The notes beneath the pieces are model-generated. The model did not search any database and was not told the DNA's origin. It was given only the letters and a program-made list of their open reading frames with translations. The position numbers and the translations under genes were made by a program. A DNA stretch of 62,508 bases, counting the filler, from Chrysochromulina tobinii (lineage: Eukaryota): NCBI GenBank assembly GCA_001275005.1. It is 4 parts of 4 records of this genome, joined end to end, with 100 filler letters (N's around TTAATTAATTAA, not from the genome) between each part and the next. Parts side by side here need not be neighbours in the genome. Positions count along the whole stretch, not along the records: positions 32,850 to 56,561 come from JWZX01001071.1; 3 more parts are not named here. One strand, written 5' to 3'. This document shows, one piece after another, positions 1 through 62,508 of the stretch (positions are counted from its first letter, which is position 1; the number at the start of each line of letters is the position of its first letter).

Positions 1-51
1 GTTTCCCCACAAGGGGAAATTCGCTCCTTGTCGCGCATCCACCATGCAGAA
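1..51 (+). repeat. A1 split direct repeat (3' part only)
   Basis: GTTTCCCCACAAGG...CCATGCAGAA identical to 10746-10796. Confidence 0.95.
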
Positions 52-154
52 CCAAGGGCGAGCCCGCGCTCCGCCCGAAGCTCCGCGCAGCGCGCTCAGT
101 TTTTAGTGAAACAGGGAGTCTCCAAGTGGCATCTCCGCGTCCTATCTCGTTTCG

Positions 155-3100
155 ATGGCTGCGGCTGCCCCACTTGTGCCAGTCGTCGTCCCAGCCCCGG
201 CTCCGAACAACCCCTTCTTCGATGAAGATCCTGTGCTTCTGCCTGCCGGGCACTCTTTGGTGGCGGCCACCGGGACCTTCATGGATTGGCAAGCGGCTCC
301 GGCCATCCCCAACCAAGCTGCCAACGTCGCCGCGCCGCTCTATAAGCTCCTGTTTGCCTTCGGCACACGCCTCAAGGTTTCCCCGATACCCGCTGATCAA
401 GCGGCTGCGCGCACCGTCAATATCTTTCGGGCACGCTTCAATGCCGCGTTCTGGTCGCGCGTGCTCTCCGAGCTGTGCGCCTCCGGACTCGCGCAACCTG
501 GTGTCGCCTACGATACGGTGGCTGAACTTCATGTCGTTATCGCCGCTCTGCCTTTGCAGAATCCTAACGCGCTGAATGTCACCGCGGTCGACTGGGACCT
601 AGCCCCGGCGCTCACCTCGCCGGGTAATGCTGCTGCCCAGGCCGGAGCTCTCGCTCGCTTCAACGAGATCTCCTTCCTGGCGGCCGCACCTCTCGTCAGT
701 CTCGAGATCACCGCTGGTCCCCGCGCGCGCTCATCCCCCTGGGCTGCTATCGCTCTACTCGCCGGTGCCCTCGGGCCCATCGGCCGTAACCCGCTTCGCC
801 TCGCTGACGCGTCGCCAACCCTCATTATGGCTTCCGAGCTTCGCGGGGATAGCACTGCCCAGAATGCAGTGCTCGCCGCCCAGCTGAAGCAGCTTCTCGT
901 TAGCTCCATCCTGCCTGCCATTTACCGTGCTCACACCGCAGATTATGCAGCTGTGGGCGCCGAGCTCCAGGCCGGCCTTCGGTACCGGCGGTCCGAGGAC
1001 GAGAAGTCCGCGATTGAGGAGGAGCGCGTCCACTACATCCGCCCGTGGTACCCCACCATCGCCCGTGCTGTGGTCGATCTCGGCGCAGACGAGGGCCAGA
1101 TCGTCGATGCGCTACGCGTCCTCCAGAAGGCGATGCTTCCGAGCGAGCTCCATGACACCCGCCTCTCGGCCGTCCTCGGACAGCTCGAGACTCAGCTTGC
1201 GAACCGGCTGCCAACGCTCAATCATGTGCTGGCCAAAGCCAACGTCTCTCTCAGCGACGTGACGGCGGCCCTCCTTGCCGAGAACGCCGTCATGGCCCAG
1301 GCGGGTCAGAATGCGGCCAACACCATCGTCGGTCGAGGCGCCCCAGGTGGCGGCGCTGACGCTGATGGTCTCGCGCTCGCGCATCAGTCTTTCAAGAACG
1401 TAGAGCTAGCGCTCGGGCAGTTCGACCTTACCTCCGAGTCAGGCCAGCGTGACGCCATCACTTCCATTTTGGCCGTCAGTGACTGCGTTCTGGCTGTTCG
1501 CATTCTTCTGCATCCTTCTCCCAAAACTGCAGATCTCGCGAGCACCCGGAATGCCACGTGCATCGCAATCAATGGCCTGCGCCCGCAGCTCTATAACTAC
1601 TTCAACCACGTGTTGCGGTTGGATACTTCGGGAGCCGTGGCCGTTATCCCACCACACATGAAGCGCTACTCGTTTGCCACGCCAACCAGCCGTGAGGAAC
1701 CGAGCTCGCTCCTTGCCCAGTTCCTTCGCTTCGACCTTGATCAGATGGACCTCTTCTCGCTTCCGCACGGGGCGGGCAGCTGGGCTCTATGCGTCAACGT
1801 CGGCTCGGCGACCGAGGCCGTCTCCAAGCCCAATTACTTTGTCCAACTGAGCAATCTCGAGCGGATCAAGAGCTTCGTCAACATACTACTGGTGGCCATC
1901 GGCATACCCCAAGTGGCACCGGTCTCGCTCAACCCTGCTCTTCAGGGATACTCGTGGCCTTCATTCGTTGACTTCTATGTCTCGAAGCTCAAGCTGGCGG
2001 GCGGCCTGCCCCTGCTGCTCGACCAGTACCTTCATATAGCGGCCTGCGTCAAGATCTTCGAGAGCGCTCTCACTGCCATGCGTCAGCGGCTCATCTCGCT
2101 GATCCGTGATCCGGACCCGTCCTCGCGCACCCTGCAGGCATCTCTCTTCCCCCCGGATGGCTCGGTGATCCAAGACCTGATTTCGTTGGGCACGGAGATT
2201 TCGCGTAAGCGCACCGTTCGGGGCGACATGGCGGGTGCCTTCAAGATGCACGATGGCAAGCCTGCCGTCGCCAACTGGGAGACCCTCCGCCTCGATGACT
2301 CGTTCTTTACGGACCACCTAAAGTCCGTCGCGAAGAAGGCCCGGGTTGGTGACGCCTCCAGCTCTCTTTCCTTCGGAGCCGACTTCCTCGACCTGGCCGG
2401 TGAATCCCTCCCTGCCCTGGCGGGCGCTGACGCCGGCCTTCCGCCCGGGTCCTTATCCAAGTCTTGGCGCTGGCACAAGCAAGATCTAATCATCAGCGGC
2501 CAATGTTGGGACATACCTGGTCTCGCCAAGCACCTCAACGTGCCGCCCCGAGGAGTCGGCGCGCCCTGCTGGCCATTCATTTTAGCTGGCTGCGCTGATA
2601 AGAATCGTATGGCTCGCTGTGGAATCTCCCACCAAGCCGGCCACGAGAGCCCTCAGGCTGCTCACCACGCGCAGCTAGCCGGGTTTGAACGCGAGGCTCT
2701 GATGAAACTGTTCGCGAAGCCCGCTCCCCCCGAGCTGACAGCGGACCTGATCAGAACACCGGCGAAAGGGGGCGGTCGGGGTCGAGGTGGTGGCCGAGGC
2801 CGTGGTGCTGTCCGCGGCAAAGGTGAGCGCGGTCGCGGCCGACAGGGCGGCCGCGCGCAAGGCGGCGCGGAGGAACCTTCAGCGGAGATGGCTACCATCC
2901 TCGCCGAGCTCGACAGCCTTAAGCGCCGGATGGCCACGTACGACCAGCCTGACCCCAAGCTGCACAGTCCGGCTGTGCGTGCGCAGGTTCTGGCTTTGCG
3001 AGTTCAGCCTGGGAGCGAGGCCCTTCCACCGCCCGATCCTCGGGTTCGCTTCCCAACCGACAACTCAGAGTTCGACGAAGAGCAGCATTTTGAGCAGCCG

Positions 3101-5308
3101 CCCCCGGGAGAGCCCCCGGTCGGCGGCATGCACTTCAGGCTCGATAATCCGGCTCCCCGGAACTTCCGACTCAGCTTCGGTGATGTCAACGACGACCTCG
3201 CGGTCGACGCTGCGCTCTCCCAGCTCCTGTCCACGTTACCGACGGCCATCCGGAACCCTCTTCTAGCTACTAGTCTTCGCGAGCTTCCGTCGCCGCTCAA
3301 GACGTTATCGGCCGCCCTGAGCGCGACCAACAAATTCATCGTCGACTGCGGTGGTCAGGGCCAGTGCGGTCCCAATACACTCGGTTACTTGCTTGGACTG
3401 GTGGATCGCGCCACCGTCGATGGTCCCCAGTTGCGCCAAGCCGTGGTCAAGCATGCTCTTGCACGCGCCCACCGCTCTCGGCCTACGCGGTTCCGCGACC
3501 GCCAGGGTCGTTTCTACACGATTGAGGGCCTCATCCTCCGGTGCCTTTCGGATGACCTCGGCAGCTCTTCCGACGCGCTGATGCAAACCGTCGAGGCTTG
3601 GTGCCGCAGCATTGCCAAGCCGGCTTCCTGGACGGACCTCGCCTTCCTCCAGGTTGCAGCTGACTGCTACAACGTCGCCATTTACATCCACACTGTCAAC
3701 GACCTCAGTGACGTCGGGAGCCTTGGCGCCATCTTGCCGTGCGCGTCTACATCCCCACCTGTCGCTCTTCTCGAAGTGGGTATGTGGGTGGGGCGCCATC
3801 TGGTCGCCGTCGTAACCTCCGACTTGACAGCCGGCGCCTACCCGGCCCCTCTTTCGGGCGTAGCACCTCACTCCGGATCCGTACGCGCTATCGGACGCGA
3901 TGAGGAACCCTTCGCTCATGAACAAGTACTAGCTGTCGGGCGAGGAGCGCGCGGCGGTAACCCTTACCCTGTCTCCCCGCTCCAAGATGCGACGCGGGTT
4001 GCCGCCGGTTTCCGCCGATTGCTTTGCTGCGCGCCAGCGACCACCGCCGGCCAGGTTGCCTCGGAGCTCAATCTGCATGTCGCTCCCGGGTATGCCTCGC
4101 TGTGCGCGGGCGAATTGCAATCGCTTGTCGACGAGCTCGCTCAAAACGTGCGCGCGGGCGCCCGCCTCGCTCTTCAATGCCCAGGGTGCCGCGAGCCTCT
4201 GCACACGGACCGTTGCCATGGCGTCGTGCTCGCCTCGGCTATCGCTGAGCAGGTTGCATCTCCGCCGACGCGACCTCTCACTCTCGAGGAGGTGCAATCC
4301 CTTCTACGCGCTGATAACGCGCCAACCGTGCTCGTCGCCTGCGAGTTCTCTGGCGCCCTCACCCGTGCCCTCCAAACCGCCGGATTCTGCACCCTCTCTT
4401 GCGATTTCCGACCAGCGCTTCATCGTTTCCCTCATTACCTCGGAGACGTGCGCGACGTCGTCGGTCTTCGCCACTGGGAACGAGCCTACTTCTTCCCAAA
4501 CTGCTTCCAGCACCTGCGGGGTGACGAGCAGTGCCTACCGTTCAAGATCGATGATTGCCGGGCCTTTTGGGCGGCGGCCATGGTCCTTTGGTGCCTTGCG
4601 TGCCCAAACGCCAGCGTCGTCATTGTCGAGCAGCCGGACACTATCGTCTACGACTACATTGATGTCACAGGTTTCGCCTCCTTGTGCGAGTTTCGCACGA
4701 GTCAATACGGTGACCCAGGGCAGCATGACAAGTTTGTCCGCCTCGCTATCCGAAATGCTCAACTGCCGCCCGCACTGCATCCCGAGCGCCGTCAGGCGCA
4801 GCGCCTGAGCCATCTCGAATACCCAGACCCGGACGCGCGAGATCGCGCACGCAGCACATGGGCGCCTCACCGGAACACCTGCCAGGCCCTTGTCAACCTG
4901 CAAGTAGTCAGCGGCGCGTCCGAAAGCGGCGAGTCTGATGGCGTCGAGGACGACGCCGCGACTGCCCCATCGTACGTCGCCCTCATCAAACTCTTTGCTG
5001 CCAACTGGTTCTGCAGTGGCCATCCGCTACCCACTGACTACCTCAACCAGGATGCGCAGCCAACCAGCCTAGAGTGGCGACGATACCAAGAAGTGCGTGG
5101 GCCAGGCGATGGCCGCCGCCCACCTTTGACCGAGCCCCCCCAGGCCCCCTACGGCGACTGTGGAGGAGATGACGGCTCTGGTCGATACGGACACGATGGC
5201 CTCAAGCGCTTCCATCCCAGCGCCCCGACAGCCATCGAGTACCATGCCCAGCATCACGCTGGTAAGCGGCCCCGCCTGCCTCTCACAGGCCCGCCACCCT
5301 CCTGTTAG
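155..5308 (+). CDS. Retrotransposon ORF1, 1717 aa: gag-like region, CCCH-like finger (~2567-2645), RGG tract, OTU-like protease (~3344-3815), DUF4326-like (~3935-4235), C5-cytosine MTase-like domain (~4328-4900)
   Basis: CWPFILAGC..RCGISH; DCGGQGQC...WTDLAFLQVAADCYNVAIYIH...GRHLVAV; VGRGARGGNPY...CPGCREP..RCHGVVLA; VLVACEFSG...SCDFRP...HYLGDVRDV...FPNC...IVEQP. Confidence 0.85.
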   Translation: MAAAAPLVPVVVPAPAPNNPFFDEDPVLLPAGHSLVAATGTFMDWQAAPAIPNQAANVAAPLYKLLFAFGTRLKVSPIPADQAAARTVNIFRARFNAAFWSRVLSELCASGLAQPGVAYDTVAELHVVIAALPLQNPNALNVTAVDWDLAPALTSPGNAAAQAGALARFNEISFLAAAPLVSLEITAGPRARSSPWAAIALLAGALGPIGRNPLRLADASPTLIMASELRGDSTAQNAVLAAQLKQLLVSSILPAIYRAHTADYAAVGAELQAGLRYRRSEDEKSAIEEERVHYIRPWYPTIARAVVDLGADEGQIVDALRVLQKAMLPSELHDTRLSAVLGQLETQLANRLPTLNHVLAKANVSLSDVTAALLAENAVMAQAGQNAANTIVGRGAPGGGADADGLALAHQSFKNVELALGQFDLTSESGQRDAITSILAVSDCVLAVRILLHPSPKTADLASTRNATCIAINGLRPQLYNYFNHVLRLDTSGAVAVIPPHMKRYSFATPTSREEPSSLLAQFLRFDLDQMDLFSLPHGAGSWALCVNVGSATEAVSKPNYFVQLSNLERIKSFVNILLVAIGIPQVAPVSLNPALQGYSWPSFVDFYVSKLKLAGGLPLLLDQYLHIAACVKIFESALTAMRQRLISLIRDPDPSSRTLQASLFPPDGSVIQDLISLGTEISRKRTVRGDMAGAFKMHDGKPAVANWETLRLDDSFFTDHLKSVAKKARVGDASSSLSFGADFLDLAGESLPALAGADAGLPPGSLSKSWRWHKQDLIISGQCWDIPGLAKHLNVPPRGVGAPCWPFILAGCADKNRMARCGISHQAGHESPQAAHHAQLAGFEREALMKLFAKPAPPELTADLIRTPAKGGGRGRGGGRGRGAVRGKGERGRGRQGGRAQGGAEEPSAEMATILAELDSLKRRMATYDQPDPKLHSPAVRAQVLALRVQPGSEALPPPDPRVRFPTDNSEFDEEQHFEQPPPGEPPVGGMHFRLDNPAPRNFRLSFGDVNDDLAVDAALSQLLSTLPTAIRNPLLATSLRELPSPLKTLSAALSATNKFIVDCGGQGQCGPNTLGYLLGLVDRATVDGPQLRQAVVKHALARAHRSRPTRFRDRQGRFYTIEGLILRCLSDDLGSSSDALMQTVEAWCRSIAKPASWTDLAFLQVAADCYNVAIYIHTVNDLSDVGSLGAILPCASTSPPVALLEVGMWVGRHLVAVVTSDLTAGAYPAPLSGVAPHSGSVRAIGRDEEPFAHEQVLAVGRGARGGNPYPVSPLQDATRVAAGFRRLLCCAPATTAGQVASELNLHVAPGYASLCAGELQSLVDELAQNVRAGARLALQCPGCREPLHTDRCHGVVLASAIAEQVASPPTRPLTLEEVQSLLRADNAPTVLVACEFSGALTRALQTAGFCTLSCDFRPALHRFPHYLGDVRDVVGLRHWERAYFFPNCFQHLRGDEQCLPFKIDDCRAFWAAAMVLWCLACPNASVVIVEQPDTIVYDYIDVTGFASLCEFRTSQYGDPGQHDKFVRLAIRNAQLPPALHPERRQAQRLSHLEYPDPDARDRARSTWAPHRNTCQALVNLQVVSGASESGESDGVEDDAATAPSYVALIKLFAANWFCSGHPLPTDYLNQDAQPTSLEWRRYQEVRGPGDGRRPPLTEPPQAPYGDCGGDDGSGRYGHDGLKRFHPSAPTAIEYHAQHHAGKRPRLPLTGPPPSC

Positions 5309-5895
5309 CGTACAAGCGTCCCTGGGACCCAAGCTGCACGCACCTAACTGCGCCATCCCTACGTGACGGCGGCACTCGAATCCCTGAAAAATCGGAACTC
5401 GAGCCAGCCCTTCGCAGCTTATGCGCACTCGGCTAGCAGCTTATGCAGCCTTCGGCCTGCGCGCGGCATAGCCGCGACGCCCGAGCCGCCGCCCAAGGCG
5501 GAAGCACTCGAACCTGAAAAGGACTAGAGTCGCCCCACTGCGCTGAGCACACATGCTGCCCTGCAGCCAACTGAGAACCCGCAGCTGATGCGTCCTTCCC
5601 TTGAAAGGACAGAGCTGCCTCGCAGCCTACGACCAAGCGCACAGCGTCCCCAGGACCATGCTGTGTCGCCCGAAGTGTCGACAACGATTGGCGTCCGCCT
5701 TCGTTGACCGCGTTCGGCTTTTCAGCCTTCGCCGGGATAAGGCTATAATTGCGCGATAGGCTTTCAGCCGTCGCCCAGGACATCAGCCCATGCCCTGCTG
5801 ACCACCTCAGCCCCGCTGATGTCAAACACTGGGACATAGCCTCATCTGGACATAGCCTCATCTCCCACCCGCCCAACCCGAACAGGGACTCAACA

Positions 5896-6015
5896 TTCTA
5901 CGGCAGGGCCCGCGCTACCGGACGGCCAAACGGATTCTACAGCCGTGCTCGCGCTACCGAACGGTCAAATGGTCGCCACGGCAGTGCTCGCGCTCCCGGA
6001 CGACCAAACGGTCGA
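5896..6015 (+). repeat. Three degenerate 39-bp (13-codon) tandem repeats at the start of the pol frame
   Basis: Translate as STAGPALPDGQTD / STAVLALPNGQMV / ATAVLALPDDQTV in the RT frame. Confidence 0.75.
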
Positions 6016-9000
6016 CATTCGAGGGTACGCGGAAGGCGTCGCTATCCTCGTTTTCATCTGTGCGCTCACCGAGCCGCTCATCTTAGCGCATGCCGACGGA
6101 TTCACTAGCGCAGGGCTGCTTCTCCCAGCCCCAGCCACACCGCGGCCTCAAGCCATGCGCCTGGTCAGCCAACTCTGCGGTTGCATTGTCTCGTCGGCCC
6201 TCTACTTGCCGTTCATGATCGGGCAGTACTCTTCCGGCGCCATGCTTTTTGCCGCCCCGGTTGACTTCGCCCCACCACCACTTTCAATCGTGCGCTCACC
6301 AGCGGCCCGAGCTCGCGCTCTTTCCGTAGGAGCGCACTTTGTCTGGTGTACGCTTGCCGCGCTCGCGGACGGACCACTGTGCGATCCGGCAGCGCGTGCA
6401 GCCCTTTCTTGCCGCATGTTTCAGCCCCCGCATTCGAATCCGCTGGATGTGCCCCCCTCGGCCGCCGTGGAGTTCTCTTTCGGGGTCACCAAGCTGCGCA
6501 GTCTTCAACAACGGCCCGACCCCGATCACCCCCGCGCGGGGGCAGCTGCTCGCGCCCTACACGCTGCCACCCTCGCGGACGCGGCACTGCGGTCCGCTCT
6601 GGAGCTCGAAGGGGACGACCCACTGCTAGAGGGCTGGATCGATCGCATCACGCCCTTGGCTATAGGCGAGATCCCAGCATATCTACTCGAATCTCTCCCT
6701 GACTTTACCGACGCTCGTCTGGATGACGTCTCACTCAGCCCGGTCTTGCGACCGCTTGTCACCGATTGGTACCCGCTACCGCCTGAGCAACCGGGCGCAC
6801 CCCCCGAGGCGCCGCTCTGCCCGAAGGACGCCTTCGAGCTGCTCTTACCCGGGGGCGCAGCACGCCTCCGCGCTTGGTTCGACCATCAGCTGCGAGATCT
6901 GACTCACGTGCGCAACGAGCTCGCGCGCGGCGTCGCCCCGGGCTCCATCATTCGAGACCGCCCGAGCCCGATTGCCATCGGTCAATCGGAGTTTCGTGAT
7001 TGGGCGCGCGGCCGCGTCTGGGACTGCACCCTCGATCGTGGACCTTGTTGCGTCGTGGCCGACTTCCATCAGCCACCGCTCGAGATCGTCGACCGGGTCG
7101 AGGTAAAGGCTCGCCTCTCCCACTACCCCGACCAGTCTCTCGTTTCGCACCTACTCCTTGGTGCGCGTACGGATGCCGACGTCGAGCTGCAGTTCGTGCT
7201 GGTACCCCACCTCACCACGCTCCCGTTTGGCTTCAAGTCCGTGATGTCAGAGGTGGACCGACTCGAGGGCTATGGTTGGTACCGCTCCTTCGGCGCTATC
7301 CCTTTCGCGCCGATGTACCTTAACGGCCAGGGCGCTACGGCCCGCAAACTGGAGCCCGACCGCTGGCGGCGAACCACCGAGGGCGGTGGTCCGCGCCAGG
7401 CGACCTTCGACGCCGGCGGGATTCGTGCCCTATCCCTCAACGAGGCTGCGCGAATCTACCACATGCCCGAGCACTTTGTCTCCGACCGTAGGGAATCCTT
7501 CCTGGAGTGGCTGCGCCGGCGCGGCCTGCCGCGGGACAACCCTATTCCTCCGTCCGATGGACGCCGTCGGCCGACCAAGTGGCCGCCTGAGGTGAAGCCG
7601 ACACTCGAGAACGTCATGCGCGACATGGCCGTCCTGGGTCGAGCTGCCTCTCGCTGGCAGACTGCGCTCTACTGCTCCAACGACGACATTAAGGACTATT
7701 TCAACCATCTCGCTGTGGCTACCTCCGAGCTTAGCAAGGTGGGTATCCTCCTTGACCGTGCTGACGGGTCCGGCCCGCGCTTCATCTCCGAACGCGTCCT
7801 TGGCTTCGGCCTTCATGGGTCATCTAACTTGGCTCAGCGCTTCAGCGACTCCCTCGTTATCCTCTACTACGAGGATATGGACGCTGAGTACTTCGCCTCG
7901 GGGGCAGTCTACTCGGCTGCCGAGCTGGCTTGGCTCGAGTACCGGCTCGCGCTGCAGAGGCGTGAGGGCGAGCCCTGCGTCGACATCCGCCAGTGGACTG
8001 CTCCCCCCTCGGAGCGCCTCCCGGCCATTCCAGCGCCCGCTCGCCTGCGCGACATCCCTCCTGGCTATGTCTGCCCGCAACTGCGCCCGTACCGATGCTT
8101 CTTCTTCACGGATGACGCCCAGATGTTCGCCGTGGGTCCTAAACTCAAGATTATGTCCCTCCGGAATTGGCGCCGCCTGACCAATCGCATGCGTCTCCGC
8201 ATGGCCATAGCTGAGAAGCGGAGCCTCGGCACCTGGTGCAAGTGGATCGGGGTCCTCCTCATCCCCATCCTGGGCCTGGTGGTGGTCACGCGCGACAAGA
8301 TCTTGCGCGCAAGTGCCGCCATTGGTGAGGCGCTCGCCGATCGCCTGGAATTCCACGCTTATAGAGCCTTGTGTGGCCTCCTTGAGCACCTGCGATCCGT
8401 CAACCTTCGCGGACGCAACATCATGCACGGACTCTACCGCCCCCATGGCCCCGACGGCGCGTCCCGTGAGGGGCCTTCCGGCGTCGTCCGCTGCGACGCT
8501 TTGATGCGAGGACAGCTTAAGCGTTGGCAGTACATCCTTACCGACTCGTGTGGGGTCAGCGTGAAGCGCGCTCTCCTCCGCGAGAATCTTGAGACCTTGC
8601 CGTCTGTCTCACTCGAGCTCTTCTCGGACGCCTGCTATGCCGACGTCGCCACACCTGGGATGGGCGGCTACCTTCATGGCCTCTACTGGTACTTTCCAGT
8701 GCCGGCACCGGATGTACCCTACCTCTCGATACCGATCCTCGAGTTCCTGGGTGCAGCCTTCAACGTGCTTATGTTCTACCCCCACCTTCACCATCTCGGC
8801 TCGGCCTCCGCGCCCGCCTGGGTAGACCTTTACACCGATGCTCTCACCACCGCGCGCGTCTTGGCTGCGGAGTCTGCCAGGAGCGCCGTCATCGTTGAGG
8901 CCTACCAGCATCTTATCGCCTCACCCGAGTGGCGTTCGCTCTATGGGCGCCTTCGCGTCGCCCACCTTTACGGCGACGCCAATATCTTGGCCGACTTGAT

Positions 9001-9373
9001 CTCGCGCGCCCGCTGGGCTGAGTTCCGCCAACTCTGCGCGATGCTCGGAGTTCGACCTCAGCTTCTGGAGATCTCCACGGGAGTTGTGGAACTCTATCGC
9101 GTGGTCATCCGCTACCTGCGTGAACGATCCCACTTGGCAGCCACGGCTCGAGGCGTCTTCAACCCCCACCTCATCGGTGATCAACCCATAGCTCAGGATG
9201 CTGCCTCCAGTGCCGCCGATCGTTCCCCCTCGCTATCGTCCGCGTCTTCGCGAGATGGGGCGTCACGATGCCCAGCTACAAGGTGCTCAAGGCCGCCGTC
9301 GCAGGCCTGTCGCGCGCCTACCTTTCCTACTATGGACCCTACTCTCTTGCTCCCAAGCGCGCTGAGCCTATGA
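5945..9373 (+). CDS. Reverse transcriptase-RNase H polyprotein (true start probably upstream; tail after ~9190 probably out of register)
   Basis: RT motifs DDIKDYFNHL, LGFGLHGSSNLAQR, FFTDD (8102-8116), KWIG; RNase H motifs LFSDAC..GMGGY, IPILEF, LYTDA, HLYGDANILADLISR. Confidence 0.9.
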   Translation: MLALPNGQMVATAVLALPDDQTVDIRGYAEGVAILVFICALTEPLILAHADGFTSAGLLLPAPATPRPQAMRLVSQLCGCIVSSALYLPFMIGQYSSGAMLFAAPVDFAPPPLSIVRSPAARARALSVGAHFVWCTLAALADGPLCDPAARAALSCRMFQPPHSNPLDVPPSAAVEFSFGVTKLRSLQQRPDPDHPRAGAAARALHAATLADAALRSALELEGDDPLLEGWIDRITPLAIGEIPAYLLESLPDFTDARLDDVSLSPVLRPLVTDWYPLPPEQPGAPPEAPLCPKDAFELLLPGGAARLRAWFDHQLRDLTHVRNELARGVAPGSIIRDRPSPIAIGQSEFRDWARGRVWDCTLDRGPCCVVADFHQPPLEIVDRVEVKARLSHYPDQSLVSHLLLGARTDADVELQFVLVPHLTTLPFGFKSVMSEVDRLEGYGWYRSFGAIPFAPMYLNGQGATARKLEPDRWRRTTEGGGPRQATFDAGGIRALSLNEAARIYHMPEHFVSDRRESFLEWLRRRGLPRDNPIPPSDGRRRPTKWPPEVKPTLENVMRDMAVLGRAASRWQTALYCSNDDIKDYFNHLAVATSELSKVGILLDRADGSGPRFISERVLGFGLHGSSNLAQRFSDSLVILYYEDMDAEYFASGAVYSAAELAWLEYRLALQRREGEPCVDIRQWTAPPSERLPAIPAPARLRDIPPGYVCPQLRPYRCFFFTDDAQMFAVGPKLKIMSLRNWRRLTNRMRLRMAIAEKRSLGTWCKWIGVLLIPILGLVVVTRDKILRASAAIGEALADRLEFHAYRALCGLLEHLRSVNLRGRNIMHGLYRPHGPDGASREGPSGVVRCDALMRGQLKRWQYILTDSCGVSVKRALLRENLETLPSVSLELFSDACYADVATPGMGGYLHGLYWYFPVPAPDVPYLSIPILEFLGAAFNVLMFYPHLHHLGSASAPAWVDLYTDALTTARVLAAESARSAVIVEAYQHLIASPEWRSLYGRLRVAHLYGDANILADLISRARWAEFRQLCAMLGVRPQLLEISTGVVELYRVVIRYLRERSHLAATARGVFNPHLIGDQPIAQDAASSAADRSPSLSSASSRDGASRCPATRCSRPPSQACRAPTFPTMDPTLLLPSALSL

Positions 9374-10445
9374 AATTCAGCATGGTTCGCGAGCTCTACG
9401 CGATCCCCTCTGCGGAGTCGTCTGCCACCCAGGTTGGAAGCATCCGATGGTGTGACTCCGACCACAATGTCTTCATGTTCCGTCGGCTCATCTGCGTGAT
9501 GATGGTCACTGCCTTCCGCCTCGTAAGCCCGATCAGACCGGCGAGATCCACTGTCCTTTCAGCGTGGTCCTTACGTACCACCCGGACGACCCTATCAACG
9601 CCGCGGCCGCGCTGCGTGATATCGAGCTTCGCGTGGGTAGGTCCGTCACTAGCCGCAGCACGACCCCCCTATTCGCTGACGCTGCGGGTGAACCCTACTC
9701 CCACCACTTTCTTCATGCTCTTCTCCGAGCCGCACTCGCCCACCTTTACGGGAAGGCGGTCGCCGAGCTCTATTCGTTCCACTCCTTTCGATCGGGGCTC
9801 GCGTCAGCGCTCCATGCCGCCGGCGTGGAGGATGGGATGATCCAGCTTATATGCCGATGGATGTGCCCCGAATCGCTCCACGTCTACCGTAGGATGGGTG
9901 TCGCCGAGCACGAGGCCCTTATTCGAAGAGCCTCCGGATGCCACGTCGACTGTACCCAATCGGTCAACGTGCCGACAGTCGTCGGTGACCAGCACATGGC
10001 CGCCTTAACGGCCGAGTTCAGCCAACTCAAGGCGGCTGCTGAGATACAAGCCTACGAGCACGCAGTCCGCGCCGCGATGGACCCTTTCTCTCCTCAGGAG
10101 CCGCCTCGGAGAGACCGCCCCGCCGCGCTCACCGCGACGCGAATGATCCTTCCCGACGCCCCCAAACCTCCAGCGGAGCCCCTGGTCACTCTCGAGCCCA
10201 TAGGAGAGACCCCGACTGCCGGCGCTGAGCTGGCAGTCTGTCGAACCATGTGGCCAAGTTACCCCTGCGATGAGCTAGGTGGCCAAGGCTGGAGGATCCT
10301 TGTACTTTCGGCTACCCCGACCACGTCAACCATTCGCTTCACGCATGCGCGCCACCGCGGGCGCCGATACGAAGACATTCAGGTACAGACCAGCTCACTT
10401 ATGCTGATCAAGCCGCTCGATACGCTCGACCAACAGGGACCGTAG
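9223..10445 (+). pseudogene. Tyrosine recombinase, split by an internal deletion/frameshift at ~9523
   Basis: Frame 1 gives ...PKRAEPM...MMVTAFRL; the next frame gives KPDQTGE...PLFAD...YSFHSFRSGLASAL...IQLICRW...LHVYRR (HxxR, RW, catalytic Y). Confidence 0.88.
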
Positions 10446-10457
10446 GAGGCTCGCGCC

Positions 10458-10516
10458 ATGGCGAGCGTCCGCGGCATTCTAAATATTCAATCCCTTAACG
10501 AGCTCACGTACGAGAA
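10458..10516 (+). repeat. B1 split direct repeat (59 bp)
   Basis: ATGGCGAGCGTCC...GTACGAGAA identical to 10799-10857. Confidence 0.95.
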
Positions 10517-10796
10517 GGTTACTTCTGTTTCAGATTTGTCTTCTCGCCGAGGAGCTCGGTAACCATGAAGGGCGGCTGGGCTGGGGCGAAGGTAGCTTCT
10601 ACGAGAAAGGCACCAGGGGGCGCCAGGCGCACACCCGCCACCAGTAGGAGATACGGTGGGGAGCGCACACACACAAGGGGGGTGGGACGGGCGTGACCGG
10701 AGTTGCCGATAGGCGCGCGGAGCGCGTCGTTTCGCACGCAGAGTCGTTTCCCCACAAGGGGAAATTCGCTCCTTGTCGCGCATCCACCATGCAGAA
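10517..10796 (+). repeat. A2 split direct repeat (left boundary inferred)
   Basis: Last 51 bp identical to window 1-51; lies between B1 and B2. Confidence 0.8.
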
Positions 10797-10798
10797 GG

Positions 10799-10857
10799 AT
10801 GGCGAGCGTCCGCGGCATTCTAAATATTCAATCCCTTAACGAGCTCACGTACGAGAA
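10799..10857 (+). repeat. B2 split direct repeat; 3' end of element
   Basis: Identical to 10458-10516. Confidence 0.95.
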
Positions 10858-11394
10858 AGGGGGGATGCGGGAGAACCCACAATGGGGGGTCTCTCCGCCG
10901 TATGGGGGGAAGGGGATACCCAGGGGAAAGCCTTATAGGCACCCTGTCATGCGGTTCGTATGCCGCCCGCGCGCGGGCTGATGTTGCTCTATTCGGCGAG
11001 TGAAGTATTGCCGGTCTCCGCCGGAGGCTCCTAGAATGTGCCGACAGTCTCCTGTCGGCGCTTTCGAATATCGATGCGCATCAGTTCTGGGAGTGTTATG
11101 TGTTGCTTCGGCACGGGCGCTCGCTCGCTCATGCTCCTGGCCATGTCCCTCGTCGAGATCACGGCGATGGGGCCGTCAAGCTCTACCTTAACTACTTCGG
11201 TTTATGTCCCGGCGGCAAGGCGCGCTGTGGCTGTGCTGACGCCGTTTAATTACATCGAGTCCGAGGGCCTTGTGTTCCCCCGGGGCGAGGTGTCCAAGTA
11301 CCCCACGCCGCTTCCCGACTACAAGATGAGACAGATTGACGATTACATTCATCAGGATCTTTCGGTTATGCTCCTTCCGAGTCCGTCGAAGATG

Positions 11395-11494
11395 NNNNNN
11401 NNNNNNNNNNNNNNNNNNNNNNNNNNNNNNNNNNNNNNTTAATTAATTAANNNNNNNNNNNNNNNNNNNNNNNNNNNNNNNNNNNNNNNNNNNN
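11395..11494. other. Artificial contig linker
   Basis: 44 N + TTAATTAATTAA (stops in all six frames) + 44 N. Confidence 0.98.
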
Positions 11495-14400
11495 CCGCGG
11501 CGATCGACTCAAGGCGATCGTCGCGGAGATCGAGCGCGAGAGCTCACCTGCGATCTCCAAGGCGCCGTCCCGGTCGTTTTCGTACGCGGCCCCGGTCGTG
11601 GTCGGGGCCGAGGCGCCGTCGTGGGCGCCATCGGCCTCGGCGGTGCACTCGCCCACGACGGCGCCCACGCAGCCGTTGAGCACGCCGCCTCTCCAGACGC
11701 CCGCTCCGGCGCGATACGGGTCCGAGCCCACGACGGCGCGATACGGCTCCGAGCCGACCGTCGCGCCTTGTACCCTGGCGACTGCCTCCCATCTGCCCTC
11801 TGAGCCGCACTCGCCGCCTGCCCGTGTGGCTGCGTCCCACACCACGTCGATGGGGGCTTTGGCGACGCCTGAGGCCCACGGGCTGATGGTACGTCAGCTC
11901 GAGCAGATGCAGCAGGCTGTCTCGACCTTCTCGGCCGACTCGCCCACCCGTGCCCCCGTCTCACCGAGCCGCTCCGCTGCGATCCAGGTGAGGCAGCGTT
12001 GATTGCCTCTGATGACCGACCTTGCATGCAAGCGCTCACCACGGCGCTCTCGACCTGCTCCGGCGGCGATGCACAGGCCGTCGCGCGCGCCGCCGTCGCC
12101 GAGGACGAGCAAGCGAACGCCCTCTCGGAGCTTCGTCAGAGGCCCACACAGGTTTCGTCAGAGGCGATCTCCCTTTCGGAGCTTCGTCAGAGGCCCACAC
12201 AGGTTTCGTCAGAGGCGATCTCCCTCTCGGAGCTCGAGCGGGAGACCGTGCGGCTGCGTGCGGAGGCGGCACATTCAAAGGCGGAGGCGGAGCGCGCCAA
12301 GGTGGGCGCCGCGCTCGCGATGGCGACGGCCGACGCCAAGCAGCAGCAAGCGAGCGCGTGCGTGTCGGTCGCGAGCGCCAGCTCCAGAGCGAGCACGCGG
12401 AGGCGGTGCGTCAGTGGGCGACGCGCGAAAGTGCACTCACGCGCCGTGTCGAGCAGCAGCGACAAGCGACGGCCGACGCCAAGCATGAGGCCGAGATGCA
12501 GTTCCAGTCCGCGCACGCCGCCACGCGCTTGACGGAGCGCATCGCGGTGCAAGCCGCCATCGCGGGCACCCACGCCATCAAAGCGGAGCAACGCGCGGCG
12601 CACGCGACGGCGCAGGCCTCCGCCCAAGTCGAGCATGCCGCGCACGTTACCGAGCACGCGACGCAGGCGGCTGAGCAAGCTGCTCATGCGGCCGAGCAGG
12701 TAGTCCAGCTCGCCCGCATGCGAGGCACCTCCCTGCATGCAAGCGCTCACCACGGCGCGCCCGCCTGCGAGGCGTCTCCCTGCATGCAAGCAAGCGCTCA
12801 CAACGGCGCCCCCCCCTTCCCCACAGGTGCTCCAGCATGCCGCCGCGTGTGCCGCCTCGGCCGCCGCGCGCGCCGAGAGTGCGGAGGAGCACCGGCGCGC
12901 CGCCGAGGACGTCCTCCAGCATGAGCGTGTCAAGATGGAGGGCCTGCTCGAGCAGCAGCAGCTCCAGCTCGCGCAAGAGCGACAGGTGTGAACGGATCGG
13001 GAGGGCTACGGATCGCCATTGATGGCCACTGATGGCCACTGATGACCACTGATGACCACTGATGGCCACTGATGGCCACTGATGAGCACTGATGGGCACT
13101 GATCGCCCTCGATAGTCTCTGAGCCTGCAAGCGATGGCATTTGCGTTTGCGCGTGGTCGCAGGCCCTCGCGATGCAGCTCGCGCAGCAAGAGCTCCAGAT
13201 GACACGCGTGGTCCAGCGGTTCGATGAGCGAGTGCTCGCCCTTGAGCAGAGGGCCCTTCGACTGGCCACCGCCGCCTACGACGGCGCGAGCCTCTCGCCG
13301 ATGACGAACCCGATGACGAACCCGATGACGAACCCGGAGGCGCTGATGGGAGCGCACGTGACGCCTCGGCTGCCCGCGCCGCCGCCGACTGCGCCGCCGA
13401 CGACCGCGCCGACGACCGCGCCGCCGACCGCGCCGACCGCGCCGCCGACCGCGCCGACCGCGCCTGTTGCGGAGGCGCTGCCCCCTTCTATTCACATTCA
13501 CACGGAGGCTCTGCCCCCCGCCTCTGCCGCGGCGGCGGCGATTGCCGCCATGGCGGGGGTGGCTGCCAACGGCAGCTACGCGGGCCATGCGGTGGGTGCG
13601 CCCAACGGAAGCCCCTTCGCCTCGACCTTCGCCTCGAGGACACGCCCTGACGGCGAGCTTGGAGGCAGGACGACTCTCGAGCCACCGCCCGCGTGTACGC
13701 TCGCGCAGTGTGCATCTGCGTCTACGGTGGCGCCGTGTAGCGCCGTCCCGAGCGGCGCGGGAGCGCTCACGTGTGGCGCCGTCCCGGGCGCGGCGGTACA
13801 TGTCGAGTGCTGCGCGGGCGGCTACTGCCATTTTGAGCATGGCGACGGTGGCAGCGTGCACGTGCGCGGCCGCGGCGTGGTGGGCTGCGACATGGTCCCG
13901 GGCGCCGTCCCGGGCGGCGCGACCGTCGCGAGCTCCGAGGAGCTTCACAGCGGCGTTCACAGCGGCGTTCACAGCGGCGTGCCAGCTGGAGGGGCTCACG
14001 GACCGTCGTGCACCTACTGCGGCCCTCCTGGGACCGCGTTCTGCTGCGGGTCCATCGGCGCGCTCCTCCCGGGCGATGCTGGCGGCGTTGGTGTTGGCGG
14101 CGGTGGCATGTCAGCGCCGCAGACGCCCGGTGGCGTTGGGGGCATTCGAGCGCCGCCAACGCCCGGAAGCAATCTGGAGGGTCGGCTCGCGAGCCTCGAG
14201 CAGACTATGAACGCCATGAGGGTCACGCTCGCGTGGGGGGGGCTCGCTGATGATCCCGACGGCACCATGGCTGGCGGCCTCGGGTACATGGACGGGGGCC
14301 ACATGGGCGGGGGCTACATGGACGACCCGCGAGCGCCATCCCGAGCTCCCGAGCGCCGTCCCGAGCACCCGATGGACGGGGGGTACATGGACGACCCGCC

Positions 14401-15946
14401 CTCCCCCTCCCTCTACCCCGAGCGCCATCCCGAGCACCCGAGCGCCGGCACAGTGGACTCCATGGCTTCACAGGGAAATGGTCAGCTCGGAAGGGGCGAG
14501 GGAGCGCCCGGCTTCAGCTCGCTGCCCAACGAGTTCGATGCCTTGCCTCACGACTTCGACGCCTTGGCGAATGAGCTACGCGCCATTGCGAAGGAGCAAC
14601 TAGCGATGCTCAATGCGGAGCGCATGGCGTCGCCGTTGCACGCTCGCCCTCCCTCGCACGCGGCGCCTTCGCACGCGGCCGCGCCGCGCTCGCCGCTATC
14701 GCGCTCTCACACAGCGGCATCGCAGGGCTTTCGTCAGGCATCCTCGCCGCTGCCGCCGCCACCGCCGGCAATGCCACCGCCGTCGGCGATGCCGCCACCT
14801 TCGAGTATGTCACTACCGGCCTCAGCGGAGGGCGTTGAGCGCCATGTTGAGCGCCATGTTGAGCGCCATGTTGAGCGCCACGTCGGCTTCGTGGCGGCGC
14901 CCACGATGGCGCCGGTGGCCAGCGGCGGTTTCTCGTCGTCCGATGTGGGTTCGATGCAATCAGTGGCAATCAGTGCAATCAATGGCAATCAGTGCAGTCA
15001 GTCCGATGTGGGTTCGATGCTGCCCGCTGCGGCGCCGATGCTGCCGGCTGCGGCAGCGCCCCCCCAACTGGCTGGAGCGCCGCTGCAGCAGCCTCCTCCG
15101 CCTATGTCGCAAGCGCCCGCAGCGCAGACGAGTGCGGATAGCCTCTCAGCCGCCGTCGCCGCCATGACGGCGGCTGCGCAGGCGATGGCCACTTCAGCGC
15201 ACGCCGTCGCCGCGTCCCGAGAGCTGCCGCGCGCCGCCGCCGCCGCCGCCGCCACGGCCCCCAGCAGCGCAGCGGCGGCGGCGGGCGGCGGCGCATCAGA
15301 CATGGCGCTCGTACCTGAAGGCGATCTTCCACAAGGCTCATTGTACGGCGCGCGCCACGGCGAGCGCCATGGCGAGCTCCACGGCTCGCTCCACGAGACC
15401 CTGCGTATGGTTCACGAGAGTCGCGCGGACGCGCTCGAGCAGCTGCAGGCATCGCAGGCGCGCGCGCGCGAGCAGGAGCGCGAGCAGATGCACGAGCTGA
15501 TGCACGAGCTGCGCAGCTGGAAGCGCCAGAACGAGCGGCGCATGGCGGAGCTGACGATGCGAACCTCGGCCACGCTCACACCGCTGGGCGAAACACGTGT
15601 CCCAGATCGCTTCGGACAGCTGGGGGGGGGCGCGTGCGGTGGGGGGGGCGGCGCGACGACTCCCTCGGCCGTTGGCGCCAACGGCTGTGAAGGCCTTCAC
15701 AGGATGCCGCCTTCACATTCACAGGCTCCCTCGGCCGTTGGCGGCGCCTGCGCCGACGCATCCTGTGAAGGCGGCGGTGAGGAGCCGAAGGAGGGCGGCA
15801 GGACCGAACGTCGCGAACGTCTCCTCGCCGCCTCGCCGAAGGCCGCGCTCGACGTGGCCGGCCGGCTCGGCGGCGGCAATGGTGCCAAGCTCACGCCTCT
15901 CGCGTCGCGCCTCGCCAACTCGCCAAGCTGGCGCGGCTTCGGCGCC

Positions 15947-15980
<34 letters not shown>

Positions 15981-16385
15981 GGCGGCGGTTGCGGTGGCGG
16001 CGGTGGCGACATGAGCACCATCGCGTCGGAGTATGCCACAAGGAAGCGTCAGCTTGGCTATGGGCGCGAACCGTGCGAGCCTCCCCCAATCGTAGCCGCA
16101 AGCGTAGCCCGCGCACCGCCGCCGCCCGCGACCACTTTTGCCGGTGCTCGGCAGCCGACGCGCGCCCGCGCGGGGCGAGACACGCCCGAGCGCGGCGCTG
16201 CCCACGGCGGCGCTGCCCACGGCGGCGCCCGCGCGGGGCGAGACACGCCAGAGCGCGGCGCTGCCCACGGCGGCGCTGTCAACGGCGGTGGCGAGGGCAA
16301 CGGGCGCAGCCTGCGCGAGCTCCAGCGCGAGCTCGAGTCGCTCAAGAGCTCGCTTAGCGTCTACCTCGGCTCGGGGCTGGCCTGA
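11495..16385 (+). CDS. 5'-partial low-complexity/coiled-coil protein; introns 11988-12076, 12700-12826, 12986-13162; apparent frameshifts near 12340 and 15950-16010
   Basis: All three GT-AG introns are phase 0 and join Ala/Gln/Glu-rich helical ORF pieces in frame; C-terminal coiled coil RSLRELQRELESLKSSL ends at 16385. Confidence 0.65.
13021..13100 (+). repeat. Intronic decamer array (GATGGCCACT/GATGACCACT) x8
   Basis: Directly visible tandem 10-mers inside intron 12986-13162. Confidence 0.95.
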
Positions 16386-17189
16386 GGCTACCTCTTAGTA
16401 CTATCTGGTTAGGCTGGTTAGGCACTGGCCTGCTCCGAGAGCACTGCTTTTGAGCGGGTCATCAGGCGCGAACTCCTAACTCGTCGTCGTAAGGCACAAG
16501 GGCTAGGCGCATCATGGGAACAAAGACCCTTCGGGAGGCGGGAGCAGTTCGTTTGCGGGCGGACCCAACGGCATCCCAACGCGAGGCCTACGAGCGCCGT
16601 CTCGAGCGCGATGCCTTCAAGCAGAGGCCTTGCGCGATGAGGAGCCTAGGTAGGGAGACTGATGAAGTGGGCTGAGGAGCCTGGACGGAGAAGTATGGCG
16701 TGACCGGTTGCGTACTTGCGTTGCTTGCCCCATGGTTGCCCGCCGTGTGCGGTGTGGCCGTGGGTTCACGCGCCGCGCAAACGCCGCGCACCGTGGCATT
16801 TCAGCTGAACTAGTATCTAGTTCCAACCGGCTTCAGTGTTCAGAGCGCGCGTTTTGTTTACGTTAGATCTATTGATCGGGTTGCGATGTCAGTGGTTGCA
16901 ACGTGCCGGTTGCGTTGGACTGATGCGCGGAGCCGGAGGTGGTTCGCCGCGTGCGGTGGCCCGTCGGGGGCGCGCGCGGCGCGGCACCCTCCCGCGGCTC
17001 GTCCCGTCTGTTACACCATACAACTTGACAATGACGGTCTTGTTGTTGTTCGGACTCGGGACTGTTCGGTCTCGCGCTGGTGGTGGTCTCGGAGCGCGGG
17101 TGGTGGTTCGTGGGTCGTGCAATCACCAATCAGGGAGGATGGTCTTTCATACGGTGGACAATCATACAGACCGTCCGGAATTCAGGAAG

Positions 17190-18566
17190 CTAACCGGAAG
17201 CCTGCGCGGGCTTGCTCACGTCGGCCTCGTTGGCCACAGCGAGCCCCATGTCGGGCGCCACGCCACCCTTTTTGGTCAGCAGGTGGGCGTCGGGCTGCCA
17301 AGCCTCCAAGGCAGCTCCGACGGAGAGGCACTCATCCTCGAGACACTCAACGAAGGCTCCAGCCGGGAAGTCGTCGGTATCCGTGCCCATCGGCATTGCG
17401 ATCACAGTCCCCACGCAGATGAGGCCGTCGAGCAGCAGCGGCACGAGCATGACGCGCAGCATGCGAACGATGACGAGCGGCACGACCACCGAGATCAACT
17501 CATCGCTACCACGTGTGGACGCATTTTGGAGCAAGATGCCGAATTGAATCCCACAGAAGATCGAGTTGGCCAGGCACGACGCGTGCACGAGGCAGATGAT
17601 CAAGTGGATGTAGCCGTACGGGATCTGCGTCTGCATATACGTGTGGCAGAGCGTGATCGCATCTCGGGCCTGGAAGACGCGTGTAAAGATGACAGTGTAT
17701 CGACCCGGGTCCGCGTTGCGCGCGAAGCTCGTTGAGCACTCTAGTGGCGACTCCTTGTTCATCACCTCCTCCCAGAAGCGACAGAGCCAGCCGACTACAA
17801 TGGCGGAGGGAACGGGCAGCCCCGCAAGCGCCCGGTGTTCGGGCTCGAGGAGGAGCTTCATACGCACGAGGTCGGCGACCGCGTCGTCCATGTTCCGGTG
17901 ACGTCCGAATGGGAAGTCCGTCATGCGTGCCTCCAGGAAGAGCAGATTGTAGATCAAGAGCGAGTAGCGCACCACGAGCGCGCGCGCTTCGCGGTGGACC
18001 GGCGTGCGCTTCGGCCAGATCGAGGCAGCATACATCGACTGGTTGACGAGCGCCGAGTGCAAATTGCAGAGGCAGTCACGCCGGAAGGCGGTCCAGCGGC
18101 CCATCATCACCGACACGAAGCCACTCAGCAGAAAGATGATGCCCGTTATGCATACATCTACAAAGTCCTTCAAGCCCAAGGTGAACTCTGCCGAACCGAG
18201 CGGGATGAAAAAGTAGCCGACGGCAAGGCTGCTCGACAGAGAGACGTGGAAGAGGACAAGCATCCAAGCCCGAGGTGTGCCAAAGATGGTCGCGCCGCGC
18301 AGCTCCTTGTTGAAGATGGCCGACAGGGCGTCGACCAAGGTGCCCGTGTACGTTGTGTACTCCCGGTGGCGGTGCGAGCGTCTGCGGCGCGTGGAGTCAG
18401 GCAGTGTCTCCTCATAGTAGAGGTTGGGCTCATGAACAAAGTCTTCGAGCGTACATGTAGTACTGGGCTTCCACGACGTCGTGTGGTACGACGTTTTTGA
18501 TCGCCGCAAAGCCGGGCGTTCCTTGGCATCGAGGCCAGGGTCCACCTGTGTTGCTCTGGATCTCAT
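17190..18566 (-). CDS. Bestrophin-family anion channel-like protein
   Basis: FLLSGFVSVMMGRW, QIPYGYIHL, PMGTDTDDFP bestrophin-type motifs with TM segments. Confidence 0.82.
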   Translation of the reverse strand: MRSRATQVDPGLDAKERPALRRSKTSYHTTSWKPSTTCTLEDFVHEPNLYYEETLPDSTRRRRSHRHREYTTYTGTLVDALSAIFNKELRGATIFGTPRAWMLVLFHVSLSSSLAVGYFFIPLGSAEFTLGLKDFVDVCITGIIFLLSGFVSVMMGRWTAFRRDCLCNLHSALVNQSMYAASIWPKRTPVHREARALVVRYSLLIYNLLFLEARMTDFPFGRHRNMDDAVADLVRMKLLLEPEHRALAGLPVPSAIVVGWLCRFWEEVMNKESPLECSTSFARNADPGRYTVIFTRVFQARDAITLCHTYMQTQIPYGYIHLIICLVHASCLANSIFCGIQFGILLQNASTRGSDELISVVVPLVIVRMLRVMLVPLLLDGLICVGTVIAMPMGTDTDDFPAGAFVECLEDECLSVGAALEAWQPDAHLLTKKGGVAPDMGLAVANEADVSKPAQASG

Positions 18567-18706
18567 CTGGGTGGCGGGGCCGGCCTCAGAAGGAGGAAGA
18601 ACTGAACGACCCTCGTGCGACCCGCCATGGTGTTAATGTGTATCTGTGAATATGTGAATTATGTGGTCTTGTTTTAAATCCAACGAACACACGCTCTAAA
18701 CACTTC

Positions 18707-20383
18707 ATGAAAAGGCGTGATTCACACTCTCGGGCTCCAAACTCGGCTGCGGTCGACATGCGGGTCGCCACCGCCGACAGCTCCGTGCGAGGCGGTCGCT
18801 CGTCGACAAATGGCAAGGACCTGCGCTCTATCGTCGCCGTCCAGCTCGCAGAAATGCGACGCTTTGCGAAGTCGAAGACCATTCGCACCGCCATGATCGT
18901 GCCATGGGCCGAGGCGTTCACGGTCGCCTTCACCCTCCCGGTGTTCCCATTCTTCATGCAGGAGCTGCACATCACCCCAAGCATGATGGGCCAGCTGCGC
19001 ACCGTGCACCTCGTGCTGCAGGCCTTCTCCGCACCCGTCGCCGGCTCTCTGCTGGATGTGTACGGCCCATTCCTCGGAATCGCTTTACCCGCGTCCATTT
19101 GCGCGATCGGCTGCGCCATCAGATCGCTCTCGATCGACACGAGCGGGCTCTTCGCCGCCAACGTCTTCAGCGGGCTGAGCGGCGCCAAGACGGACATGGC
19201 GATCGCCCACCTCTCGCGGCACACGGAGCCCAGCCGTCGCACGCTCGCAGTCTCGGCCGCCAAAGTACAGCTTCAAGCACTCACGCTGCTCGGCACAGCG
19301 TGCTTCACGCCGCTCAACGCGCTGCTCATCGTGCTGCTGCCGGCGAGCACGTTCGGGCTGCTGCGCTTCCGGCTCTTCCTCAGCCTGTGTACCTTGGGAT
19401 GCGGTTTCGGCGTCATCGTGCTCCTGTGCTCAGCGAGCAGTATGAGCTATGAGGCCACGCCCGACCCGGAGGGCGTCCTGTGCTCAGCGAGCAGTAGGAA
19501 TCCTGTGAGCTATGAGGCCACGCCCGACCCGGAGGGCGACGTGCGTGTGGTCGAGAAGGGCGCACCCCTCGAGCAGGGCGCGATGTGCGCGTCGACGACC
19601 GACCTCGGCGATGGCGCCTCCGAGTCGAGTGAGAGCCCCACTCTCGCCGCGTGCGACCGGCCTACCGATGGGCGATGCGGCTGCGGCTGCGGCTGCGGCT
19701 GCGGCTGGACGGTACCCAGCATTCGACACGGCGCGATCCTCGCCCTCGCCCAGGTGGCGCTCTTCGCCAATGTGCTCTTCCGCGATACGCTTGGCCTCGT
19801 GTGGCCTCTCTACCTCAAGGCCCACTTTGGCTGGGCCGAGATGGAGTATGGGATGCTCCTACCCGTGCAGCAGGCGCTCGCGTTTGCGCTCGTGGCCACG
19901 CCGCGGCTGCAAGAGGCGCTCGGCACGCGCGCCGTCGTGGGCGTCCTCGGCGTGGGCAGCACCGTCGCGTATGCGCTCAGCATGGCGCTGCGCACGCCCA
20001 CGCCGCTCGTGCAGGGCGCACACGTGGCCTTCTTTCTGCTGGGCGGCGTGTGCGGCAGCGCGCTGGAGGTCGTCCTCACTTCGCTCTCGTCTGTCTTCGT
20101 GCCTCCGCGCGCGCAGGGGCGCCTCTTTGCTGGCTTGCTGCTGGTCAAGCTGGGCGGCAGCGTGGTGGGCAACTTGGTGGGCACCGCGCTCTTCCAGACG
20201 TCGATGGACGCCACGAGCGGCCCTTGGCTCCTCCGGGGCGGCGCGTTACCCATTGAGGTGTTCGCGCTCCCCGCCCTCATCAACCTCGCCGGCCTTGTCT
20301 GCGTGCTGCCGCAGGCGCTCGACGCGGCGACCGCGCGCGCCAAGTCGGGGCACCACTCCGTCTTGGTCTCCGACGACGAGTAG
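18707..20383 (+). CDS. Major facilitator superfamily transporter
   Basis: Two hydrophobic helix bundles with central loop; AGSLLDVYG motif-A-like, QGRLFAG; in-frame tandem duplication ~19422-19538. Confidence 0.85.
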   Translation: MKRRDSHSRAPNSAAVDMRVATADSSVRGGRSSTNGKDLRSIVAVQLAEMRRFAKSKTIRTAMIVPWAEAFTVAFTLPVFPFFMQELHITPSMMGQLRTVHLVLQAFSAPVAGSLLDVYGPFLGIALPASICAIGCAIRSLSIDTSGLFAANVFSGLSGAKTDMAIAHLSRHTEPSRRTLAVSAAKVQLQALTLLGTACFTPLNALLIVLLPASTFGLLRFRLFLSLCTLGCGFGVIVLLCSASSMSYEATPDPEGVLCSASSRNPVSYEATPDPEGDVRVVEKGAPLEQGAMCASTTDLGDGASESSESPTLAACDRPTDGRCGCGCGCGCGWTVPSIRHGAILALAQVALFANVLFRDTLGLVWPLYLKAHFGWAEMEYGMLLPVQQALAFALVATPRLQEALGTRAVVGVLGVGSTVAYALSMALRTPTPLVQGAHVAFFLLGGVCGSALEVVLTSLSSVFVPPRAQGRLFAGLLLVKLGGSVVGNLVGTALFQTSMDATSGPWLLRGGALPIEVFALPALINLAGLVCVLPQALDAATARAKSGHHSVLVSDDE

Positions 20384-20950
20384 GGCTGATCGACTTACCA
20401 CGTTAGTTTGCGTCGGCCCGGCGCTGGCCGTGGCGTCGTCGGGTGGGCAGTCGATAGTCGATACCGTAGAAGAGATGATTGTAGTTAAAGTGCGACGGGC
20501 GGGATGCATCGTCCCCGCGTGCCGCGGCCTATCGGGGTAAATCGGGGTTTAGCGGTGCGTCGCATTTACGTCGATTTCGGATGAAAGATTCTGATATCAC
20601 CATATTGGCTAAATCGTTATTCACGAGCGCGGACGAGCGGAGGAGCACGAGGCGCGTAGGGCCTTACGGGGTTTGAATACGTGCCCGGCGGCGGTTTGCG
20701 GGCCGTTTGCGCGACGATGCCGCATTATTTTTCTTCACCGGGACGGACCTCCTCTTACCGCGCGCATGCATCGACGCCCCGTGCACCGGCCACTCGATGT
20801 GGTCTTGCCCGTCAGACTCGCCGACCCGTTCAGCGTTCTATCCCAGGCGTCAGTCCGAGTTGTTACCGATCGCGCATCATCTCCTGATCATCTCGCCGCT
20901 TCGAACCGCATCGTTGCCCATCGCTCTCTTCTCTCTCCCCGATGCTCTCC

Positions 20951-22126
20951 TCACACATTGCGTGGCCGTTTAACGGCCGCGCCGTCGTCCTCGGCGAGCG
21001 CCTTCTGGACGATGCCCACGAACTTTTCATTCGACGAGCGCTGCCCGATCGTGATCCGTAGCTTGGTCCACAGGTCTGGCCGAGAGCCCCAGTAGCGCAC
21101 GAGGACCCCCTCGGCCTTGAGACGCGCGTAGAGGCGCGCGGCGAGCTCCTTGGAGCCCACCTCCGCGAGCAGGAAGTTGGCGCTCGTCTTGGGCCATGTC
21201 CACCCAAACTGCACCAGCTGCGCCTCGACCCAGTCGCGCTCGCGAATCGTCTCTCGTACGAGCCAGTCAAAGTGCTTGCGATCGCGCAGCGCGGCCTCGC
21301 CCGCGACCTGCGTGAGCGCGTTGACGTTGTACGAGTCCTTTACCTTGTTCATGTGCTCGATGAGCTCCTCGCTCGCGAACATGAGCCCGAGCCGGCCGCC
21401 TGCCATCGAGTACGACTTCGAAAACGTGCGCAGCACGATCACGTTGTCGCGCGATGCGAGCCGCGGTATCCAGGACATTGCGAGGCCGGCCGGCTGGCCC
21501 GCGGCGTCGCACGCATAGTCAATGTACGCCTCGTCCACCACGAGCACGCCCTCCAGCTGCGACGCGAGCAGGTCGAGCTGCTCAAGCGGCACGAGCGTCG
21601 CGGACGGGTTGTTGGGTGTCGCGATGAAGATCACCTTCGCGCCGGTGTCCAGGAGCGCGCTGATGGGCAGATGATGCCCACTGACGCCGCCGCCGCTGGA
21701 CGTGATGCCCTTGGCGGCGAGCAGCGGGTCCTCCTCCTCCAGCCAGTCGCAGTGCATGATCTCGACGCCCTGGATGGTCGCCAGCGTGTCGTAGAGCGAG
21801 TACGTTGGCCACGGGCAGGCGCACTTGTCGCCGGGCTCGAGGAAGGAGCGCATGATGACGGTGAGGCAATCATCCGAACCGTTGCCCACGAGCACCTGGT
21901 CGGCCGTCACCTGGAAGACATCGGCAGCGGCAGCGCGCACGCGGTCTGCCATCGGGCTCGGGTAGAGCCGCAGCTGGTCGGGTGTGACGCCCGCGACGGC
22001 CTTGAGCACCTCGGGCGACGGCCCCCACGCGCACTCGTTCGTGTTGAGCTTGATCGCGTCCTTGATCTGCTCGCCGGGTGCGTACGCCTTCATCGAGATC
22101 ACCGCGGGTCGGAGGAATCGACTCAT
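20951..22126 (-). CDS. hisC: Histidinol-phosphate aminotransferase
   Basis: IKLNTNE, LRLYP, GNGSDD, TPNNP, VVDEAYIDY, LRTFSKSYSMAGGRLG (PLP lysine), LRITIG. Confidence 0.95.
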   Translation of the reverse strand: MSRFLRPAVISMKAYAPGEQIKDAIKLNTNECAWGPSPEVLKAVAGVTPDQLRLYPSPMADRVRAAAADVFQVTADQVLVGNGSDDCLTVIMRSFLEPGDKCACPWPTYSLYDTLATIQGVEIMHCDWLEEEDPLLAAKGITSSGGGVSGHHLPISALLDTGAKVIFIATPNNPSATLVPLEQLDLLASQLEGVLVVDEAYIDYACDAAGQPAGLAMSWIPRLASRDNVIVLRTFSKSYSMAGGRLGLMFASEELIEHMNKVKDSYNVNALTQVAGEAALRDRKHFDWLVRETIRERDWVEAQLVQFGWTWPKTSANFLLAEVGSKELAARLYARLKAEGVLVRYWGSRPDLWTKLRITIGQRSSNEKFVGIVQKALAEDDGAAVKRPRNV

Positions 22127-22233
22127 CTTGGCGCAGAGCCGCGGAGACGTGGAGTGAGTGCGATGAGAGGTGCTCGAGGTTTGCCTTCAAGTTCTCGGCG
22201 AACCCCAGTCCGTTGGCGCAGCGAAAAATTGAC

Positions 22234-23943
22234 ATGGCGGACTCAGTTCGACGGTTGGACTTGACTGTGATCCCGCCGCCGGCGAGCGCGTCGCTGCTGC
22301 CGGCGCAGCAGCAGCGTGGCGGCGCCTCCTCGGTCGCCGCCTCGCCGACGACGCCGCGGCCCGCCTCGGCGACATCCACAAACCACATCTTGAGACTTCG
22401 TGCTGCTCGGGAGCAGGCGCTGATCAAGGCGGGCGGGCTGGCTGCGGCGCGCGCCTTCGCCGAGAAGGCGCGGCGCGACGTGATTGCGCAGGTTGACCAG
22501 CACGCGCGAGAGGTGCAGGCGCGCCGCAACGCGCAGATTGCCAAGGTGTATGGAAAGCTGGCGACCTCGGCGGTTTCGCCGATTAAGTCGCAGGAGCGAT
22601 CCAAGCGCTTAAGCAGCGGCGCTGCCAGCCCTGGGTCGGGGCTCGAGGTCACGCGCACGCTGCTCGGCGAGGGCGCCACCTCGCGCGTCTACCTCGGCCG
22701 CTTTGGTCCGCGGCGCAGCGAGGTGGCGGCCAAGGTTGTGCGCAAGGAGGGCATGACCGCCGAGCAGCTCAGCTGGATCCGTGACGAGATCGCCATTCAC
22801 AAGCAGCTGCGCCATCCCCACGTGGTGACAATGCACGGCGCAAATGAGGCACCAACCACCATCACCATCGTCCTCGCCCTTTGCCGCGGCGGCTCACTCT
22901 GTGACACGATGGGCGCCGCGCTCGAGGGCCAGACGCCTATTGACGAAACCAAGGTGCATCGTACCTTCACGCAGCTGTGCGGCGCGCTGCACTACTGCCA
23001 CAGGCATGGCGTGGTGCACCGCGACATCAAGCTGGACAACCTCTGTTGGGCCGACGAGCGCGAAGAGCGCCTCAAGCTCATTGACTTTGGTTACGCGGCC
23101 AAGAGCAACCTCGCGGTCAACTTCGCAGGCTCGCCTCACTATGTGGCTCCTGAGGTGCATGCCGCGTTGGGCGACGACGCGCCCGAGTTCGTGTGCACGC
23201 AGGCCGACGTGTTCTCGTGCGGCGTGTGCCTGTTCGCCATGCTCGCCACCCAGCTCCCTTTTGGAGGAGGGGAGGACACCGAGGAGGAGAAGGCGGCGCT
23301 CAGTGCTAAGGTGCGAGCGGGCGTGTGGGACGATCCGCCTGCTTGGTCCGCTCCGTCGCGCTGCCCGGGCGCCCTCGACTTGGTCGTGCGCATGCTCCGC
23401 GTCGACCCGAATGCCCGTGCCACCCTCGATGACGTGTGCGAGCATGCGTGGGTCGGAGGAGCCGAAGCGGTACCTTGGAGGGGGTACGCGGAGCTGCTTG
23501 CGCTCGAGAGAGAGGCGGCCGCCGCGGCCAAGGCGCAACTCGTGCCCGCGAGCCCGCTCGCAAACTCGCCGCTGGCCAACGCGGCGGGGCGGCCGAGCAA
23601 GCCGGTGGCGGTGCTCGCGGGCGGCAGCGGCGTCGACCGCGGGCGGGCTGCTGCTGCTGCTGCTACAGCTGCCGCTGCTGCCGCTGCCGCCGCTGCCGCT
23701 GCTGCTGCCTTCGTCAAAGCTCATCCCGAGATTCCGACGAAGCAGCCTACCCTGATGGCACCGCCGATACCGCCGCCGCTCAAGGAGCGTACGCCCGACG
23801 ACGACGACGACGACGCGCACGACGACGCGAACGCTCACGACGACGCGAACGCTTCGCCTGCACATGAGGGGAGGGAGGCGGCGGAGGAGAGTGACAGCGC
23901 AGACCCACGTGCTGCCGAGGAGGCGGAGGAGGCGGAGGAGTGA
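22234..23943 (+). CDS. Ser/Thr protein kinase (CAMK-like)
   Basis: LGEGATSRV, VAAK, HRDIKLDN, IDFG, GSPHYVAPE, DVFSCGV; ATG 22234 divergent from hisC. Confidence 0.93.
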   Translation: MADSVRRLDLTVIPPPASASLLPAQQQRGGASSVAASPTTPRPASATSTNHILRLRAAREQALIKAGGLAAARAFAEKARRDVIAQVDQHAREVQARRNAQIAKVYGKLATSAVSPIKSQERSKRLSSGAASPGSGLEVTRTLLGEGATSRVYLGRFGPRRSEVAAKVVRKEGMTAEQLSWIRDEIAIHKQLRHPHVVTMHGANEAPTTITIVLALCRGGSLCDTMGAALEGQTPIDETKVHRTFTQLCGALHYCHRHGVVHRDIKLDNLCWADEREERLKLIDFGYAAKSNLAVNFAGSPHYVAPEVHAALGDDAPEFVCTQADVFSCGVCLFAMLATQLPFGGGEDTEEEKAALSAKVRAGVWDDPPAWSAPSRCPGALDLVVRMLRVDPNARATLDDVCEHAWVGGAEAVPWRGYAELLALEREAAAAAKAQLVPASPLANSPLANAAGRPSKPVAVLAGGSGVDRGRAAAAAATAAAAAAAAAAAAAAFVKAHPEIPTKQPTLMAPPIPPPLKERTPDDDDDDAHDDANAHDDANASPAHEGREAAEESDSADPRAAEEAEEAEE

Positions 23944-24158
23944 CGTGCGACGCGCGCGTCGACTTGCATACAGCGTATGTGGCCGTGATGCGTGAGACGA
24001 GAGAGCTCTTGATGAGAGGCCGGACGGAGCGCGCCGTGAGACCACCCGTGAGGCCCCGCTGTGCATATATTGCTGCAACGGAGCGCGTGCGCGCTCGGAC
24101 GTTCTGTCACGTGTAGCGTGCGGGCATCGATGATGATGTTTACGAGACCCGGAGGATT

Positions 24159-25193
24159 TTATCTGCGAAACGCAAAAGTGCGACTGCGTGGTCGATCTAA
24201 CTCTCGGGCTGCGATGCACGCACGCTGAAGCGGCTGCGGCATCGAGTTGAAGGCGTTGCCAAACGCCGCGTGGCCTCGAGGGCACCTCATCCCGTTCTGA
24301 TGGCGATTGCAGTCCATCCCGATGACGGGGCACTCAAACGGTTTGACACCCATCAAGTGAACAAATGGCCAACGCAGTGCCTTGGCAGGCGGCAGCCTGC
24401 TTTCTCGACAGAAGTCACTATTGAAAGGCGTCGCAGCGCGAAGTGCGCTGCTCTGATTGGCCTGCAAGCCATGCTGTGGCCTTGTGAACGGCTCGAGGGT
24501 CGACAGTTCGATAGTCTGCCCATGGAAGAAGGTGTTGAGCACCGACTGATCGCCGAGGTAATAGCGCGCATCCACCGTGCGCCAATGTAAGGGCTGCGTC
24601 GCGCTGCGCAGCAAGCGGGCGAGCGTGCAGAGCCCCGGCTTGAGCAGCATCGCGCCGGAATTGAATCGTGGCCACGCGTTCTCCATGAACGCAGCGACTT
24701 GCACGCGCTCGTCATCGAATGCAGCATGGCGACGCTGCAGCATCTCGTCTGTGCTTGGTAACAAGGGCAGCATGTCCGTGTCGAGCGCAAAGACGACGGC
24801 TTGCTCCAGCGCCCAGAAGTTAAACTTGGACCAAAGAGTCGCACGATCCTCTGCACCTTTTGGATCGCGCACTCGCGGCAGCCAGCGCACGATCCAGCCC
24901 GCTGCGCGAAGGGTGGACTCGACCATGGGAGGCATGGGTGGCACGAGGACAGCGATGCGCGGCAGCCTCGTGTTTAAAGCGTGGCCGAGCACCAGCGCGC
25001 CGCAGATTTGCGATGGTGCTCCGAACAACATCGTGGCAAATGCAGATCCACGGCGGGGTTCCCTCGTCTTGCGCTCACAGGCGCAAGCCTGCTCCGCCGC
25101 TGTGACGAGGACTGAGTGCGTTGTTGCGACTTGCGTTACATTCCTCCACGGCAAGGCGCAATCGACCATTTTACCGGGATGGTCGCGCTGCAT
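24159..25193 (-). CDS. Glycosyltransferase family 8 (glycogenin-like)
   Basis: AFATML, LVLGHAL, SKFNFWAL, LDTD (DxD), FNSG, GDQSVLN, VHLMGVKP. Confidence 0.85.
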   Translation of the reverse strand: MQRDHPGKMVDCALPWRNVTQVATTHSVLVTAAEQACACERKTREPRRGSAFATMLFGAPSQICGALVLGHALNTRLPRIAVLVPPMPPMVESTLRAAGWIVRWLPRVRDPKGAEDRATLWSKFNFWALEQAVVFALDTDMLPLLPSTDEMLQRRHAAFDDERVQVAAFMENAWPRFNSGAMLLKPGLCTLARLLRSATQPLHWRTVDARYYLGDQSVLNTFFHGQTIELSTLEPFTRPQHGLQANQSSALRAATPFNSDFCRESRLPPAKALRWPFVHLMGVKPFECPVIGMDCNRHQNGMRCPRGHAAFGNAFNSMPQPLQRACIAARELDRPRSRTFAFRR

Positions 25194-25497
25194 CGCAAAA
25201 TCGAACTGCGGCCTCTTCTGAGGGGTTTGGCACCAGGGTCGTTCTTGGCGACTGGGTTCGGTAGTGGAGATTCGTCTGTGAACGTTCACACGAAACGCGC
25301 GACATCCGGTACTGTCGTCCGTGTGTCTGTCCCGCGGCTCCCCCCGGTGTTATTTAACCAGTGAGAACTCAACAAATGTCATTCTAGTAATCAACCCCGA
25401 GCCCGGCTCCCGGGTGTTAAGGGTGTGTGTGTGCGCGAATCGCCCATGGGCAGTAATTTCGTGTCGTCACGCGCGCCACCGGCTAAGCTCCGAGTAC

Positions 25498-26832
25498 CTA
25501 GAGCTGTGGGCTCGCCGATGGGCACACAAACGGATCGAGGTCGCCTCGAACCACTCGATCCAGATCCAGCTGAACGAGTGGCACCGCACGGCCCGTGGCG
25601 TTGAAAAAGGAACTTGCCGCCCGACGCGCCGAAGGACACAGCAATCGCACAAGCCCTCGACGAGAGGCATCGGCGCCGGTGGCGGGCAACATGGTGCAGT
25701 CCCTCGCGACCGTCTCTCTTAATAGTGCATCGTAGCCGCGGCGCACAGTCTCATCTTTGGCTGAGCTACAGCAGGTCCCGTCATGTTGACTGGCGTTGTG
25801 CTCGATGGTTGAGACAACTTGTACAAAGGCCGTGAGAGGAAGCTCCTCGGCACTTGCGCGCGTGAATTTCAACGCATCCCAGCTGCCCATCACGACTTCG
25901 TTGTAGCCAAAGCAGCACCCGTGTCGTGGTGCCTGTCCGCCACCGCCTCCTCGAGTTGGCTCGCATTCAAGGGCGCTATAGTTCAATTCGTGCCGAATCG
26001 CAGCGAATTCGTCAAAGTCGGCCGGTGCAAAGGGGCACGCGCGCAAGCTCTCGGGATTGAGAGGCTCCCCGGCAGCAAAGTAAAGGTTCCGGAGAGAGGA
26101 CACGTTGTGCTCTTGCATGGCTTCCGCGCGCGCGGTCGCGTTGTGGCATGGCCACGCGGGCTTGACGTCGGCTATGGTGCGACATTCCGCCTCCGTCCTG
26201 GCAGCGTCCAGGAGGCGGTCCTCCTCCGTGGGAGCGCGCCATCGACGCCGTTGCGCGTCCTTGGAGCGCCGTCGGATCGTCTTACCGTCGAGCACGAAAA
26301 AGCAGCGCGGAAGCAACCTTGGATCCGATGGTCGATCAAAGGTGCTGATGGTGCCTGCGCGACCGCACACGCACACGCTCAGCGCGAGGAGCACACTATG
26401 GCAACTTTCAGCCTACGGCGCGTGCAACCTACCGCCTGCAGGCCAAGAGTAAAACAGTGGCCGAGCATTGGTGGCCATGACATCGGCCCGCAAGAAGGAA
26501 GCAGCGCCGTGCGATGACTGCCAGCAGCTCAGATGCCCACAATTATTTGCTCTCTCTGCATTGAGCCAGTACTGATCGTAAGTATACAACTGCAAAAAAA
26601 GGCCAGTGCAATACACACCAGAGCAGCGATTTAGCGATGGTGAAATACTACTCCGCGGATCGCGGTAGAGCGAGTTAAGCCGCCTGATTGTCGAGGTCGC
26701 ATCGATGTTGCCGAGTGCGGGCTGCAAGCACGAAGCCTGGTTCGATACTTCCTCCACGTGGGCCTTTTGGTCACTCAGCTTCGAGACACCCATCCTGACC
26801 GCCGAGGAGGTCGACCGCTGAGCAGTGCGCAT
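25498..26832 (-). pseudogene. Uncharacterised protein interrupted by an in-frame TAG at 26413-26415 (pseudogene or sequence error)
   Basis: ORFs 26413-26844 and 25498-26394 are in the same frame, separated by one stop; protein-like composition (YNEVV...LP..AFV...VPLVQLDL). Confidence 0.45.
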
Positions 26833-27143
26833 GCGCCGCGTCACCGCCAGCTGCGTTGGCTCGCGACAAAGACATGCCGTGCAAGGGTTCGGGTCAAAGT
26901 TTCCTTTTTCAGCAAGTTAGTTAAAAAGTGTGGAACGAATTGCAGGCTTACCTAACCTTCTATACGCATTGACAGTCGGCCTTTATGGCTACGCTACGCG
27001 CCTACTAGCCATGTGTGCAACTCAGGCTGGGGGCTAGCGCACGGACCCGCCCCCCACCCCAGCCGGCAGCATGGTGCATGCAGCCAGGCGGGGCCGGGAG
27101 ACACGACAGGAGTCAGGGCACGGGCTCCGCTACAGCTGTGTAG

Positions 27144-30100
27144 CTACATGGCTATGTACGGCGTACTAGTGTGGGTAGCAGTCATGTGCATGTCGTCCGC
27201 GTCCGCATGATTCAGAAGCAGTGCGCATCCTTTTGTAGGCTTGCTCCACTTCGCATAGGCCCAACCACCCATCAGGGCAGCCCCAACTCCCAGTGCCACG
27301 CCACCGGCAACGGCAAGGATGACGAGTTGCTGGAGATCTTCTTTGGCAGAATAGGGAGCGGAGCCGCCGGGGAGCTTGATCGCTGCCACAAAGGGGGTCA
27401 GGTAGAGGTTGAGCGCTCCGCTCTCCGCATCCGTGCTGCCGACGATGTCGAAGCCGAGAGTGCTCCCATTGAGCTGAAGCACTCCGATGCGCGCAGCAGG
27501 CGGCGAGCTGGCGGCCTCCGGATAGCTCAGGGGCCCCGTGACGCCGTCAACGTCGGCCGCGCGCAGCTCGGCGACGAGGCTGCGGGCTGGTGAGCTGTCG
27601 CTGAAGCTCGCGGGCGAGCCCGCACGAGTAGCCGCGTCGTGCACGAGCTTCACGGCGTCGTAACTGTACGCTGCCCATGAGGACGTGGGCGCGAAGCCAT
27701 ACGCGCGCTCAAAGTCGCGTTCAAAGTCGCGCATCGAAGCGGACGCGCGGACGGGGCTCCCGAGGTACGTAACATAGCCCGTGGCTGTGCGAGCCACCTG
27801 TCGTCCCCATGGTGAGTGCCAGCCGCCCGCCGGATGCACCTCCTCTGTTGCGAGCCACGTGTACTCCGCCGCGCCGTCTTGGGCGCCGTCTCCCCGCCCG
27901 TGCGCGTGGTCTCCGTCTCCGTCTTCCACCTCGTGATGGCCATGCGAACGGCCTTGCTGTTGGTGCCCGTGTCCGTGGTCGTGGTCATCGCGGAGAGGAT
28001 GGTCATGGCGGCCACGACCACGAAGGACGTCGTCGCCGCCGTCGCTGCCAGAGCGGCCCATGCCAAGCGCGGCGGCCGCGGCGAAGACGCATTCAGTGGA
28101 AGGGCCGGTGGCAGAGACGATGATGGTGCGTGCGCCGCTCGCGCGCACTGCCTCGACGACCCGCGCGACGACGGCCACATTCGAGGCGTTTGCAGCGCAG
28201 CCGTCGCCAATGAGCGCTCCCGTCGACGGGTCCGTGCTCGCAAACGTTTGAATGGTGAGGACTGGGATGTGATGGGCTCTCGCGCTCGCTTCGATCACTC
28301 GCATGCCCGACAGCCCGAAGGAATCCTCGCTCGCGAGGATGGCTATGGGAGGCATCCGGGATGGCTCTGGAGCGTGTGCGGTGCGCGGCGGCGATGCGAG
28401 TGCCGCACGCTGCCTCACAACGTCCACGAGCAGCGCGGCCGCGCGGGAATCGGAGTAGATCGTTCGGAACACGTTGGGTGCCACGTCGAGCTCCGCGGAG
28501 GTGGCGCCCGCCGACACGAGCGCCACGCCATGAGGGGCGAGGAACGCCGCCGCCTCGACAGCCACCCGCGACCAGTCGGCGCCCAGCACGGCGTCGACGC
28601 CCTCGCGCACCATCGCTGCAAGGCTCACGTTCAAGCCGGCAGTGCTCCCGTTGGTCTCCACGAGGCTCACGAGCTCGAGGCGAAGTGGCGCCGTATCGGG
28701 CGTTGGCGACGCCGTGGCGGGCGTGCTGCTACTCGCAGCTGAGGGGAGGCACTGGGCGGCGACGCGCGTCGCCTCGTTGAGCTGCTTGACGGCCAACTCG
28801 ACCGCGAGCCGGCCGTCGCGCCCCCAGTTAGCGAGCGTGCCATCAGGGTAGTACGAGCTCGCGAGATACCCCAATCGGAGCGTCCTGGGCTGTAACGGCT
28901 GTAAAAGCTGTAACGGCTGTAACGGCTGTAACGGCTGTAACGGCTGTAACGGCTGTAACGGCTGCTTGGTTTGAATTTGATTGGCCCTCGGGACGTATGA
29001 GCTCGCTTCGTCAAGGCCAGTTTGGTGCTCGGCGCCCATCTCGGCGCCCATCGCAGTCGCATTGGCCCTCAGGACGTATGAGCTCGCCTCCTCAAGGCCA
29101 GCAGCGCACGCGCCGTCGGCGTGATCCCACTCGCCCTCGAGCAGCAGCAGCTTGTAGATCGCCGTCGCCGCCTCCGCGTCGCCTGCGAGCGCGAGTGCGC
29201 GGGCCTGCCCCAGACGACAAAGCGGCATGCGAGGGTGCATCGTTGGTGCGAGGCATTGCTCGAACGCAGCCGCGCCAGCTCTCGCGTGTGCGGCGCGCGC
29301 GCTTGGCTCGAGCTCGCGCGAGCTCGATAGCATGAGATTCGTCAAGCCCTCGAGCGCGGAAGACGGCGCAAAGAAGAGCGTGACGCTCGATGGGATCTGC
29401 AAGTCCGCCGCGTCGGTCTCGAGAACCGTGGCGCGCGCGAGGAGCTCGAGGGCGGTGCTCGTGTTCCCGACGGCCAGGGCCATCAGGCTGCGCACCTGCA
29501 GCTCGAGGGCGGCCACTCCGCTCCCCTCGTGCGCCTGCCCAGCCGCCTCGTAGTGCAATCTCGCGCGGGAGATCACGTCGAGGCAGCGCGCGACACGCTC
29601 TGCCAGGCACCCATCCTCGGAGGAGCACACCCCTCGAATGTAACCGCCGCGCGCGAGCTGCCGGAGCGCCACGACGGCGCCCTCACGTGCGCCCACGACG
29701 GCGCCGTGTTGAGCGCGGCGCTCGCTCAGGAGCTCGTACAGGGAAGCGAGCGCGATCGCATTGTGCAGGGCGGCATCGGCCAGCGGAGAGTAGAAGGAGT
29801 GCGAGAACACGGTCGCGCCTTGCCATGAGAGGGGCAGAGGAGGCACGGAGGTGATCAGTCCACGCCAGTCCACGGTGGACTGCGCGTCGGCGGCGCCGAG
29901 CCATTCGCTCATGAGGGACCAGAGGGCTTGGCGCGCCGTCATGGCGCTGTACCACTGCAGCTGTGTGGTCGCATTGTACCATGCTGCCCCTACAAAGTCC
30001 GCAAAGTCGTCTGGGCCGAGGGCCGAGGGCGAGGGCATCAATGACCAAGCGCGCCCTGCCCCAACTGTTTGCCCAGTCGCGTACGCCATTCGTGCCACGC

Positions 30101-31398
30101 GGTGGCGCGCCGGGCGGAGCCTGCAGCCCTGCAGCAGCTCGTACTGCTCATACTCGAGCGAGTGGTACATGTTGCCCGCGTTGAATGAGAAGCCAAAGCC
30201 TCCGCCGACGGAGATCGGACCTCCACTAGCTGGCCCATCCCCTCCTTGGGCGAGAGCACCGGAGCTGGCGAACGCGTCGGCGTCCGCCACCGAGGCGTTG
30301 TTGGCCTCGGCAGCATCGCGCCACCGGCCGAGCCGATCGTAGATGTGGCTGGGCATGTGGAGCGAGTGCGTGGCCGACGCCACCGCGCGAGGGTAGCGCT
30401 GCGCGTAAGGCAGTCCCCCGGTGTACACGCTCGCATTCGGAAAGTCGTGCGCATGCATGCCATAACTGCTCCACACGAATCGATCGGCGCGGGCGGGGAG
30501 TGAGCAGGTGCAGGCGCGAGTCGCACAGCAGGGCGAGCGCGTCCGCCAGCCTGGGCAGCGCCCGACTCGGCGCCTGCCTGGGTTCGAAGCGCCCGACTCG
30601 GCGCCTGGGTTCGAAGCGCCCGACTCGGCGCCTGGGTTCGAAGCGCCGGGCCGCGCACTGCAAGGTCCCGCTGAAGTTGGCATCTTTCTCGTAAGCGGCC
30701 GCCGAGAGGACGCGGGCTTGCTCCTGCATGGTGACGCAATAGGCGTTTCGCGGCTCACGGGCGCACACGCCGACGGACCCGACCGCGAGTGACGCAAGCA
30801 CGGTGAAGGACTTGGCCGTCTCGTCCGCCGGATGCCTCGCCGCGATCGCGCTTACGGCAGCGAGGTAGGCTGCATATCGAATGGGCCGTGTCAGCCTCGC
30901 TTCCTCCGGCGTCACCGGAGGCTTGGTTCCATTCGGAGCCAAGTTGAGCGCCATGGCCGACGCAAAGTAGTCCTGCTCACGCGCGCTCATGCTGCCCGGA
31001 AAAGCAGGATCACGCCGCGCAGCTTCGAGCACGTCCAAGGACTCGGACGTGTCCTCAGCGTTCCAAATCTGGCGTGAGTTGCAAAGCGCGCGGCCCCAGG
31101 CAGCGAGGAATAGCGTGGGCTCGATGGCGCGCGCGAGATCGAACTCATACTTGCACAAGTCATACATGAAGTTGTGCAGCGCCTTGAGACCCAGCACAAA
31201 GTGCGCGGCCGCGCTTGAATTGGCCGATGAGAAGGAAAAACTCTGCACATTGCCGAGGGCAGAGGTGGGGCAATCTCGGAGCAGCTTGCGCTCCCACGGG
31301 TCGACTTCCGGAGCATCGAGGAACGGGTTCTCGACGCAGCTTGCGGCGTCCATTCCCATTGGGAGCACCTCGGGGTACAGTTGGAGCGACCAGGACAC
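27144..31398 (-). CDS. TPR-type protein fused to a type-1 periplasmic-binding (Venus-flytrap) domain and C-terminal TM helix; intron 30466-30658; start uncertain
   Basis: Splicing restores GTLHYGMHAHD; HSLHMPSHIYDRLGRW; GVDAVLG..S, VSAGATSAEL, VFRTIYSDS, AAYSYDAV, GVTGPLSY; hydrophobic LVILAVAGGVALGVGAALMGGW. Confidence 0.8.
28889..28963. repeat. 9-bp coding tandem repeat (QPL)n
   Basis: (GCTGTAACG)n on + strand. Confidence 0.9.
30556..30650. repeat. 27-bp intronic tandem repeat containing GGGTTCGAAGC
   Basis: CCTGGGTTCGAAGCGCCCGACTCGGCG about 3 copies inside intron 30466-30658. Confidence 0.9.
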
Positions 31399-31500
31399 GA
31401 TTCTTCATCAACAAGATTCGCCATCAACGGTTTCTATGCAGTATTTACCAAATCGAGCACCGCTATGATATAACAGCATTCGAGCATTGTAAACCGTCTT

Positions 31501-32616
31501 CTATAGTCCTACGACCTGTTGCCGACTCGAGACCCAGGGCGTTCCGATGGGCGACATTTGAGTCGTCTGGCGAGCCGGCGTGCTCTTGATCACCTCGCTA
31601 TGCCGTGCGTGATCCGCTTGGAGATCGTCCAGATGTGAGCCGTCCCGGCACAGCGTTCGCAGCGCTGGAGGCAACTCGTCCAAATGCGAGTCGTGGCTCA
31701 GCTTCACCGGAGGCGCGGCTGGCGGCGCGCTGGGAGTGGCTGGCGGCGCAGGCGGCGACGGCGGCACTTTGAAGCGGCCTGATCTGAATCTTGCGCCGAA
31801 AGTTCGAACTGCGTCAGCGAGCGTTGGCGCCTCTCCGGCGACGCGGGCTGATTTAAGCGGCGAGGGAAGCTTCGGCGCGTCCGGCATTGTCTTGGTGTGA
31901 CCCCTGCTTCTCACGGCCAACGATGGGTGCTTCACGAGGTAGCGTCTGATGCCGCCACCCTCCAGCAAGCCCCGCTCGACGGGCACGACCATTTTCTCCT
32001 TCTTCATCATCATCGCTGCAGCAGCTGCTGCAGGCGCTGCTCCGGCAGCCGCTCCGGCAGGCTGCTCCGCAACGTCCGCCAGGCTGTTCGACGGTCGTGA
32101 TGACAAGTGCTGCTCCGCATAGTCAGTAAAGCTGATCGACGGTCGTAATGACTCCTCGTCCAGGGACTGCCCGCTCTGGGACTGTCCGCTCTGGGACTGC
32201 TCATCCGCCCAGCCGCATCTCAGGAGCTCTGGCGGAAGAGGCTCCGGAGACGCCGCCGGCGGAAGAGGCTCGATCGCCGGCACGTCCACAGACAGCAGCG
32301 GTGCAGCGGCTGCTTTAGCTACCACGACTTGAACAGTGTGTTGGAAGTCTCCGTACTTCTTGCTGGAGGTTGGTGGCGACGTCCCTCGTGAAGGTTCGCG
32401 TCTTAAATGTGCCCGTGCTGATTCCAGGATGACACTCTGGAACTTTTGGGTCGGTTGTGAGGGTATTGGGTAGGGCCGAGCGCCGCCACCACCGTACCGT
32501 TGCCGGCTGCTGTTCGACAGGCTGAGTAACAGTGCCACATAGATGGCATGCTCGCGCAGACGGACTTCTTCCTCATGAGATAGAGGTCCCTCGTGCTGAG
32601 AGCCGCTATTGCCCAT
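31501..32616 (-). CDS. Uncharacterised Pro-rich protein with N-myristoylation-like start
   Basis: 371-aa ORF starting MGNSGS (MGxxxS). Confidence 0.6.
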   Translation of the reverse strand: MGNSGSQHEGPLSHEEEVRLREHAIYVALLLSLSNSSRQRYGGGGARPYPIPSQPTQKFQSVILESARAHLRREPSRGTSPPTSSKKYGDFQHTVQVVVAKAAAAPLLSVDVPAIEPLPPAASPEPLPPELLRCGWADEQSQSGQSQSGQSLDEESLRPSISFTDYAEQHLSSRPSNSLADVAEQPAGAAAGAAPAAAAAAMMMKKEKMVVPVERGLLEGGGIRRYLVKHPSLAVRSRGHTKTMPDAPKLPSPLKSARVAGEAPTLADAVRTFGARFRSGRFKVPPSPPAPPATPSAPPAAPPVKLSHDSHLDELPPALRTLCRDGSHLDDLQADHARHSEVIKSTPARQTTQMSPIGTPWVSSRQQVVGL

Positions 32617-32749
32617 GAGGGCGTGCCGCGAGAGACGCAGCCAAAAGGTTGAGAGTCCAAGATTGAGAAAGGGTCAGTTGAATCGACACACAAGGTACCG
32701 ACCAGCCACTACCACGCGAAACACTGCCACGCAGTGGTCGCGTCGCTCG

Positions 32750-32849
32750 NNNNNNNNNNNNNNNNNNNNNNNNNNNNNNNNNNNNNNNNNNNNTTAATTA
32801 ATTAANNNNNNNNNNNNNNNNNNNNNNNNNNNNNNNNNNNNNNNNNNNN
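32750..32849. other. Artificial contig linker
   Basis: N44-TTAATTAATTAA-N44. Confidence 0.98.
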
Positions 32850-32938
32850 CCCCGCCCACGCCTCCACCCCCATCTCCACCGCCGGCTCCTCGCCAGCCAC
32901 CCTTACCACTCCTGCCACCTGCGCCTGTCTTTCCAAGC

Positions 32939-35900
32939 TTGTTATGGGGCGCCGGGAGCTCGCCCGACACGACGCGAGGCTTTGTCCGTCACGGCTGGCG
33001 CACCTACTGCAACTATGGGCTCGATCCGAATGCAACGGCTGGCGAGCCACTCCGGCTCATATCCCAGCCGTACTGCAGTGACGCCCCCACTGAATTCAGC
33101 TTCGACACCTCGCGCGCCCCCGCCCCCTTCAAAATGCCACGTGCCTCCAATACCACGGGGCACGCGTCCACATTGGGCGGGCTGGCTGACGTGGTGGCCA
33201 TCGAGGAGTGCTACGACCTCAACTGCATGCGCTGCCTGAGTTTCTTCCACGAGTGTGCAGAGGCATCGAGGGTAGCCCAGGAAGGGCTCGCAGGCGGCGG
33301 CATCAGTGCCTCCAGCGCGAAGGGCCTCGGCTACATGGTTGTGGTCTCCCTCTTCTCGGTGGTGATCTACTACTTGCTGCACTACTTTGCCATCTCTGGG
33401 ATCGGAATGCCGTGCACCACTAGTGCCGGTGAGCGCGCCTTGATGATCCAAATGATCTTCACGCTAGCCTCGTTCGTGCTCTTCGTCGTCTTCTATGTCA
33501 ACTCGGGCTTCCTGTATTACAAGGTTCGCAACCCGTTTGGGACCCTCAGCTTCGCCCTCTACGCCGTCGCCGAGATGTTCGGGCTGCTCTTGTCGTACGG
33601 CTTCTTCCTGGTCTTCATCGGTTTCGTCTTCACACCGCTCTTGATGAACTGGCTATTCCGGCTCCTCGGCCGGCTCGCGCTGCGGGCGCAGCAGTTCCCA
33701 AAGCAGCAGTTCATCAACGAGATGTACGAGGGCGCACTCTGGCTCCCGCACAAGGTGCTCTCCTACTCGAGCTTGAGAAGCCTTGATTGCGTCTGATTGC
33801 GTCCCTCATCAGGTGTCCCTCGAGCTTGAGAAGCCTTGATTGCGCCTGATTGCGTCCCTCATCAGGTGCTCTCATACTCGAGCTTCGGCGTGCTCCTAGG
33901 CACGATGCTCTCGACGACCATGCCCATCACCCTCGGCATGGTCTCCGCCTCGTGCTTCCTCCGCTACGCCATCGACCGCGGCTTCTTTCTGCTCCGCGTC
34001 TACCAAAGGCCCGACCCCATCGACGGCACGCTCGTCAAGTTCTGCGTCCGCCTCTTGCCCATCGGCCTCGTCGCTAAGGTCTGCGCCATGTACCTCCACT
34101 ACGCCGGCTCGCCCGCTCGCAGCTTCCCCATCGATATCCTTCTCGGGCTCACGGTCGGCTACGCGGCCATCTTTTTCGTCGTCGGCACCGACCTCGCTTT
34201 CTGGGCCTCGACTCTGGGCCTTGCACAAGCGCCGTCGCGCGACATTGCCAACTTCTTCACGCACCAGGCCCTCGTGCGCAGCGGCTTGGTCGACTCGTAC
34301 GATCCGCTCCGAAAGGACGAGGCCCAGAAGCTCGAGGACCGCAAGGCCGCAAAGCTCTCTGCGAGCGAACCCGAGCGTGGGACGCGCACGGACCGTGCCG
34401 CTATGGCGGCAGCCGCGGCGGCTCGGCAAGGCTCAAGCGAGGGCCTCTCCGCCCCCCAGTGGCACCAGTGGCCCGCCGCCCGCGCTGAAGAGCCTCTCTC
34501 GACGTGGGACACTCTCCGTAGTCGACTCACTACCCAGTCTCTCCGCCGCTCCCTTGCCGGCTTCTCCTCCGGCGCTGACGCGGACACGGACGTCCCACCA
34601 CCGCCCGCCCTTGCCGCCGACGCGCCGCCGTCGAGGACAGCGCCGCCGCGACGCTCGTCAGTCGCCGGCGCTGACCTCTCACGGGCCCCAAGCGATGCCG
34701 AGTGGGCGGCGCCACCGTCGAAGAGGCTGGGGTCGTCGATGTCCGGCGCAGATCGCTTCAAAAGGACCATTGATGCCGTGCTGAAGCTTGACGCGAAGAT
34801 TGGCACGACGGAGGAGGCGATGCACCGCGCGTCCACCAAGGCTAGCAGCGGTGCTTCTCGTCGCAAGCGCACGGGCGACTCGTGGCGGCCAGTCGTCTGG
34901 CGCAACCCCAGCACGCTGCCAGTCGTGTGCATGTGCCCCAATTCTTGCGAGCCGGCGCACGTGCGTACGACTGACCTTTGGACGGAGCACACGTCGGCTC
35001 GATTTGGGACGGCGCGCTGGTGCCGCGCCTCGCGCCTCGGCGGCGCGACCGAGGTGCACACCTTTGGCAGCTGGGTTGAGCTGCGCCTGTGGATGGAGAC
35101 GAATCTGCGCACGCTCATCTCCGATCGTACGAGCCCATCGGCCATCGGGCAGAGCGGGGAGGTCGCCGTTGGCAGCATCGGGTCAGCCCTTGCGGTCGAC
35201 GGCAGCGGCGCGAGCGCGCTGTACGTGTTCACGGGGATGCCGGTGACGCTGCTTGCACCAAGCGAGCACACGGCGCAATGGATGCTCACAGTCTCGCGCG
35301 ACCGTGGCGAGTTCCCCAACCTGCAATGGAAGGTCCTCGTGGCGACAGAGCGTAACGACTTTGACCACCTGCTCCGTCTGCACGGCTGCACCGACGAGCG
35401 GATCGCGGCGCAAGCCATCGAGGGTCGGACCGACGCTGAGCTGCGCCGCGAGCGCGACGCCGACGGCGCGGTGATCTGGCAGGTGCAGTGCATGGCCGCA
35501 GAGCTAATGCACGGCGGCGAGGGCCATGCCAGCGTACGGACGCGATGGGTTGCAGTGCTACGCGCGGGCGGCTGCCCCACAAAGATTGGATCGAGCTTCA
35601 CCAACGTCGCACAGCGTGTGGACTGGGGCCACCCGAGCCACGCGCACGCCGACGCCGACCTCGCCGCCCGCCTCGCCGGCGCGTACCACCTCGTCGCGCT
35701 CGCCGGCACGGAGCACAAGTGCAATTTCCACGTGATGGCGTCGCTCCGGAAAGGCTCCGATTGGTCTGAGCAGTTCGTGTACGCGGCGCCGTTTTGGCCC
35801 GCGGCGTACCTCGCGTCGCGGCAGGCGCCAAAGGACATGCTCCTTTCGCTCATCGCCTACTGCAATCACAGCTGGACGCTCGTCTTCACGCACGCGACCA

Positions 35901-38318
35901 CCGCAGCCGCGCTCGGGCAAGAGGAAGAGGATGAAGAGGAGGACGGTCGTCTCAGCGATGCCGCCGTGAGCCAGATGTCTTCATTCGGGGCGGCGGCGTC
36001 GGTCTTCCTGAGAGGATTCGGCTTCTCGAAGAAATCGGGCATCACGCCGAGCATGTCGTACGACAAGGCCTTTAGTGTGCTGGATAAGGACGGCAGCGGT
36101 AGTATCTCCGTCAGCGAGCTCAAGGCGGCGCTCGTCAAGGAGGGCAGTTCGGACGTGCTGGAGGCAGAGATCCAGAGCCTCATAGACCAGGTCGATGTCA
36201 GTGGCGACGGCGAGCTGCAGCTCGATGAGTTCGAGACGTTCTGGGACCTCTTCAAGGCCAACTGCGAGGAGGCGGCGGCAGGCAAGCCGCCCACGCCTGG
36301 CCGCTTGAAGCCCAAGCCCAAGCCCAAGCCCAAGGCCAATCCCAACGCCGTGCCGCCCGTTCGCCAGAAGGTACTCGTGCAGCCCACGTGGCCGGCATCG
36401 GAGGTCGGTGCACTCGTCTCCAAAGGTTACACGATCACCACGGCGGCCTGTGGCCCAGGCGACGCCGCGATGAGTCGCGTCGTCGTGGTCGTTCTCACCA
36501 AGTCGCCGTCCACCATCAGCCCGCGCTTGCTCGGCACATTCGGCTCCAACGAGCAGATCGTCGACACTTGGCGCTCGAACGAGACCCCAAATCACCGCAA
36601 TTGGGCCGCTGCGGGGGGTGTCACCATCCGCGCGTCACAGACCGCCGCCGAGACGGACGATGATGTGAGGCTCGTGCGGGGGGCCAAGCTGCCCCCCTGG
36701 CTACACCGCAACGTGCGCTGTGCCCCCCCCCCGAGTGCCTGACCTGCGCCTCCCCCCCTCCCGAATGCCTGTGCCCCCCTATACCGACGCGTGGCAGCGT
36801 GCAGCTGCCAGTGCAGGGCCGCCGCTGCGGCTGCCGATGCCGCCGATTCCGCTGCTGCCGTTGCCGCTGCGTACAATCAAGCCTGCATTGACACGCGCCC
36901 GTTGTTTTGCCGTGTACACTCAGGAGCCCCCCGGCGCGACCCAATTCGCCATCGTGAACGTGCTCGATCCCGACCTTGCGTCCTTTTGGAGCTCTGGCGA
37001 GCTCCTCGAGCCGGGCGAGCCGGTCACCATTACCATCGATCTCGGGGTCACGCGCAAAGTCGACTCCGTGATGGTACTGTGGGGAGATGTCGAGCCGTTA
37101 CCGATGCCCAAGGCGTGGGAGCTCGTCGGAGGCACTGGCGGCAGCGTGTGGGACGGCCCAGACGACCCCCACACGCTCAATCCTGAGGAGCTCGGCCTGA
37201 ACCTTCCAACGAAGACGCCCGGGGTCTTCCAGAGCAAGATGCATGCGCACGTCGCAGGCGTGAGTCACAGCCTCGTCACGCTCACCTCCCCCAAGGATCT
37301 CCGCGTGCTCCAGCTCCGCCTGGTCACACCGCAGCCTAAGCATGAGGGGGGCGGCCGTCACGGCTTCTCCATACGTCGGATACTCGTGCTTGGCCCTTGG
37401 ACCGAAGCGGCGAGCAAGGCGGCGAGGCCTGTGGCGAGCGAGGAGGCCCCTACCGAGTTGCGCATCGATGGCGATATGCCCATCGGCTTGACGCAGCAGG
37501 AGGTGATCATGCTCGAGCAGCTCAAGCTCAACGTGGAGAGCAACGTGCCAAAGCGTAGCAATTGGTCGAAGCTCGCAGGCAGCGTACTTGGAGACTCGGC
37601 GTCTGGGCAGGGCGAGCAGCTCGACATGCGCTCTCAGCCTGACTTGGCGAGTGGTGTGGCCGGCGATAGCCTTGCGACCCAGATGGCATCCGAGCTGCTC
37701 ATCGATGGTGACTTACCCATCGGATTGACGCCGGACGAAGCGCGTGAGCTCGAGCAGCTCACGCAGCTATCCGAGCTACGCATTGATGGCGACCTACCGA
37801 TCGGCTTGACGCCGGAGGAAGCGCGTGAGCTCGAGCAGCTAAAAGCGAGCACTTTGCCGGCCTCGGCCTCGCCGCCGCCGCGCACGCGCGGATCGAGCGG
37901 AGCCAATCAACTGGCAATCAAGGGAGATCAAGGGAGATCGAGCGGAGCCAAGCACCCATGTGCCAGCGTTCACACCCGCAGCGTTCACACCAAGAACCCG
38001 TTTGCCAAGCCCCTCGCCGCGGCCACGGCACCTGCTCGGAAGGAGACGGTCGAGGAGATCGCCGCGCGCATGATGGCGGACATCGATGACATAGCTTCGA
38101 CATCGAGGGAGGCGCGCGGACGGTCGAGATCATTCGATGATGATGCTCCGCCGAAAGTGGTTGGGCAGCGCGACGGCCAACCTTCGCCCAGAGGGTTGGC
38201 GCCAAGTGTGGAGCGAAGGTCGCCGACCGCGCGAGCATCGAAGGAAAGGCGAACGCGCGATGAGCTGTTCAAGAGTGCGCGCGAACAGCTAGAGGAGGAG
38301 GCCGACTTCAGGATCTGA
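32939..38318 (+). CDS. 5'-partial multi-TM (TMC/OSCA-like) protein with EF-hand pair and discoidin/F5-8C-like domain; intron 33755-33865; frameshift at C10 run 36723-36732
   Basis: TM helices; RYAIDRGFFLLRVYQRP; EF loops DKDGSGSISVSE and DVSGDGELQLDE; FWSSG..ITIDLG..VDSVMVLW; three ELRIDGDLPIGLT repeats. Confidence 0.7.
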
Positions 38319-39100
38319 TTCGATCCGATTCCGCGTGGTTCGATCTCAGTTCCGATCTCGCCGAAAAGAGTGCGTTCCAGTGTGACTTCTTGCCGTTCTT
38401 GGCGCGTCGGTGGCCTGCATTCGAGACTCCTATTGGCAACACGATGCGAGAGGCCCAGGCTCCATCTAACCACCGCTCTATGGAAACTCCTGCGCCAGCT
38501 GACCAGCGTCATCCTTAAAGCATGAGCATCGCACGCAATCAGAAGCACCTCTCGATCCCCCCAAATCTCAGAATTCATCATTCGACCTCGTCACATCCAG
38601 ACTCATGTTGCATTACTGCACTGTAGGGTAGTTTTGGTAGCTTATTCCGTTAAACGCACCACTCACCCGACCGGCGCGGATCCGTTCGCGGTTTGGGAAG
38701 TGTGTTTCGATCAAAAATCTCTCGTCTATCCCGAACCGCCTGACGTGAGGTCAGAGGTGTTGAGATGTGATAAGAACCTCCTGCTGGCCTCCTGCTCGAT
38801 AGGAAATACCAGGAAAACAACGTACGGTACAGAACAGGATCACAGGACAAAGCGCCCCTGCTTCTCTTCCGGCCCACCGGCCACCTCTTTCTCCTGAGTC
38901 CGACGTTCGCGGACACCGAACGTCACCGCGCTCACGCATGGGAACTTCATCATGCAGGGTACAACGCTTCATCATTCAGTACGCTTCATCATTCATGGTA
39001 CGCTTCATCATGCACGGGAACGCCTCCTCCCCCCCTTGTTAGGCGGACGTCAGCTTGCTCTCTTCGACCTCGCGTCCTATTGGGCGTCCTAATGGGCGTC

Positions 39101-42100
39101 CTAATGGGCATCCTGTTCCATGTACATGAGCTGCACCGTATCGTCGCCGCTCTGCATGCCGTTTTCCTCGACGGCAGGGCCTGTCCCATGGAGTTGCTGC
39201 TCGCCCTCAACCAACTCCTCTGCCAGCTCCTCTGCCAGCACTGCCTCCTCCTGTGCGTCTTCCGCCCCGCCGTCCGCGTCCTCGTCGTCCTTGTCGTCGC
39301 TGACACCCTCCTCCTCGTCGTCCTCGTCGTCGCTGACGCCCTCCTCCTCGTCGTCCTCGTCGTCGCTGACGCCCTCCACCTGGTCGTCCTCGAGAGCGTT
39401 CTCAGCGTCTCCCTCGCTGTCCTCGGTCGGCGGCCCTGAGTGCTGCGATAGCCGAGCTGCCTCTGCCTCGTACAGGGCCTCGCCCACCTCTTCCTCCTCG
39501 TCCTCGCTCTCGCCCTCGTCGTCTTCCATCCCCTCGTCGTCATCGTCCTCCGCCACAAAGATGCACGCCCTCGCGCGCGCACAAGGCGCCTCCCTTGAGC
39601 TCGAGCCCACCTCACTCGTCGCCGCCTCGACCGCACCACCCTTCGCCACCTCATCAACCTCATCAGGCGTCGGCATGCCCGCAGCGAACGCGCCAGTGGC
39701 ATCCCGGCCGCGGCGGGCGTAGTACGCGACACGCCGTGCGCTCTTCTTCTTCTTCGCGAGGGTCAGCTGCACGCTCTCGAGGGCAGGCATGCGCACAAGC
39801 ACGGCCTCCGGGTCGTGCGCGGCCTGCGCGTCATCGATCGTGCCCTCTTCGATGAGATTCTGGATGAGGCTGTCGATGCGTACATCACGCTTGAACGCGC
39901 GCCGCGTGTGCGTGTGGAACTTGCACTCAGGGCAATCATGCCGGCCCACGCGTAACCACTTCTCAACGCACTCTTGGCAGAAGCGATGCATGCAAGGCGC
40001 GACCACGGTGCGCTCGAGCACCTGCAAGCACACGGCGCAGTGCAGGAAGTGCAGCAGACCCCCGACAGAGCCGCTCACGCGCACCTGCTGCGTCACGTCC
40101 TCTTCGCCCTCAAGCTCGAGCTCGGGGCGCAAAAGCATGCGTGGTCGGCCGGGCAGCCCACGGCTCACAGTCTGGCTGCGCCCACGTCCACGCCCACGCC
40201 CACGTGCTCGCCCGCGCCCGCGTCCCTGAACCGTGGCTGCGGCTGCCGCTGCCACGAAAGTGGCCTCCTCGGTGAGCACCTTTGCGTCGCTGCTGCTGCC
40301 CGCCTCACTTTCGGCGGCGTCGGCGCCGTCTCTGCCGCTCTCGCCGCCGCCTCCAGCGTCGGCGCCGTCTCTGCCGCTCTCGCCGCCACCTCCAGCGCTC
40401 TCGCTGCCAGTGTCGTCGGCCGCCTCACCGCTCGAGCCGCGGTGCTCACCGCGGCGGCGCTGCACGAGGGAGTGACGAGAGGCCGCCTGCAGCGCCTGCC
40501 GCTCGAGCTGGAGTAGCTTCTGCTTACGTCTCCAGATCGTCGAGCGATGCAGACCGAGGGCCTCAGCCTCGAGCACGTCCTCCGACGTCGGGCGCCGCTT
40601 GCCGTAACGGCCTCGACGACGGCCGAGCTGCCCGCTGCCCCGCGCATTCCTGGGCGACCAAGACCCGTCCTCGACTGCATCGCCCTCGACGGCGCCCTCG
40701 TCCTCCTCGTCCTCCTCGTCCTCTCGTCCTGAGGAGCCCGCCGAGCCCTCGAAGGCACCTTCGAGCTCGTCTTCGGCGAACGCGGCTGGCTGGAGTCGTC
40801 GGCCGCGGGCCGCGCGCCTCGGCGCCTCCGCGGCCGCGATCGCACGCGCCTCTGAACGCCCCGCCCCTTGGCTCGAGGCCGCTTGTGCGGCGGCGATCTG
40901 GCGGTCGGAGGTTGGCATCCCCGCGAGCACGTACTCGAGGGCACATTCGGGGCACATGCCCATCTGGAGCTGCACGTCTGCCGAGGGCATGCCACATCGC
41001 CTGCACGTCGGGCCGCAGAAGGCCGACTGTGACGTGCGCCGGCGCTTGGGTGGAGGCGCCGTAGCTGCTGTTGCACCCTGATCCTCCCTCGTGGCCGCTG
41101 GCGTCGGCGCCGCTGATGCCACCGGTGCAACCGTCGGAGGTGCGTACTTGGGCTTGAGCGAACCCAAAGGCTTAGCCTGCGGCTGTGACGAACCCAAAGG
41201 CTTAGCCTGCGGCTGTGACGAGCCCATAGGCTTAGCCTGCGGCTGTGACGAACCCATAGGCTTGGCCTGCGGCTGTGACGAACCCATAGGCTTGGCCTGC
41301 GGCTGTGACGAACCCATAGGCTTGGCCTGCGGCTGTGACGAACCCAGAGGCTTGGCCTGCGGCTGTGACGAACCCAGAGGCTTGACCTGCGGCTGTGACG
41401 AACCCGAAGGCTTGGCCTGCGGCTGTGACGAACCCATAGGCTTGGCCTGCGGCTGTGGTGGGGTGCTGCTATGGCTCGGCTCGAGGCCCACACTCAGGAA
41501 GGCGGCAATGGCCTTCCTGGACGATGGGCGAGGCTTGGCTGCCGCAGAGCCGCGAGCGGCGGCAGCGCCAGCCGTCGACGGTAGATGCGGAAGCTTGCCT
41601 GTTCTCGCCACCTGCGAGGTGGGGTGTGCTGGCTTGCTGGCCGCCTTGCCGTCTTCCGCCGCGTTACCTTCGCACGAGGCAGCGGCCTCCACTGCCGCGG
41701 AAGTGGCAGTGCTTGTGGCATCACCTGACACTGCCGCCATCGCTGCGTTTGCGGCATTTGCGGCGGCGGCGGCAGCGACGGCTGCGCCGGCGGCGGCAGC
41801 CGCGTTCGTAGACACTGTGGGCGGATCACCGTCTTCGTTACAGGGCAGAAGCAATGGGTGCCCTTGGTGGCGCACAGCTGCTGAACGCGCATCCGAAGCT
41901 TCGGATGACGTGACGAGCATGTTGGCTGCAGCGACCAACTTCGAGCTCGCAGCCATGAGTGCGGCGGCCCTGGCAGCATTGCCGATCGTCGGGTGCTTGA
42001 CCGCCTTTGTCGCCGCCTTTGCTGCCGAAACCGCCGCCTTGACGGCCTTTTCATCGCGTGTGGACATCGACGCGGCCTTCGCTGGCTTCCGTGGCGCCGG

Positions 42101-45100
42101 TGCGCTCGAGGGCGATGTAATCCGCTCGACCCCACGCTCCAGGGCGACCAGATCGAGTACGTCGGCGGGCGGCGGCGCGCGTTCGGTGAGCTGCGGCGGC
42201 GTGTACTGCTCGATGGGGGCGATGGGGGTGTTCACGAAGTCATGACTGGCTGGGTCCGGCGCAGGGATGGTCATCTTTGGTGGTCCGGTGCTGTCGAGCT
42301 GCTCGATGGGCACGATGGTGGAGCAGAGGCCATGCGGCGCCGCGGTGGCAAGCGTGAACGGAAGGCACGCATGGCCACCCCCCTCCATCTGCACCACCGC
42401 GCGCAGCAGGCTGCCGTCGATCATCGCCATCATGGACTGTGCTCCAATGGATGAAGGGGCCACCATCCCCCCGCTCTCATGCTCGGGGGCAGCGGGCGCC
42501 GCACTGTGACTGAGCGCGTGGGGCGTGAGCCAGTTGATCGGGATGCACATGTGCTGCGTGCCATACGTGCCGCCCATGGCGCCGCCCATGGCGCCGCCCA
42601 TGGCGCCGCCCGTCTGGCCGCCCATGGCGCCGCCCATGGCGCCGCCCGGCAGGCCGCCCATCTGGCCGCAGCCTATCTGGCCGCTGCCCATCGCGCCGCC
42701 CATCGCGCAGCCGAGCGAGCGCAGATGCTGCTGCACCTCCTCTGACGTTGGCAAGCGGCCACAATTCGCGTCGAAGTTCCACATGAACTTGTGCTGCTGC
42801 TCGGTCCCCTTCGAGGCCCCCTTGGACTTGTCATCCTCCCCCCTGATGGCTGCCTCGGGCACATTGGTACTCGGAGGACGTGGCTTGCGCGGCTTAGGCT
42901 TGGCGGGTAGCGGCTTGCCCTGGCTCGCGGCAAGTTTAGCTTGGAGGCTCTGATTGCTCGCATGGATCGCCTCCGTCATTGCCAGCGTGACGAGGGGCGT
43001 GCCAATGCACAGTCCGTCCATCGCCACCGGCACCGGCTTCGCGCGGCTCGAATTGGCATTGCGCGCGGGCTCGGCAGAGGCGCCTCCAGTAAGAACTGCC
43101 GCCGCCCTCGCCTTGCCGACCGCCATGCTCGCCTCCGCCATGGCCGTGTTGATCTCGATCAGGCTCGGGGGCGGTCCTGATGTTGCGGCGGGCACGACGG
43201 GCGCGGCAAGTGGCTCGCCGCTGGCTTCGGTGGACGCTGGCGAGCCCACTGGCATGGATTGCAGCGCCTGCAGCTTCGAAGGGGTACCCGCCTCCTCCTC
43301 TGCGTAAGGGAGAGAGAGCATCGAGGACACCTTGAAGTCGTTGGCGACCTTGTCCAGGCTGCGCTTGGTCGGATTGGCACGGAACTCGAGTGAGCGGAAG
43401 AGGTAGCGACGGTCAAGCGGCACACGTTTCTCACAGTAGTACATAAGCACGTAGGCGGGCGGGAGCGGCCGCGCGCGGCGCGCCCGTGGGAATGCCCATA
43501 CGAGCGGTAGCGGCCCATTCTGTTCCACTGCATCCGTGAGCTCGGTGGGCGGCTCACGGTTGGAGAAATTCTCGACCATCTGGAGCTCCTGCGTGGACGT
43601 CACGCGCAGCGATGCCCACGCCTTGATGGGGCCCACATGAGCCATCTTCTTGTTGACGCACTTTTGCCGCTTGGTTCCCTTGCCGCCGAAACGTGGCTTG
43701 TCCAGGCAGTAGAGGCACGCGCCGCAGTCGTGGATCTCGAGGGCTACGGGCTTGTTGTCGGGTCCCTGTGATGCAAACACACGGTGGCACACAACGCGCG
43801 CACGCGCACGCGACGGCCATCAGCCTTCAGGAGAGTCCGGTGATGGGGGAGCACTCACTCACACGGACATCGGGAAGAGAGAGAGGCGATCCATGCTGAG
43901 GGCCTTGCATACTTCGTGGCATACGGTCAAGGTGAGCTTCACCCACAGCTCGCTGGGGCCCTCCCGGGTGGCCTCGAGCTCAGCAGGGGTCGCGGTGACG
44001 CAGACAATGTTCATGTCGTGCTCTGGGTCGGCGAAGGCCGCGACGATTGGGCCCGGCTCCGAGTTCAGAGTGTCGGAGCGGATATCGGTAGTGCTCACCA
44101 CAACCGTCTCCGAAATGACCATCGCTGCGGGTACCGGCTGCACAGGCTTGAGCATGTTGAGCATGCCGGCCGACCTGCGCAAGAAGAGAGCGTTGTGAAA
44201 CGATGCACATCAGGCACACAAGGGGATGCCTCCGAGAGAGGAGGGGAGAGAGCGGGGTCGATGGCGTGCGGGCTCGAGTGTCTCGACAGCTAGCATACAC
44301 GGGCCCAGTGCTCTGCGTCAGGCCGCGTGGGGCCATCCCTCGGGCCTTGTACATAGGCCTCTTGGAGGGGGGTTGGTCATAGGAAGTGCTCGCCGCCTGT
44401 GCAGCCCTTATGGCAGCAGCTTGGACCTGCGCCGCCGCCTGCTCCTGCGCAAGAGGGCCGTTAGCTCCGCGCTTGGGGTTGGAAGGCAGCACCAATGGCC
44501 GATTGCCCAGAGGCCCGTGGCTCACGGGCGTCGAGTTGCCAGCAGCAGGAGCAGCAGCAGCGAGACCAATGCGCCCATCCACGCGCCCATCTGAGGTGGC
44601 AGTGCCACTCAGTGCTGCTGCCACGAGCACGACGGGGCGGGGGGGGACTGCTGGCAGAGTCATTGGGTCGACTTCCATGAGGGGCGTGACACCCGGCTCA
44701 GGCGCGATCTGGTCAGCAATCTGGCGCCCCTCTGTACCGTAGCCAAGCAATGAGGTGTCCGCCGAGAGCCAAGCCTGCTGCAATGACGTGGTAGCGCATG
44801 CCACGTGCTGTGCAACCGATTCAAGCCCGACGACGGAGGCGGCTGGAATGAGGATCGTGTGACACTGAAAACAAGCACGGGCGCGATACGCGACACAAGG
44901 GTATGCTGTCAGCATGCAGGGAGCAGGTAACGTGCATGACCTGGTCACGGGCTATGCTCGCTGGTACGTAGCCCGTGCTGACTCGGGGATGATGAGATGA
45001 GTGCCGTGCAAACGCACACCTGCTCTTCGTTGACGATCGCTCGGGTAAGGGGCTGAATGGTGACGACGTGCGTGTCCGGAAGTTTCGCAAAACAACCAGA

Positions 45101-45310
45101 CCCGCTGCTCGCCGCCGCCGGCAACTGTGCCCCTTGCGCATGTAGCTCGGCTGCCGACTCAACAGATGTGCCGTAAGCATCGGGAATCGCGGGGAGTGTG
45201 GGGCAACCTTCCATCGGATCGCTTGTTGATGGGGGTCGACTGGGCCCGTCCGCCGCTGGACTGGTGGTTTCCGCAAGCTCCATGGGCGTCGCCTCCAGAG
45301 CATCTGTCAT
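39101..45310 (-). CDS. Large chromatin protein with zf-CXXC and RING1/RNF2-like RING finger; introns 44865-45019, 44175-44298, 43766-43912
   Basis: DCGACLYCLDKPRFGGKGTKRQKC; CAVCLQVL...CMHRFCQECVEKWLRVGRHDCPEC...RRAFKRDVRIDSLI; all three GT-AG introns restore frame; acidic C-terminus. Confidence 0.8.
41158..41456. repeat. 30-bp coding minisatellite (SSQPQAKPMG) about 10 copies
   Basis: GAACCCATAGGCTTGGCCTGCGGCTGTGAC units head to tail, no spacers. Confidence 0.95.
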
Positions 45311-45743
45311 GATCAACCTGTTCGAGGCACAACGAAAAGCAACACGAGTCGAGCACCGACGTTTGATCGCACGCAGTGGCAACCAATAACAAGTTGCGCT
45401 GCGCAATCGCCCCGGCCAGAGGGCGTGGCGGTAGCGCGGCACGCATACAAGCCCGCAAGAGGGGTTTGTTCGCACCTAACCGTGACAAGCGTGCGTCGCG
45501 CTGCGCGCGCGTTGCGGTGCACAAAAGTCAGAGACCCAGATGCGTGACGCGGAGGTCACAATTTTGCAAAACTTGTTTTTTGACGTAATAGACGTTTGAC
45601 ATGCGGCGCTCACAAATCGCTTTTTTTTAAGGAATAGCGCGCCGACGGAGAAATGGGCATGAGATGTGCGCGATGGCAATTTTGGTTTCGTGCGGGAAGA
45701 GGTCACACGTCACGCACTCACTCACATTCACGCGTCACGATTC

Positions 45744-48089
45744 ATGCCTTCCGACGCCAACAAGCCCGCGGACGCGCACGCGCTGGCGCAGCTGGCGGCT
45801 CGTATCGACGCCGCGCTCTCCGCATCGATTGGCGGCGCCTCGCTACTCCACGGGCCGGCAGGCTGCGGCAAGACGAGGCTAGTCGACGCGCTCGGCAGAC
45901 GGCTCTCGTGGCCCATCGTGCGCGTGAGCGTGGAGCGCGTGTGCCGTCCGCGTATTGGAGGCGCCGAGGCCGCGTTGCACGCCGAGTTGGATGCGGCGCG
46001 TGCCAGAGCGCCTTGCGTGCTCATCATCGACGAGCTGCACGCGCTCGCACCTGCGAACGCGCTGCCCGGCAGCATGGAGTCGCGCTTGGCGCTCCAAGTG
46101 GCCGACGCATTGCAGGAGCTGCGAGCATCGGCTGTGTACACGGTGGGCGTCTGTCGCGAACCCGAGGCGCTGCACGCGGCAGTGCGCCGCAGTGGTCGCC
46201 TTCACCACCAGCTGGGCTTGCGAGCGCCCTCTCCGGCGGAGCGCTCGGCTATCCTCGAGTCGCTCGCAGAGCAGTTGCTGCCGTCCGGAGAAGCCGGCGA
46301 CCGTATGCGTGCGACCGTGCGAGCGGTCGGCGCGGACGCGCACGGGCTGTGTGGCGCGCAGCTCGCCGGCCTGTGCCAGCACGCGGCAACTGCGGCGTGG
46401 AGGCGGGAACGAGCGGCGGCAGAGGCGGCGGAGGTGTCGGAGGCAGCAACGAAGGCGGCGGAGGCGGATTCGAAGGCAACGGAGGCGGCGGATGCAGCGG
46501 CGAAGGCTAAGGCGCGAGCAGCTGCGGCGCCGGTGCTCGCTTTGTCTCCCGCGGCTAAAATCGACGCCAAAACCTTCCAGAAGCAATGGGAGAGCCTTCC
46601 CACAGCGGCGACGTGGTCAGCAGTCGTCGGCGGCTCAGGTGTCGTCGAGGGGCTCAAGGACCGCCTCGCTGCCAAGCACGTGAAGTGCATGGCCTCTGGC
46701 GCACAGGCCGACGTGTCCAAGTTCTACTTGTATGCCGTCGAGGCGACGACGAGCTGCCTGGTGCTCGTTGAGCTTCAGGTCGCTTGGCCGTTAGGCCAAG
46801 CTTCCACAGTCATCAAGGGGGATCCGAACGCGGCTGCTGTCATTGCTCCCTTATCAGCCCTCCTCCTGGCAGAGCTGACATGCGAGCAAGTGGTGGCCGA
46901 GGAGCCTCGCGACGAAGAGCAGCACGAGCGGCCGGCCGAAGTGGGCGAGGCACACGGGGCGGAGGCTGGTGGCCTGAGTGTGCCCCTTGGCCGGCCGAGC
47001 GAGGCTGAATGGTGGGCTGTGATGCATGAGAGACCGATCGACCCGCTTGCCTATGGTTGCCTCTCTCATCGCCCCCGATCGCCCCCTCCCTCATCAGGTG
47101 GGCTGCCATGCATGCAGCGCGATCGAGTGCTCTGAGCGCGCTCCGGCTGCCGACGCTATCTCCGAGTGGTGCTCGAGATGGTATCTCCGCGGCCGCGGCG
47201 CTCGAGGCGCTGCGCACGATGCCCTCTGGAGAGGCCCTGCTGGCGAGCTTGATCGCGCCGCTGCGCTCGCCACACGTGCTCGCGGCCCTGGGCGTGCGCC
47301 CGCTGGGCGGCGTGCTTCTGCACGGGCCTGCCGGCTGTGGGAAAACGACCCTCGCGCGCTACGTGGCCGCGGCGGCCGCGGCCAATTTCGTCGAAGTGCC
47401 CGCCGCGGCGCTCATCTCTTCCACAGTGGGCGCGTCCGAACGCAACCTCGCGAGGCTCCTCGGCGCCGCGCGCGCCGCCGCGCCGTGCATCCTCTTCCTG
47501 GATGGCCTCGAGTCGCTAGCTCCGGTGCGCGGGGCGGACACCCGCCGATGACCTCTGATTGCCTATTGATTGCCTTTGAGGACCTCTTGATTGCCTCCCT
47601 CATCAGGTGCGCGGGGCGGACACCACGACAGAGGGGACGATGGACAGATTGCTCTCGCTCTTGCTGTGCGAGCTAGACGGCGCTCGCCAACACGGCAGCG
47701 ATGGCAGCCCGCCCCTCGTGCTACTGGGCGCCACGCGCGAGCGCTCCCTTTTGGACCCTGCCATCCTGCGCCCCGGTCGTCTCGACGTACACCTGCACGT
47801 CGGCCTGCCGGACGCTGTGCAGAGGCGCGCTCTCCTCCAGCATCAGCTGCTCGCAAGCACCCCCGTCGCGTGGGCGAAGGCGGCAGAGCACGAGGCGGCA
47901 GAGCAGGCAGCGGCCACGGACGCGGCCGGCGCAGGTGACGTGTCGCTCGAGTGGCTCGTCGCGCTGACCGAGGGCTATTCCCTCGCACAGCTGAGCGCGC
48001 TCTGCCGCAAAGCGGCGATGGCTGCCCTGCGCGAGAGCTTGGACGCGCCGCGGGTGCAGATGGCGCATTTTGAGGGTGCTCTCTTGTAG
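45744..48089 (+). CDS. Double AAA+ ATPase (CDC48/AFG2-like) with inserted beta-adaptin appendage C-terminal-like domain; introns 47012-47097 and 47525-47606
   Basis: Two GPAGCGKT Walker A; IIDE / LFLDG Walker B; DPAILRPGRLD; insert IDAKTFQKQWESLP...KCMASG..KFYLYA (~46540-46880). Confidence 0.85.
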
Positions 48090-48329
48090 GGACCCTATAG
48101 TCGCGAGTCGGGCGCTCCCGAGCGTCCCAAAACACGTGTGTGATACCGATTTGGATTCATGTTCGGTACCAACGAAGACCCAATTTGACCCAAAGGGGTA
48201 GGGGGAGGTATTCTTTCTGGATTCACACACTAACCCCACGACCTGCTTGAAACGACGCGTGCAGTACGCGCGAAATATCGGCCGCCGTATAGGAATTTCC
48301 TACACGCGCGCTTCACTTTCGCGCCTCAA

Positions 48330-48851
48330 ATGGCAGAAGTCGCGCCGCGGCGGACGCTGCGCTCGCCCGTCGTCGGCCAGAAGCGCGTGCTCGAGGAGCA
48401 GCCCACCACCGCCTCCAAGCGTTACCCTGTCCGCTCCAAGATCGCTCTTGAATTTGAATTCGCTGCTAACCTTGCACCTCTTGAGATGGTCGCGCTGCTA
48501 GAGGACGCCGAGGACCGGCCATCGGAGGATGGCGACTATGTCCCCGAGGAGCCCGATGAGGTCGACGAGGAGTACGACGAGATGGACGCGATCAAGGAGC
48601 GCGGCGAGCTTGATGCGCTCGCCAACGGCGATGCCACCGTGACTCCAGCAAGCGCCGCTCTCCTTGACGAGCTTGCCGAGGCCGACGAGGACGATGCTGA
48701 CGAGGACGACGAGTTCGAGCCCGCCGAGGAGGAGGAGGATGAATCGGACGATGACGACGATGGTGAGGAGGAGGAGGACGACGACGACGAGGAGGCCTCA
48801 GAGGAGGAGGCCGACGAGGATGCTGACGAGGCCGACGTTGACGAGGCCTGA
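48330..48851 (+). CDS. Small acidic protein with basic N-terminus
   Basis: 173-aa ORF, D/E-rich tail, DGDYVPE motif. Confidence 0.7.
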   Translation: MAEVAPRRTLRSPVVGQKRVLEEQPTTASKRYPVRSKIALEFEFAANLAPLEMVALLEDAEDRPSEDGDYVPEEPDEVDEEYDEMDAIKERGELDALANGDATVTPASAALLDELAEADEDDADEDDEFEPAEEEEDESDDDDDGEEEEDDDDEEASEEEADEDADEADVDEA

Positions 48852-49487
48852 AGCTCAAGCTGCTCCTTCCTCAACATCGGGCGGCATGCCCCACCGAGCG
48901 CGCCAGTGGTCTCCGACGGCGCATTCTTCGAGAGTGGTGACAGCCATCGGATATGGACTTTGCCTATGTTCCCGCCCTGTATCAGTGCTTCTTCGGGTGG
49001 CTGAGTGTGGACATGTCACTGTGTCGGCGGTAGCGCTCCGGTACCCGCCCGTCTCGTGTCAGTGTCGTGATCGTGTGCATTTACATGTGTTGGGCCGACA
49101 GCCACAGGACTGTATGTTGCTCACAAGTATTTAATAATTCAAAATTTTCTATGCACGCCTTGCGGGCTCGATGACTAGGTGAAGGCTGTCCCACGCACGG
49201 AGTGCGGCGCGCTCGAGCTCCACTGCCACTCGGACGTCGCTCGTTACTCCTCACCGCCCCAGGGCTCAGGGGTCAACCGGCGCGGCAGATGTGGGAACGG
49301 AGTCATGATGCTCGAGGCGCGACGCTCAGCGTCTCACTCATTACAAGACTCTCCGCGACGGCAGTGTTGTGCACGCTCGGTCGTGCACGGCGCCATCCCC
49401 GGACTTACCCCAGACTATTCATGCACTGCCCATGCGAGCGGCAGCGCCCCGCTCGGTTCGCTCGCTCGGTTCGCTCACTCGGTTCGC

Positions 49488-50927
49488 TCACTCGGCGATC
49501 TCGTCGTCGCGCAGGTCGAGCTGCGCCTCGTCGAAGCGGCTGAACGCGCCCACCTCGGCTTCCTTTTCGCGCGTCTCATACGCGAAGATAAAGCCGACGA
49601 TCACGAACTTGAGGGAGAAGATGCACATCCAGAGGGTCGCGCCGAAGCTCTGTCCTGGCGTCATGTTCTCGAAGGAGGGCATGCCGGCAAGCTTGACAAT
49701 GTCGAAGAGGATTGAGACGGCCACGAGCACCAGGTACATGAGCATGAAGTTGCGGTTCTTGGCGTCCAGGTAAAAGCCCGCGAGCACGATGAGCAGCGCC
49801 GACCAATCGACGGTGTCGATGATCATTAACAAGTACAGCACGAGCTGCAGCATGAGCGCGAGGTAGAGGCCCTTTTTGAAGCTGAGGAGCTTCGTCGACT
49901 GGAACTCCATCCAAGCCTCGGCCACGTTCTCCGACTTCCACAGGCTGAACAACGTCATGGTGAGCACGGCGCCCGCGAGCGAGACGAGCACAAAGGAGAA
50001 CCGGAGCAGCCCGAAGGAGGCTTCCAGCTCGACCACGCCCCAGCCGAGCGTGTCGGGGATCATGAGTGCATACATGGTCATGGCGACGAAGAGGAGCAGC
50101 CACAGTGCCGCCCAGCAGCAGCAGATGATGCCCTTCTGCATGTAGTCAGTGAAGCCGAACCCCTTCTCTATCTGCTGCGCCATCTTAGCCACCATCGGAA
50201 TCTCTTTGGCAGCGTACAGGGCTGTGAAGGCCGTGGCCGCGAGGCCTGGGATCAAGGCCAACCAGAGCAGGCCGACCGCGGTCGCGCCCGCACGCCCCGC
50301 GGCGCACCACGCCTCGACGGGCGTGCTCTTGGGCGAGCCGTTGTCCCACTTGGATGGGTCAGGCGTCATCGCGCACAAGCTGCCCAGGCTGCAGTCGTTC
50401 TTTTTGCCGCCGCAGAAGATGTATGAGTCGACCGTCGGGTTTGAGGCCGTGCCGAACTGGACGTTGGTCAGCGAGAGGTAGGCGGTAAACGGCTGGCCAC
50501 GGTTGAGCGCCGTCGCTTTCAGCCACGCAAAGTTGGCCATTGACGCCAGCAGCAGGAGGTTGACAAGAAGGCCAACGAAAGCGACGATCAGCGGCACGCT
50601 GTTGAGCTTGTCGAGGTCGGCCTGGGAGATGCCGAGTTTCGCGAACGCCTCATCTGCGGACGGAAGCCGGCAGCGAGTGAGGACGGTCTCGCGACGAGCA
50701 GCTAAGCTGCAGCAGCACGGGCTCAGCTTCGTCACATCCCGCTGCTGCTGCATGCGTGCGTGCCGTGTGCTGCCAGTGGCATGCGGACAGGCCGGACAAC
50801 CCGGCGCAGTCTGGAGTTTCTGGCCGGTCGGTCAGGCTGCGCGCAGGCGCGTGCCGCGCGAGGCTGCGAGCCGCGCTAATGCAGTCGCACCCTTGGCTTT
50901 CTTGATTTGCAACTTGATATCCGCCAT
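49488..50927 (-). CDS. Multi-pass membrane protein; intron 50654-50890
   Basis: Exon 1 MADIKLQIKKAK + phase-1 GT-AG intron joins to DEAFAKLG...; about 8 hydrophobic segments. Confidence 0.75.
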
Positions 50928-51224
50928 CGCACACAGATCTGTTCGCAGGCACACGCGATGCGGTCAGCACGGCTGTTGGCGCTCCAGATGGACGGGAAGC
51001 GACGTTGCTCACTTTGAGGGCGCAAGGCGAGCGGCCAGGCGGATTCAGACAAGGCTTCACTTCGATTCGGCTGCTGACGGTGCGCGCGCGCGCTGGATAG
51101 ATTGCGCTGTCATCAGCAAAGGGTAAGATTGGTCAAGAATTATTTGGTGCGAAGTCGACTAATTAGGGGCGATTCACGATAGGTAGGTTCTCGTCGTCGG
51201 CAACCTCGATGTTTTCCTTCCAGC

Positions 51225-53462
51225 ATGCAGTGCATTACGGCGGTCCTCGCTGGGCCCTACCTACAAGACCCACTCGCTGCGATCGGACAAATGTACCTTT
51301 CGGGCGCATCGGTTTTATCGCGCGACTGCACGGTAGGCGGGTGCCCCGCTAGCGAGGTCAGCGGCCGCTACTCGCACTGCGCCGATGTCTTTTCGACCAG
51401 CGCGGGCGACCACATGATCATCTACGGTGGCCAGGGTATTGTCGACGGCGTGTCGCTATCGACGCTCGGCGACGCGTGGGCGTATGACATGACGCGCGAC
51501 TCATGGACGCTCATCCAGGACATTCGCGCCGGCGTCATGCTCACGAGCATGCCCGCGCCGCGCTCCTCGCATAGCTGCACGATCGTCAACAAGAACCCCG
51601 TCGCGGGCACGGCTGACTTTCTCACATTTGGCGGCCGCGTCCAGCGCCAGGTCGGAACGGCTGTGGTGGCCACCAATGAGGTCTGGCGCCTGCGCCTTAC
51701 CGACCAGCGCGTCACGGGCGAGGGCACGCTCGTGGTTGGCGTGTGGTCGCGCCTTTACGCCTCGACGTTGGAGCAGCCCGTGCCGCGGTTCGACCACACG
51801 GCGGTCGCATATGACGGCTCCGTGCTCATGTATGGTGGCTGCGAGGGCGACGCCTCAGCCTTCGACGACGTGTGGCTGCTCGACTACACAGGAAATGCCA
51901 ACGCCTCATGGAGGGCTCTGACGGTGGGTGCTGCGAGCGTGACCGGCACGACCAGCCCAGGGACGGGATCCATCACGCCCGGCCGCCGCTGCGCACACGC
52001 GGCGGCGCCCGCATCGGAGGGGATGCTCGTCTTCGGAGGGCGCACCCCAAGGTTACCGCCCGGCGCCAATGACCCCGTGTGGCCTTCCCTCTCTGACGCC
52101 TGGGCCTTCAACGTCGGGAACGCATTCCGAGGGCCTGGCTACGGCACGTGGACGCGCATGCCGCTCAACGAGCGCAACGCGCAGGGCGTGGTACTGCCCA
52201 ACGCGAAGGTCAACCGGTCGGACCATGCCGTGCTCATGATCTATCCCCAGACTCTCCTTGTCTACGGCGGCCTCGTCACCGATGAGACGCTCAGTACCAT
52301 CTACGTTGCGAGGGACTGGCTGCACGTCGCGCTGAATGCGGTGCGCTCGAATCCGAGCATGGTCACGCATCTCGCATGGGGTCCCGACTGGCGCTTTGAT
52401 CACACGATGGTCCTCGCCCCCGTGATTCGACACCCACGGGCGAATCGCATGCTGTACAACGCGCCGCTCCTGTACGCGGGCGCCGGCGGGCGGAAGATCT
52501 TCGACGACATGTGGGTGTACGATCTGCAACTGAACGAGTGGATTGAGTTCACCTCCGGCGACGAGGCGCCCACCGTGGCCTTGAGCATGCTCTCCTCGCT
52601 CCTCTTCGGCGCAGCGGGTTTCGTTGCGTATGCATGCGTCCTCGTGGCTCTCTTCGCACGCCGTTTAAACAGGTATCTGCCACAGAGCACCCGGCCTAAC
52701 GCCCCCGTGCAGGCGCAAGAAGCCCCGACGCACGCGCAAGGACCCCCGCGCCGGCGCGGAATATCTCCCGATGAGATCTGTACGCTGCCGCGTGTCAAGT
52801 GGGCCGATTTCGTTAATCACAAGGGCAGCGAGAGCTCATGGACGGGCAGCGGCGGCGGTGGCGACACCGCGACCGCCCGGGGCGACGCCGAGGCCGCGAC
52901 AGCTTGGGTCGAGGGCACGAGCAAGCTCGAGGAGATGGAGGAGGAGGATTTGTGTGCGGTGTGCTTAGGGAGGTACGAGGCGGACGACCTACTCATCCGG
53001 CTGCCGTGCGAGCATCTCTTCCATGAAGCATGCATCGGCCGCTGGCTCGAGACAGACGGTACGTGCCCGAAATGCCGCTTCAATCTTCGCAGGCGAGCGG
53101 GGCGCCCTTCGGCACGACATGAGCGGTTTCGCCAGATGAATGTCGCGGAGCTGATCACGGACATGATCGCACAGTCAGTCGTCGACGACTCGCCGCCGCG
53201 GTCGCCGCCGCGGCGCGACGAGGAGGCTGGCATCGAGCTCGTTGACGTCGGCCGCACCGTCCTCACCGGCCACGCCGATGGCAGCACATCGCTGCAAGCA
53301 AGCGCAGAGTCGCACCCGCGACCAAGCCCAAGCGCGGAGCCGGAGGCGCCCCCGCCGCAGGCCGCGCCCCCCGAAATCGTGGCGAACGCGGCAGTTTTAA
53401 GGGGTGTGCGAGTTCCAGTTCGGGTCAGTCCCGAGCCTCAGCCCGAGCCCTCTGTTGCATAG
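51225..53462 (+). CDS. Kelch-repeat + TM + RING-H2 E3 ligase-like protein
   Basis: Repeated R..H....YGG/FGG...DxW kelch units; TM ~52575-52660; CAVCL...LPCEHLFHEACIGRWL...CPKCR. Confidence 0.88.
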   Translation: MQCITAVLAGPYLQDPLAAIGQMYLSGASVLSRDCTVGGCPASEVSGRYSHCADVFSTSAGDHMIIYGGQGIVDGVSLSTLGDAWAYDMTRDSWTLIQDIRAGVMLTSMPAPRSSHSCTIVNKNPVAGTADFLTFGGRVQRQVGTAVVATNEVWRLRLTDQRVTGEGTLVVGVWSRLYASTLEQPVPRFDHTAVAYDGSVLMYGGCEGDASAFDDVWLLDYTGNANASWRALTVGAASVTGTTSPGTGSITPGRRCAHAAAPASEGMLVFGGRTPRLPPGANDPVWPSLSDAWAFNVGNAFRGPGYGTWTRMPLNERNAQGVVLPNAKVNRSDHAVLMIYPQTLLVYGGLVTDETLSTIYVARDWLHVALNAVRSNPSMVTHLAWGPDWRFDHTMVLAPVIRHPRANRMLYNAPLLYAGAGGRKIFDDMWVYDLQLNEWIEFTSGDEAPTVALSMLSSLLFGAAGFVAYACVLVALFARRLNRYLPQSTRPNAPVQAQEAPTHAQGPPRRRGISPDEICTLPRVKWADFVNHKGSESSWTGSGGGGDTATARGDAEAATAWVEGTSKLEEMEEEDLCAVCLGRYEADDLLIRLPCEHLFHEACIGRWLETDGTCPKCRFNLRRRAGRPSARHERFRQMNVAELITDMIAQSVVDDSPPRSPPRRDEEAGIELVDVGRTVLTGHADGSTSLQASAESHPRPSPSAEPEAPPPQAAPPEIVANAAVLRGVRVPVRVSPEPQPEPSVA

Positions 53463-53763
53463 CAGTCAATGAGTTCCAAGCAAAGGGTTTGTTCACACCA
53501 GTATCTCACACACGCAGGGTGGGGGCGAGATATAGCCCCCGAGCCGAGGATTTTGAGTGTCGACGGTGTCACACTTTGGAGTGTCTGACACTGAAATTTC
53601 GGGAAAAGTTTCGTCGAAGTTTCGTCACTGATCTCACTGAGTTTCGTCATCTCTTTATTATGAAATCAGTGGGTTTCGTCAGTCAGTCTACCGGTCGTAA
53701 ACCTCCGTAGGGTATAGCCCGACAGAACGCGATTGCACGACACAACGCGAGGCCGCGAGACAC

Positions 53764-54717
53764 ATGCGAGGGAACGAAATACCCTCGGCCGGCCAGTCTG
53801 CGTCCCCATCACAGTGCGGTGATTGCTGCGCACGATGCATGAAGCTCGGCCATGACTGTGGCATATCCTCCTCGTGCGACTGCTCCTCGCTGGGCTGCTC
53901 GCACTCCACCTGTGACTTTTGCATCCCAGACCCGTCGCCGCCATTGCCACCAGGCTCGCCTCCAGATACCTGTGCGCCCTGCTACAACTCCATGCTCGAG
54001 GAAGGCGATTGTTGCCTCGTGCCCGGTTGCGTGCACAGTAAGTGCTCCTTCTGCACGAACTATGGACCGTGTGAGGTGCCGCCGCACCCACCCGCGTTGC
54101 CCCCACCACCGTCACTGCCACCAACGCCGTCATCACCACCGTCACCACCGTCACCGCCGCCGCCACCATCGCCGCCACCGCCGCCACCGCCGCCACCGCC
54201 GACACCGCCGACACCGCCGACACCGCCGCCACCTCCGCTCCCGAGTCCTCGACCACCCTCGCTGCTGCCTGCACTTCCCAACCCACCGCCAGAATGGTTC
54301 GGGTATGCAGGTTCAGGGCTCGCTGGAGCGACCACCATGGCCCTCCTGTGCTGCATTTGCCGCGGATGCAGACAACCGACGACCCGCCAGCTCCCGAGGC
54401 TGCGAGTGCGTGGTCCTATCCTGCTTGCACGCGCTCCTCATGTGGTTGATCCGCTTCCACACGCGTCATTCCACGGCTGCAATGCAAGCATCCGCACGGA
54501 TCCTTGCATTACAATGGCTCCCATCCAGTCCGCTCCCATCGTGACTGTCGTTGGCATGCCCTATGCCGAGCAAGAGGAGGAGGTAGATGGGCACGATCAA
54601 GAGGCGAATGTGCCTCGATACGAGGACGTGTGCACCTCCGCAATCCCAGGCGTCATTGTTCGAGGTTACCCGCCGCGCTTTGAAGTCGCAGTCGAAGAAC
54701 TGCACCTGTCGGACTGA
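53764..54717 (+). CDS. Cys-rich, poly-proline, single-TM surface-type protein
   Basis: Two Cys-rich modules, PPPSP stalk, hydrophobic segment followed by CCIC. Confidence 0.65.
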   Translation: MRGNEIPSAGQSASPSQCGDCCARCMKLGHDCGISSSCDCSSLGCSHSTCDFCIPDPSPPLPPGSPPDTCAPCYNSMLEEGDCCLVPGCVHSKCSFCTNYGPCEVPPHPPALPPPPSLPPTPSSPPSPPSPPPPPSPPPPPPPPPPTPPTPPTPPPPPLPSPRPPSLLPALPNPPPEWFGYAGSGLAGATTMALLCCICRGCRQPTTRQLPRLRVRGPILLARAPHVVDPLPHASFHGCNASIRTDPCITMAPIQSAPIVTVVGMPYAEQEEEVDGHDQEANVPRYEDVCTSAIPGVIVRGYPPRFEVAVEELHLSD

Positions 54718-55439
54718 CTGACAAGCGGGCAGTCCTGTTGCTGGCGGCACGGTCTTTTCTCTGCTCTGGTGCGCTCCAACCGAAGACAGTCATGTCTACG
54801 CGGATGGCAGCGGTCGACTGGCCGCTACATAAAGGAGCCCCGGGGGACTAATCATACCTCGACGAGGCTACGCAGATACTGACCTTTGGCGCATTGACAC
54901 GGAACCGCTCGACGACGAAACCGCTCGCTTCTCCGAGTCCACACTTCACGGGCGCGCGGTGACGAATGACGTTGCGGATCCGGTCAAACAGTCGTCGAAC
55001 AGCGTTCGCGGCGCTTCGTGGCTTCGAGCGTCGGCGGCGACCGGCGTTCGCATTTTACTTCCGTAGGGTAGCGCGTACGCGGTACTTACTCATAGTCATA
55101 TTCCGTTTCCTTCGTTGCGAGACAGTGCACACTGCGCACAGTCGTTCGAGTCGAGTGCTTACGGTCGAGAGTCTAGTAGCACCTCCCATAGACCGGACAA
55201 AACCGCCTCACTCTCGACTCTGAGTACTGAGAGGCACGAGAACCTCGATAATGGATACCGCGTACACCGTTCGGCATGCTGCACATGGGCATGGATAAGG
55301 GCCAAGGGGCCATCACCACAAAAACAGAGCGAGACAGAAAAGCTTCGAGCTCCTGTACCGAGGACGTCACGTCACGCCGATGCCCGTTTTCCCCCGGCTC
55401 ACACGCGCCCGTGAATGCTAATGGCTGAGCTTTACAATC

Positions 55440-56246
55440 TTACGATGCCCCTGGGTCGACGTAGAAGCTCTTCAGGGTATCGGGCTGCGGCAGAAAGTCA
55501 TCATCGTCGTCATCCGAGTCGATCTCGAGCGACCTCAGTCGATCTCGAACGGTCTCTTGGTCAATCTCGAACGGAGGGGAAGAGGAGGCGAGGACCTCGG
55601 AGTCATCCTCGCCCACAGAAGCTGAGGAGGCGTCGTAGGTGGCGAGGAATGCATTGGTCGCAGCGTGATCTGGATTGATGGACTGTACCTTCCGAAACTG
55701 CTCAATACCCATGTCGATCGCCCCACAGGCGAGTGCAATCTTGCCAACGTGGAAGAGCGCACGCCAGCACTTTGGATCCAGCGACAGTGCCGTCTCGTAC
55801 TCACTGAGCGCTTCATCCTCGTCGTCACGTCGTTCGGCGGCGACGCCGAGCAGGAAATGCATGTCCGCGTCCTCGCCACCCTCCGCCAAAGCAGCCTTTG
55901 CATGCGGCACTGAGCTCTCATGATCGCCGTAGCATGTGTGCGCAGTGGCGAGCAACCGGCTCAGCGTGACGCTCGGCTTGCCTGCCTTATCAGCATAGTT
56001 GGCTGCCGCCGCCTCTAGCTCATCGATGAGACCTTCGAGCTGATCGCGCGATTTCGAGCGAACATCAGCGGAACTAAGCTTGAGCAGCGGCAGATCAGCC
56101 GGAGCAAGCAAGGCGGCCTCCTTGTCGTTGGATGTAGCCAGCACTGAGAGCAGTGGCGCGCGATGAGACTTCGGTGCGTGCGAATTGGCTCCCTGCCATG
56201 CCGTTGCTAGCTGTAGGCATGTCGAGAGCAGCACAAGACACCTCAT
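55440..56246 (-). CDS. TPR protein with N-terminal signal peptide
   Basis: MRCLVLLSTCLQLATAW; ADMHFLLG..., ALSLDP..WRALFHVG..., INPDH TPR units. Confidence 0.8.
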   Translation of the reverse strand: MRCLVLLSTCLQLATAWQGANSHAPKSHRAPLLSVLATSNDKEAALLAPADLPLLKLSSADVRSKSRDQLEGLIDELEAAAANYADKAGKPSVTLSRLLATAHTCYGDHESSVPHAKAALAEGGEDADMHFLLGVAAERRDDEDEALSEYETALSLDPKCWRALFHVGKIALACGAIDMGIEQFRKVQSINPDHAATNAFLATYDASSASVGEDDSEVLASSSPPFEIDQETVRDRLRSLEIDSDDDDDDFLPQPDTLKSFYVDPGAS

Positions 56247-56561
56247 GATAAGCGCGGCTCACAAGAGACGACGAAGGGGCGCGTCGTCGGCGCGTCCGTT
56301 CTCAGTAGGGGGCCGTGAAGAGTGAAGGATCAAAATGAGAAAGATGTACCGGTTCTGAAGTCGAGCGCGTGTGCGCTGCGCGCGCGCGTGAACGAGCGAC
56401 GGAAACACGAGCGCGAGTCAGCGCGTACCACCCAAGACAGCGGGGCAAGAAACCGGGGCCGCGGCTCTGCCACCATCGAGGCGCGCAACCCCGTCGCAGC
56501 GCATGCTCGAGGCCATAACCTCGAATTTGGGGCTCCAGTCAAGCACCGACTCGTCCGGGGT

Positions 56562-56661
56562 NNNNNNNNNNNNNNNNNNNNNNNNNNNNNNNNNNNNNNN
56601 NNNNNTTAATTAATTAANNNNNNNNNNNNNNNNNNNNNNNNNNNNNNNNNNNNNNNNNNNN
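56562..56661. other. Artificial contig linker
   Basis: N44-TTAATTAATTAA-N44. Confidence 0.98.
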
Positions 56662-56703
56662 TCCCCTCCCTCCCTCCCTCCCTCCCTCCCTCCCTCCCCT
56701 CCC
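56662..56703 (+). repeat. (TCCC)n microsatellite at contig start
   Basis: Directly visible. Confidence 0.95.
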
Positions 56704-57468
56704 ACACCTCAGGATCACTGCCTCTTGGATACAAGTGTACGTATCCACCAGTCCCCTGGCAAACCAACTGGGTCAAGCCTCGTCAAGCCCAGGTTCAGTG
56801 CACACATGCGCCAGGTGCACCAGAGGCGTGAGTAACAGGCATTGAACAGGCATGACATGTGGAGCGGCATCTGGGCTGTGCTGCCGGCGTGGGCGCGGCA
56901 CATCAACAGCCTGTGCTAGATGGGACGGGGTGCGCATAGGCCCGCCTGCACCGCACTCGCCTCCCACGCCCCCACCGTCCCCGCCCCGCCGCCCGCGCCA
57001 GACCCCCACACCCACGCCACACTCGCTGCCACCGACGCCGACGCCTCCGCCGCCCCCTAAGCCGCCCCCACACGCGCCGCCCCCACCCGCGCGCCCGCCG
57101 CGCGCCGCCCCTGCCCGCAACTTGAATGAGCCTCCTCTCTCTGAGCCTGTGCTGTTCCCTCTATCCCTCTCTGACCGCAATCATTCATACCACACAGGAC
57201 CACTGCCTCTTGGGAGTGTACGTATCCAGTCCCCTGGTAAACAAACTGGGTCAAAAGCCTCGTCAAGCCCAGGTTCGGTGCCGGCATGCGCCAGGTTCAC
57301 CAGAGTCGTGAGTAACAAGGCCCTGCATGGGTTCTGTCTGTGTGAACAGGCATTGAACAGGCATGACAAGTGGAGCGGTTGAGCGGCATCCGGGCTGTAC
57401 GTGCGGCGTGGCCGTGGGCGCGGCACGATTCGACAACAGCCTGCAAGATGAAACGGGGTGCACATAAG
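56702..57468 (+). repeat. Diverged direct repeat pair (~56702-56940 and ~57190-57468)
   Basis: Shared blocks CACTGCCTCTTGG, CAGTCCCCTGG, AAGCCTCGTCAAGCCCAGGTTC, AACAGGCATTGAACAGGCATGACA with indels. Confidence 0.85.
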
Positions 57469-57630
57469 CGTGTAATGTAGCGCGCTGTGATGACCGAGCG
57501 TGTGGAAGGAACGTGATAGGAACGTGAGGCAGAGTGTGAGGCCGCGTGCATTGACGAGACTGAGCTGGGTGGCCCAAGTCACGAAACCGCTTTTCAGCTG
57601 TAATTGGCGGTTGTAATTATTAATTCGTGG

Positions 57631-58060
57631 CACTATCCGTGATAGCTCGCGCTTGGATAGCTCCCGGATAGCTGCGGTATCCCACCGCAATCTAATTATT
57701 ATTATTAGCTATCTGCGCTATCGGTGATAGCTATCGCTCGGATAGCTCTTGGATAGCTCTTTGGATAGCTGCGCTCTCCCTTCGCTATCTACGCTATCCA
57801 GAACCTATCATTGATAGCTACCTCTGATAGCTCTCGGATAGCTGCGCTATCCCACTGACTATCCAAGTTCTATCCAAGAGCTATCAGCTTCCTATCTGGC
57901 GATAGCTATCAGCTACCGGCACCTATCTGGGGTAGCTATAAAAAATAGAGGGGGGCTATCAGTCCAAATAGCTACGTAGCAGCTATTTCGTGCCTCAGAT
58001 AGCTCAGATAGCCCACGACTATCTTTTATAGCTATAGAATAGCTATGTTTCGCCATAGTG
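57631..58060. mobile_element. Probable right end of a CAC-terminated DNA transposon (CACTA/CMC- or Transib-like) with subterminal GATAGC/GCTATC repeats
   Basis: Dense GATAGC motifs in both orientations ending abruptly in ...CGCCATAGTG (reverse complement CACTATGGCG) where gag-like coding sequence begins. Confidence 0.55.
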
Positions 58061-61000
58061 AGGCACGATGCTTCGCGCGACGAACTTCGCTCTACCCTCA
58101 AAGTGTTCGACACCGCCGTTGGCACGAGACTGGACGAGATGAAAGCCCTCATCACAACCGTTATGACATCAGGTCCGGACCGGCATGTACCAATCGCCGA
58201 TGAGCCTCCAGCGCTGGACCCTTCCGCTGGACAACCACCGACCACTGCCGGTGCGGGTGCAGATAGATTCAACCTTCCGCCTTTTGGGCGGGGTCGCCCA
58301 CTGCACGCTTCACGCGCCCCACCCCGCCTCCGCCACCCGGAAGCGGCAGGTCCCTCGCATCACAACTCACCCGCCGCACGCTTCGACACCTCCGAGCCCC
58401 ATAGCCCTTCTCGCGATAGCGTGCCCCGCCGACCACGCGACGCCACCCCCCAGCACACCTTCGGCGATCGTCCGCCACATTCTCACGATAAGCGCAACGC
58501 TGGATATTGCCGATCTGTCGAAGTCAATAGGGTCGAAAGCCACAAACTCTACGCTGTACTCGCGGTCGTCGACATTAACGAGACAGCCACCGCCTTCGTG
58601 TCCGAGCAATTCCGCATCTGGACGCTTTCTCGCCAGCAAACTACGTCCATCACCATCGAAACGGCGGTTTGGAGCTTGTTCCGCATCAACCGCCGCGATG
58701 CCCTTACCGCCCTTGCCGATTATGACATGCACTTCGAAGACTTCACTTCTCGACTCCAACATGGCGAAGATACGGACGACAGCCTAGACGGCATCCTGCG
58801 CATAACCCTGCCATGTACCATGGGCCTCGACGCGAACCGCATGATTCCCGTCATCGTCGAGACCCTCGAATTCCTTGGCATCAACGGAAGTGTTCGTGAC
58901 GCCATCACATCGTACGCCATGTCCTGCGCTGCAGTCAAGGCCGCCTCACAAGCGCACCTCGCCCCTATTCCGTCACCCACGCGGACCCGCGAACGTAACG
59001 TCATCCGCTCGACGCTCCTGCACGCTCTGTTCCACCTGCCGTACTCCGAGGACAACACGAACGCCCTCCACGGCGACCACGGACCAGATGTCGCATCGTC
59101 ACCCTACGAAACTTCTCGACGTACACTTTGGAATCGTCTTCCCCAGCTCGACGTCGCTGGCGCCCTGCCCTCCTGGGCGCCTAACCACAGCATCCAGGAC
59201 TTCCAACAACTCCTCCTCACCACGCTCCACACGGACACGGCGTCACTCATTGCAGATCTCCTCCGCGAAACCGACCCTCTCCAAACTATCCTCGCAGCCG
59301 TCCTCCGTCGTCACCACGACTCCGCCGAATTCACCACTATCGTCTCTGCGGACGTCGCGGAGCACCTCAAGTCGGAACTTGAGCATTACAAGCAACTCAA
59401 TGCACACTCCGTCCTCGAAGCCCAACGCAACCCTGCCGACCCGCGCCTCCAGCGCTCCTTCCTCAGTGTCCTTTGCGTTTGCCTGGCGGCCATACGTAGC
59501 GCTTTCCTCGGCACCTCACGCGACGGCGCCCTGCACTCGGAAGCGCGTCAATTCCTTACGCAGCTCTCGACCATGCAGCACACATCGGATGTTGACTACC
59601 TCCTTAAGGCCAACTCCTACTGGCTGCGATACTCCAAGCTATGGGGCCCTAACCTACTCCTCAGCCTGTGCGAGGGTGGCCAAATTCAGACGTTGCTGCC
59701 ATCCGTTACAGCCCGTCTTACGCCAGCCATGCAGGAGCGCATCCTACTTTTCTTTGGGGACATTGCGCATCGCCTCCGTAGTGCCCATCGTGACGGCACG
59801 CTGCCGCAAGCTTTCGCACTACAACTCTCGAGCATACTCGGGAAGCCGCTGCTCCTCCACTCCACAATCCCATCCCTCTCCACTTACGCGGAATTTTCCA
59901 ATCAAGTCGAAGGCCTCGCTGACCTCCACCGTAGCGAAATGAACCGTGGCGTCCACACACACCGCATTGCCCACCCCGCCGATCTCGCCTTCGTCGGCAA
60001 GACCGGTGCCCTCGCTGACTGGTGGCCAGCCATGATCCAACAGGTCCTGGGCCACCACAACCGACGCCTCGTTGCCCCTCACGAACAAATTGCCCTTGTC
60101 GCCTGGGATGACATCCAAGCTGTGCACCACGACGACGAAGTCCTCCAGGTTAGCGACGCTCCTCGTTTTCGCCCCGGCACTCGTACCATCGAACGTCAGC
60201 ACGACCGACTGGCCACAGCCGCTGACAACCAGTTCACCAAACTCGAGGCTAATGTCAACAAAGTCCAAACGCAAATTGAGACCAAGGTTGGCTCCCTCAA
60301 GGACAGCCTCGAATCCACACTCGAGGCTAAGGTCGGCAACCTTCAAGTGAACATACAGAAACACCTCGACACCATTCAGAGCACCATAGCCAAGGTCAGC
60401 AAGGACCTCGGTTCTCGGCTCGACCAACACGACGCCTCGATGACTGCCTTCCATGAGATGAACGCGCACAACGCGCAAACAATGCAGCACTGCCTCGCCA
60501 ACGTCGCGGCCTCCGCAACTGACCTCAAACACGCCGCTACAATCAAAGACACCGCTGCGGCGATTGGTCGACACACCCGTGCCGTTCCGGTTCTCCTACC
60601 GCCTATCTCTGGACCTTCCGCACCGCGCCCGCCCCCGGTCCATACCCTCGTGGTCGCGTCGGATGATACAACTGACGCCATGTCTCACCTATTCTGCATC
60701 GCAAGTGCTACACACGACGTCTCGACAATCGATGACCTCATCGCCTGGATGGACACCGACGATCTCCCGGAAGAGTCCGAACTCTTCGCCCTCACCTACA
60801 ACCGTCGGCCACCTCCATCCGCCCCGGGTGCTCTTAAGCTCATGAAGTGGCCCGCGCTCAGGTATGATGACCTCACCGACAAAGCTAAAGAACTCTATAG
60901 ACGCCGCGACAAGGTCACCTCGGCGGACGCGTACAACGCTGCAACCGACCGCCCATGCACCAACTGCCCACCCGAAAGCCGCCTTATGCCGCACCTCGAA

Positions 61001-61120
61001 AACAGATGTCCCACTATCTACCGCCACACCGGCCAGGGACAGAAGGACAGAGACGCCGTCCGCCTTGCCCGTGACGCGGAACGATTGCAAGAGCTCCAAC
61101 CTGGAAAGGAAGGCAAATAG
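58061..61120 (+). CDS. Gag-like protein (probably 5'-interrupted; first ATG 58139)
   Basis: ~1020-aa intronless ORF, coiled coil, C-terminal CTNCPPESRLMPHLENRC zinc-knuckle-like motif; C/A-rich strand bias unlike host genes. Confidence 0.6.
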   Translation, partial: RHDASRDELRSTLKVFDTAVGTRLDEMKALITTVMTSGPDRHVPIADEPPALDPSAGQPPTTAGAGADRFNLPPFGRGRPLHASRAPPRLRHPEAAGPSHHNSPAARFDTSEPHSPSRDSVPRRPRDATPQHTFGDRPPHSHDKRNAGYCRSVEVNRVESHKLYAVLAVVDINETATAFVSEQFRIWTLSRQQTTSITIETAVWSLFRINRRDALTALADYDMHFEDFTSRLQHGEDTDDSLDGILRITLPCTMGLDANRMIPVIVETLEFLGINGSVRDAITSYAMSCAAVKAASQAHLAPIPSPTRTRERNVIRSTLLHALFHLPYSEDNTNALHGDHGPDVASSPYETSRRTLWNRLPQLDVAGALPSWAPNHSIQDFQQLLLTTLHTDTASLIADLLRETDPLQTILAAVLRRHHDSAEFTTIVSADVAEHLKSELEHYKQLNAHSVLEAQRNPADPRLQRSFLSVLCVCLAAIRSAFLGTSRDGALHSEARQFLTQLSTMQHTSDVDYLLKANSYWLRYSKLWGPNLLLSLCEGGQIQTLLPSVTARLTPAMQERILLFFGDIAHRLRSAHRDGTLPQAFALQLSSILGKPLLLHSTIPSLSTYAEFSNQVEGLADLHRSEMNRGVHTHRIAHPADLAFVGKTGALADWWPAMIQQVLGHHNRRLVAPHEQIALVAWDDIQAVHHDDEVLQVSDAPRFRPGTRTIERQHDRLATAADNQFTKLEANVNKVQTQIETKVGSLKDSLESTLEAKVGNLQVNIQKHLDTIQSTIAKVSKDLGSRLDQHDASMTAFHEMNAHNAQTMQHCLANVAASATDLKHAATIKDTAAAIGRHTRAVPVLLPPISGPSAPRPPPVHTLVVASDDTTDAMSHLFCIASATHDVSTIDDLIAWMDTDDLPEESELFALTYNRRPPPSAPGALKLMKWPALRYDDLTDKAKELYRRRDKVTSADAYNAATDRPCTNCPPESRLMPHLENRCPTIYRHTGQGQKDRDAVRLARDAERLQELQPGKEGK

Positions 61121-62508
61121 GGAACCTCGGCACCGCACGACCCACCCGCGGTGCCTCCCCTCCCGACGACTCATCCCCCCAAACCTCTCGACGGCGCACC
61201 CCTGCATGAGGGGGTACCCTATCACTCTGCATCATCAACTACACCAGCATTTGACAACGCCACAACCCCAAGTGAGGGGGTCGCGTCACTGCCGCCCATT
61301 CCCCACACCGACGAGGACGCCCCCGCGGCACGGCCCATCACCACGGATGAGGGGGTGACCTCCACTACGACTAGCGTCGACATCGCCGACACTGCCAGCT
61401 TAGAGGGGGTGACCAACCTATGCTCCAGTAAGCAGGACAGTGCCGCTGCCACCGAGCGTACCGCTGTTGACTTGTTCTCAGGTTGCGGAGGACTAGCCCA
61501 CGCCGCCAGGCTGCTCGGATTCCGACACCTAGCCCTCATCGAGTCCAACGAGAGATGTGCGACCACTCTCAAACTTAACGGGTTCACCAACGTCGTCAAC
61601 AGCCTACTCGAACACTCCGATCTATCGCAATACCACGGCGCCGACCTACTCACAGCCGGACCACCCTGCCAGCCTTGGTCAATCGGAGGCAGGAGCTTGG
61701 GCGAGGAGGATTCACGCAACCTGTGGGCAGCAACCGTGAGAGCCATCCGCGGCATCCAGCCTAAGGCTTTCCTAATCGAGATGGTAGATGGCTTCCTGCG
61801 ACCTAAGTTTGATACCGCCCGATGGCAACTAACCGCTGACCTCCAAGCCCTAGGTTACCACGTGCAGATATCAAAGGTTAACGCGAAGGACTATGGAGTA
61901 CCACAGTACCGGCGGCGATGTCTAATCATGGGGCGACGGTCACTCCTACCTATTAGGCTACCCAAGGCGAAATCCCCAATCACCCTACGAGAGGCGCTCC
62001 AAGGCCTTGGAGAGCCCGACGGCACCAACAGGCACGAACCCCTTGGACAGGCCACTAGCTACGATGGACACGAGCCCAGTACCCTGGATACGCAGGCTAA
62101 GACTATCAGGGCCGGAGTGCATGGGCCTGGCGGAGGAAACAACACAGTGATCACCGATAACGGACTCCGCTACTTCACCATACGGGAAATGGCCAGAGTA
62201 CAAACCTTCCCCGACGACTACCAATTCGACCCGGTCTGGTCGCACGCCATCAAGGAGATAGGCAACGCTTGCCCACCTACTCTCGCCAAGCAATGGCTGG
62301 AATCACTACTGGAAGATCCCACCGCTGAGGCCACCACCGTTCCCGAGAATCCGCCGCTAAGCCCAGGCGTGGCCGAGACGGCCCACGACGAGGCCATGGA
62401 TTCCCTGAGGCGAGAGCTCAGCAGGCGAGTGAAACTGACCCACATCCTAGAAGCACACGCGTCGGTGCTACAAGGACTACTCGACAACGCCACGAAGACT
62501 TTACTCAC
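61121..62508 (+). CDS. In-frame continuation of gag containing a complete C5 DNA cytosine methyltransferase domain (~61463-62310); open past window end
   Basis: My translation: AVDLFSGCGG (I), ADLLTAGPPCQPWS (IV), FLIEMVDG (VI, ENV->EMV), DYGVPQYRRR (VIII), RYFTIREMARVQTFPDDY (IX), IGNACPP (X); no stop to 62508. Confidence 0.92.

What the first reader, a model, noticed from the sequence alone, without database searches (positions are those of the whole stretch)
47525..47624. Intron-creating insertion with a perfect 18-bp target duplication: type example of a possible new intron-gain system
Seen: intron 47525-47606 starts GTGCGCGGGGCGGACACC, identical to the first 18 nt of the next exon (47607-47624). 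Between them lie only degenerate TGATTGCC-type units ending CCCTCATCAG, and splicing restores the AAA ORF exactly. The same design recurs at 33755 and 47012, and in antisense at 14938 and 37891. Inference: a staggered cut at a GT site is filled with iterated copies of a short template. The duplicated GT becomes the donor and the insert supplies CTGAT/CTCAT branch-like motifs plus AG. This looks like telomerase-like or target-primed iterative copying. It differs from described introner elements, which are fixed-sequence TE copies; I see no terminal inverted repeats here.
Basis: partly seen in the sequence, partly recalled or inferred. Interest (0 to 1): 0.93.

Follow-up and report, generated by a model that had tools for sequence, protein, structure and literature searches.

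The report
Introns built from other introns' ends
In a Chrysochromulina-type alga, many short introns consist of a 10-55-base copy of the start of the next exon followed by a 3' end shared with other introns, which likely means that new introns arise when the end of an existing intron is copied into a staggered break, with no recognisable transposon involved.

Summary
The 82-nt GT-AG interval begins with a perfect 18-nt copy of the next exon. Removing it and 47012-47097 restores one AAA frame that matches orthologues without a gap. In 141 metagenome loci of this Chrysochromulina tobinii-like alga, 98 of 230 such intron ends carry a duplication (shuffled: 0.07), 10-55 nt long.

The telomerase-like reading fails. 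The filler is 3 edits from a filler on another contig, neighbouring introns share private variants (6 of 34 pairs, 0.44 expected), one intron was copied whole 2.9 kb away, and a second, mostly repeat-free intron-end family has the same design (31 of 67). Best reading: a staggered exon break is repaired by copying another intron's 3' end, likely from a transcript. Rivals: a DNA template, a retroelement master, or renewal of old introns at the same site (24 of 71 sites show that intermediate).

Splicing of this intron was not seen in RNA, no enzyme was found, and empty sites are known only from distant orthologues. A published survey lists 0 introner families for C. tobinii. This scan noted the family earlier on another piece of this genome (e1-2577349).

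The parts
47525..47606 (+). 82-nt GT..AG intron, phase 0, in the second AAA domain
   Evidence: splicing inferred from the frame and orthologues, not seen in RNA
47525..47542 (+). duplicated target D, first copy; supplies the GT donor
47543..47588 (+). filler: four degenerate ~10-nt units; from 47546 to the AG it is 3 edits from a filler in L087
47589..47606 (+). family terminal unit with likely branch A and the AG acceptor (commonest terminal type, 159 of 343 ends)
   Evidence: branch point inferred
47607..47624 (+). D, second copy = start of the last exon
45663..48089 (+). host gene: two-domain AAA ATPase, one open frame after both introns are removed
47012..47097 (+). older family intron in the same gene: imperfect 17-nt duplication, degenerate filler, same terminal motif
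33755..33865 (+). two-unit chain, 20-nt duplication with 1 mismatch; an RNA contig begins at 33864, where splicing of the whole chain predicts; another strain has a different chain
14938..15020 (-). antisense repeat insert between 20-nt direct repeats, period 63, in frame in a + strand ORF; no acceptor end
37891..37951 (-). antisense repeat insert between 16-nt direct repeats, period 45, in frame and retained in RNA contigs
12700..12826 (+). GT..AG interval of the second 3'-end family, with a decayed copy of the next exon start (8 of the first 12 nt)

Best explanation
This intron is a duplicated piece of the exon plus a 3' end shared with other introns of the genome, and it likely arose when a staggered break in a transcribed exon was repaired by copying the acceptor end of an existing intron, probably from a transcript. 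Shown: the layout D-filler-D with D of variable length (10-55 nt) starting at GT or GC; fillers fixed at the AG and variable at the 5' end; short microhomology at the junctions; fillers that are copies of other introns near and far; strong bias to the sense strand of exons. Inferred: nicks 10-55 nt apart leave 3' overhangs; the bottom-strand end at the start of D pairs with the AG|GT junction of a donor intron's sense strand and is extended upstream through the branch and acceptor region; it leaves by microhomology at a variable point; fill-in duplicates D, whose GT becomes the donor. Because most family introns are followed by GT, each new one would be a donor that primes at GT sites, so the process would feed itself without element ends. 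Recombination between D copies would then make chains, renew D, or delete the intron exactly. The polymerase (a borrowed retroelement reverse transcriptase or a Pol theta-type repair enzyme) is not identified.
For: 98 of 230 ends with a duplication against 0.07 shuffled. D 10-55 nt, median 22, 36 of 71 perfect. Microhomology D|filler 1.5 nt against 0.37 (28 testable of 71 junctions, 0 of 2000 shuffles) and filler|D 1.79 against 0.40 (61 arrays). The 47525 filler is 3 edits from L087, null minimum 4-10 in 60 rounds. Pairs sharing private anchored 12-mers: 6 of 34 on one contig, 0.44 expected; five private motifs occur in one locus each. In L049 a 101-nt intron, including the other site's own D, sits 2.9 kb away at a site with different protein context and a 9-nt match at the donor junction. 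A second 3'-end family: 31 of 67 against 0.4; generic acceptors 3 of 76. After family ends the DNA is sense-coding in 107, antisense in 8, non-coding-like in 18 and ambiguous in 20 of 153 scored (61 of 214 skipped), against 883/830/1044/243 of 3000 random windows; 135 of 153 are followed by GT or GC. Both AAA sites are empty in distant orthologues.
Against: No enzyme and no presence/absence polymorphism was found; overlapping assemblies shared their introns and 26 of 30 strain proteins carry this one. The predicted extra match between donor and recipient exon starts is weak (2.7 against 2.06 nt, p=0.077). 24 of 71 sites look like plain tandem duplication across an older acceptor, and 29 of 61 arrays without the AG end have AG|GT inside D, so local duplication explains part of the set. 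Antisense inserts (14938, 37891) and a private variant shared by genes on opposite strands in L036 fit a DNA template as well. The two families are not fully independent (15 of 67 carry repeat units upstream). Empty sites were tested for one gene only.
Confidence: 0.45

Rival explanations
1. The same footprint, but the template is DNA: microhomology-mediated repair or a replication template switch copies a nearby or contacting intron, and only events that make an exact intron survive in exons.
For: Microhomology at both junctions; excess of same-contig donors; sharing across opposite strands in L036; antisense in-frame inserts; many filler-free tandem duplications of 45-90 nt in the window.
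Against: Selection alone should leave many copies in non-coding DNA and in antisense, yet they are rare; the fixed AG end with a variable 5' end fits synthesis that starts at the acceptor.
Confidence: 0.2
2. The fillers are 5'-truncated copies of one or two non-autonomous retroelements (SINE-like, moved by a LINE or Penelope-like partner by target-primed reverse transcription), that is, non-LTR introners with long target duplications.
For: Variable long duplications, 3' anchoring, 5' truncation and 5' microhomology are the usual signs of target-primed reverse transcription (recalled). A near-identical filler turned up on another contig in a ~1% sample. A Pavlovales introner family is classed non-LTR with a Chlamys-like hit and 'co-opt 5' carry 3'' (PMC12130899 supplement row).
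Against: No shared long 5' body beside the motif among the loci; no reverse transcriptase or transposase in 40 window ORFs or the 52 longest of 341 coding-like ORFs of the loci; copies are not spread over non-coding DNA; donors are often neighbours and one copy carries another site's exon duplicate.
Confidence: 0.17
3. No new sites: old introns are renewed in place. A tandem duplication across an old acceptor gives old intron, D, filler, D; exact deletion of the old intron leaves D-filler-D, and gene conversion spreads filler variants.
For: 24 of 71 sites have an older family intron directly left of the first D; chains and unit numbers differ between strains; the intron is fixed in close strains.
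Against: Both AAA sites are continuous in distant orthologues, among them a 595-aa gene call on a 29.3-kb contig and a 1089-nt call for 362 aa; 47 of 71 sites have exon on the left; L049, L043 and L036 show copying between unlike sites; it does not explain how two 3'-end families came to so many introns.
Confidence: 0.13
4. One reading: a telomerase-like enzyme writes repeats of one short template onto a staggered cut.
For: The filler is made of ~10-nt units whose number varies between strains.
Against: The order of unit variants is copied between loci; a mostly repeat-free family has the same design; a whole intron was copied; no Rfam match in the window.
Confidence: 0.03
5. Assembly artefact or chance repeat.
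For: The repeats break contigs at these places.
Against: Independent DNA contigs and many strain gene calls carry it; enrichment over shuffles is about a thousandfold; half of the duplications have diverged.
Confidence: 0.02

Closest known systems
Introners that co-opt the 5' splice site from the target duplication and carry the 3' site (Symbiodinium; Polarella classes 4/5 and 6/8/10; bioRxiv 10.1101/2020.10.14.339549, parts 1-2 of 4 read; 10.1101/2022.06.06.494994, passages)
   Same: Donor from the duplicated target, acceptor from the insert, exact restoration of the mRNA, many copies per genome.
   Different: Those have fixed duplications of 3-8 nt and, in Symbiodinium, inverted repeats; here D is 10-55 nt, there is no inverted repeat, the 5' end is variable and neighbours serve as donors.
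Published Chrysochromulina and other haptophyte introners (10.1101/2022.06.06.494994 passages; supplement rows of PMC9860276 and PMC12130899)
   Same: Same group; marine Chrysochromulina families are also strongly biased to genes; a Pavlovales family is classed non-LTR with 'co-opt 5' carry 3''; an Emiliania family of 5 has '10bp terminal direct repeats'.
   Different: The figured Chrysochromulina family has a 4-bp duplication and the opposite design (carries 5', co-opts 3'). C. tobinii is listed with 0 families. I did not see those families' sequences.
Intron gain by repair of staggered double-strand breaks in Daphnia pulex (PMC4202315, passages)
   Same: A direct repeat of exon sequence at the far end of a ~80-nt new intron; later nested duplications.
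   Different: Daphnia repeats are 4-12 bp and the fillers AT-rich and mostly of unknown source; here repeats are longer and the filler comes from other introns.
Intron gain by tandem genomic duplication of an AGGT segment (PMC3443670, passages)
   Same: Duplicated exon sequence supplies splice sites; a subset here (29 of 61 arrays without the AG end) has AG|GT inside D.
   Different: At 47525 the acceptor comes from foreign filler, not from the duplicated segment.
Intron transposition, spliceosomal retrohoming and reverse-transcription template switching (models named in PMC3443670, passages)
   Same: An existing intron is the donor; sense and exon bias; the L049 whole-intron copy.
   Different: Reverse splicing predicts whole introns without a target duplication; most cases here are 5'-truncated with a long duplication. 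The template-switch model is the closest; its original paper was not read.

Membership tests
Introner (survey definition) | Multi-copy introns alike up to near both splice boundaries | tested here: not met
   Alike only at the 3' end; the first 10-55 nt are local exon copy. Definition.
Introner (survey definition) | Insertion creates an exactly removable intron at a new exon site | tested here: inconclusive
   Frame and orthologues fit; empty sites only in distant orthologues of one gene; no RNA joint seen for 47525.
DNA-transposon (MITE-type) introner | Terminal inverted repeats | tested here: not met
   Filler 5' ends match the reverse complement of the terminal 10 nt at best 8 of 10, in 2 of 71; no special fold in 5 sequences.
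DNA-transposon (MITE-type) introner | Fixed short target duplication | tested here: not met
   10-55 nt, continuous.
Non-LTR or Penelope-like retro-introner | Variable duplication, fixed 3' end, truncated 5' end with microhomology | tested here: met
   the feature list is recalled
Non-LTR or Penelope-like retro-introner | Autonomous partner or master sharing the 3' end | tested here: inconclusive
   None in about 0.74 Mb; no whole genome held.
Non-LTR or Penelope-like retro-introner | Copies spread through non-coding DNA in both orientations | tested here: not met
   107 sense, 8 antisense, 18 non-coding-like, 20 ambiguous of 153; simple codon model.
Staggered-break repair introns (Daphnia type) | Direct repeat of exon sequence at the far end, above the background of other introns | tested here: met
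   98 of 230 and 31 of 67 against 3 of 76 generic acceptors.
Staggered-break repair introns (Daphnia type) | Unrelated fillers without a shared source | tested here: not met
   Fillers share two 3'-end families and have identifiable donors.
Tandem duplication of an AGGT segment | Both splice sites come from the duplicated exon segment | tested here: not met
   Acceptor at 47606 lies in the filler; met for a subset of other loci.
Intron transposition by reverse splicing | Whole donor intron inserted with no target duplication | tested here: not met
   18-nt duplication and truncated filler at 47525; one whole-intron copy in L049 with a 9-nt match.
Telomerase-like repeat addition | One short template written anew at each site | tested here: not met
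   Composite order copied between loci; second family mostly without repeats.
Any reverse-transcriptase route | An RNA intermediate | not testable with these tools
   Only indirect: strand and exon bias.

The most novel reading that the evidence does not exclude
A self-feeding intron-gain process with no element: any intron's acceptor end, read from a transcript, is primed at its AG|GT junction by a broken exon and copied in, making a new intron that is itself a donor; thousands of this alga's introns arose so, and introner surveys cannot see them because each begins with local exon sequence.
Probability: 0.4. Interest if true: 0.9.

Novelty: new variant of a known kind. Interest (0 to 1): 0.72.

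Why it matters
Where new spliceosomal introns come from is still open; the leading answer is transposons with fixed ends, while break repair and template switching rest on few cases. Here one cultured alga holds hundreds of readable footprints (a rough extrapolation of 5-12 per 100 kb gives a few thousand in a 59-Mb genome) with donor, target duplication and junction microhomology visible together. That makes the repair, template-switch and retroelement models directly testable against each other, and it shows a class of multiplying introns that the largest survey scored as absent in this species.

Tried and rejected
No whole genome is held, so the genome-wide test rests on 141 motif-selected loci; 10-13 redundant loci were dropped before counts. 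RNA: no joint for 47525 among the 15 of 69 joints shown, with low cover there; a closer look was not obtained, so this is untested, not negative. The look-up of DNA around orthologous proteins was closed, so empty sites rest on continuous gene calls and contig lengths. Strengthening of the new donor towards GTA/GTAAG: not supported (position +3 changed in 2 of 50, against 36 of 860 further in). Longer match between donor and recipient exon starts: inconclusive (p=0.077). Hairpin, hammerhead or snoRNA role of the CTGATGA/TCATCAG complement: no unusual fold in 5 of 5, no Rfam hit. Reverse transcriptase: none by a crude motif scan or Pfam on 40 + 52 ORFs; 289 of 341 coding-like ORFs were not scanned. 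Viral contigs: 0 motif hits, no AAA relative, one unrelated repeat hit. Prokaryote genomes: 12 single hits, taken as chance and not used. Two homologue searches for the L049 gene found nothing, so that pair has no empty-site test. Presence/absence differences between overlapping assemblies: none in 4 overlaps. 12113, 19454, 28992 and 37688 are tandem duplications without family filler and were left out. The unbiased scan was swamped by coding repeats and yielded no third family that I could define.

Full report
Observation. The interval 47525-47606 is 82 nt, begins GT and ends AG, and its first 18 nt equal the first 18 nt of the following exon; with the G before each copy the exact repeat is 19 nt. 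It is not a multiple of three and holds in-frame stops. Removing it together with 47012-47097 leaves one stop-free frame from 45663 to 48089, a two-domain AAA ATPase. All 16 aligned orthologues cross the 47525 junction without a gap, and the 13 that reach far enough also cross the 47012 position. An independent DNA run holds contigs 45054-47606 and 47584-48212. A protein of the window clusters at 90% with a Chrysochromulina tobinii protein, so the host is that species or very close. Among 30 listed strain gene calls for the middle exon (of 42 cluster members), 26 stop inside the intron copy, 4 diverge earlier, none reads through, and one common variant has a changed residue in the intron copy. 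The intron is therefore real DNA and fixed in close strains. Its splicing is inferred: no RNA joint for it was among the 15 of 69 joints shown.

The other four sites. 47012 has an imperfect 17-nt copy and a degenerate filler. 33755-33865 is a chain of two units; an RNA contig begins at 33864, exactly where splicing of the whole chain predicts, though the other half of that contig was not shown. The same RNA runs show a GT..AG skip at 36713-36923, so they hold spliced transcripts. The antisense cases have perfect copies (20 and 16 nt), periods of 63 and 45 nt and no acceptor end; RNA contigs run through 37891 and strain proteins translate it. They are in-frame exon insertions.

How general it is. 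No genome was held. After dropping 10 redundant loci there were 301 unique ends; of the 230 not followed by repeat, 170 are followed by GT and 29 by GC, and 98 have an upstream copy of the next exon start with score 10 or more, against 0.07 in shuffled pairs (maximum 1 in 30 rounds). Counting only the last end of each chain gives 71 of 175; D is 10-55 nt (median 22), 36 of 71 perfect, intron median 83 nt. Translations on each side fit conserved proteins in phase, for example a prolyl-tRNA synthetase-like and an NADH dehydrogenase 75-kDa-like gene (names recalled from the motifs). Density is 32 ends in 264.5 kb away from the anchors and 3 loci in the 62.5-kb window; on the 59-Mb genome with about one intron per gene (PMC4580454, passages) this would be a few thousand, a rough inference.

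Where the filler comes from. The last 61 nt of the 47525 intron are 3 edits from a filler in L087 on another contig; the best of 343 synthetic arrays was 4-10 edits away in 60 rounds. Ends on one contig are alike more often than ends on different contigs (12 of 295 against 166 of 22,496 pairs at score 30), and 6 of 34 pairs sharing five or more private 12-mers lie on one contig (0.44 expected). Private motifs are confined to single loci: 6 of 6 hits in L036 (two strands), 4 of 4 in L032, 2 of 2 each in L043, L002 and L049. In L049 a 101-nt intron whose start copies its own next exon recurs almost unchanged 2.9 kb upstream, where that start is foreign, at a site with different protein context and a 9-nt match across the donor junction. 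A second 3'-end family, around a GCTCAC branch-like core and a CCCCACAG end, has the same design: 31 of 67 against 0.4 shuffled, while generic acceptors give 3 of 76. The two families are partly linked, as 15 of 67 carry repeat units upstream, and the 67 include chain members. The filler is thus copied from other introns, near and far, and is not written anew.

Junctions and targets. Microhomology averages 1.5 nt at D|filler (28 testable of 71; null 0.37) and 1.79 nt at filler|D in arrays without the AG end (61; null 0.40). Such arrays are flanked by duplications as often (105 of 213; null 4-7), and 29 of 61 hold AG|GT inside D (null 12%): many are duplications across an existing donor. Of the 71 sites, 47 have exon on the left and 24 an older family intron. 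Chains and unit numbers differ between strains. There is no terminal inverted repeat, no unusual fold and no Rfam hit. By a simple codon model, family ends are followed by sense-coding DNA in 107, antisense in 8, non-coding-like in 18 and ambiguous in 20 of 153 scored, against 883, 830, 1044 and 243 of 3000 random windows. Two predictions failed or stayed open: donor strengthening and a longer exon-start match between donor and recipient (p=0.077). No reverse transcriptase or transposase was found in 40 window ORFs or the 52 longest of 341 coding-like ORFs, a small sample.

Mechanism. Shown: layout, variable D, fixed AG end, variable 5' end, microhomology, intron donors, sense and exon bias. 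Inferred: a staggered break with 3' overhangs; priming of the bottom strand on a donor's AG|GT junction; synthesis upstream; exit by microhomology; fill-in that duplicates D. A sense template read from the acceptor upstream explains the fixed 3' and variable 5' end without relying on selection, and a transcript as template explains the strand and exon bias (0.45). A DNA template (0.2) explains the antisense and cross-strand cases better but predicts more non-coding copies. A retroelement master (0.17) fits the footprint but not the local donors or the L049 copy. Renewal at old sites (0.13) certainly occurs in part and means that a perfect D does not date the site; against it stand the empty AAA sites, seen as a 595-aa call on a 29.3-kb contig and a 1089-nt call for 362 aa, from collections whose gene calls read into introns.

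Known systems. Described introners of this splice design have fixed 3-8 nt duplications (10.1101/2020.10.14.339549, parts 1-2 of 4). The 2022 survey asks for similarity near both boundaries, filters low-complexity families, and figures a Chrysochromulina family with a 4-bp duplication and the opposite design (passages; supplement rows). The 2025 survey lists C. tobinii with 0 families (supplement row; files 13-14 not searched) and lists small haptophyte families with related labels, whose sequences I did not see. Daphnia break-repair introns have 4-12 bp repeats and mostly unknown fillers (PMC4202315, passages). The review PMC3443670 (passages) names tandem duplication and template switching as models and asks for a background control, which supplies; PMC3296678 and PMC8469720 were seen as passages. 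I found no description of this family in ten searches; subscription papers are missing from that library. Features of target-primed reverse transcription and Pol theta repair are recalled.

Verdict. Observation confirmed; interpretation partly supported. It works like an introner that takes its donor from the target, and like staggered-break repair, but fails the membership tests for both in stated features. New variant of a known kind; interest 0.72.

Noticed in passing
window 46400-46990: The AAA gene holds about 200 in-frame codons absent from orthologues, including a Pfam beta2-adaptin appendage C-terminal match (about 46548-46820); close strains share it. A captured gene piece or fusion.
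   Followed up: partly
window 48185-48245: A short element just after the AAA stop with DNA depth near 50,000 against about 90 for single-copy DNA; a related copy in L032. Unidentified high-copy repeat.
   Followed up: partly
window 11988-12076 and 12986-13162: Two more GT..AG intervals of these families: a hybrid of repeat units and the second family's core, and a pure repeat array with another end and no visible duplication.
   Followed up: partly
window 12113-12234, 19420-19540, 28990-29100, 37688-37840: Tandem duplications of 51-81 nt without family filler; the genome seems prone to short tandem duplication.
   Followed up: partly
window near 47420: 4 of 30 listed strain proteins leave the AAA frame here with one shared foreign tail: possibly another insertion that differs between strains.
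   Followed up: no
window 36713-36923: A 211-nt GT..AG intron skipped in two RNA runs, while one strain's 1535-aa gene call reads through it in frame.
   Followed up: partly
L049 7644-7744 and 10512-10612: Whole-intron copy between two unlike sites 2.9 kb apart, both with GC donors: a rare direct case of intron transposition in cis.
   Followed up: yes
window 155-5308, 5969-9373, 61121-62506: Two long ORFs with no Pfam match and a C-5 cytosine DNA methylase ORF at the window's end.
   Followed up: no
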